This document shows, piece after piece, positions 1-37,823 of a stretch of 37,823 nucleotides of DNA (position 1 is the stretch's first letter; the number at the start of each line of letters is the position of its first letter). Made by a program: the position numbers and the translations under genes. The stretch spans positions 1 through 37,823 of the forward strand of contig JBBUAC010000023.1 of the NCBI GenBank assembly GCA_038061035.1, read 5' to 3'. Source of the stretch: Patescibacteria group bacterium. Its GTDB lineage: Bacteria > Patescibacteriota > Minisyncoccia > Phycocordibacterales > UBA9973. The notes beneath the pieces were generated by a model. That model did no database searches. It was not told where the DNA came from and was given only the letters and a program-made list of their open reading frames with translations.

Positions 1-1202
1 TAAATTCCGAACCACTTTCTTCTATTTTTCCATTTGTTTCTTTTGACCTCACTTCAGACAAAGGAATACTTTATGGAATAAATAGACACAATTCTTCTTT
101 GGTGATTTTTGATAGATTCTCATTAGAAAATTATAATTCGGTTACCTTCGCAAAGTCAGGTTCTGGAAAAAGTTATGCCACAAAATTAGAAATTTTAAGG
201 TCTTTAATGTTTGATATTGATGTTATAGTTATAGATCCAGAAAGAGAATATGAATATTTATCAGAAGCTGTAGGTGGAAGATATTTTAATATTTCTCTTT
301 CATCAGATCACCACATAAATCCATTTGATTTACCAATACCAAGAGAAGATGAAACAGCAGAAGATGTCCTCCGTTCAAATACGATAAACTTGGTAGGACT
401 TTTTAGATTAATGTTAGGAGGCCTCACACCAGAAGAGGATTCTATTGTGGATCGTGCTATTACAGAAACTTATGCAATAAAAGACATTACACCTGATTCT
501 GATTTTTCAAATATTGAACCTCCTCTTTTGTCAGATTTTGAAATGGTATTAGGTGGTATGGATGGATCTGATTCGATAGTGACTCGGCTCGCTAAATTTA
601 CAAAAGGATCTTGGTCAACTTTTATAAACAAACCATCCAATGTTGATATTAATAAAAAATTTATTGTTTTTTCTGTGCGAGATATGGAAGACGAATTAAA
701 GCCAATAGCTATGTATATAGTAATGCATTATATTTGGAACACTATACGCAAAAACTTAAAAAAGCGCCTGTTGGTGGTGGATGAAGCGTGGTGGATGATG
801 AAATCCGAAGACACTGCTTCATTTTTATATTCTATGGCAAAAAGAGGTAGAAAATATTATTTAGGGCTTGCTACAATCACTCAAGACGCAGCAGACTTTA
901 TGAAATCTCCATATGGCATTCCTATAGTCACAAACTCATCTATTCAACTTCTTTTAAAACAATCGCCATCAACAATAGATGTTTTGCAAAAAACATTTAA
1001 TTTAACAGATGAAGAAAAATATTTATTATTGGAGTCTGGTGTGGGAGAGGGGATATTTTTTGCGGGCTTAAAACATGTGGCTATAAAAGTGGTAGCTTCT
1101 TATACAGAAGACCAAATAATAACATCTGACCCTTCACAAATATTATCAATCAAAAAAGCAAAAGAGGATTTAGAGAAAGCAGAAGTAAACACTAGGCGCT
1201 AG
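1..1202 (+). CDS. VirB4/TrbE-like type IV secretion ATPase, C-terminal part (5' end lies upstream of the window)
   Basis: Frame 3 is open from base 3 to the TAG at 1200-1202, so the listed start at 99 is only an internal TTG. Walker A FAKSGSGKSY, Walker B LLVVDEAWWMM, LATITQ motif. Confidence 0.8.
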   Translation, partial: NSEPLSSIFPFVSFDLTSDKGILYGINRHNSSLVIFDRFSLENYNSVTFAKSGSGKSYATKLEILRSLMFDIDVIVIDPEREYEYLSEAVGGRYFNISLSSDHHINPFDLPIPREDETAEDVLRSNTINLVGLFRLMLGGLTPEEDSIVDRAITETYAIKDITPDSDFSNIEPPLLSDFEMVLGGMDGSDSIVTRLAKFTKGSWSTFINKPSNVDINKKFIVFSVRDMEDELKPIAMYIVMHYIWNTIRKNLKKRLLVVDEAWWMMKSEDTASFLYSMAKRGRKYYLGLATITQDAADFMKSPYGIPIVTNSSIQLLLKQSPSTIDVLQKTFNLTDEEKYLLLESGVGEGIFFAGLKHVAIKVVASYTEDQIITSDPSQILSIKKAKEDLEKAEVNTRR

Positions 1203-1223
1203 GCCTTAGGCTCTAGGCGCTAG
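1193..1223. repeat. Tandem heptamer TAGGCNN, about 4.4 copies, overlapping the stop codon of the VirB4-like gene
   Basis: TAGGC begins at 1193, 1200, 1207 and 1214, and TAG at 1221. It is a GC-rich patch in AT-rich surroundings. Confidence 0.7.
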
Positions 1224-1246
1224 TTAAAAATGCTATAATCAAGGTA

Positions 1247-2239
1247 ATGAGAAAAATAAATTTAATTTTAATACTTATACTCAGTTTGATCTCGGTTTTT
1301 ACTCTTTCACCATTTTATACTTTTGCTCAAGTGCAAGATACCGATGTCACATTATCTATTTCCCCAGAATATCCAAGTGCTAAAGAAAATGTAACTGCTA
1401 GTTTGTCTAGTTATGTAATTGATTTAAATAAAGCAAATATCTCTTGGTCACTAAATAATGAAGAGATAGGAAGGGGTATAGGTAAAAAAACAATTTCTTT
1501 TACAATAAATGACCTAGGTCTTGAAACTATTTTAAATGTTAATATAGAAACAACAAATAGACAAAGTATAGATAAAACCATTATTATACCTTCTGGAAAC
1601 ATAGATATGCTTTGGGAAGCGACAGACTCTTATGTTCCTCCTTTTTACAGAGGAAAAGCATTGGTTGCAAGAGAAGGAAAATTTAAAATAGTAGCAATAC
1701 CTTCTATAATATCGCAAAGTGGACAAATAAATCCAAACAATTTATCTTATGCTTGGAAAAAAGATAATAATGGTCAAACAAATTCTTCTGGTTGGGGAAA
1801 AAGTTCTTTTTCATTTAAAAACAGTTATTTAGATATTATAAATAAAATTGAAGTCACTGTGTCAGATATTTCTGGAAATACAAAACTTGCTGGAAGTATA
1901 AACTTACAAACAACACAGCCAAAAATACTTTTTTATAAAAAAGATCCACTGCTTGGTGTGCAAAATCAAAATGCATTGAATAATGATTTTACTGTAGGGA
2001 CTAATGGAGAAACTATCATCGCTATACCTTATTTCTTTTCACCCAAAAATCTTTCTTCCTCAAATCTGACTTGGAATTGGGAAGTAGGAAATTCTAAAAT
2101 AAATACACCAACTCCTAAAAATGAAATAAGAGTAAAAGGAGAAGAGGGGAAGGGTGGTAGAACAAAAATAAAAATAGTTGTGAGTAATATAAAGACCTTA
2201 TTCCAAGAAGCAGTAAAAGAAATAATCGTAAGTTTTTAA
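1247..2239 (+). CDS. Secreted protein of unknown function (signal peptide), in the T4SS-like cluster
   Basis: 330-aa ORF with a hydrophobic N-terminus LILILILSLISVFTLSPFYTFAQ. TGcTATAAT at 1231-1239 lies 7 nt before the ATG. Confidence 0.6.
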   Translation: MRKINLILILILSLISVFTLSPFYTFAQVQDTDVTLSISPEYPSAKENVTASLSSYVIDLNKANISWSLNNEEIGRGIGKKTISFTINDLGLETILNVNIETTNRQSIDKTIIIPSGNIDMLWEATDSYVPPFYRGKALVAREGKFKIVAIPSIISQSGQINPNNLSYAWKKDNNGQTNSSGWGKSSFSFKNSYLDIINKIEVTVSDISGNTKLAGSINLQTTQPKILFYKKDPLLGVQNQNALNNDFTVGTNGETIIAIPYFFSPKNLSSSNLTWNWEVGNSKINTPTPKNEIRVKGEEGKGGRTKIKIVVSNIKTLFQEAVKEIIVSF

Positions 2240-2246
2240 TAAAAAC

Positions 2247-2275
2247 TTGACTTCAGTCTTGTTTTTCTATAGAAT
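2247..2275 (+). promoter_or_regulatory. Sigma70-type promoter of AAA ATPase paralog 1
   Basis: TTGACT (2247-2252), a 17-nt spacer, TAGAAT (2270-2275), then 9 nt to the GTG at 2285. Confidence 0.6.
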
Positions 2276-2284
2276 AACTGTACT

Positions 2285-3421
2285 GTGTATATAAGAATTA
2301 TTAAAAAATCTATAAAAAACCATTTATTTAAGAAAAAAATCATTATTTTATATGGTCCTAGACAAGTTGGCAAAACAACATTAGTTAAAGAATTACTAGA
2401 AGAATTTAATGGCGAAAAATTATATATTTCCTGCGATATCCCATCAAGAAGAGCTTTAATTATAGGTCCAGAACCAGCAATTTTAAAACAAAATTTTGGA
2501 AATGCAAAATTAGTAATTATAGATGAAGCTCAATTGATAGAAAATATTGGAGTAATTTTAAAGGTTTTTGTTGATACTTATCCAGATATACAAATAATAG
2601 CTACTGGTTCAAGCTCTTTTGATCTAGCAAACAAAATTCGTGAACCATTAACGGGTAGAGCGTTTGAGTATATGCTTTATCCACTATCTTATGAAGAAAT
2701 AGCTTCAAAAAATAACTTTACAAAACAAGACCAAGGGGGTTTTCGTATGAGATTTGGCTGGTACCCTGGTATATCGGAATCTATACAAGATGCTACAGAA
2801 CAGCTTGAAATTTTACAAAACAATACTTTATATAAAGATATATTTACTCTTGAACAAATAAAAAAGCCAAAAGTTCTACAAGATATCGTATTGCAATTAG
2901 CATACCGCATCGGTACTGTTATTAGTGTGCAAAACTTGGCTGATGAAATAAAAACAACTCCAAAAACAGTTGAGAGGTATATAGATTTATTAGAGAAAAT
3001 GTTTGTATTAATTCGTATTTATCCATATTCAAGAAATCCTAGTAATGAAAGAAAAAAGGGTTATAAGGTATATTTTATAGATATAGGTATCCGTAATAGT
3101 ATTATTAAAGACCACAAAGCCCTAAACTTACGCAATGATATAGGTGCACTTTTTGAAAATTATTTTATAATGGAAAGAATAAAATATTTATCAAATAATT
3201 TTATTTTTACTAATAAATATTTCTGGCAAAACTATTTACAAGAAGAAGTAGATTATATAGAAGAAAAAGATGGAATACTCACAGCTTTTGAATGTAAATA
3301 TACAGAAAGGTCTAGTAAATCATTGTATTTATTCCAAAATACTTATAAAGAAAGTGTGGTAAAAATAATTAGTCAAAAAAATTATCAAGATTTTATAAAA
3401 AACAATGATATAATAAGTTGA
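2285..3421 (+). CDS. AAA+ ATPase, AAA_14 + DUF4143 architecture (COG1373-like), paralog 1
   Basis: Walker A LYGPRQVGKTTL, Walker B LVIIDEAQ, ATGSSS motif. It resembles the ORF at 19418-20533 along its full length. GTG start, TGA stop. Confidence 0.8.
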   Translation: MYIRIIKKSIKNHLFKKKIIILYGPRQVGKTTLVKELLEEFNGEKLYISCDIPSRRALIIGPEPAILKQNFGNAKLVIIDEAQLIENIGVILKVFVDTYPDIQIIATGSSSFDLANKIREPLTGRAFEYMLYPLSYEEIASKNNFTKQDQGGFRMRFGWYPGISESIQDATEQLEILQNNTLYKDIFTLEQIKKPKVLQDIVLQLAYRIGTVISVQNLADEIKTTPKTVERYIDLLEKMFVLIRIYPYSRNPSNERKKGYKVYFIDIGIRNSIIKDHKALNLRNDIGALFENYFIMERIKYLSNNFIFTNKYFWQNYLQEEVDYIEEKDGILTAFECKYTERSSKSLYLFQNTYKESVVKIISQKNYQDFIKNNDIIS

Positions 3422-3481
3422 TATAAAAAAATAAATGTTAACTTTTTAAAAATCATAAATTTATGAAATGAAAAAATAAAA

Positions 3482-4627
3482 ATGCAAAAAACTTTTTCAA
3501 AAATTTTAATAAGTGTAATAATGATAAGTTTTTTTGTTTTACCTTTTGTTTTTTCCAATACAACCTTTGCGCAAAGTATTTTTGATAATAATGATTTTGA
3601 TCAAAATCAAATAGATACTTCAAAAAAAACACCTACCACAACCAAAAATCCAACAACAAAAGAAGTGGTGCCGTTGCCAACCGCACTAGATAATGACGCA
3701 ACAAAATTTACACCAGAAAACACAAACAAAACATTAGAAGATGTTCAAACTGAATTAAAACTAACCCCTGATAATGCATTAGAACAAAAAAAAGAAACTG
3801 ACACAACATACACACCACTTGCAAAGCTTCCTGGTTTAGGAACATTTGATAGCAAAGAACCGTGCGCACTAGGGAGATATTTAAACATATTAGTAAAAAT
3901 ATTAATAGGTTTTTCTGCAGTTCTCGCTATGGTAATGATAGTTATAGGAGGAATAGAATATATGACAAGCGAGCTTGTGTCTTCTAAAAAAGCAGGTATT
4001 GAGAGAATAACAAATGCAATATTAGGACTTTTAATTGCATTAACTGCATTTCTTATATTAAACACAATAAATCCTAATTTACTAAATGTTTGTTTAGACC
4101 AATTGCCAGAAGCGAGGGTTACAGTATTAGAAGAAGACAGAGAAACTTATTCTGAAGCGTCAAAGGGAGTTTCTTATAATATACCAGAAGGAACAATCGC
4201 TGGTAATTGTACAGAAGGCATAAAAAAAGTAGAAACGTCTTTTACCCCAAAAACCGTTATTTATGTGTGTAAAAGTATTGCTACTAATGTTGAGAAATTA
4301 ATTAATACCGCAGCTCTTAGTTCAATTAAATTATCAGGATGGGGTGCTGTTTCAAAAGAAGGACAAATACAAAAAAGAATAAATAATTGTGGTGGAAATA
4401 CACAATATAATATATATGAAAAACCAAATAAACAATGTCAACCACCAACAGCCCGTCCTGGTACATCAAGACATGAAAGTGGTAAAGCTATTGATTTTTT
4501 ATGTGATGGGGTGTTGATTGGATCTCAAGACAATAAATGTTTTGTTTGGTTAAAAAACAATGCAAGTAAATTTGGACTTAAAAATTATGCTGCTGAACCT
4601 TGGCATTGGTCAACTGATGGAGGATAA
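3482..4627 (+). CDS. Fusion protein: signal peptide, low-complexity linker, VirB2/TrbC-like T4SS pilin module, and C-terminal M15 (VanY/DD-carboxypeptidase fold) peptidoglycan peptidase
   Basis: Two-TM pilin-like core LNILVKILIGFSAVLAMVMIVIGGIEYMTS...ILGLLIALTAFLILNTINP. Zinc-peptidase motifs SRHESGKAIDF and EPWHW lie near the C-terminus. Confidence 0.65.
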   Translation: MQKTFSKILISVIMISFFVLPFVFSNTTFAQSIFDNNDFDQNQIDTSKKTPTTTKNPTTKEVVPLPTALDNDATKFTPENTNKTLEDVQTELKLTPDNALEQKKETDTTYTPLAKLPGLGTFDSKEPCALGRYLNILVKILIGFSAVLAMVMIVIGGIEYMTSELVSSKKAGIERITNAILGLLIALTAFLILNTINPNLLNVCLDQLPEARVTVLEEDRETYSEASKGVSYNIPEGTIAGNCTEGIKKVETSFTPKTVIYVCKSIATNVEKLINTAALSSIKLSGWGAVSKEGQIQKRINNCGGNTQYNIYEKPNKQCQPPTARPGTSRHESGKAIDFLCDGVLIGSQDNKCFVWLKNNASKFGLKNYAAEPWHWSTDGG

Positions 4628-4674
4628 AAAATATAACTATTGACTTTGTATAGCCAATGTAATACACTCATATT

Positions 4675-4959
4675 ATGAATACAATAATGACGGTGCGAAT
4701 AGATAGTAAAATAAAGAGTGAGGCTCAAAAAACTTTTGCAAAAATGGGGTTGGATTTATCTTCTGCTGTTAAATTATTTATGAATCAATCTATCCTTGAA
4801 AAAGGACTTCCTTTCAAGCCTAGAACTGTAAACGGATATACAAAAGAGTTTGAAAACAGAATTCTTAATGAGGACAAACAATTGAGTCGTAATATAAAAA
4901 ATGGTAAATCAAAAGGACATAATTCTATAACAAATCTTTATGCTAAACTAATGAACTAA
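4675..4959 (+). CDS. dinJ: RelB/DinJ family antitoxin
   Basis: N-terminal RHH-like VRIDSKIKSEAQKTFAKMGLDLSSAVKLFMNQSILEKGLPF. The gene ends 3 nt before the toxin gene. Confidence 0.8.
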   Translation: MNTIMTVRIDSKIKSEAQKTFAKMGLDLSSAVKLFMNQSILEKGLPFKPRTVNGYTKEFENRILNEDKQLSRNIKNGKSKGHNSITNLYAKLMN

Positions 4960-4962
4960 AAT

Positions 4963-5232
4963 ATGCTTGTTGTTCACTATACATCATCATACAAACGTTC
5001 GTTTAAAAGATATACGCGTTCTGGAAAGTTTCCGTTAGAAAAACTTACAGAAGTTCTTAATTTTCTAAGAGGGGAAAAGCTATTGCCGAACAAATATCGA
5101 GACCATCAACTGAAAGGAAAGTTAGTAGAATTTAGAGAATGCCATATAGCCCCAGACATCTTACTTATTTATAAAATAGAGGGTAACTATCTAAAACTTA
5201 ATAATTTGGGATCACACGGTGAAACATTTTAA
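4963..5232 (+). CDS. yafQ: YafQ family mRNA interferase toxin
   Basis: KYRDHQLKGKLVEFRECHIAPDILLIYKIEGNYLKLNNLGSHGETF matches the YafQ C-terminal signature. Confidence 0.8.
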   Translation: MLVVHYTSSYKRSFKRYTRSGKFPLEKLTEVLNFLRGEKLLPNKYRDHQLKGKLVEFRECHIAPDILLIYKIEGNYLKLNNLGSHGETF

Positions 5233-5260
5233 ATATAAAGTTTTGTAATTCACAATATAT

Positions 5261-5354
5261 AAATAATTTTTAGTGTATAATATATATAGCTTTTAAATTA
5301 TTAATATATTAAAATATCTTTATTATAAAAAAATAATTTATGTCAAAAAGAAAT
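5261..5354 (+). repeat. Duplicated copy of the promoter and first codons of the gene at 6618
   Basis: Block AAATAATTTTTAGTGTATAATA (5261-5282) equals 6583-6604. Block TTTATGTCAAAAAGAAAT (5337-5354) equals 6615-6632. Confidence 0.8.
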
Positions 5355-5363
5355 CTTATCTTA

Positions 5364-6497
5364 TTAATTTTCCTCTAATTTTTTCAAGTACTTTTCTGCT
5401 TCCCTTATTTCTATTCCATTTACTATCCTTTCTAATCTCAAATTTTTTACGACTTGGATTCCTTTTAATTTATATTTTTGGGCAAAATAGCTCAACGTAT
5501 CCGAAACCTTATTATCACTAAGTTTCACTTCCACTATTTGATCCACAATATTTTCCTCATTATATACAGCAAAGTCAACTTCTTTATTTTCTTTAGTCTT
5601 TAAAAAACCGAGACTGTGCTTTTTCCCTGTTTTATCTGTTTTTATGACTGTGTGTTTATATAAAGCTAGGGCGACTAGATTCTCAAATCGTACCCCTTCA
5701 TTATTAATTACACCATAATCAAAAAAGTAAATCTTTGGTTCTTTTAAAATAGAGCGGTTTATTTTGTGAGTGTATGGTTTTATGATAAATACAATATATA
5801 ATGCTTCTAATATAGCTATATATTTCTTGACTGTAACACTAGAAATACCAACATCTCGTGCGATAGCACTATAAGAGATAGGGGAGCCGACTTTCGTTTT
5901 TAGTAAATCATAAATCAATCTCACAGTATTCACTTTATCTATTTCTTCAAAATCAAGCACGTCTTGTCTAAGCAGAATATCTATATATACACCTCTCCAA
6001 TGATCTGCTATATTTGTATCTTCTGCCAAAAGTGGTTCAGGAAAACCACTTCTTTCTAATAAGGTGTCTAATGACACTTCTTTATACACATTTTGTAATT
6101 CAGCTAAAGTAAAAGGCATCAAATGATGTAGTCTAAATCTACCAGCCATAGAATCTCCTGCATGTCTGTGTGCGTTCATACTAGCACTACCTGTAATCAA
6201 AATATGTAAATCGTCCTTTTTTGTATCAAAAATTCCCTTTAGGTGTGTTTTCCATTTAGGCATTTTATGGATTTCATCAAAAACAAGCAGATCTACATCT
6301 GGCAACCAGTTGTAATTTTTCATAACCTCTTTATGTTCAATATTATCGTAATTCAAATAAAGTGGATTCTTGTATGATTTCATTATTTCCTTGGCTAGCC
6401 ATGTCTTACCTACTTGTCTTGGACCCACAATAAATACCATTTTCTTTTTTAAATCAGACAATACGTTTTCTTTTACTTTTCTTTGTATATTTTTCAT
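5364..6497 (-). CDS. AAA+ ATPase, AAA_14 + DUF4143 (COG1373-like), paralog 2 (divergent subfamily)
   Basis: Walker A VGPRQVGKTWL, Walker B LLVFDEIHK, ITGSAS motif. Confidence 0.8.
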   Translation of the reverse strand: MKNIQRKVKENVLSDLKKKMVFIVGPRQVGKTWLAKEIMKSYKNPLYLNYDNIEHKEVMKNYNWLPDVDLLVFDEIHKMPKWKTHLKGIFDTKKDDLHILITGSASMNAHRHAGDSMAGRFRLHHLMPFTLAELQNVYKEVSLDTLLERSGFPEPLLAEDTNIADHWRGVYIDILLRQDVLDFEEIDKVNTVRLIYDLLKTKVGSPISYSAIARDVGISSVTVKKYIAILEALYIVFIIKPYTHKINRSILKEPKIYFFDYGVINNEGVRFENLVALALYKHTVIKTDKTGKKHSLGFLKTKENKEVDFAVYNEENIVDQIVEVKLSDNKVSDTLSYFAQKYKLKGIQVVKNLRLERIVNGIEIREAEKYLKKLEEN

Positions 6498-6582
6498 ATA
6501 TGACTATTTTATACGATATTTTAAAAAAGTCAAGACTATTTTAAAAAGCTCTTCCTTTTGGTCAAAGAGGTATTTTACTAGA

Positions 6583-6632
6583 AAATAATTTTTAGTGTAT
6601 AATAAATAATAACTTTTATGTCAAAAAGAAAT
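6583..6632 (+). repeat. Resident promoter and start region of gene 6618, partner of the 5261-5354 repeat
   Basis: Extended -10 TGTATAAT at 6596-6603 and ATGTCAAAAAGAAAT at 6618-6632. Both blocks are repeated upstream of the AAA ATPase cassette. Confidence 0.8.
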
Positions 6633-7988
6633 ACAATATTATTTATAATAGTTCTCATAATTCTAACCACTGGTGTTTTGTGGTATTTTTATTTTAACAA
6701 ATCTACAGACACAATAAATACAAACACAAAAACTGAAGGAGAAAATTTTGTATCTAATTTTTTTAATTTTGGAAAAATAAAAACAAAAGAAGTGGAGGAT
6801 GATTCAACGCCGGTAACCGATATTTCAGAAGAAAACGAAGAAACAACAATAGATATTCAAGAAGGGAATTTGTTTAAGATCTCAAGTATGCCCGTCGCTG
6901 GTTTTACTGTTTTTATGAAAGAAAGATTTAAAGAAATTGCAAATCCAAAAGAAATAGAACAAAACAACTTGAAGGCCAACTTGGAGGTCTTGCCTCCAAG
7001 TGAAAAAAAGGTTACTCCGATAGCTCCACTCACTGAGTTTGTTCCTGCTTTGAGGTATGTAGATAAAGCTACTGGTAATATTTATCAGACTTTTACAGAC
7101 CAAATAAATGAGCGTAAATTTTCTAATATGGAAATAGAAGGTATTTATGAAGCTTATTTTGGCAATAATGGAAACACAGTGATATCGCGATATCTTAAAA
7201 GTTCACCTCTTTTAAGTGGAGAAACAATTATTACTTATTCTGGTTCATTACCAAAAGAAATATTAGGAAATGATTCTGTAGTTGAAAATAATATAAGTGG
7301 ATCTTTTTTACCTGAAAATATAATAGATATGAGTATTTCTCCTAACACAACAAAAATGTTTTATTTATTTAATTGGAAAGAGGGCGTGGTTGGCACAACA
7401 GCTTTCTCTAATGGAGATAATAAGAAACAAATTTTTGATTCTAAATATACAGAGTGGCTCACACAATGGCCAAATGAAAATACAATTACAATTACCACAA
7501 AATCTGCGTCTTTTGTACCAGGATTTATGTATATAATTAATCCAAACAATTCGTCTATTGGTTTAAAAAGAATATTAGGTGGAATAAGGGGGCTGACAAC
7601 ACTTACAAGTCCAAATGGAAAGTTAGTTTTATATAGCAATGACACTGTTTCTTTAAATATCTACGATATAGAAACGGGAGAAGCTCAAACCTTGGGTGTA
7701 AAAAGTTTACCTGAAAAATGTGTTTGGGGAATATCTAGTGATGTTATTTATTGTGCTGTGCCTAAATTGATTGATAATTCTTTTTCATATCCAGATTCTT
7801 GGTATCGCGGGGAAGTGTCTTTTTCAGATGATATTTGGAGAATTGATGTCTCACAAGGAAATGCTAAAATAATATTTAATTCAGAAGAAGAAATAGATGG
7901 AGTTAGACTTATGTTAGACCAAAATGAAGACTTTTTATTTTTTATAAATAAAAAAGATTCTTATCTTTGGGGACTAACGTTGGAATAA
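6618..7988 (+). CDS. Membrane-anchored protein of unknown function (N-terminal TM, possibly a beta-propeller-like extracellular part)
   Basis: 456-aa ORF with TM segment ILFIIVLIILTTGVLWYFYF. I recognise no catalytic motif. Confidence 0.55.
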   Translation: MSKRNTILFIIVLIILTTGVLWYFYFNKSTDTINTNTKTEGENFVSNFFNFGKIKTKEVEDDSTPVTDISEENEETTIDIQEGNLFKISSMPVAGFTVFMKERFKEIANPKEIEQNNLKANLEVLPPSEKKVTPIAPLTEFVPALRYVDKATGNIYQTFTDQINERKFSNMEIEGIYEAYFGNNGNTVISRYLKSSPLLSGETIITYSGSLPKEILGNDSVVENNISGSFLPENIIDMSISPNTTKMFYLFNWKEGVVGTTAFSNGDNKKQIFDSKYTEWLTQWPNENTITITTKSASFVPGFMYIINPNNSSIGLKRILGGIRGLTTLTSPNGKLVLYSNDTVSLNIYDIETGEAQTLGVKSLPEKCVWGISSDVIYCAVPKLIDNSFSYPDSWYRGEVSFSDDIWRIDVSQGNAKIIFNSEEEIDGVRLMLDQNEDFLFFINKKDSYLWGLTLE

Positions 7989-8053
7989 TTACAAATTTTC
8001 AATTACGAATTACGAATTTAAATTCATAATTCGTAATTCGTAATTCGTAATTT
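7987..8053. terminator. ATTACGA-heptad palindromic hairpin (family copy 1), a bidirectional terminator between convergent genes
   Basis: ATTACGAATTACGAATTT|AAATTCATAATTCGTAAT is a near-perfect palindrome centred at 8020/8021. Extra AATTCGT units follow, then TTTTT. Confidence 0.7.
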
Positions 8054-8578
8054 TTAATTGTTTCCTATGTATTTAATTATTACCCTACGAGAACGACCGT
8101 ATCCTTCGGATTCGGTTTTTAAATCTGTAGCATTAGAAAGAAATTCATGTACTATTCTCCGTTCGTAAGCCGGCATTGGGTCAATCTCTATATTTGATTT
8201 AAAATAACGAGCTCGTTCCGCCATCATATGCACTATTGCATGAACATTTTCTATTCTTTTTTTCTGAAAACCATTCATATCAATAATAATATTTACGTTT
8301 TCGAATGGGATTTTGTTGTCTGTATTGGGAATTAATTCACTATCTTTGTTTTTTGAAAATATTTTATTTTCTATCATTCTGCGAGCAATGTGATTTAATG
8401 CGAAAAGAGCTTCACCTTCACGATTTAAGAAAAAATGTGGTTCTTTTGTTGTGATTTCAAACCATGTTGTTTTTATTTGATTTTCTTTTTCATCTTCTTT
8501 TACAAGAATCTCATCAAAAACTGTTGTGGTTTTTTCAATTAATTCCTTTATTAAGTTTTCTATTTCTTGTTTTTGCAT
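8054..8578 (-). CDS. khpB: Jag/KhpB RNA-binding protein (KH + R3H domains)
   Basis: C-terminal R3H-type MPAYERRIVHEFLS...SEGYGRSRRVII. Position is directly downstream of yidC. Confidence 0.75.
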   Translation of the reverse strand: MQKQEIENLIKELIEKTTTVFDEILVKEDEKENQIKTTWFEITTKEPHFFLNREGEALFALNHIARRMIENKIFSKNKDSELIPNTDNKIPFENVNIIIDMNGFQKKRIENVHAIVHMMAERARYFKSNIEIDPMPAYERRIVHEFLSNATDLKTESEGYGRSRRVIIKYIGNN

Positions 8579-8597
8579 TTTGTATTATTTTTATTTT

Positions 8598-9353
8598 TCA
8601 ATAAAAGCAACTGTTTTGATGTTTGTTTTTATATCTATTGTTGTTGTGTTTTTTTTTATTAAAATAAATTTGTTGCCCAATTGTAAACATATTACTAACA
8701 ATCCAATATAATGCAACAGCTCCAGATATACTATAAGCGATAAAAGTAACCACAAAAGGGAATACATATTTCATTTGTACTTGCATACTTTTGGCAAAAC
8801 TTTCTTGGAATGAACCGGGTTTAGATCCGTCTTGTGCGGGAGGTTTTGGCATATAATGTGCTTGAAAAAACTGAGACACGCCAGCCAAAACAGCTAAAAC
8901 TAAACTTTTTTGACTTATATCTATTAATCCCAAGAAAATTGTATTAATTTTCTCTGGTGTTTTAATAAAAGAGTAAAGTAAACTACCATCAAAATTTAAT
9001 CCTTTAAAGAAAACATAATAAAGCGCGAATATAAAAGGAATTTGTATTAAGACCAAAAGACAACCAGAAAAAGGGTTTGTTTTGTGTTTTTTATAAAGCT
9101 CAAAGGTTTGTTTTGCTTGTTCTTCTTTATTTGATCCACCTTTTTTAATCTTATTTAATTCTGGAGCAAGTAAATTCATTTTAGCCTGACTTTTAATAGA
9201 AGCACCTGAGAGGGGAAATAACAACACTTTAACCAAAATAGTGAGAAATATAACAGCAATACCGATATCTCCACCAGGGATAATTGAAACTAAAAAAGCC
9301 AAAGCATTAAGTAGTGGCTCATATAAGAAAGTATTCCAAATATAACTAAACAT
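8598..9353 (-). CDS. yidC: YidC/Oxa1 family membrane protein insertase (short form)
   Basis: Multi-TM 251-aa ORF in rnpA-yidD-yidC-jag synteny. TAGAAT lies 6 nt upstream of the ATG. Confidence 0.85.
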   Translation of the reverse strand: MFSYIWNTFLYEPLLNALAFLVSIIPGGDIGIAVIFLTILVKVLLFPLSGASIKSQAKMNLLAPELNKIKKGGSNKEEQAKQTFELYKKHKTNPFSGCLLVLIQIPFIFALYYVFFKGLNFDGSLLYSFIKTPEKINTIFLGLIDISQKSLVLAVLAGVSQFFQAHYMPKPPAQDGSKPGSFQESFAKSMQVQMKYVFPFVVTFIAYSISGAVALYWIVSNMFTIGQQIYFNKKKHNNNRYKNKHQNSCFY

Positions 9354-9380
9354 TTTCTTATTCTATATGAAAATAGATTC

Positions 9381-9438
9381 AATTACAAATTATGAATTTT
9401 GAATTTCAAATTTATTTTTTAATTCGTAATTCGTAATT
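9381..9438. repeat. ATTACGA-heptad hairpin (family copy 2, degenerate left arm) between yidD and yidC
   Basis: Left arm AATTACAAATTATGAATT (9381-9398), right arm AATTCGTAATTCGTAATT (9421-9438). Confidence 0.65.
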
Positions 9439-9450
9439 TGAAATTTTTAA

Positions 9451-9684
9451 TTACTTTAGTGGATCAATATGATTTTTTTGCCACGGATGGCAACGAAGGA
9501 TGCGGAAAAAACCCAAACCAAATCCCTTAAAAGCTCCATATTTTTCAATAGAAATTTTCATATATTCTGAACAAGTAGGATAAAAAACACAGCTTGGTTT
9601 CTTTAAATAACTTAATCTTTTTTGATAAAAATTAATTAATTTTATACTAAATTTTTTTAATAATATTTTTGATTTCATTTTCAA
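9451..9684 (-). CDS. yidD: Membrane protein insertion efficiency factor YidD
   Basis: CVFYPTCSEYMKISIEKYGAFKGFGLGFFRILRCHPW. It overlaps the rnpA 3' end, as is usual. Confidence 0.9.
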   Translation of the reverse strand: MKMKSKILLKKFSIKLINFYQKRLSYLKKPSCVFYPTCSEYMKISIEKYGAFKGFGLGFFRILRCHPWQKNHIDPLK

Positions 9685-9964
9685 GATTTTCTATGTTTTG
9701 TTTTTTAAATATAAAAACACCAATAATTGGAAAAGAGAGTAAGTGAATATTTTTTTCTAATGCTATATAACCACGCCTTCGTAAAGAATTTCTTTGGACA
9801 GCACTTTTACTAACTGTTTTAGGAACAATAAAGGATATTTTGTAATTTTTAATATTTTTATCCTTTAAATATCTAAAAGTAAGGTTTGGTGAATGAATAA
9901 TACTTCCAAATTTAAATATTTGTTGTATTTGCTTACGATCAACTCTGTTTATTTTAGGAAGCAT
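9647..9964 (-). CDS. rnpA: Ribonuclease P protein component
   Basis: 105-aa basic protein between rpmH and yidD, with an SAVQRNSLRRRGY-type RNR-like motif. Confidence 0.85.
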   Translation of the reverse strand: MLPKINRVDRKQIQQIFKFGSIIHSPNLTFRYLKDKNIKNYKISFIVPKTVSKSAVQRNSLRRRGYIALEKNIHLLSFPIIGVFIFKKQNIENLENEIKNIIKKI

Positions 9965-9987
9965 AAAATTAATTAAAAATTATCAAT

Positions 9988-10024
9988 TAAGAATTACGAA
10001 TTAAAGTATAATTCGTAATTCTTA
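9988..10024. repeat. ATTACGA-heptad hairpin (family copy 3) between rpmH and rnpA, overlapping the rpmH stop codon
   Basis: Perfect 15-bp stem TAAGAATTACGAATT (9988-10002) / AATTCGTAATTCTTA (10010-10024) with a 7-nt loop. Confidence 0.8.
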
Positions 10025-10156
10025 CACTGAAAGCTTTTTTCTTCCTTTTCTCCTTCTTTTTACAAGTACTTTTTTGCCTGTTTTAGTTCTAGATCTTACT
10101 AAAAAACCATGTGCTCTGGCTCTTTTTCTTTTTTTAGGTTGATATGTTTGTGACAT
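10022..10156 (-). CDS. rpmH: 50S ribosomal protein L34
   Basis: My own translation gives [44 protein letters not shown] (44 aa). It is too short for the ORF track. Confidence 0.95.
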
Positions 10157-10162
10157 ATTTGT

Positions 10163-10190
10163 AGTATACATTATTTGTGTTTTAAGTCAA
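10163..10190 (-). promoter_or_regulatory. rpmH promoter (leaderless geometry)
   Basis: On the minus strand: TTGACT (10185-10190), a 16-nt spacer, TATACT (10163-10168), then 6 nt to the ATG. Confidence 0.65.
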
Positions 10191-10292
10191 AAAATACTAA
10201 ACTATTTTGTGGTATTATTAACAAGTTATCAACAGACTTATTAAGAAAATAAAACTCTCAATAAAAAATTAAGTATGTATAATTAAAAGAAC

Positions 10293-11636
10293 ATGGATAT
10301 AAAACTACTTTGGAAAAAATGTTTGGATGAAATAGAGATAGGTATATCAAAAGCAAATTTTAGTACTTGGTTTAAAAATACATCAATATTAAAAGAGGAG
10401 ATGGGTGTTGTTTATGTTGGTGTACCAAATGAATTTGTTAGAGATTGGCTTAAAAATAAATATCACAAATTAATAACCAAAACAATAGCACTAGAATATG
10501 AAAATATGCGTGCTGTGGAATATATCATAATAAAAATAGAAGAAGTACAAAAAGAAATTGATTTTAAAAAAGAACCTTATATAAATAAAGAATTACCGTT
10601 GAGAGATTTATATATAAACCCAGAAGACAACTTAAACCCTAGATATCGTTTTAATTCTTTTATTGTTGGGTCTTTTAATGAATTAGCTTATGCTGCGTCT
10701 CAGGCTATCATAGAGTCTCCTGGTACTAAATATAACCCATTCTTTGTATATGGAAGCACAGGGCTTGGTAAAACCCATTTAATACAAGCTGTTGGAAACT
10801 CAATAAAAGAAAAATATGAAAATAAAAAAGTTCACTATATTACACTTGAGAAATTTGCTACTGATTTTGTAAATTCTCTACAAAATAATAAGGCAAACTC
10901 TTTTAAAGAAAAATATCGTAAATATGACCTTTTAATAATAGATGATATTCAATTTATTGGTAAAATGGAAAAAATACAAGAAGAACTTTTTCATACATTT
11001 AATACTTTTTATGAAAACAATAAACAAATTATATTTTCTTCTGATAAACACCCCAATTACATACCAGAACTAGCAGATCGTTTAAGGTCTAGGTTTGCTC
11101 AAGGAATGATAGTTGATGTTTCTGAGCCAGAATATGAGTCTCGTCTTGCAATATTAAAAGTAAAACTAAGAGAACATGATATTGAATTAGAAAAAGAAAT
11201 AATAGAATACATAGCCTCTAGTATAAGGGGTAATATAAGAGAATTAGAGGGGAGTTTAAATAGTATTGTTTGCCAATATAAATTAAAAAACAAACCATTA
11301 TCTTTACTTGATGTTAAAAATACATTAAAAAATAACATTAAACCTAAAAAAAGTGTTGCTATAAAAGACGTTGTAAAAATAGTAAGTGATTATTATAACT
11401 TAGAAGAACCTTCTATTTATGAAAAAACAAGAAGAAAAGAGATAGTTAAAGCAAGACAAATGGTAATGTATATATTGAGAGAGGATTTTAATGTATCTTA
11501 TCCATTAATCGGACAAAAATTAGGGGGAAAAGACCACACAACTGTAATACATTCTTATTTAAAAATACAAAGAGATTTAAAAGTTGATTCTCAGTTATTA
11601 CAAGAATTAGAACAGATACGAATTATGTTTAAATAG
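10293..11636 (+). CDS. dnaA: Chromosomal replication initiator protein DnaA
   Basis: Walker A GSTGLGKTHL, Walker B LLIIDDIQF, and the C-terminal DNA-binding helix GGKDHTTVIHS. Confidence 0.97.
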   Translation: MDIKLLWKKCLDEIEIGISKANFSTWFKNTSILKEEMGVVYVGVPNEFVRDWLKNKYHKLITKTIALEYENMRAVEYIIIKIEEVQKEIDFKKEPYINKELPLRDLYINPEDNLNPRYRFNSFIVGSFNELAYAASQAIIESPGTKYNPFFVYGSTGLGKTHLIQAVGNSIKEKYENKKVHYITLEKFATDFVNSLQNNKANSFKEKYRKYDLLIIDDIQFIGKMEKIQEELFHTFNTFYENNKQIIFSSDKHPNYIPELADRLRSRFAQGMIVDVSEPEYESRLAILKVKLREHDIELEKEIIEYIASSIRGNIRELEGSLNSIVCQYKLKNKPLSLLDVKNTLKNNIKPKKSVAIKDVVKIVSDYYNLEEPSIYEKTRRKEIVKARQMVMYILREDFNVSYPLIGQKLGGKDHTTVIHSYLKIQRDLKVDSQLLQELEQIRIMFK

Positions 11637-11894
11637 TTGTTGATAAGTTGTTAAGATAATTATTAATTAATAGGAATAGTTGTTGATAATTGAAAAGAAT
11701 TTTGTTAATAAAAAAGTATAATGTTTTAAATTTATTTTTTATTTTTTATTTAATAATAAAAAATCAAAAGTTATTATGGTTAAATTAAAAATAAATTATC
11801 AAAATAAGTATTATAAATAAAGGATTCTATCACCTTATCCACTTATTAACAGTTATAATAGTATTAATAGATTAAATATATAAAATATAAACAT
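11637..11894. other. Probable oriC (dnaA-dnaN spacer): DnaA-box variants plus an extremely AT-rich unwinding region
   Basis: TGTTGATAA at 11638-11646 and 11681-11689, each inside the repeated ATAGTTGTTGATAA. TTATCCACT at 11835-11843. The tract at about 11700-11830 is almost pure A/T. Confidence 0.6.
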
Positions 11895-12992
11895 ATGAAA
11901 TTAGAATGTGGAATTGAAAAAATTAAAAATGCTATTTCTCAAGTAGAAAGAATAACTGGTAAGAATTTAACACTACCTGTTTTAAGTTCAATACTTTTAA
12001 TTGCATCAGGGAAATCATTAAAACTTCGTGCTATGAATTTAAGTCTAGGTATTGAAGTTGAAATACCAGCTAAAATTGAAAAAGAAGGAATACTTGCAAT
12101 ATCAGGTCAAGTATTAGCTAGTACTTTCTCTAATATAATTCAGAATGAGAATATTTACTTAGAAGACATCGATGGTAATTTATTAATTAAAACCAAGAAA
12201 AGTAAAATAAAATTAAAAGGTCAACCATATGAAGATTTTCCAACAATACCAAGTGTAACAGGGGAGAATTTTGAAATAGAAATAAAAAAAATAACAGAAG
12301 GAATAAAATCAGTTTATTATAGTGCTTCTCCTTCTAGTATAAAAGCTGAAATATCTAGTGTTTATATGTATTCAAAAGAAGAATATTTAATATTTGTTTC
12401 AACAGATTCTTTTAGATTAGCCGAGAAGAAGATTAAAGTAAAAGGAATTATAGATATAGCTGGAATACTTATACCTTTTAAAAACATACCTGAAATACTA
12501 AGAGTATTTGGAGAAAATTCTGGAAATATGAAAATATGTTTTAATAAAAATCAAATATCATTTTCCTCAGGAGATATTTATTTAACATCAAGGGTTATTG
12601 ACGGTGTTTTTCCAGATTATACACAAATTATTCCAAAAGATTTTAAAACTGAAGCAATATTATTAAAACAAGATTTATTGAATGCATTAAAATTATCAAA
12701 TATTTTTTCTGATAAATTTAATCAATTAAATTTATCGATTAATATAAAAGAAAAAATATTTGAACTTTCTTCTGCAAATAACGATATAGGGGAAAATAAA
12801 ACATATTTAGATGGAGTAATAAATGGTGAAGATATAACACTCGGCTTTAACTATAAATATTTTCTTGATTGTTTTCCTTCTATTACAACAGACAGTATTT
12901 CTATAAAATTAAATGAGACATCTCGCCCTATGGTTATTTCTCCTGTTTCTGATACATCTTTTATTTATTTAATAATGCCAATGAATAGATAA
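11895..12992 (+). CDS. dnaN: DNA polymerase III beta sliding clamp
   Basis: 365 aa, immediately after dnaA, with the typical C-terminal PMVISP...IYLIMPM. Confidence 0.93.
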   Translation: MKLECGIEKIKNAISQVERITGKNLTLPVLSSILLIASGKSLKLRAMNLSLGIEVEIPAKIEKEGILAISGQVLASTFSNIIQNENIYLEDIDGNLLIKTKKSKIKLKGQPYEDFPTIPSVTGENFEIEIKKITEGIKSVYYSASPSSIKAEISSVYMYSKEEYLIFVSTDSFRLAEKKIKVKGIIDIAGILIPFKNIPEILRVFGENSGNMKICFNKNQISFSSGDIYLTSRVIDGVFPDYTQIIPKDFKTEAILLKQDLLNALKLSNIFSDKFNQLNLSINIKEKIFELSSANNDIGENKTYLDGVINGEDITLGFNYKYFLDCFPSITTDSISIKLNETSRPMVISPVSDTSFIYLIMPMNR

Positions 12993-12998
12993 TTATTT

Positions 12999-13256
12999 AT
13001 GATAGAAATTAAAGATTTATTACTTAATTTTAACAAACTACTTTTATCTGAAGAAGTTAAAAAAAACTCAATTATAAATGTTTTAAATCAAATTATTGGA
13101 ATACAAATAAAACCCAAAGACATAGAAATAAAAAACAATATTGTTTATTTAAACATTAAGCCTATTTATAAAAACGAAATTTTTCTCAAAAAAGAAGAAA
13201 TTTTTCTAAGTTTAGAGAAAATTTTAAATAAAAAAACACTAAATCAAATAAGATAA
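12999..13256 (+). CDS. Small hypothetical protein, possibly DUF721/DciA-like
   Basis: 85-aa ORF 6 nt after dnaN. The call rests only on position and weak pattern similarity. Confidence 0.35.
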   Translation: MIEIKDLLLNFNKLLLSEEVKKNSIINVLNQIIGIQIKPKDIEIKNNIVYLNIKPIYKNEIFLKKEEIFLSLEKILNKKTLNQIR

Positions 13257-13257
13257 A

Positions 13258-15777
13258 TTAATTAAAAGAAACATTAAAAGTAGAAATAAATTCACTACGA
13301 TTATAAAGAGTATCGTAAGATATTATTTTAATTTCATTAGTGTTTTTTAAATTATCAAGCTCTCCTGGTGTAAAAGAGAAGTTTATTGGATTATTAGATG
13401 TTCCCACAAAAACATCATTTATAAAAATATCTATTTTTGAAAGTGAATACACACCACGACTCTCAATAAGTAATTCTATTTTTTGGTTTACTGGGTAAAT
13501 GTTTTCAATATTTGGTTCAACAATAGAAACAATAGGTTTATTGTAGTCTGTGTGTATATTGTCATAATCATTTGGTTTTTGAGACCATGTGGTGGTATTG
13601 TATCTTCCACTGTTTTGTGCCCACCAATTTTGTATAGGTATATCCCAATGACTAAATTGTGGATCATTCACGCCACCCTCTGGTGTGGGGTCTAATATAT
13701 TTTTTTTATCAACCCAGTATAAAATACTACGTACATTTGTTATTATTTTTTCCTGTCTAGTTTCAAGTGGTGTATTTTCTGTAGCTAATTTTCCTGATAT
13801 TTTGTCTATTATAAAACTTTCATTTCCTTGCCAACTACCTCTAAGAACAGGTTTTATTTTTTGTTTATCAACTTCTAGGTTTGGTTTTTCAAATTTTTCA
13901 TTTGGTAAATTTTTTAAAGCTTCTTTTATAAATTTATTCCAAATAGGACCAGCAACAGAGCCACCACCTTTTTTCATTGGTTTATTGTCATTGTTTCCAG
14001 CCCACACACCGATAGTAATAGATGATGTATATCCTATAGTCCAAGCATCTTTATTGTTATTTGTTGTTCCAGTTTTAACAGCAACATCATAACCAGAAAT
14101 TAATAATTGAGAATTTGCACCAAAAGTAGGAGTTCGGCTTTTATTGTCTGATAATATGTCTGAAATAGTTAATGCTGTATTTTTAGGTAAAATTTCTTTT
14201 TCATTTAAACTAAATTCTTCTAAAATTTTTCCTTCTGAATTTTCAACTTTCAAAATCCCAGTATATTTATTTCTAATACCATTGTTTGCAAAAACACCAT
14301 AAGCTGAAGTCATATCAAGTAAAGTAACTTCACCACCTCCAATAACAAGAGTTAAACCATACCTACTTACATTTGTTAATGTGCTAATACCCATACTCTC
14401 AGATGTTTTAAATGAATCAGAAAGTCCAGATAGATAAAATAATTTTACAGCAGGTATGTTGATTGATTGTGCTAATGCTTCACGAAGTGTCATAGGACCC
14501 CTGTGTTTTCCATCATAATTTTGTGGCATATAACAATTACTTTGACTATATCCAGGAAGTGCCTTTCCATAAGCGTTACAAGTCATTTGAAATTCTGTAG
14601 GCAGGTCAAACAGCACTGTGTCTGGTGTAAAGCCTTTGTTGAAGGCCGTAGCGTAAATAAAAGGCTTAAAAGAGGAGCCTGGTTGCCTTAGTGCTGTGGT
14701 TACATTATAATTTCCATCTATTTCTTTATCAAAATAATCTCTTGAACCTATCATTGTTAAAATCTGTCCTGTTTTTGGGTTTATTGCCACAACTGCAGCA
14801 TTTTTACCATTCATTGTTTTTTCATTTTCTAAAGCACCTTCTTTTGTAATTTTTTCTCCAATTTCTTGTAATGTGTAATCCAATGTTGTTGTTACTTTTA
14901 ACCCTCCTTTTTCAACTGTTTCAGCGCCATATTTTTCCTCAAGATAATCTTTTATAAAAAAAACAAAATGAGGAGCTTTTATTCCCTTAACTTCTTGTGG
15001 TACAAAAGGCACAATTTCATTTTTTGCTAATTCATATTCTTCTTTTGTTATAAAATTAAGTTCTTTCATTCTAAAAAGTATAAAATTCTTTCTTTCTTCT
15101 AATTTATCTATATTTTTTCCATAAGGAGAAAGAAAAGTTGGAGATTGTGGGATTGCCGCTAAATAAGCAGATTCAACTAAAGAAAGATTTTTTGCAGATT
15201 TATTAAAATATGTTTTAGATGCTTCTTCTATTCCATAAACAACACCACCATAAGGAACTTCATTTAAATATAATTCTAGAATTTTTTCTTTAGGTATAGA
15301 ATTGTCTATTTTTATCGCTAAAACCCACTCTTTTACTTTTCTTACTAATGTTTTTTTGGAATTAAGTAATGTATTTTTTACTAATTGTTGTGTAATAGTA
15401 GAACCACCTTGTGTTTTTCCTATACTGAAAAAATTAGATAAAACAGCACGAACTATTGACCTTATTCTTATTCCTTGGTGATTATAAAAATTAGAATCTT
15501 CTACTGCAACTGTTGCGTTTTTAATATTTACCCCCATATCTATAAATGGAATATTTGTTCTTTTTACATCTTGGTGAATATCATAAAGCAATATCTCACC
15601 AGTACGATCATATATTTTAGTAGAATTTACAACCTTTCTATTGTCAAATGAATTAAAATCTGGAATCTTAAAAGAAGAAACCCAAATAACACCTATTCCA
15701 AACACAAGTATAAAAACACTTGCTCCAAATAAAAATATATTTTTGAAAAACCTCATTTTTTTTGTACCTTTTTTCAT
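13258..15777 (-). CDS. Class A penicillin-binding protein (glycosyltransferase GT51 + transpeptidase)
   Basis: GT51 motifs EDSNFYNHQGI and GGSTITQQ. Transpeptidase motifs GSSFKP (SxxK) and KTGTT. I prefer the start at 15777 (MKKGTKKMRFF) because TGGTATAAT lies 7 nt upstream of it. The longest ORF reaches 15813. Confidence 0.85.
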   Translation of the reverse strand: MKKGTKKMRFFKNIFLFGASVFILVFGIGVIWVSSFKIPDFNSFDNRKVVNSTKIYDRTGEILLYDIHQDVKRTNIPFIDMGVNIKNATVAVEDSNFYNHQGIRIRSIVRAVLSNFFSIGKTQGGSTITQQLVKNTLLNSKKTLVRKVKEWVLAIKIDNSIPKEKILELYLNEVPYGGVVYGIEEASKTYFNKSAKNLSLVESAYLAAIPQSPTFLSPYGKNIDKLEERKNFILFRMKELNFITKEEYELAKNEIVPFVPQEVKGIKAPHFVFFIKDYLEEKYGAETVEKGGLKVTTTLDYTLQEIGEKITKEGALENEKTMNGKNAAVVAINPKTGQILTMIGSRDYFDKEIDGNYNVTTALRQPGSSFKPFIYATAFNKGFTPDTVLFDLPTEFQMTCNAYGKALPGYSQSNCYMPQNYDGKHRGPMTLREALAQSINIPAVKLFYLSGLSDSFKTSESMGISTLTNVSRYGLTLVIGGGEVTLLDMTSAYGVFANNGIRNKYTGILKVENSEGKILEEFSLNEKEILPKNTALTISDILSDNKSRTPTFGANSQLLISGYDVAVKTGTTNNNKDAWTIGYTSSITIGVWAGNNDNKPMKKGGGSVAGPIWNKFIKEALKNLPNEKFEKPNLEVDKQKIKPVLRGSWQGNESFIIDKISGKLATENTPLETRQEKIITNVRSILYWVDKKNILDPTPEGGVNDPQFSHWDIPIQNWWAQNSGRYNTTTWSQKPNDYDNIHTDYNKPIVSIVEPNIENIYPVNQKIELLIESRGVYSLSKIDIFINDVFVGTSNNPINFSFTPGELDNLKNTNEIKIISYDTLYNRSEFISTFNVSFN

Positions 15778-15784
15778 ATTTCTT

Positions 15785-15809
15785 ATTATACCAAACATTA
15801 TGTTATAAT
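15785..15809. promoter_or_regulatory. Back-to-back divergent -10 boxes for the PBP gene and tyrS
   Basis: Minus-strand TATAAT at 15785-15790, 7 nt before the ATG at 15777. Plus-strand TGTTATAAT at 15801-15809, 7 nt before the ATG at 15817. Confidence 0.6.
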
Positions 15810-15816
15810 TCATTTT

Positions 15817-16986
15817 ATGAAAGTTGTTATAGATGAGAAAAAAATAGATGAGATTTTAGATATAGGAATAGAAGATATTTTTATTAAAGAAAATTTAAAG
15901 AAAAAACTTCTTTCTGGAAAAATTCTTCGTGTGAAATTTGGTATTGACCCAACTGGTCCTAAAATACATTTAGGGAGAGCAATACCACTTAGAAAATTAC
16001 GACAATTTCAAGACCTAGGGCATAAGGTTATTTTAATTGTTGGTGATTTTACAGCGACCATAGGAGACCCATCAGACAAGCTTGAAAAACGTCCAATGCT
16101 TACAGAAAAAGAAATAAAACAAAATATGAAATATTATACAAAACAACTTGGTATGATTATTGATTTAAAAAAAGCAGAAATTAAATATAATAGTAAATGG
16201 CTTAAAAAATTAAATTTTAAAGAGATAGCTGAATTATCAGAAAGTTTTTCTTTACAACAAATGTCTGCTAGAAGAAATTTTAAAGATAGAATAGAAAAAA
16301 ACGAAGAAATTTCTCTTCGTGAATTTTTATATCCGCTTATGCAAGGATATGATTCTGTCGCCACAAAGTCAGATGTTGAGATTGGGGGTTTTGACCAACT
16401 TTTTAATTTAAAAGCAGGTAGGATTATTCAAAAACATTACAATATGCCAGAACAAGATATTTTGACAGTTAAAATGCTTGAAGGTGTTGACGGAAGAAAA
16501 ATGTCCACTTCTTGGGATAATATTATTACAATCGTTGATGAACCAAAAGATATGTTTGGGAAAATTATGTCTATAAAAGATGAATTAATTTCTAAATATT
16601 TTTTACTTTGTACAGATATAAAAGAAACAGAAATTCCAAAAAGCGAAAATCCTAGAGATGTAAAAATGAAACTTGCTTATGAAATAGTTAAAATTTATCA
16701 CGGAGAAAAAGAAGCCAAAAAAGCAGAAGAGAATTTTGTAAAAACTTTTCAAAAAAAAGAAATTCCAGAAGAAATGATAGAAATTAAAATAAATAAAAAC
16801 GAAACATTGGTGGATGTTTTAATTAAAGAAAAAATTGTTTTTTCAAAAGGGGATTTCAGGAGGTTGATAGAAGAAGGTGCTATTACAGACTTAGATACAA
16901 ATGAGAAATTAAATAACATAAATATTATAACAAAACACGGTATGCATTTAAAAATAGGGAAGAGAAGATTTGTTAAAATAATCTAA
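15817..16986 (+). CDS. tyrS: Tyrosine--tRNA ligase
   Basis: HIGH-type GPKIHLGR, GDFTATIGDPS, GGFDQLFN, KMSTS, and a C-terminal S4-like domain. Confidence 0.9.
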   Translation: MKVVIDEKKIDEILDIGIEDIFIKENLKKKLLSGKILRVKFGIDPTGPKIHLGRAIPLRKLRQFQDLGHKVILIVGDFTATIGDPSDKLEKRPMLTEKEIKQNMKYYTKQLGMIIDLKKAEIKYNSKWLKKLNFKEIAELSESFSLQQMSARRNFKDRIEKNEEISLREFLYPLMQGYDSVATKSDVEIGGFDQLFNLKAGRIIQKHYNMPEQDILTVKMLEGVDGRKMSTSWDNIITIVDEPKDMFGKIMSIKDELISKYFLLCTDIKETEIPKSENPRDVKMKLAYEIVKIYHGEKEAKKAEENFVKTFQKKEIPEEMIEIKINKNETLVDVLIKEKIVFSKGDFRRLIEEGAITDLDTNEKLNNINIITKHGMHLKIGKRRFVKII

Positions 16987-16993
16987 TTTAAAT

Positions 16994-17027
16994 AAAAAAA
17001 ACGGAAGCAAGGCGTCCGTTTTTTTTA
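16994..17027. terminator. Bidirectional intrinsic terminator
   Basis: A-run, then ACGGAAGC-AAG-GCGTCCGT stem-loop, then T-run. Confidence 0.75.
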
Positions 17028-17031
17028 TTTT

Positions 17032-17184
17032 TTAATGAAACCTGTTGTCTGGGTCTTCCTCTTCTTCTTCAAATTTAAAACTATTATTTATACCATCATC
17101 GTCATCTAATAATAATTCATCGTCTTCATCTTCTACTCCAACACCAAAACCAGAAACATCTTCATCTTCATCATCGTAACTCAT
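17032..17184 (-). CDS. Possible small, highly acidic protein (50 aa)
   Basis: My own translation gives MSYDDEDEDVSGFGVGVEDEDDELLLDDDDGINNSFKFEEEEEDPDNRFH. I found no recognisable promoter or SD. Confidence 0.3.
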   Translation of the reverse strand: MSYDDEDEDVSGFGVGVEDEDDELLLDDDDGINNSFKFEEEEEDPDNRFH

Positions 17185-17303
17185 TTTTTTATCTATAATA
17201 TTAATTAATAATAGATTTTAATTTTTAAAAACGACCATTTTAAAAACCATTTTTAAAAATATATTCTTTTGTATCAAAATATAAAAGTCTTGGCAATAAA
17301 ATA

Positions 17304-17312
17304 TGTGGATAA
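17304..17312. promoter_or_regulatory. Perfect DnaA box TGTGGATAA outside oriC
   Basis: Exact reverse complement of the consensus TTATCCACA. The 14-mer TATGTGGATAACTT also occurs at 20575-20588. Confidence 0.5.
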
Positions 17313-17318
17313 CTTATA

Positions 17319-17813
17319 TTAATATTTTTTTATATATGCAAAAGCAGTTAATGCTATAGCTATCGCGTCTAGTTCATCATCGTTTTTTTGACTTTCTTGT
17401 TGTTTTTTATCGTAATTTAAATCAACTAATTTTTCTACCATTTTTAATATTTGTTTTTTATCTGCTCTACCATAACCAGTAATCGCTATTTTTATTTGAA
17501 GTGGAGATACTTCAAAAATTTTTAGCTGAGAAGAAATTCCTTCGTATATTATCACACCTCTCACCTCTGCTACACGCATTGCTGTTTTCTGATTTGTATT
17601 TAAAAATAAAGTTTCAATAGCGAGTATTTCTGGTTTGTATTTTTTTATTATATTTTTTATTTCTATGCCAATTAAAAATATTCTTTCTTCAAATTTTAAT
17701 TTAGCCGAAGTTTTAAAACATTCAGAAAAAACAACTTTTTCTTTTCCAGAAGTTTTTTCTAAAATTGCTATACCAAGTCTTTCATAACCTGGATCTATTC
17801 CTAAAATTCTCAT
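17319..17813 (-). CDS. ruvC: Holliday junction resolvase RuvC
   Basis: MRILGIDPGYERLGIAILE with catalytic Asp/Glu pattern. TATAAT lies 7 nt upstream of the ATG. Confidence 0.92.
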   Translation of the reverse strand: MRILGIDPGYERLGIAILEKTSGKEKVVFSECFKTSAKLKFEERIFLIGIEIKNIIKKYKPEILAIETLFLNTNQKTAMRVAEVRGVIIYEGISSQLKIFEVSPLQIKIAITGYGRADKKQILKMVEKLVDLNYDKKQQESQKNDDELDAIAIALTAFAYIKKY

Positions 17814-17833
17814 AATAAGAATTATAAATTAAA

Positions 17834-17877
17834 AATTACGAATTACGAATTTAATTTTTAATTCGTAATTGATAATT
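17834..17877. repeat. ATTACGA-heptad hairpin (family copy 4) between yebC and ruvC
   Basis: Left arm AATTACGAATTACGAATT (17834-17851). Right arm AATTCGTAATTGATAATT (17860-17877), with the outer half degenerate. Confidence 0.65.
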
Positions 17878-17889
17878 ACTAATTTGTTT

Positions 17890-18426
17890 TTATTCCGCAT
17901 TAGTAAATACATCTTGCACATCATCGTTGTTTTCTAAGTCATCTACTAGTTTTTCGAGCAATACTAATTCTTCATCAGTCGGGGAGGTGGTTGTTTGTGG
18001 TATCCACACAAGTCCTTCAGGTGATATTTCTTTTTGAAAAGCCCAAACTACGGATCCTATACCAGCCAAGGCTGTACCATTTTCAACTAATATATGTTTT
18101 ACATCTTGAGCAGTTCTGTTTTTATTGTCTGTAAGAGTTTCTATTATTACACCCACTCCTCCTGGCCCATAGGCTTCATACATTATATTTTCCATACTTA
18201 CATTAGAATATGTTGCTTTTTTCACCGCTCTTTCAATAATCTCTTTCGGCATATTTACTTTTTTTGCTTTTTCTATAGCACTACGAAGTCCTGGAGAATC
18301 TTTACCACCTGAGAGCCTAGCTTCCACAGATATATATTTTACTAATTTAGAAAAAATCTTACTTTTTTTAGCATCAGTAATTCCTTTTTTATGTTTTATT
18401 TGCGACCAACGATTATGACCAGACAT
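17890..18426 (-). CDS. yebC: YebC/PmpR family DNA-binding regulator (short form)
   Basis: MSGHNRWSQIKHKKG...NRT motif. ATG at 18426 is preferred over the upstream GTG at 18447. Confidence 0.85.
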   Translation of the reverse strand: MSGHNRWSQIKHKKGITDAKKSKIFSKLVKYISVEARLSGGKDSPGLRSAIEKAKKVNMPKEIIERAVKKATYSNVSMENIMYEAYGPGGVGVIIETLTDNKNRTAQDVKHILVENGTALAGIGSVVWAFQKEISPEGLVWIPQTTTSPTDEELVLLEKLVDDLENNDDVQDVFTNAE

Positions 18427-18616
18427 TTTTAGATAAATCTTCCACACCAGTAAGTTCCCAAGAATCCATCTCGTATTTCAAATCGATGCGGTCTTTAATT
18501 CTTTTCATATAATAGAGAACTGAATTGAGTATTAAATCATTTGTTGAAATACCCAAACTGATTGAAACTTGTTTAATTTCTTTTTTAATTTTTTGAGGTA
18601 TAATCAATGTAGTCAT
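18413..18616 (-). CDS. Small ribbon-helix-helix-like protein, overlapping the yebC start by 14 nt
   Basis: N-terminal IIPQKIKKEIKQVSISLGISTNDLILNSVLYYMKRI. TGATACAAT lies 6 nt upstream of the ATG. Confidence 0.45.
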   Translation of the reverse strand: MTTLIIPQKIKKEIKQVSISLGISTNDLILNSVLYYMKRIKDRIDLKYEMDSWELTGVEDLSKNVWS

Positions 18617-18742
18617 ATTTGTATTGTATCATAACGCAATAAAAAATAACAACAAATTCATTTAAGGAATTTATTAACGAATAGTATAATAAAGATAATA
18701 TAGTAATTGTTTATTCTTTTATAAATTTGATATACTTAAAAT

Positions 18743-19387
18743 ATGCAACCTAATAAAGATTTTCAACCCGTATGCACAGGAATACTTTTTAGTAGAGAAA
18801 TAGATAATAAAGATTTACTTGATGGTCTTGTGGATTTATCAAACAGAGGTTTTTTGACTATTTCTGATGAAAGTAATGAAGGTAACTAAAATAAAGTTGT
18901 AAGAGTTAAAGTAATTAGAAATATAAATTATTATGAAGCTGATAGAAATCTTGATCGAATTTTACTTGAATTGTTTTTAGGGGGTGATAAATCTGTATTT
19001 CTCGGAAAAGAGTTTAGTTTTAATGAAAGAATTAAATATAATCGTAGAAATAAAAAACATTACAAAAAACTTCATAAAGAAGCATTACATCAATTGGTTC
19101 TTCGGGGATATTTAAATATAGATTTACCCTTACCACTTAACACACCTTATTTTGGGGATGTGATTATGGGTATTTTTTTTATAGGTTTATTACTAATAGT
19201 TTTTGGTATAGGTATGTCTATCTTATTAGAAGATACCTTTTATATAATATTACTATTTCCTGGTTTTGTATTATCTTTAATAAGTACTATTTTTATTTAT
19301 TTAGGTACCAAAACAAATTATCCCTTAACTCAAAAAGGTCAAGAATTTATTAATGAGCTTAAAAATAAAAATATAAACAGTGCCTAG
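18743..19387 (+). pseudogene. Remnant of a DUF2207-like membrane protein gene: C-terminal half only, interrupted by an in-frame TAA
   Basis: The ATG at 18743 and the ORF at 18971-19387 are in the same frame, separated by TAA at 18887-18889. The joined translation ...DLLDGLVDLSNRGFLTISDESNEGN*NKVVRVKV...ILLELFLGG... followed by two TM segments fits the DUF2207 C-terminal pattern. Confidence 0.5.
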
Positions 19388-19417
19388 ACAGCGGCTTAGG
19401 CGCTGTGAATTTTTTAT
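19388..19417 (+). terminator. GC-rich hairpin terminator
   Basis: ACAGCG-GCTTAGG-CGCTGT followed by GAATTTTTTATTT. Confidence 0.65.
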
Positions 19418-20533
19418 TTAAGTGTTTAATATATCTGTTATGTTTTTTGAAGTTATCAAAGTGACAGGAGTATCTGGATATGCATTTTTCCAGGCACGGG
19501 TTTTGATTGAAGTTTCACTCCACTTACATTCAAAAGCTTCTAATTTTTCATATGTTTCTTCTACTAAATCAATCTCACTGCCATCTTTGGTTCGCCAAAA
19601 ATATGGACGAGTATGGTTACCTGATTTTTGATATTGTTTTATTCTTTCACTTATAAAAAAGTTTTCAAACAAAGACCCCTTATCATGTCTTTTGTCTAAA
19701 GAATTAAAATTATCAAGAAGAGCATTTTTTATTCCAGTATCATAAAAGAATATTTTTTCAAATCTAGTAACTTCATTACGTTTGTTTTTAGAAAGTGGCG
19801 GAAGTCTAAATATTATAAATGCTTGTTCTAATATTTTTATATATTGCATAATTGTTTGTCTGCTAACTTCCAATTTTTGAGCTATCTCATTATACGAAAC
19901 TTGGTTACCTGATTGTAAAGCAAGTAATCTAACTAATTTTTCTAAAATAATTGGCTTTCTAACTGTATCTATTTTTAAAATATCTCTAAAAAGATAATCA
20001 TTTGCAATAATTTTTAAATCAAAAGAGGGGTTTGTTGAAGAGATGATTCCAGGATACATTCCATACAATATTCTTTGTTCTAAAAGTCTCTTAGATTCCA
20101 ATTCACCAACAGTGTTTGAGTATTCTTGATATGAAATTGGATAAAGCATAAATGGTATATTCCTACCAGTTAAAGGTTCTAAAATTTTATTTGCCAACTC
20201 AAAAGAAGAAGAACCTGTAGCTATTATTTTTATTTCTGGATAAGTGTCGTGAAGAAGTTTTAAAGAAAGACCGATATTTTCCACTCTTTGGGCTTCATCA
20301 AGTACTACAAAAGTAGCATTTTTTATAAAAGCTTTCATTGCAGAAGAGGTTTTATTTGAAAAAGCTTCACGAATATCAGGTTCATCACACGAAAGGTAAA
20401 GACCATTGTGTTCTTTGATAATTTCTTTTACAAGTGTTGTTTTGCCAACTTGTCTAGCTCCATAGAGTATGGTAATTCTCGGGTCATTTAAAGATTCAAT
20501 TATTTTATTTTTTAACCATCTTTTTATAAGCAT
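19418..20533 (-). CDS. AAA+ ATPase, AAA_14 + DUF4143 (COG1373-like), paralog 3
   Basis: Walker A LYGARQVGKTTL, Walker B FVVLDEAQ, ATGSSS motif. TATAAT (20541-20546 on the plus strand as ATTATA) lies 7 nt upstream of the ATG. Confidence 0.85.
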   Translation of the reverse strand: MLIKRWLKNKIIESLNDPRITILYGARQVGKTTLVKEIIKEHNGLYLSCDEPDIREAFSNKTSSAMKAFIKNATFVVLDEAQRVENIGLSLKLLHDTYPEIKIIATGSSSFELANKILEPLTGRNIPFMLYPISYQEYSNTVGELESKRLLEQRILYGMYPGIISSTNPSFDLKIIANDYLFRDILKIDTVRKPIILEKLVRLLALQSGNQVSYNEIAQKLEVSRQTIMQYIKILEQAFIIFRLPPLSKNKRNEVTRFEKIFFYDTGIKNALLDNFNSLDKRHDKGSLFENFFISERIKQYQKSGNHTRPYFWRTKDGSEIDLVEETYEKLEAFECKWSETSIKTRAWKNAYPDTPVTLITSKNITDILNT

Positions 20534-20576
20534 ACTTATTATTATATGCCTAAAAAAGCAATTGTAAATCCAATTA

Positions 20577-20585
20577 TGTGGATAA
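20577..20585. promoter_or_regulatory. Perfect DnaA box TGTGGATAA outside oriC
   Basis: Exact consensus, with the same flanks as the box at 17304-17312. Confidence 0.5.
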
Positions 20586-20624
20586 CTTTTTTAGTTTTTC
20601 TTTTTATAATTTTTAACTTTATAA

Positions 20625-20702
20625 TTAATCTTTTTCAATTCCTAAATGTTCATAGGCTTTATTTGTAGCAATGCGTTCGCGGGCGGTGAGTTCGGGAAGC
20701 GG
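20625..20702 (-). pseudogene. Orphan fragment encoding a RuvB C-terminus
   Basis: The minus strand translates to PLPELTARERIATNKAYEHLGIEKD*. Compare the intact RuvB end TPRGRMATQKAYEHLGFDLPEN*. Nucleotide similarity to 21331-21400 is roughly 75% by eye. Confidence 0.7.
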
Positions 20703-20704
20703 GG

Positions 20705-20959
20705 TTATTGGTCGGTGTATTGATGAAGAACTGAGGTCACAAGTGTCTGATATGGTATACCTTTTTCTACTGCGCGGACTTTAAGCTTCGCAAGGTCACG
20801 CAAAGATAGGCGGATATTGATATTTTTGGTTTTGTCGAGTGTGGATTTAGCAATTGACTGGAATCTTTTTAATTCACTTTTTGGCCTAGTAATCATTTTG
20901 TCATTTTCAATCGCGCTTAATATTTCTTCTTCTTCTTTTGTTAGTTCATAGTATTTCAT
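20705..20959 (-). CDS. brnA: BrnA family antitoxin
   Basis: C-terminal INIRLSLRDLAKLKVRAVEKGIPYQTLVTSVLHQY. Confidence 0.8.
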   Translation of the reverse strand: MKYYELTKEEEEILSAIENDKMITRPKSELKRFQSIAKSTLDKTKNINIRLSLRDLAKLKVRAVEKGIPYQTLVTSVLHQYTDQ

Positions 20960-20960
20960 A

Positions 20961-21245
20961 TTATTTTTTCTTTTTATTAATAATAAATTTTTTCGTCATT
21001 TTTCTGCTTGGGATAATTGTTTTCAAAAATATTTTTTCGTCGTCTTCTACAAAAGGAACAATATAAGCGTATTCTCTTATCTCGACAATAAGGACGCTTT
21101 GTGAAGGATATCTTGTCTTGTTTGGATGATCAGATATCTCAATCGTACTACCATTTTGGATTGCTAGGACAACTTCTTCAAATCCTACATTTCGTTCTGC
21201 TTTGAGTTTATCATTTTTTTCAATATTCCAATCAAAATACTTCAT
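20961..21245 (-). CDS. brnT: BrnT family (DUF497/COG2929) toxin
   Basis: YFDWNIEKNDKLKAERNVGFEEVV N-terminal signature. The toxin precedes the antitoxin with a 1-nt gap. TATACT lies 6 nt upstream of the ATG. Confidence 0.7.
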   Translation of the reverse strand: MKYFDWNIEKNDKLKAERNVGFEEVVLAIQNGSTIEISDHPNKTRYPSQSVLIVEIREYAYIVPFVEDDEKIFLKTIIPSRKMTKKFIINKKKK

Positions 21246-21327
21246 ACTTAGAGTATATACAAATGATATTATATGTCAATAACTGCTATAGATAGCAGTA
21301 TCATAGTCTTCTTTATTAAAAAATGTT

Positions 21328-22332
21328 TTAGTTTTCCGGAAGATCAAATCCCAAATGCTCATATGCTTTTTGTGTAGCCATACGTCCACGAGGTGTACGC
21401 TCCAAAAGACCGAGTTGTATTAAATATGGTTCTGTCACTTCTTCTATGGTTGCTTCTTCTTCTGAAGTTGCGGCACTAATTGTTTTTAAACCAACAGGGC
21501 CACCGTTAAATTTTTCAATAAGTATTTCTAAAAATTTTCTGTCTGAAGAATTTAAACCAATTTCATCAATAGCGAGCATAGTAAGTGCTTCTCCTACTGT
21601 TTTTTTGTCTAAATTCTTTTTATGTACTTGTGCAAAATCTCGTACTCTTTTTAAAAAATAATTTGCCATACGAGGAGTAAACCTACTTCTTTTTGCTATT
21701 TCTTCTAGTGCATCTTCTTCTAATTTTGTTTCAAGCAATTTACTTGATCTTTGTATTATTTTTCCAATTTCTTCATTTGAATAAAATTCTAAACGAAAAA
21801 CTCCACCTGAGAATCGCGAACGAAGAGGGGATGAGACCAATGCTACACGAGTCGTCGCAGCTATTAGTGTAAAAGGTGGAAGATCGAGTTGTATTGTTCT
21901 GGCAGAAGGACCTTTTCCTATTATGATATCCAATACACCGGATTCCATTGCTGGATACAATATTTCTTCAACCATTTTATTTAATCTATGAATTTCATCT
22001 ATAAATAAAATATTACCACTTGAGAGATTTGTGAGAATAGATGCGAGGTCACCTACTTTTTCAATAGCAGGTCCTGAAGTTATTTTCATTTGTCTTCCTG
22101 TTTCATTTGCTATAAGGTGCGCTAATGTTGTTTTTCCTAATCCAGGTGGCCCATAAAAAAGTATGTGTTCAGGAATATGCCCACGCTCCTTGGCTGCCAA
22201 AAGAAGTATTTTAACATTGTCTTTTATGTGTTTTTGGCCAACATATTCATCCCATTTAGTAGGACGAAGGGTTTGATCTAAGTAGGTATCACCAACACCA
22301 TTTTGATTTTTTTTGTTTTGTTTACTTGACAT
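21328..22332 (-). CDS. ruvB: Holliday junction branch migration helicase RuvB
   Basis: Walker A GPPGLGKTTLA, Walker B LFIDEIHRL, arginine finger region. Confidence 0.97.
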   Translation of the reverse strand: MSSKQNKKNQNGVGDTYLDQTLRPTKWDEYVGQKHIKDNVKILLLAAKERGHIPEHILFYGPPGLGKTTLAHLIANETGRQMKITSGPAIEKVGDLASILTNLSSGNILFIDEIHRLNKMVEEILYPAMESGVLDIIIGKGPSARTIQLDLPPFTLIAATTRVALVSSPLRSRFSGGVFRLEFYSNEEIGKIIQRSSKLLETKLEEDALEEIAKRSRFTPRMANYFLKRVRDFAQVHKKNLDKKTVGEALTMLAIDEIGLNSSDRKFLEILIEKFNGGPVGLKTISAATSEEEATIEEVTEPYLIQLGLLERTPRGRMATQKAYEHLGFDLPEN

Positions 22333-22366
22333 TGTTTCTAATATATGCTACATTATAAAAGCTATG

Positions 22367-22384
22367 TTATCAACAGTATCCACA
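22367..22384. promoter_or_regulatory. Tandem DnaA-box-like pair upstream of ruvB
   Basis: TTATCAACA (22367-22375) is directly followed by GTATCCACA (22376-22384). Each has one mismatch to TTATCCACA. Confidence 0.4.
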
Positions 22385-22426
22385 TTATAACATTTGCTTG
22401 TTCTTTTATATAGGTATAATTAAAAG

Positions 22427-22581
22427 AGAGAAGGCATTAATCTCTAAGCAATCAGCCATCGGTTATATATATTTGCGTAGGACGCTCTGGTTTTTTTTAA
22501 AATACTGGGTCTATCCTTCAAAAATTTATTACTTTCTGGGCTTAGCCCTAAAAGGATTGTTTAGAGATTAATGCTTTTTTT
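22427..22581 (+). ncRNA. Candidate structured small RNA of about 150 nt, class unknown
   Basis: TTGCTT/TATAAT-like promoter, with the -10 at 22415-22420. A 20-bp closing helix pairs 22434-22453 with 22555-22574 (one G-U pair). T7 follows immediately. There is no downstream plus-strand gene. Confidence 0.4.
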
Positions 22582-22613
22582 GTGCCTCTACGGCACATCC
22601 GCCGAAGAGGCGG
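22581..22613. repeat. Two adjacent GC-rich mini-hairpins
   Basis: TGTGCC-TCTAC-GGCACA (22581-22597) and CCGCC-GAAGA-GGCGG (22599-22613). The string CGCCGAAG..GGCGGAAC recurs at 25584-25598 in tsaE. Confidence 0.65.
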
Positions 22614-22617
22614 AACT

Positions 22618-23277
22618 TCATTTTATTTTATATTTTTCATAATTTAAACAAAAATTTTTACCACCTTTTTTAAAATCATTATAAGCTTCATCTATGATTT
22701 CCAGCACTTCGTTTGAATTTTTTACATAAAAAGCCAACTTATAATCATCTTCTTTTAAATATTCTTTAGCCAAAAGTTCATCTTTTATCCAACGAAGAAG
22801 TCCTTCCCACTCATCTCCTATTAGTATTATAGGAATATCACATATATGATGCACCTGGACTAATTGCCAAGTATAAAATAACTCAAGAAGAGTTCCAAGT
22901 CCGCCGGGCTCTACAATAACTGCATTTGATAAAAGCATAAACTCATCTAATCTTCGGGAAAAAATATTAAGTTTTTTTCTGTACTCAACGCCTTCATTGA
23001 ATTTTTGGTTCCAAGGTAAGTTAATTCCTATTCCTACAGAATATGCATTACTTCCACTTATGGTGGTGCCTATGACATGCCCTTCATTTGCCGCCTTCAT
23101 TAGTCCTGGTCCGCCACCTGTCAAGACATCTATTCCTCTTTCTCCAAGCATAGCGGCCAAATGCTTCACTCTCCTATAAGTGTCATCTTCTTCTTCTATT
23201 TTTGAACTTCCAAATATAGCTACTCTAAAGTGATTATTTTTATTTTTTTTAAATTCTTTAAAATTTTCTGGATCCAT
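22618..23277 (-). CDS. LOG family (TIGR00730) nucleotide phosphoribohydrolase-like protein
   Basis: GGGPGLMKAANEG and PGGLGTLLELF motifs. Confidence 0.85.
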   Translation of the reverse strand: MDPENFKEFKKNKNNHFRVAIFGSSKIEEEDDTYRRVKHLAAMLGERGIDVLTGGGPGLMKAANEGHVIGTTISGSNAYSVGIGINLPWNQKFNEGVEYRKKLNIFSRRLDEFMLLSNAVIVEPGGLGTLLELFYTWQLVQVHHICDIPIILIGDEWEGLLRWIKDELLAKEYLKEDDYKLAFYVKNSNEVLEIIDEAYNDFKKGGKNFCLNYEKYKIK

Positions 23278-23289
23278 AATTTTTATTAA

Positions 23290-24996
23290 TTATTCCTCAA
23301 ATAAATCAACCACGCTTTGTACTTCTTCAAAAGAAGTAATACCGTTTAATATTTTTACCACACCATCTTGTCTCATAGAAAGTATTCCTTGTGTTTTTGC
23401 CACTTTTTTTATTTCACGCTCACTTGGATTTTCTGATATTATTTTTTCAATAGCCTCGTCGGTTTTTATTGCTTCAAAAATTCCAATTCTGCCTTTATAT
23501 CCAGTCATATTACATTTTTCACAACCAATGTGCATAAATAATTTCAAAGAATTTTCCACAGTATTTTTATTTATATTGTATTTTTCAAGATTTTTTCCTT
23601 CTTCTTCCACTCCTTTTATAATTAATTTTATTACATCCATTTCTTTTTCATCTGCTTCTTTTTCTATTTTACAATATACGCAAAGCTTACGTACTAATCT
23701 TTGAGCGATAGACAATGACAATGCTGAGACCATTATTTTAGGATTAATACTAAGGTCTATTAATCGTGGTATAACACCAGCTGCGTTATTTGTGTGTAAT
23801 GTGGAAAAAACCAAGTGCCCAGTCAAAGCTGATTGTATCGCAACTTTTGCTGTTTCAGCGTCACGAATTTCTCCTACCATAATTACATCTGGGTCTTGAC
23901 GCAACGCAGCACGTAATCCATCCAGAAATCCATAATCTCTCCTCGCTTCTGTTTGGGTTTGTGTTATCCCTTCTAAACGATATTCAACAGGGTCTTCAAT
24001 GGTTATGATATTTATATCTGGAGAATATATTTTTTTTAGGAATGCATATAAAGTAGTAGTTTTTCCACTTCCTGTTGGTCCTGTTACTAAAATCAATCCA
24101 TTGGGTTTTGATATTTCTTCTTCTATAATAGAAAAAAGATATGGTTCAATTCCTATACTATTTAATTCTATTTGTATAGATTTTGGGTCCAATATTCTCA
24201 TAACAATAGATTCACCATATGATCCTGGAATAAGGGAAGTACGAATACTTATTTCATCACCACCTTCTGTAATACTAAAACGACCATCTTGAGGTTTTTT
24301 TGATGTTAATTTCATTCCAGAGAGAAGTTTTATTCGTGAATTGAGTAAATTATATGTATCAATATCAAAAGACTCCACATCTTGAAGAATTCCATCTAAT
24401 CTAAGTCGAAGTCTTCCTTTGTCCTTTTCTGGTTCTATGTGCACATCTGATGCATTTATGGCTATAGCTCCGGCCAATATTATTTCAAGTAAACGAGAAA
24501 TCTTATGAGCCTTTTTTTCCTCTAATGCTTTTTTAATAAGTTTTGAAATGTCTTGCATTTGATTTATGTTTTTTGCAGTATCGCGAAGTATTTCGGCTTC
24601 TATGTCGAGTCCTCCGACCTTTGAACTTTCTGCCATGGAAAGTTCTTTATATCTATCCCATACTTTTTCTATACTTCCCATAGATGTCATATAAAAAATA
24701 GGGTCTAAACTTTTTCTTTCCATTTCATCTTTTAATTTAGAAATTAATTCTGGGGTGGGAGAGCGAAGTGCAATATAAATATTTTTACCACTTAATTTAA
24801 AAGGAGCGATTTTCATATTACGCGCATCGTTTTCCGATATAGCTCGAAGTGCTTCATTGTCTATACCTAGATTATATAAATTTACATAAGGAAGATCGTA
24901 TTTTGATTCAGCTAAAAATTTCACCAATTGTTCTTCTTCCAACTTATGCAAATCGTCTAATTGTTTATTTTGTTTTTCTTCATCAAAGTCGGACAT
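23290..24996 (-). CDS. pilB: GspE/PilB family secretion/type IV pilus assembly ATPase
   Basis: Walker A GPTGSGKTTTLY, Asp box, Walker B VIMVGEIRD, His box LVFSTLHTN, and tetracysteine CVYC...CEKC. TATAAT lies 7 nt upstream of the ATG. Confidence 0.9.
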   Translation of the reverse strand: MSDFDEEKQNKQLDDLHKLEEEQLVKFLAESKYDLPYVNLYNLGIDNEALRAISENDARNMKIAPFKLSGKNIYIALRSPTPELISKLKDEMERKSLDPIFYMTSMGSIEKVWDRYKELSMAESSKVGGLDIEAEILRDTAKNINQMQDISKLIKKALEEKKAHKISRLLEIILAGAIAINASDVHIEPEKDKGRLRLRLDGILQDVESFDIDTYNLLNSRIKLLSGMKLTSKKPQDGRFSITEGGDEISIRTSLIPGSYGESIVMRILDPKSIQIELNSIGIEPYLFSIIEEEISKPNGLILVTGPTGSGKTTTLYAFLKKIYSPDINIITIEDPVEYRLEGITQTQTEARRDYGFLDGLRAALRQDPDVIMVGEIRDAETAKVAIQSALTGHLVFSTLHTNNAAGVIPRLIDLSINPKIMVSALSLSIAQRLVRKLCVYCKIEKEADEKEMDVIKLIIKGVEEEGKNLEKYNINKNTVENSLKLFMHIGCEKCNMTGYKGRIGIFEAIKTDEAIEKIISENPSEREIKKVAKTQGILSMRQDGVVKILNGITSFEEVQSVVDLFEE

Positions 24997-25136
24997 AATA
25001 TAGATTATATCTTATTTTATCTTTTTAACCAAAACCAAACAAGCTTGTGTTAGTTGATCTGTTGGTAAAAAAATACTTCTGTTGTTAATTAATTGTAAAC
25101 AACTAGTAGTATGGTTTTTTATGTTAGTATTTAAAA

Positions 25137-25643
25137 ATGGGAAAGATAATGCAAAAAGTTTCAAAAAACACTAAAGACACAGAAAAAATTGCGCAAGATT
25201 TTTTAAAACACCTTATGTCAAAGGGAACCTTTGACACTGCTTGTGTGGTCGGCTTGTCGGGGGATTTAGGAACAGGGAAGACTACATTTACTCAATTTAT
25301 TGCTAAAAATTTAGGAATAAAAACAAAAGTAAAAAGTCCGACATTTGTGATAATGAAGCGGTACACCCTCACCCCAACCCTCTCCCGAAGGGAGAGGGGG
25401 CATAGATACAAAAATCTCTTTCACATCGACGCCTACAGATTAAAAAATGAAAAAGAATTATTACACCTTGGTTGGGAAGAAATTGTTTCAAATCCAGAAA
25501 ATTTAATTTTTATAGAATGGCCAGAAAATATTAAAAAAGCTATGCCAAAAAAATATCACAAAGTATTTATAAAACACTTGCCTCGCCGAAGCGGAACGAA
25601 GGCGGGCACAAAAGAAGGACACAGAAAGTTTAGAATAAAATAA
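25137..25643 (+). CDS. tsaE: tRNA t6A37 biosynthesis ATPase TsaE, with an internal insertion and a C-terminal extension
   Basis: GLSGDLGTGKTTFTQ, SPTF, HIDAYRL motifs. The insert TLTPTLSRRERGHR and the tail LPRRSGTKAGTKEGHRKFRIK coincide with GC-rich hairpins. Confidence 0.85.
   Translation: MGKIMQKVSKNTKDTEKIAQDFLKHLMSKGTFDTACVVGLSGDLGTGKTTFTQFIAKNLGIKTKVKSPTFVIMKRYTLTPTLSRRERGHRYKNLFHIDAYRLKNEKELLHLGWEEIVSNPENLIFIEWPENIKKAMPKKYHKVFIKHLPRRSGTKAGTKEGHRKFRIK
25378..25398. repeat. GC-rich perfect hairpin inside the tsaE coding sequence
   Basis: CCCTCTCCC-GAA-GGGAGAGGG (9-bp stem) within a GC-rich patch at about 25363-25402. Confidence 0.85.
25579..25608. repeat. GC-rich hairpin in the 3' end of tsaE
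   Basis: TGCC(T)CGCC ... GGCGGGCA is 8 bp with one bulge. It shares CGCCGAAG.CGGAAC with 22600-22616. Confidence 0.6.
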
Positions 25644-25741
25644 TATAAACATATTTTTAAATAGCAATAACATACGATCGTATCTTATTGCTAAAATAAG
25701 GTGTAATAATTTTTTATCTAAAAATGCTATAATTTAATAAT

Positions 25742-28180
25742 ATGCAAGAAAAATTAGAAAAACCAAAACTACTAGTTTTACTTGACGCCCACGCAATAAT
25801 CCATCGGGCATATCATGCATTGCCTGACTTTTTATCTTCAAAAGGAGAGCCAACTGGTGCATTATATGGATTGGCGTCTATGTTGATGAAAATTATTACA
25901 GATTTGAAGCCAGATTACATAGTAGCTTGTTATGATTTACCACAAAAAACTTTTCGTCACGAAGCGTATAAAGAATATAAAAAAGGCAGAGCAAAAGCAG
26001 ACGAAGCATTAGTTTTGCAATTAATAAATTCTCGTCAAATTTTTGAAGCATTTGATATACCCATTTATGATGCGTTAGGGTTTGAGGCAGACGATGTATT
26101 AGGAACAATCGTGAAGAAAATGAAAAATAATAAGAGTATAAATATAATCATTGCATCAGGAGATATGGATACAATGCAATTGGTAGATGATAAAAAAGTA
26201 CAAGTATATACATTAAAAAAGGGAATAAATGACACCATTTTATATGATGAAAAAAAAATGATAGAACGATTTGGTTTTAAGCCAGAATTTTTACCAGATT
26301 ATAAAGGACTTCGCGGTGATTCATCAGACAATATCATAGGAATAAAAGGAATAGGAGAGAAAACAGCAACGACCTTGATAATAGAATTTGGAACTATTGA
26401 AGAAATGTATAAACAATTACGAACTAAGAATTACGAATTACGATTTAAAAATATTGGCATATCTCCAAGAATTTTAGAATTACTTAAAAATAACGAAGAA
26501 GAAGCTTTATTTTCAAAAACATTGGCAAAGATACGAACAGATGCACCTGTTGATTTTAAATTACCAGAGAAAACTTTTTGGGAAAATGCAGATTTAAAAA
26601 AAGTTGAAGAAATGTTTGTTAAATTTGAATTTAGAAGCTTATTGACTCGTTTAAAAAATTTTTTTGGAAATAATAATTCGAATTTACAGACATATGTTCT
26701 CCAGAATTCGCATTCTGTCTTGGAAGAGCAAGGTTTTTCTGGTCGTAGCGAAGATTCTTCCGAACATATCTCTGTAAATTCTGCGAAGTTTCAAGAAACG
26801 GCCATTGCGTTGTGGCTTATAAATTCCGAAATTACAAATCCTAAATTAGAAGATATTTTATCTTTTTCTAAAACAAATTCTTTTGAAGAAGCGAAAGAAT
26901 ATATTTTTGAAAAATTAAAAAATGATAAATTAGATAAGGTTTATAAAGAAATAGAATATCCTATTATTCCTATAGTAAAAAATATGGAAGATATTGGGAT
27001 TTTGATAGATAAAAAATATTTTGAAAATTTATCAAAAGAATATCATAAAGAATTGGATAAATTAACTCTCAAAATATATAAAATAGCAGGAACAGAGTTT
27101 AATATAAACTCACCAAAACAATTAGGAGAAGTTTTATTTGAAAAAATGGGAATACGTTCTGGTAAAAAAAGAGGAGCTAGTGGTAATTTATCAACTAAGA
27201 TTTCTGTATTGGAGGAATTAGAAGAAGAAAATCCAATTATTACTGAGATTATAAATTATAGAGAATTGCAGAAATTACTTTCTACTTATATTGATGTAAT
27301 CCCCAAAATGGTTTCTGATGATGGAAGATTGCATGCTAAATTTTTACAAAATGGAACAAGTACTGGCAGGTTTTCTTCACAAGACCCAAATTTACAAAAT
27401 TTGCCGATTAAAAGCGATCTTGGAAAAAGAATTAGATATGGATTTATTGCAAAAAATGGCTATAAACTCGCATCTTTTGATTATAGTCAAATAGAACTTC
27501 GTGTTGCAGCTATGCTCTCGGGAGATAAAAAAATGACACAAATATTTTGTGATAAAAAAGATATTCACTCTGGGGTGGCGTCTTTTGTTTTTAATGTTCC
27601 TCTTGAAAAAATAGACAGTGAAATGCGTCGCTCTGCTAAGGTAATAAACTTTGGCATTATTTATGGTATGGGTGTGTCTTCTTTGCGTAAAAGTCTAGGT
27701 GGTACACGGCCAGAGGCGCAAAAGTTTTATGATAATTATTTTAATCAATTTTCTGGTGTGGCAGATTATTTAAATAATGTAAAAGAATTTGCTACTAAGA
27801 ATTTATATACTGAGACTTTATTTGGCAGAAAAAGATATTTTGCTAATATAAATTCCAGAATTCCATTTTTAAAAAACATGGCAGAGCGTACTGCCACAAA
27901 TGCACCCATACAAGGTACAGCGGCGGATATAATAAAGCTTGCGATTTTATACGCAAATGAAGATCTAAAGAAAGAGAATTTGTTGTCTGATGCAAATCTC
28001 GTATTAGTAATTCATGATGAATTGGTTTATGAAATAAAAGAAGATATATTAGAAAGTGCTGAAAAAATAATTAAAAATGCAATGGAAGGAGTTCTGGAAA
28101 GGTCTTATATACATTACAAAAATGATATTCCCCTTACAGTGTATTCTGGTTCTGGAGATAATTTTGGAGAGGTAAAATAA
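25742..28180 (+). CDS. polA: DNA polymerase I (5' nuclease + polymerase domains; the 3'-5' exonuclease region is vestigial)
   Basis: 5'-nuclease GFEADDVLGT and GIKGIGEKTA. Polymerase motifs DYSQIELR, RRSAKVINFGIIYG, VIHDELV. Confidence 0.95.
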   Translation: MQEKLEKPKLLVLLDAHAIIHRAYHALPDFLSSKGEPTGALYGLASMLMKIITDLKPDYIVACYDLPQKTFRHEAYKEYKKGRAKADEALVLQLINSRQIFEAFDIPIYDALGFEADDVLGTIVKKMKNNKSINIIIASGDMDTMQLVDDKKVQVYTLKKGINDTILYDEKKMIERFGFKPEFLPDYKGLRGDSSDNIIGIKGIGEKTATTLIIEFGTIEEMYKQLRTKNYELRFKNIGISPRILELLKNNEEEALFSKTLAKIRTDAPVDFKLPEKTFWENADLKKVEEMFVKFEFRSLLTRLKNFFGNNNSNLQTYVLQNSHSVLEEQGFSGRSEDSSEHISVNSAKFQETAIALWLINSEITNPKLEDILSFSKTNSFEEAKEYIFEKLKNDKLDKVYKEIEYPIIPIVKNMEDIGILIDKKYFENLSKEYHKELDKLTLKIYKIAGTEFNINSPKQLGEVLFEKMGIRSGKKRGASGNLSTKISVLEELEEENPIITEIINYRELQKLLSTYIDVIPKMVSDDGRLHAKFLQNGTSTGRFSSQDPNLQNLPIKSDLGKRIRYGFIAKNGYKLASFDYSQIELRVAAMLSGDKKMTQIFCDKKDIHSGVASFVFNVPLEKIDSEMRRSAKVINFGIIYGMGVSSLRKSLGGTRPEAQKFYDNYFNQFSGVADYLNNVKEFATKNLYTETLFGRKRYFANINSRIPFLKNMAERTATNAPIQGTAADIIKLAILYANEDLKKENLLSDANLVLVIHDELVYEIKEDILESAEKIIKNAMEGVLERSYIHYKNDIPLTVYSGSGDNFGEVK
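26415..26446 (+). repeat. ATTACGA-heptad repeat half-element inside polA coding sequence
   Basis: AATTACGAACTAAGAATTACGAATTACGATTT. The 15-mer TAAGAATTACGAATT (26425-26439) is identical to 9988-10002. It encodes RTKNYELRF. Confidence 0.7.
26680..26781 (+). repeat. 102-nt palindromic element in frame inside polA
   Basis: GAATTTACAGACATATGTTC (26680-26699) against the reverse complement of 26762-26781 (GAATTTACAGAGATATGTTC) matches 19/20. There is further imperfect inner pairing. The length is 34 codons. Confidence 0.75.
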
Positions 28181-28203
28181 ATACCTTATGGTATAATATA
28201 TAT

Positions 28204-28668
28204 ATGGAAAATGAGATAAATAAAACAAATACTGTGCATCATACATTGGCACATTCATATATTGTTTATTTTTTAATATTAATTATAGGTATTTCTTTGG
28301 ATTTATTTTTTCCTATTAAGATTTTTCACAACTCTTTTGCATTACCTTTTGGTTTCATATTCTTATTACTTGCTACACTTATTGTTCTTTGGGCACAGAA
28401 AAGTTCTAGAGATTTATTAAAAAAAGAAAATGTTACAAAAGAACATTTTTGTCGAGGACCGTATTGCTATACTAGGACACCCACACATTGGGGCTTACTC
28501 TTCCTCGCACTTGGACTCGGTTTTATATTAAACGCCTTTTTTGTAATTGTTTTTAGTTTGTTTTCTTTTATTATTACAAAAATTACCCTTGTGAAAAAGC
28601 AAGAGAAATTTCTTGAAAATAAATACGGCGCTCCATATATGGAATATAAAAAAACAGTGAGATTTTAA
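28204..28668 (+). CDS. Membrane methyltransferase of the ICMT/PEMT-like family
   Basis: Multi-TM protein with GPYCYTRTPTHWGLLFLALG, which resembles the GPY..RHP.Y motif. Confidence 0.65.
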   Translation: MENEINKTNTVHHTLAHSYIVYFLILIIGISLDLFFPIKIFHNSFALPFGFIFLLLATLIVLWAQKSSRDLLKKENVTKEHFCRGPYCYTRTPTHWGLLFLALGLGFILNAFFVIVFSLFSFIITKITLVKKQEKFLENKYGAPYMEYKKTVRF

Positions 28669-28818
28669 TAATATGAATTACAAAACTCTTTCTTGGTATA
28701 AGTTTTTGATAGACGCACATAAAAATCTGCTGATTTTTTGTTATGCTCGGCTCGCCAGCCTGTGCAATGTCTCTCAAAAACTATACCTGCGACGAGTTTT
28801 ATAATTCATTATTTAATT

Positions 28819-29466
28819 ATGATATATCTATTTGCGGGAGATGATACAAAAAGGAAAGTTTTAAATTATGAGAAATTTTTAGAATCTCTAGATAGTAATA
28901 TAGAGGTTTTTTTTATAAATAAAAAAGATTTTGACAATGAGCAAATTGAGAGTTTTTATTCAGGAGAGGGATTGTTTTTTTCTAAATGTGCAGTAATTTT
29001 TTCTGATGTTTTAGAAAAAGAAGAAATATTAAATTTTATATTGGAAAAATTAAATTTTTTAGGTGAATCAAATAATATATTTGTTTTTTTAGAAAATAAA
29101 CTAGATAAAACAATAATAGATGATTTTAAAAAAGCAAGAGCAGAACTAAATATTTTTGAATTATCAAAAGAAAAAAAAGAAAAATTTAATAATTTTTTAT
29201 TAGCAAATGCTTTTGGAGATAAAGATAAATTAAACCTTTGGATTTATTTTAGGCAAGCTATAGACAAAGGTGTAGGAATGGAAGAGCTTACAGGAGTTCT
29301 CCATTGGAAAATAAAAGATATGATTTTAAAGAAAAATTTTAGAAAATATTCTAAAATAGAATTGCAAAACATAGCAAACAAACTTTCTTATTTATTACCT
29401 GAAGCGAGAAAAAATGGATATGATGCGGAATCTGTTTTTGAACAGTTTTTATTGGAGATTTTTTAA
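28819..29466 (+). CDS. Possible DNA polymerase III delta subunit (HolA-like)
   Basis: MIYLFAGDD start typical of HolA, with a helical C-terminus. The ORF-track start at 28738 adds an implausible N-terminal extension. Confidence 0.45.
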   Translation: MIYLFAGDDTKRKVLNYEKFLESLDSNIEVFFINKKDFDNEQIESFYSGEGLFFSKCAVIFSDVLEKEEILNFILEKLNFLGESNNIFVFLENKLDKTIIDDFKKARAELNIFELSKEKKEKFNNFLLANAFGDKDKLNLWIYFRQAIDKGVGMEELTGVLHWKIKDMILKKNFRKYSKIELQNIANKLSYLLPEARKNGYDAESVFEQFLLEIF

Positions 29467-29470
29467 AAAA

Positions 29471-29671
29471 TTATTCTTTATCTTTATCTTTATTTTTATC
29501 TAAATCCTTTACAGCTTTTTTTAAGTCTTCTTTCCATTCTTCAAATATTTTTTTTACTTCTTCTAAACCTTTATCATCATCAGAAAAAAACCTTTCTTTT
29601 TTTTGGGGAAAAACAGTTTCATTATATTTTTTTTCTTCTTCCTTTCTTGATTTTGGTTCTTTTTCTGTCAT
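29471..29671 (-). CDS. Small Lys/Glu-rich hypothetical protein
   Basis: 66-aa low-complexity charged ORF downstream of tRNA-Lys. Confidence 0.35.
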   Translation of the reverse strand: MTEKEPKSRKEEEKKYNETVFPQKKERFFSDDDKGLEEVKKIFEEWKEDLKKAVKDLDKNKDKDKE

Positions 29672-29717
29672 AAAATTTATATTTAATTAATAATAAAAAT
29701 AACACACATTACTTCCT

Positions 29718-29790
29718 GTCCGCTCGGTAGGAATCGAACCTACGACCATCTCCTTAAAAGGGAGCTGCTCTACCGACTGAGCTACGAGCG
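29718..29790 (-). tRNA. tRNA-Lys (anticodon UUU)
   Basis: Hand-folded cloverleaf: acceptor CCGCTCG/CGAGCGG, D arm GCTC-AGTCGGTA-GAGC, anticodon loop CTTTTAA, T arm GTAGG-TTCGATT-CCTAC. No CCA is encoded. Confidence 0.85.
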
Positions 29791-29847
29791 GATATATTTA
29801 TTTAACCGAAAGAACAAATCTCGTGAATAATCTATTGAAGCCGCTAC

Positions 29848-29865
29848 AACTGAGCTACGAGCGGA
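29848..29865 (-). repeat. Duplicated 18-nt fragment of the tRNA-Lys 5' part
   Basis: ACTGAGCTACGAGCGGAT is identical to 29775-29792. The surrounding sequence does not fold as a tRNA. Confidence 0.75.
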
Positions 29866-29932
29866 TTATAATAACAAATTTAAATATATAGCAAATATAC
29901 TTTAAAATCAAGAAAGATGTTAAAATAAAAAT

Positions 29933-30067
29933 ATGCTAGCAGTAAATAAACCACTTGTATATTTATTGATTATCACAATTATAGGTTCATTTTTTGCTTT
30001 TAGAATTATCACAAAAGCATACAATGTATATGATGATAATTATTATTTAGAAACTTATGGTAAATAA
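29933..30067 (+). CDS. Possible 44-aa single-TM peptide
   Basis: My own translation gives MLAVNKPLVYLLIITIIGSFFAFRIITKAYNVYDDNYYLETYGK. It overlaps the trmH-like start. Confidence 0.3.
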   Translation: MLAVNKPLVYLLIITIIGSFFAFRIITKAYNVYDDNYYLETYGK

Positions 30068-30545
30068 GTTTTTAAAAGAAAATATTGTAATACTTCATAA
30101 TATACGAAGTATAGAAAATGTTGGTGCAATGTTTCGTACTTGTGACGCTGTAGGTATAGATAAAATATATTTATCTGGATACACTCCGACACCACTTGAT
30201 AGATTTGGCAGAAAAAGAAAAGATTTAGCAAAGTCTGCACTAGGGGCAGAGGAATTTGTGCCATGGGAGCAGAAGAAAAATTTTTTTTCTTTAATAAAAA
30301 AACTTAAAATACAGGGTTTTAATATTATAGGGATAGAGCAAGATAAAAATTCTGTGAATTATAAAAAATTAAATTTTAAATTAAAAGATAAAAATGTTTT
30401 TATTGTTGGGTCAGAAGTTACAGGTATATCAAAAAATATTTTAACAAAGTGTAGTGTTATAGTTGAGATACCAATGAAAGGTAAAAAAGAATCTCTTAAT
30501 GTATCTGTAGCACTGGGTGTAGTTTTATTTTCTAGTATAATATAA
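30057..30545 (+). CDS. SpoU/TrmH family RNA 2'-O-methyltransferase
   Basis: NIRSIENVGAMFRTCDAVG, GSEVTGIS, IPMKGKKESLNVSVALGVVLF (SPOUT knot motifs). Confidence 0.85.
   Translation: MVNKFLKENIVILHNIRSIENVGAMFRTCDAVGIDKIYLSGYTPTPLDRFGRKRKDLAKSALGAEEFVPWEQKKNFFSLIKKLKIQGFNIIGIEQDKNSVNYKKLNFKLKDKNVFIVGSEVTGISKNILTKCSVIVEIPMKGKKESLNVSVALGVVLFSSII
30487..30536 (+). repeat. 50-bp direct repeat, left copy (3' end of the trmH-like gene)
   Basis: AAGAATCTCTTAATGTATCTGTAGCACTGGGTGTAGTTTTATTTTCTAGT is identical to 37663-37712. Confidence 0.95.
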
Positions 30546-30550
30546 AGATT

Positions 30551-33436
30551 ATGTTTCTTTTGTTAAAAAAGACATTGAAATTTGTAATTATAATTATTAT
30601 AGTCATTTTCACCTTTTCTGGATCAATTTTTATATCAGCATTTTTTGCACAGTTTATTATCAATATGCAAAATGTGGATATTACACTCGGTTCACTTGAG
30701 AGTTCAGATACTGAATTCACAGTTTCTTTTGCTCCATCTTCTGGTGTAAATAATGAGTCATATCGTATCACTGCATTTTCTAATTGTAATCAAAATGAAT
30801 ATGATGATTTTGGAAATTGTATTGATCTTGTTCCTAATTTATGCCCATATCTTTCTCTCCAGCCAAAGAACGAAGAGATAACAGAAATTGGTTTTACTCA
30901 AAACTTATCTGATTTTCAAGCCACGGGTCAATTAAATAATCCTGATGATGAAATTGATATATGGAATCTCTCAATTAAATCCCCGTGTTTTGAAGGAGAA
31001 TGCCCCACCGATTATGATGAATTTCAAAATGGTGCTCCGTTGCCACAAATACTTAAAAACCAAACCTTTAAATGCGTTCTTTCTGTAGAAACAAGTGACA
31101 TTCCCGAACTTGTTAAAAATTATTTAGAAAAAAATATTATTTATGCAGATGATTTTATAAATTCTCTTGAGGTGTCGGCAATATTTACAGGAGAACTTCC
31201 AGGTTGTATCACTGATTGTTTTTCAAATGTTTTATTTTTGCCTGGGATGATGGGGTCAAAACTTTATGAAGCAGGACTTGATTGTGATGATGTATTTGTA
31301 GGAAATGAATGTGGAGATAAAACTATATGGGTTTCTATATTTGATAATTTACAAAAAAAGCTTTCGCTTGATGCACTAGGAAAAAGTATTAACAACCTTT
31401 TTACTAAAAATGATACCCAATATGACGGGGGAAATGAAATGGGTATTATAGACGAGATAGGTGTTTTTAATATTTATAAATCTTTTATTTCTGATTTAAA
31501 GAAGTGGAAAGAAGAGGAAAAAATAATAGAGGACTATGCTTTTATTCCGTATGACTGGAGATTGTCGCTAGAAGATATTATTTCAAATGGAAAAGTTTTA
31601 GAAGAAAATCTTTCATATACAAATTCTCAAAATTTTGAAGAATCATTTATTTTAAAAAAATTAGAAGAACTTCAAAAAACTTCCAAATCAGGCAAGGTCA
31701 CTATTCTAGCTCACTCTAATGGTGGTTTAGTGACTAAAGCATTGATGCAAAAATTAAAAGATACAAACAATCCTCTCTATGAAAAAATAGACAAAATTAT
31801 TTTTGTAGCTGTGCCTCAAGTTGGAACACCAGAAGCATTTGTGAGTTTGCTTCATGGAGTAAAAGTTGGCAAGGGATTTGTAATGAATGCTGACATGGCT
31901 CGCAACTTGGCTGAAAATATGCCGACAATTTATAATTTACTTCCTTCAGAGAATTATTTTACCAATCTTCAAATTCCATTTACTTTAGATAAACTAATAT
32001 CGTTTCAAGATAAAGAAATATTTAAAAAAGAAATATCTAAATATGATTTAATGATAGATAATTATTCAGAACTTAAAGCATATATTTTAGGAAAAGAAGA
32101 AAGAGACAAACCATCATTTGAAGATACAAGGAATCCAAATATTGGTAACTCTTTTTTATATGATCAAGCACAAGCCGTGCATCAAATATTGGATAATTGG
32201 CAACCATCATCAGAAACTAAAGTTATACAAATAGCTGGTTGGGGAGAGGAAACTATAGCAAGCATAGAATACAAAGAATATATTACTAGAGAATGTAAGG
32301 ATGGTATTTGCGGACCAAGTTCAAAAATTTCTTATAAAATTAAAAAAGTCATTGACGGCGACGGAACTGTTGTTGTCCCCAGTACTCTTTTTATGTCTCC
32401 ATCAGAAAACATTGAGAGATGGTGGGTGGATTTGAAAGAAATTAATCGTGGTAAATTAAGAAAATATAATCATAAAGACATTTTAGAAATCCCAAACTTA
32501 AGAGATTTTATTAAATCTAAAACAAAAGATGAAGTTTTGTTTATTGATTCAGAAAATATTGTTTTAAACAATAATTTAAATCTTAAATCAAGTAAATCTC
32601 GTCTCCACTTTCAACTCCACTCACCGTTATACCTTGGAATAATTGATAATGAAGGAAGATATACAGGTATTGACCCAATTACAAAAGAAATAAAGGAAGA
32701 AATTCCAGATGTTACATATCAACAAATAGGCGAAGTACAATTTCTTTCTATTTCATATGGATTAGAATATACATTAAAACTTCAAGGTTATACTGAAGGT
32801 AGTTTTTCTTTAGATATAGACAAACAAGAAGGGAATGAAATAACAGAGTCTGCTTCATTTCAAGGTATTCCATCAGACTCTAATACTTTAGCTACTTTAG
32901 CAATAGATACAAATTTCAAAGTAGGAGATTCTGTATTAAATATTGATAATAATGGAGATAAAACAACTGACATTACTTTAATAGCTATATTAAATGGGAC
33001 AACATTATACGAAGAGTCAAAAGAATTATCATCTAAATCAATAATTTATTCTGGAAATTCCCAAGAAAATCCATCTGCGTCCGGAGCAGTAAATATATTT
33101 ATGATTGCACAAAATAATAAAACAGATAATATTGTGTATGAAGAAAATATAGAGCAAATAAAAAATCAAATAGAGAAAAAAGAAGAAGTTTCTGAAATAA
33201 ATATAGTAAATAATAAAATTAAAAAGAATAATTTTAAACCAAAGATAGAAGTTGCAAAAAATATAGAAGATAATTTAAAAACACCACAAAAAACAGAAGT
33301 AGAATCAAAAAATGAAGTTTTTCCACTTCAAGCTTCAGTGGTAGAATTTAACACAAATAATTCAGCAAAATTGCCAATAATTATTGTTTCTTTGTTTTTA
33401 GTCGGTATTATTATTTTTAAATTTATTAAGGTATAA
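30551..33436 (+). CDS. Large cell-surface protein with an LCAT/PGAP1-like alpha/beta-hydrolase (lipase/acyltransferase) domain
   Basis: N-terminal and C-terminal TM segments and a Cys-rich N-terminal region. FLPGMMGSKLYE, nucleophile elbow ILAHSNGGL, DGDGTVVVP, and a later NHKDIL as candidate His. Confidence 0.6.
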   Translation: MFLLLKKTLKFVIIIIIVIFTFSGSIFISAFFAQFIINMQNVDITLGSLESSDTEFTVSFAPSSGVNNESYRITAFSNCNQNEYDDFGNCIDLVPNLCPYLSLQPKNEEITEIGFTQNLSDFQATGQLNNPDDEIDIWNLSIKSPCFEGECPTDYDEFQNGAPLPQILKNQTFKCVLSVETSDIPELVKNYLEKNIIYADDFINSLEVSAIFTGELPGCITDCFSNVLFLPGMMGSKLYEAGLDCDDVFVGNECGDKTIWVSIFDNLQKKLSLDALGKSINNLFTKNDTQYDGGNEMGIIDEIGVFNIYKSFISDLKKWKEEEKIIEDYAFIPYDWRLSLEDIISNGKVLEENLSYTNSQNFEESFILKKLEELQKTSKSGKVTILAHSNGGLVTKALMQKLKDTNNPLYEKIDKIIFVAVPQVGTPEAFVSLLHGVKVGKGFVMNADMARNLAENMPTIYNLLPSENYFTNLQIPFTLDKLISFQDKEIFKKEISKYDLMIDNYSELKAYILGKEERDKPSFEDTRNPNIGNSFLYDQAQAVHQILDNWQPSSETKVIQIAGWGEETIASIEYKEYITRECKDGICGPSSKISYKIKKVIDGDGTVVVPSTLFMSPSENIERWWVDLKEINRGKLRKYNHKDILEIPNLRDFIKSKTKDEVLFIDSENIVLNNNLNLKSSKSRLHFQLHSPLYLGIIDNEGRYTGIDPITKEIKEEIPDVTYQQIGEVQFLSISYGLEYTLKLQGYTEGSFSLDIDKQEGNEITESASFQGIPSDSNTLATLAIDTNFKVGDSVLNIDNNGDKTTDITLIAILNGTTLYEESKELSSKSIIYSGNSQENPSASGAVNIFMIAQNNKTDNIVYEENIEQIKNQIEKKEEVSEINIVNNKIKKNNFKPKIEVAKNIEDNLKTPQKTEVESKNEVFPLQASVVEFNTNNSAKLPIIIVSLFLVGIIIFKFIKV

Positions 33437-33445
33437 TATATTTAT

Positions 33446-33859
33446 ATGAATAAAATTATTGAGTGGTTTACAAGAAAGAAATTAATTATAGTAAGTATAT
33501 TATCATTGATATTATTATTTTTAATTGAAGTAGATAATGTAACTCATTTTTTATGTAAATTAAAAAATTATAAGTGTTATGATTTATTTGATTTTATTTT
33601 TTTGATACTTCTTTTTTTTGTATTATTATCAATACCAATTTTATTAACTTTTATTTTTAAAAATAAAGATATTTTTGATTTTTGGAAAAAAACTTTATTT
33701 ATCTATTTTTTTATTTATCTATTTTTTATTATATTAGTTCCTTGGAATTGGGGAGATGTATATTTACCAATATATAAAGGAACTGTTGCATTAGCTTTAA
33801 ATATTTTATTTTTAATTTTCTCTATTATTTTTATTATTTATAAATCCATCAAAAAATAA
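33446..33859 (+). CDS. Polytopic membrane protein of unknown function
   Basis: 137 aa with about 4 hydrophobic segments. TATAAT lies 8 nt upstream of the ATG. Confidence 0.5.
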   Translation: MNKIIEWFTRKKLIIVSILSLILLFLIEVDNVTHFLCKLKNYKCYDLFDFIFLILLFFVLLSIPILLTFIFKNKDIFDFWKKTLFIYFFIYLFFIILVPWNWGDVYLPIYKGTVALALNILFLIFSIIFIIYKSIKK

Positions 33860-33887
33860 GTCATTTTTGTGCTAGAATAGGATTTAT

Positions 33888-36800
33888 ATGAAAGATTACT
33901 TACAAGAAATTCAAAAATATTTTTATGATGAAAACAGCTCTGAACATTCATATCGGACTTCTTTTGAAAATTATTTAAAAGAAATTTTTCCAAAAGAAAA
34001 AGGTTATTTTACACAACAAGACCAAAGAGCTATAAATGGAAATAAACCTGATTTTATTATATTTAAAAATAAAGTTCCCTTACTTTATATAGAAGTTAAA
34101 AAAGTTGGGGAAGATTTAGATAAAATTGAAAAATCTGATCAAGCTGATAGATACTTCGGTTACAGCAACTTGATAATTAGCGATTACGTTAATTTTAGGT
34201 TTTTTAGAAATGGGCAGAAATACAATGAAGAAATTTCTCTCGGAGATATAGATAAAAACGGAAGATATATAAAAATAAAAAATGAAAACTCTGATTATTT
34301 AATAAAAACAATTTTAGATTTTGTTTCTTCTAATAAAGAACCAATTAAGAGTGGAGTACATCTTGCAAAAATAATGGGAGGAATAGCAAAGCGTGTTAGG
34401 TCTAATGTATTAGAAATGCTTTTTTCTAAATCAGAGCGTTATATAGAATTGTTTAAAATAAGGGATGTTGTGAAAGAGAATTTGATTTCAAGTCTTGACG
34501 ATAATTCTTTTGCAGATATGTATGCGCAGACTTTAGTTTATGGTCTTTTTTCAGCTCGATATAATGATACAACACTTAATAATTTTTCCCGTATTGAAGC
34601 TCGGGAACTTATACCAAAAACAAATCCATTTTTAAGATCTTTCTTTGACCATATTGCAGGAAATACTTTTCCAGAAAGACTACGATTTATTGTTGATGAA
34701 TTATGTGAAGTTTTTACTCATGCCCATGTGCATAATCTTATGCATGAGTATTTTAAAAAAGAAAGTTTGTTTGGAGAAGTATATGAAAGTCCTGATCCAG
34801 TTATTCATTTTTATGAAGATTTCTTGCGTGAATATGATGTAAAAAAGAAAATGGAAATGGGAGTTTTCTACACACCTCGTCCAGTAGTACAATTTATTGT
34901 TCGCGCGGTGGATAGTATTTTAAAAAGTGAATTTAATCTTTTAAAAGGTTTGGCTGATAAAACCAAAATACAAATAGAAAGAAAAGAAATAGATAAAAAG
35001 GGAAAAACAATTAAGATTCAAAAAGAATATCACAAAGTTCAAATTCTTGATGTGGCTACAGGCACAGGAACATTCTTAAATGAAGTCATTAAACATATTT
35101 ATAAAGATTTTATTGGTCAAGAGGGTCATTGGCCATCATATGTAGAAGATAATCTTTTGCCAAGATTGCATGGTTTTGAGCTGATGATGGCTTCTTATAC
35201 TATTGCTCATTTGAAATTAGGTATGACACTTCAGGACACAAAGGCTGGGGAATTAAAAACTCGTTTGGGGGTATATCTTACAAATACACTTGAAGCTTCG
35301 GTGGACTATGCAAATCAAGGTACTTTATTTGGTTTAATGGATAGTATCGCTCAAGAAAGTAAAAGTGCTTCAAAGATAAAATCAGAATACCCCATTATGT
35401 GTGTAATTGGGAATCCACCATATAGTGGTGTTTCTCAAAATAAAATTTATACCGACAATAATGTTTATAAAGTAGAGATAGGAGGCAAACAAAAACTTCA
35501 AGAAAGAAAACATTGGTTGGATGATGATTATGTTAAATTTATTCGCTTTGCTGAAAGTCTAATAGAGAAAAATGAGGAGGGAATTATTGGAATGATTACT
35601 GCTCATGGATATATTGATAACCCTACATTTCGGGGAATGCGATGGCACTTGAGAAACACTTTTGACAAAATTTACATTCTAGATTTACATGGAAATAGTA
35701 ATAAGGGGGAAATAAGCCCTGATGGATCAAAAGACGGTAATATTTTTGATATTAAAACCGGTGTAGCTATAATTTTAGGAATTAAAAATTCTAACATTAA
35801 AAATAAAAAATTGGCACAAGTTTTAAAAGCAGATTTCTATGGAATTCGTGCAGAAAAATTTAAAAAATTGGATATTTCAAATATTGATAAAATAGATTGG
35901 ACAAAACTACCAGAAAATACAGATTTATGGGTTCTTGAAGGAGTGGGTAAAACTGAATATAAAAAAGGGTTTTCTGTCGCTGAGCTGTTTCCCAAAAATA
36001 CAACAGGAATTGTAACTGGAATAGATAAATTATCCATTTTTTACACAAAGGATGAATTAGAAAAAATAACGAAATCTATCCTAAATTCAAATAATCCCTA
36101 TGTAGAATTTAATATTAAGGATGGAAGAAAATATAAAAAAGAAGAAAGATTAAAAGAATTAAAAGAAGCATCAGAAGATAAACCGACTTTAATTTCTTAT
36201 AGGTCTTTTGATGATAGGTGGATGTATTATACAAAAGGATCAGAAGTTTGGATTAATTCTCCAAGATTTGAGATAATGCAAAATTTTATAAATAAAGATA
36301 ACTTAGGATTAATTGTTTGTAAGCAAGTAAAAAGTGGAGATTCATGGCAACATTTAAGTATCTCTAAAAATATAATTGAATCGTCTTTCATTTCTAATAA
36401 AACTGGAGAAATAAATTCTAGTTTACCTCTGTATTTATATACAGAACAAGGAGAAAAGATTCCAAACTTAAACAAAGAAATTTGCGAGAAAATAAATGAG
36501 GAAGCAGGAGAAACAACGCCAGAAAATATTCTGGATTATATATACGCAGTTTTACATTCACCTAAATATCGAGAAACCTATAAAGAATTTTTGAAAATAG
36601 ATTTTCCTCGTGTGCCATATCCGACTGACAAAAAAGAATTTGAAAGATTAATTAAACTTGGAGAAAAATTAAGAAATCTGCATTTAATGATTGACCCAGA
36701 TTGTGAAAGATTTATTACAAAATATTCTGTAGCGGGTGGTAATTTTGTGGAAAAAGTAAAATACGAAAATGGTAATGTTTATATAAATACTACTCAAAAT

Positions 36801-36977
36801 TTTAAAGGTGTTCCAGAAATTGTTTGGAATTTTTATATTGGAGGTTATCAACCTACACAAAAATATCTAAAAGATAGAAAAGGAAAACAACTAAATAGTG
36901 ATGAAATAGAACATTATCAGAAAATAATTAAAGTTTTATTTGAGACTAATAAGATAATGAAGGAGATAGATAAATAA
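33888..36977 (+). CDS. Single-chain Type IIG/IIL (MmeI-like) restriction-modification enzyme
   Basis: N-terminal PD-ExK candidate KPDFIIF...YIEVKK. MTase motif I ILDVATGTGTFL, motif IV GNPPYSG. The C-terminal target-recognition/Type ISP-like region includes YIYAVLHSPKYRETYKEFLKIDFPRVPYP. Confidence 0.8.
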   Translation: MKDYLQEIQKYFYDENSSEHSYRTSFENYLKEIFPKEKGYFTQQDQRAINGNKPDFIIFKNKVPLLYIEVKKVGEDLDKIEKSDQADRYFGYSNLIISDYVNFRFFRNGQKYNEEISLGDIDKNGRYIKIKNENSDYLIKTILDFVSSNKEPIKSGVHLAKIMGGIAKRVRSNVLEMLFSKSERYIELFKIRDVVKENLISSLDDNSFADMYAQTLVYGLFSARYNDTTLNNFSRIEARELIPKTNPFLRSFFDHIAGNTFPERLRFIVDELCEVFTHAHVHNLMHEYFKKESLFGEVYESPDPVIHFYEDFLREYDVKKKMEMGVFYTPRPVVQFIVRAVDSILKSEFNLLKGLADKTKIQIERKEIDKKGKTIKIQKEYHKVQILDVATGTGTFLNEVIKHIYKDFIGQEGHWPSYVEDNLLPRLHGFELMMASYTIAHLKLGMTLQDTKAGELKTRLGVYLTNTLEASVDYANQGTLFGLMDSIAQESKSASKIKSEYPIMCVIGNPPYSGVSQNKIYTDNNVYKVEIGGKQKLQERKHWLDDDYVKFIRFAESLIEKNEEGIIGMITAHGYIDNPTFRGMRWHLRNTFDKIYILDLHGNSNKGEISPDGSKDGNIFDIKTGVAIILGIKNSNIKNKKLAQVLKADFYGIRAEKFKKLDISNIDKIDWTKLPENTDLWVLEGVGKTEYKKGFSVAELFPKNTTGIVTGIDKLSIFYTKDELEKITKSILNSNNPYVEFNIKDGRKYKKEERLKELKEASEDKPTLISYRSFDDRWMYYTKGSEVWINSPRFEIMQNFINKDNLGLIVCKQVKSGDSWQHLSISKNIIESSFISNKTGEINSSLPLYLYTEQGEKIPNLNKEICEKINEEAGETTPENILDYIYAVLHSPKYRETYKEFLKIDFPRVPYPTDKKEFERLIKLGEKLRNLHLMIDPDCERFITKYSVAGGNFVEKVKYENGNVYINTTQNFKGVPEIVWNFYIGGYQPTQKYLKDRKGKQLNSDEIEHYQKIIKVLFETNKIMKEIDK

Positions 36978-37020
36978 TATTTTTAGTTGATTAGTTATTT
37001 TTTTAGTATAATATACACAT

Positions 37021-37242
37021 ATGACAAGAATGGCATTTGATTCAATTTTTATAAGAAATTCAGATGGTACATTAGAACCTCGCCAAGTTGTTCGAATTGG
37101 TGGTGTCACAATGGGACCAGGTGTTAAATTTGGAGAAGGAGTATCTTTTGGCGGAATTGATCTTACAAAGTTTTTAGGAAGAGCTTTTGAAGTTCAAACT
37201 GATAATGGAGTTCTTGTAATAACTGGTATTTATGGACAATAA
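37021..37242 (+). CDS. Small hypothetical protein (73 aa, Gly/Val-rich)
   Basis: TATAAT at 37007-37012 lies 8 nt upstream of the ATG. It overlaps the next ORF by 11 nt. Confidence 0.45.
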   Translation: MTRMAFDSIFIRNSDGTLEPRQVVRIGGVTMGPGVKFGEGVSFGGIDLTKFLGRAFEVQTDNGVLVITGIYGQ

Positions 37243-37585
37243 AAATAAACAATCAGAAAATATAATAAAAATAGCGGATCCTCAATTTGAAGGAAAAGAG
37301 ATATTACAGCATGGGATAAGGCAAATTTTAGGTCAGTTAAGAGATATAAAAAAGACATTTAATTATATATTAACTTCTGTAATTGTTGTTTTAGCTTTAG
37401 GATTTATAACTCTTTTATTTATGGTTGCGACCATGATGATTGATAGCTGGAATTTTAATTCTACTATTTATAAAGAGAACAAAGTTTTAGAAGTAAATTC
37501 TAAAATAATTCAGAATAATTCTAATGAACAACAGGATATAAATAAACGTTTAGATAAAATAGAATTTTTATTAAAAATACGATAA
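37232..37585 (+). CDS. Small membrane protein (117 aa, one TM plus a C-terminal coiled-coil-like part)
   Basis: TM segment ILTSVIVVLALGFITLLFMVATMMI. It appears translationally coupled to the 73-aa ORF. Confidence 0.45.
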   Translation: MDNKNKQSENIIKIADPQFEGKEILQHGIRQILGQLRDIKKTFNYILTSVIVVLALGFITLLFMVATMMIDSWNFNSTIYKENKVLEVNSKIIQNNSNEQQDINKRLDKIEFLLKIR

Positions 37586-37662
37586 GTGCGGAGTATTAAT
37601 GATACTACATATAAAGTAACTATAGTTAAAATAGTGTAGTAAGGACGGTTCCTGCTATAACT

Positions 37663-37712
37663 AAGAATCTCTTAATGTATCTGTAGCACTGGGTGTAGTT
37701 TTATTTTCTAGT
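37663..37712 (+). repeat. 50-bp direct repeat, right copy (orphan 3' end of the trmH-like gene)
   Basis: Identical to 30487-30536, and continues TTA TAA in the same frame. Confidence 0.95.
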
Positions 37713-37720
37713 TTATAAAA

Positions 37721-37752
37721 AACTTACAGAAATACAAACTTTTCTGTAAGTT
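37721..37752 (+). terminator. Intrinsic terminator following the orphan trmH 3' end
   Basis: 12-bp stem AACTTACAGAAA / TTTCTGTAAGTT with an 8-nt loop, then a T-rich tail. Confidence 0.75.
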
Positions 37753-37768
37753 TTGTAATTTAAAACTT

Positions 37769-37823
37769 TTACCAATAAATTTCCCCTGTGCCAACTGGTG
37801 GAAGTGGTTTTATATAAGGTCCG
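37769..37823 (-). CDS. 3' end of an unidentified minus-strand gene that continues beyond the window
   Basis: The minus strand reads ...GPYIKPLPPVGTGEIYW* with a TAA at 37769-37771. Confidence 0.3.
   Translation of the reverse strand, partial: GPYIKPLPPVGTGEIYW

Follow-up and report, generated by a model that had tools for sequence, protein, structure and literature searches.

The gene at 30551-33436 (P0001) encodes a predicted surface-anchored hydrolase of the LCAT/LPLA2 family, and together with a small membrane-protein gene directly behind it forms a two-gene cassette that duplicates and inserts as one unit. We consider it probable that the two products, a Sec-exported hydrolase and its membrane partner, act on the lipids of a host cell, thereby causing damage, supplying lipid, or both. 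The window analyzed here is a 37,823-nt stretch of a Patescibacteria contig (JBBUAC010000023.1); all coordinates refer to its forward strand, on which the insert described below and its borders are read. A preliminary description had proposed a lipase or acyltransferase on a mobile-looking segment; the four-helix partner, a second copy of the cassette on another contig (C14) and the very large Paceibacteria family around the enzyme come in addition to it.

The open reading frame runs exactly over the coordinates first given for it and specifies 961 amino acids. Its product matches the Pfam LCAT family (PF02450) with 53.2 bits (E=3.7e-14; cut-off 21), residues 330-610 aligning on HMM positions 88-354, and a six-frame search of the genome with the same HMM gave 56.1 bits. 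The ordered motifs PGMMGSKL (231-238), AHSNGG (387-392) and DGDGTV (602-607), which had led to an assignment as an LCAT/PDAT/PGAP1-type enzyme, are all present. The LCAT part of this assignment stands and the PGAP1 part falls: PF07819 scored 17.0 bits against a curated threshold of 24.3, aligning over the elbow region (367-428) only. DUF900, DUF676 and palmitoyl thioesterase were likewise weaker matches that LCAT clearly outscored, and a search of NCBIfam gave no meaningful match. When the PDB was searched by sequence, the protein itself matched nothing, and the family profile found only Tle4 (E=0.0035; motifs FxPGxMG and HSxGG) and, marginally, the bacterial lipase 5ah0; no match in either search tied the enzyme directly to LPLA2 or LCAT. 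An exhaustive homologue search recovered 2,892 cluster representatives at E<=1e-3. By sequence, then, the enzyme is a member of a very large Paceibacteria family and not an oddity of this genome. Literature searches found no description of an LCAT-like enzyme family in Patescibacteria, or of the partner.

The link to LPLA2 and LCAT came from the predicted structure. The AlphaFold model of the core is confident (pLDDT >90), and its top eight Foldseek matches were all LPLA2 or LCAT (E=2e-11), as expected of the alpha/beta-hydrolase match that the preliminary description had put at stake. TM-scores normalized on the target were 0.70-0.71 for LPLA2 (4x95, 4x97) and 0.57-0.67 for LCAT, and the alignments spanned about 470 columns for targets of 375-378 residues, with a sequence identity of just 14-16%. 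The closest structures and the HMM family thus point the same way, to the animal enzymes lysosomal phospholipase A2 (LPLA2/PLA2G15; 4x90, 4x95, 4x97) and lecithin:cholesterol acyltransferase (LCAT; 4xwg, 5txf, 6mvd), with which the enzyme shares the order PGxxGS, YDWR, HSxGG, DGDGTV and a distal His. Taken together, the profile match and the modeled structure establish membership of the LCAT/LPLA2 family and its fold.

Within the catalytic alpha/beta-hydrolase core and its cap (residues 218-665; 31202-32545), the oxyanion-type motif FLPGMMGS (229-236) is followed by PYDWR (333-337) and the HSNGG elbow, and FxPG, YDWR and HSxGG are invariant among relatives. Three residues are conserved in every ungapped sequence among 243 relatives: Ser389 (243/243; codon 31715-31717), Asp604 (238/238; 32360-32362) and His641 (239/239; 32471-32473). 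No other His that follows Asp604 is invariant. The neighboring D602 is D, E or N among relatives. In the model, Ser389 follows the strand 383-388 and sits in the turn before helix 391-404, Asp604 follows 586-603, and His641 follows 621-627. Because each of them combines this conservation with a place after the expected alpha/beta-hydrolase strand, we take Ser389, Asp604 and His641, the first of them as putative nucleophile, the others as acid and base, to be the candidate catalytic triad. The Ser-Asp spacing is about 215 residues, compared with about 160 in LCAT and LPLA2, which points to a larger cap in the present enzyme. The estimates of dN/dS, 0.26 for the enzyme as a whole, 0.20 for its core and 0.48 for the partner, show that both genes are under purifying selection.

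Around this core, the predicted architecture is that of an exported protein tethered to the membrane. Hydropathy singles out two segments, residues 1-37 and 936-961. The first (30551-30661) is a signal peptide or signal anchor that begins MFLLLKKTLK, continues in a long hydrophobic run modeled as helix 2-27 and has a possible cleavage site between ISA and FF; homologues carry classical Sec signal peptides. A Cys-rich beta-sandwich module comes next (residues 34-212; 30650-31186), delimited by sequence, conservation, the model and the Pfam domains of relatives, and 10 of the 12 cysteines of the enzyme fall within the first 254 residues of the whole protein, so that the N-terminal hydrophobic segment and the cysteine-rich region described earlier are both found. 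This module varies within the family: beta-helix, DUF5018 or other modules stand there in relatives, many of which carry beta-helix modules of carbohydrate-binding type. C-terminal of the core lies a second beta-sandwich (residues 680-820, modeled at 683-819; 32588-33010), which is conserved along with the core, has a pLDDT >90 and carries the motifs LHxxLHSPL, GRYTG and EEIP; homologue matches end at about 810-825. It leads into a tether of about 115 residues (826-940; 33026-33370), low in complexity, rich in Lys, Glu and Asn, poorly conserved and modeled as disordered (826-941; pLDDT 25-50), and the protein closes with a transmembrane helix (941-960) and the basic tail KFIKV before the stop codon (residues 941-961 and stop, 33371-33436), an anchor also supported by hydropathy and by homologues. 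The long beta-rich region and the C-terminal anchor that had been read from the letters are thus borne out by the model. A conserved FPLQASV motif precedes the anchor by about 20 residues, and relatives combine classical signal peptides with alternative C-terminal anchoring modules. Extracytoplasmic display agrees with the N-terminal signal, with the pairing of the cysteines and with an anchor that ends in a basic tail, and the architecture predicted is that of an exported, extracytoplasmic and membrane-tethered enzyme. The extra conserved C-terminal beta-sandwich, the swappable N-terminal modules, the disordered tether and the anchor distinguish it from LPLA2 and LCAT, as do its bacterial origin, its predicted surface display and its pairing with a four-helix membrane protein.

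The partner gene (P0122; 33446-33859) begins 9 nt after the stop codon of the enzyme and encodes a 137-aa integral membrane protein, confidently modeled with four helices (pLDDT 93.5). Partners in the family are about 135 residues long; in the one encoded here, no loop outside the membrane exceeds 15 residues, and the protein is almost wholly membrane-embedded. The gene directly follows that of the enzyme on the same strand in 65 of 68 assessable loci, with a median gap of 13 nt, and two or three tandem copies are present in several of them (L009, L023, L042, L048). In a sample of 401 genomes from the phylum, five of the six with a full enzyme core had it and no other genome did; orphan partner genes were absent from all of the approximately 395 sampled genomes without the enzyme, and no extra copy turned up elsewhere in this genome. 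We saw no fusion of the two among 245 proteins and 80 loci. These comparisons show that the two genes are closely coupled for translation and strictly coupled in their distribution among genomes. No known protein was found to resemble the partner in sequence or fold: it has no Pfam family, and its best match in a PDB structure search had an E of 5.7.

The cassette stands in a recent 7.2-kb insert bracketed by two perfect 50-bp direct repeats. The left copy (30487-30536) is formed by the last codons of a SpoU/TrmH gene (30057-30545; PF00588), and the right copy (37663-37712), as comparison with congeners indicates, is the displaced 3' end of that gene. Both congeners lack the insert at the same SpoU...RuvA site, which is empty in them, and the segment that had looked mobile at first sight is therefore well supported as such. 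A -10-like box, TAGTATAAT, read from the sequence at 30533-30541, ends 9 nt before the ATG of the enzyme and suggests that its mRNA has a very short leader or none. An identical box stands before the enzyme gene on C14 and before a 73-aa open reading frame at 37021; a scan for consensus promoters and terminators gave no more matches than shuffled sequence. Just beyond the right repeat, an inverted repeat, CTTACAGAAA...TTTCTGTAAG, followed by a run of T (37723-37754), is likely the original SpoU terminator, which the scan passed over because its stem is AT-rich.

Next to the cassette lies the restriction-modification enzyme already noted as its neighbor (33888-36977), a single chain of 1029 aa with HSDR_N nuclease, N6_Mtase and Type ISP C-terminal specificity domains in Pfam, and thus Type IIG/ISP-like. 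The last cargo of the insert is formed by two small overlapping open reading frames of 73 and 117 aa (37021-37585) with no Pfam match. As none of these three has a homologue in 80 related enzyme loci, they fall outside the conserved unit, and by this comparison the restriction-modification enzyme is co-cargo of the insert, unlinked to the cassette in other genomes. The presence of the cassette on one insert with such an enzyme agrees equally well with a nutritional trait and with an accessory or antagonistic one. A PilB-type ATPase is encoded outside the insert at 23290-24996; no secretion-system genes flank the cassette within the window.

The second copy of the two-gene cassette, on C14, has 73% identity to the first and is preceded by an orphan 3' fragment of SpoU. 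The unit copied comprises exactly the enzyme and partner genes plus 54 nt upstream. Synonymous divergence between the paralogues is 0.21 over the last ~140 aligned codons, which cover the tether and the anchor, compared with 0.90 in the core. A cysteine pair just after the PGxxGS motif (C245/C254), where the lid disulfide of LCAT presumably lies, falls within a 14-aa insertion absent from the paralogue. We rejected the notion that the C14 copy is a co-binned strain variant, since homology ends exactly at the ends of the cassette and the flanks are unrelated. Also rejected was a core Paceibacteria gene that merely happens to lie beside a restriction-modification insert: the congeners and most of the sampled genomes of the same class are without the cassette, and the empty SpoU...RuvA site speaks against this reading as well. 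These comparisons show that enzyme and partner genes duplicate and insert as one cassette. Its distribution is patchy, being absent from both congeners and from most same-class genomes sampled; consequently, it cannot be a general or essential route of lipid acquisition in these bacteria.

A large share of bacterial diversity belongs to the Patescibacteria (CPR), which are generally unable to make membrane lipids. The premise that the present organism is a lipid auxotroph held up in our searches, for each of which positive controls worked: FabF/H (ketoacyl synthase), PlsX, PlsY, PlsC, FakB and CdsA all went undetected, as did patatin, PLD and GDSL lipase, in a genome of 461 kb that is 86% complete and in which gene absences are accordingly probable rather than certain. 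CPR cells have been found enriched in lysolipids and were proposed to take lipids from their neighbors (PMC7242380).

Members of the LPLA2/LCAT family are secreted enzymes that work at lipid interfaces through an acyl-serine intermediate, for which either water or a lipid can be the acceptor. On the reading that we favor, the enzyme would be held outside the single membrane of the cell by its C-terminal helix, and the flexible tether of ~115 residues, together with the variable N-terminal beta module, would let the core reach the membrane of a neighboring host cell. Ser389 would attack a glycerolipid at an acyl ester bond and so give an acyl-enzyme, from which the acyl group could pass to water, a phospholipase A reaction yielding lysolipid and fatty acid, or to a lipid hydroxyl, an LCAT-type transacylation that would need neither ATP nor CoA nor ACP. 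That host membranes are the target of such phospholipase A or acyltransferase chemistry is an inference. Sitting in the membrane of the producer, the four-helix partner would cooperate with the enzyme at the interface; it might serve the products as a docking or acceptor site, or might shield the producer's bilayer from the tethered enzyme. The outcome would be damage to the host membrane, lipid supply for an organism unable to make lipids, or both. A similar idea has been put forward for the CPR predator Vampirococcus lugosii, where a secreted phospholipase, Vamp_34_196, was proposed to disrupt host membranes and supply lipids (PMC8080830). That bacterium also lacks phospholipid synthesis; it belongs to a different CPR lineage, the likeness being one of biological idea, and the passage on its phospholipase describes no partner gene, tether or cassette.

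Several of the observations above could also be read as those of an antagonistic effector and its immunity protein, in which an exported lipase lyses host or competitor membranes, the partner protects the producer and any nutrition is incidental, much as Tli proteins counter the Tle phospholipases of type VI secretion (T6SS). We regard this as a serious possibility, if a somewhat unlikely one. A small conserved gene closely adjoins the lipase gene as in Tle-Tli pairs, the tandem partner copies resemble arrays of immunity genes, the cassette is patchily distributed and rides beside a defense gene, and of the two proteins the partner is the faster to evolve. Moreover, the only relative of the family profile among PDB sequences besides the marginal 5ah0 is a T6SS effector: 4R1D is Tle4 (TplE) of Pseudomonas aeruginosa, an antibacterial lipase encoded beside its cognate protective gene Tli4 (PMC4832377). 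This match is weak, however, and limited to the FxPGxMG and HSxGGL motifs, and where Tle4 is injected, the enzyme here is predicted to be Sec-exported and anchored in its own membrane, with no dedicated delivery system linked to it. Tli4 is a soluble periplasmic protein, and known Tli proteins in general are soluble periplasmic proteins or lipoproteins, unlike a four-helix protein with such short loops. With true polymorphic toxins, immunity genes often occur as orphans, whereas here no partner gene turned up in the sampled genomes without the enzyme, and the arrays seen lie beside it.

It is also conceivable, if most unlikely, that the enzyme works at the surface as a carboxylesterase or lipase on substrates other than membranes (triacylglycerols, waxes or polyesters, acylated polysaccharides, acyl groups of lipoproteins or lipoteichoic acids), with a partner that merely serves as dock or as export helper in the manner of a lipase-specific foldase. 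The alpha/beta-hydrolase fold is versatile enough for this, the weaker Pfam matches are to generic families, 5ah0 is a bacterial lipase, and the carbohydrate-binding-type modules of many relatives would suit such a role. Yet the best folds are those of the phospholipid-acting LPLA2 and LCAT, matched at ~70% TM over the whole target and thus beyond the generic core, the LCAT HMM scores clearly above the generic families, and no pathway to use free fatty acids (FakB, PlsX, PlsY, PlsC) was detected. In the LipA-Lif/LipB operons of Pseudomonas and Burkholderia, a lipase gene is followed, in the same order as here, by one for a membrane-anchored helper that the enzyme requires; Lif-type foldases, however, combine a single N-terminal transmembrane helix with a large chaperone domain outside the cytoplasm, an arrangement that the 137-aa partner, almost wholly in the membrane, does not share. 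That the protein is no enzyme but an adhesin or structural component of the surface, with a hydrolase-like fold merely retained, is barely credible: the large multidomain surface architecture and variable N-terminal modules would be in keeping with this, but the three candidate catalytic residues and the oxyanion-type motifs are kept in every ungapped sequence, and the core is under purifying selection.

The reading that we favor, in which hydrolase and partner act on host lipids, has a bolder form. The cassette might be a self-contained, horizontally transferable device for harvesting lipids, the enzyme stripping acyl chains or lysolipids from a host membrane, the partner receiving them, inserting them into the producer's membrane or gating the enzyme, and transacylation replacing the undetected PlsX, PlsY and PlsC steps. 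We think this distinctly unlikely as it stands; if true, energy-free transacylation would account for the reported richness of CPR membranes in lysolipids, and Patescibacteria would have in the pair their first identified machinery for lipid acquisition, one that spreads as a two-gene mobile unit.

New at this locus are the mobile cassette, its duplication and the empty sites in congeners: two genes move and duplicate together, they can be gained by an organism without detected lipid synthesis or other lipases of the families searched, and close relatives manage without them. This mobility, the gain and the cassette-free relatives indicate a role that is accessory, host-specific or antagonistic, and not universal. 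The family offers clonable candidates for a surface enzyme of phospholipase A/acyltransferase type and its dedicated membrane partner, and the pair can be tested as a candidate means by which such bacteria may take, or attack, the membrane lipids of other cells.

The LCAT-like enzyme (P0001) has the fold of LCAT and lysosomal phospholipase A2 (LPLA2), is exported and membrane-tethered, and carries a conserved candidate catalytic triad. Its gene is an uninterrupted ORF of 961 codons (30551-33436, forward strand). The motifs listed in the preliminary description were found in the order given (PGMMGSKL at residues 231-238, AHSNGG at 387-392 and DGDGTV at 602-607), as was the cysteine-rich N-terminal region, which holds ten of the twelve cysteines before residue 255. 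In Kyte-Doolittle windows only residues 1-37 and 936-961 were strongly hydrophobic, in agreement with the proposed terminal TM segments. The suggested Pfam LCAT family matched (PF02450, E=3.7e-14, 53.2 bits vs a cut-off of 21); PGAP1, also suggested, reached 17 bits and fell below its cut-off of 24.3. DUF7379 and DUF900 exceeded their own Pfam cut-offs, DUF676 did not, and neither an NCBIfam search nor a direct sequence search of the PDB with the enzyme returned anything useful. Directly after the PGMMGS motif lies a 14-residue insertion with C245 and C254 (residues 245-258, window 31283-31324), missing from the second, C14 copy and most relatives; the lid-loop disulfide of LCAT lies in what may be the corresponding region.

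An AlphaFold2 model was built from a 70-sequence alignment (A1; mean pLDDT 78.5, pTM 0.69, residues 205-820 mostly >90). It begins with a signal or anchor helix (residues 2-27) and a beta-sandwich (34-212), followed by an alpha/beta-hydrolase core with an inserted cap (226-665), a second beta-sandwich (683-819) that corresponds to the beta-rich region expected behind the hydrolase block, a disordered segment (826-941) and a TM helix (941-960), the anticipated C-terminal anchor. Foldseek against the PDB placed the model among the alpha/beta hydrolases, as had been proposed: LPLA2 ranked at the top (4x97, 4x92, 4x90, 4x95; E ~1e-11, TM 0.63-0.71 on target) and LCAT next (4xx1, 5txf, 6mvd, 4xwg, 5bv7; TM 0.57-0.67), and the other matches were of low TM and to beta modules. 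All 243 aligned family members have S389, and every ungapped sequence has D604 (238/238) and H641 (239/239). Since position 602 is D, E or N among relatives, D604 is the acid candidate. Each residue occupies its canonical place in the model: the candidate nucleophile S389 between strand 383-388 and helix 391-404, the candidate acid D604 after strand 586-603, and H641 as the first residue of helix 641-646, past strand 621-627 and a loop. F229, P231, G232, D335-W336-R337, H388, G391 and G392 are likewise invariant in the family.

The family is large. A word-indexed search, which scored 8,000 candidates only, found at least 478 relatives; when representatives clustered at 50% identity were searched exhaustively, 2,892 clusters reached E<=1e-3 and 1,501 reached E<=1e-30, almost all of them aligned to residues ~215-820 of the query. 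Relatives are encoded in at least 550 GTDB species genomes, with labels that include Nomura-, Zambryski-, Yonath-, Kaiser-, Lloyd-, Giovannoni- and Moranbacteria/Paceibacterota. The conserved unit is a ~600-residue core (hydrolase plus C-terminal beta-sandwich). All relatives inspected have Sec signal peptide-like N-termini, and the N-terminal module varies (beta-helix PF13229, DUF5018, LVIVD and others). The C-termini fall into three classes: a TM anchor with a basic tail, a beta module ending in ...KVDY, and a PxKF-like module. In the anchor class, P0001 included, the helix is often preceded by an (I/L)PLxAS motif. As (I/L)PLxAS(V), it lies ~12-20 residues before the anchor helix and basic tail (window 33323-33436, residues 925-961) and is common to P0007, P0009, P0010, P0016, P0018, P0056 and other relatives with a C-terminal TM anchor. 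It looks like a protein-sorting signal; the region matched none of the NCBIfam sorting-signal models, and a sortase TLxTC motif was not found in the source genome. One other protein of this genome (C8:3101-3805) has a loosely similar end, PLFGAT...TM...KK.

Nine nucleotides past the enzyme stop codon begins a second ORF of 137 codons (33446-33859), referred to as the partner. A homologue (43% identity, E=2e-21) lies behind the gene for P0006, a 56%-identical enzyme. When all ORFs of 80 related loci were examined by iterative HMM search, 65 of 68 assessable loci proved to have the partner behind the enzyme gene in the same orientation, at a median gap of 13 nt. Two or three tandem paralogous copies follow the enzyme in L009, L023/L024, L042, L048, L039, L067 and L070, and genome G298 has three copies at a contig start. 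The partner alignment (A2) displays a basic N-terminus and four hydrophobic helices; the first external loop carries two paired cysteines, the cytoplasmic loop an almost invariant Trp (W80), and the C-terminal helix reads LYSxISLxxIxYKSxKK. This topology agrees with the positive-inside rule. In the AlphaFold2 model (pLDDT 93.5, pTM 0.82) the four helices form a bundle, and a short beta-hairpin lies on the external side. The partner matched no Pfam family and no structural relative in the PDB (best E=5.7), and no fusion with the enzyme occurs among the sequences and loci compared. The G+C minimum of the window (33001-34000, 19.8% vs ~29%) spans the disordered tether of the enzyme and the partner gene.

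We examined the distribution of the pair across 401 genomes sampled evenly from the phylum. Only six of them, the source genome included, have the full enzyme core (2/5 genomes of the same order, 3/~17 of the same class), and it is absent from both complete genomes of the same genus. The partner profile matched five of the six, and none of the ~395 genomes without a full core had an orphan partner. This pattern indicates that the pair is accessory and strictly co-inherited. The coupling of enzyme and four-helix membrane protein is strict, and their cassette is mobile.

The segment bearing the cassette, previously described as mobile-looking, is indeed a 7.2-kb insertion flanked by perfect 50-bp direct repeats (30487-30536 and 37663-37712), with sites empty in the two congeners. 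The left repeat is the 3' end of a SpoU/TrmH gene, the cassette is the first cargo behind it, and behind the right repeat come an inverted repeat and a run of T. The last 55 nt of the window (37769-37823) are also the start of contig C30 (positions 1-55), a join that stems from the assembly k-mer; beyond it RuvA (minus strand), rpsT and a thioredoxin-like gene form the right flank. In both congeners these three genes follow SpoU at a distance of 1-2 kb, and LCAT, partner and RM genes are all missing from the interval, which marks the segment as an insertion peculiar to the source genome. The restriction-modification (RM) gene (33888-36977) and two small ORFs (73 and 117 aa) were unlinked to the cassette in all 80 related loci; they are co-cargo and not functional partners. 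A TAGTATAAT box occurs at 30533-30541 and 37004-37012, and also upstream of the C14 copy. The start codons of the LCAT-like gene, the 73-aa ORF and the C14 paralogue each follow it at 8-10 nt, a position that suggests leaderless or very short-leader transcripts and no Shine-Dalgarno.

The source genome (461 kb, 48 contigs, 86% complete) has a second enzyme gene at C14:8105-10942 (945 aa, 73% identity to P0001), followed by a partner (52.6% identity). C14:7682-10995 and window 30498-33859 share 77% nucleotide identity, and the homology spans 54 nt before the ATG to the partner stop codon, with unrelated flanks. Homology confined in this way identifies the second copy as a true duplication of the two-gene unit and not as a strain variant. 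Upstream of the second cassette, just after rpsR, lies an orphan fragment (C14:10947-10995) that codes for the final 17 amino acids of SpoU (SLNVSVALGVVLFSSII*), although the rest of a SpoU gene is missing there. It shares 92% identity with the 50-bp repeat of the islet, and a few bases in front of it are similar, too, to what stands left of the right repeat in the window. The fragment suggests that integration homology resembling the 3' end of SpoU travels with the cassette itself. Such a stretch could permit Campbell-type integration at spoU and so account for an islet that has no recombinase. L018 belongs to a relative with a 71%-identical SpoU, and here too the LCAT pair follows SpoU immediately; in this locus (3867-7241) the LCAT-like gene is split into ORFs of 785 and 297 aa, either by a frameshift or stop (a possible pseudogene) or by sequencing error, and the partner is intact.

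Between the paralogues, dN/dS was 0.26 for the enzyme, 0.20 for its core and 0.48 for the partner. These values indicate that both copies are maintained, and purifying selection acts on both genes. Over the last ~140 codons of the enzyme (window ~33000-33436, C14 ~8105-8530) dS was 0.21 vs 0.90 in the core, with the final 35 residues nearly identical, and the partner gene downstream has diverged again (dS 0.75). This pattern suggests a short tract of gene conversion that covers tether and anchor.

In six-frame HMM searches of the 86%-complete source genome, with every profile positive in control genomes, ketoacyl synthase, PlsX, PlsY, PlsC-type acyltransferase, DegV/FakB and CdsA were not detected, which upholds the earlier premise of a lipid auxotroph; patatin, PLD and GDSL lipase were not found either. 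Joint absence by chance at this completeness is unlikely. A 154-aa membrane protein (28204-28668, forward strand) scores marginally as PEMT, a phospholipid methyltransferase (26 bits, cut-off 25). In a genome without detectable lipid synthesis, an enzyme that modifies lipids is notable.

We propose that the enzyme would perform acyl-enzyme chemistry on glycerolipids in another cell's membrane, which it would reach through its ~115-residue tether and variable N-terminal module; the outcome would be hydrolysis (phospholipase A) or transacylation, and the partner, at the producer's membrane, may be a dock or acceptor, or a shield. The main alternative, that the enzyme is an effector and the partner an immunity protein, is favoured by the way the genes are arranged, by partner copies in tandem, by the accessory distribution and by a weak sequence link to Tle4 (4R1D). 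It is weakened by the lack of orphan partners in the genomes sampled, by the membrane-embedded nature of the partner and by the tethering of the enzyme to its own producer, and we consider it rather unlikely. It and the lipid-acting role with a dock, acceptor or shield are not mutually exclusive.

The enzyme family is already known and auto-annotated: relatives carry public annotations that extend from 'alpha/beta hydrolase' to 'lecithin-cholesterol acyltransferase', so automatic annotation already recognises the class. In the literature on Patescibacteria/CPR lipases and lipid acquisition we found no published description of the family or the partner. Specific to this locus are the insertion, demonstrated by the empty sites of the congeners, a duplication of the exact two-gene unit with an orphan SpoU fragment beside it, the negative orphan-partner test, an N-terminal Cys-rich beta-sandwich instead of a beta-helix, and a very small genome in which none of the lipid pathways tested was detected. 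CPR membranes are lysolipid-rich in field data, for which a host origin has been proposed, with phospholipase A as a possible source (PMC7242380). A secreted phospholipase has been proposed to obtain lipids from the host in Vampirococcus (PMC8080830), and a 2024 review describes the mechanisms of lipid uptake and breakdown in Patescibacteria as unidentified (PMC11665869). Since none of the tested routes that would turn free fatty acids into phospholipids was detected, the present organism probably must take up (lyso)lipids as such.
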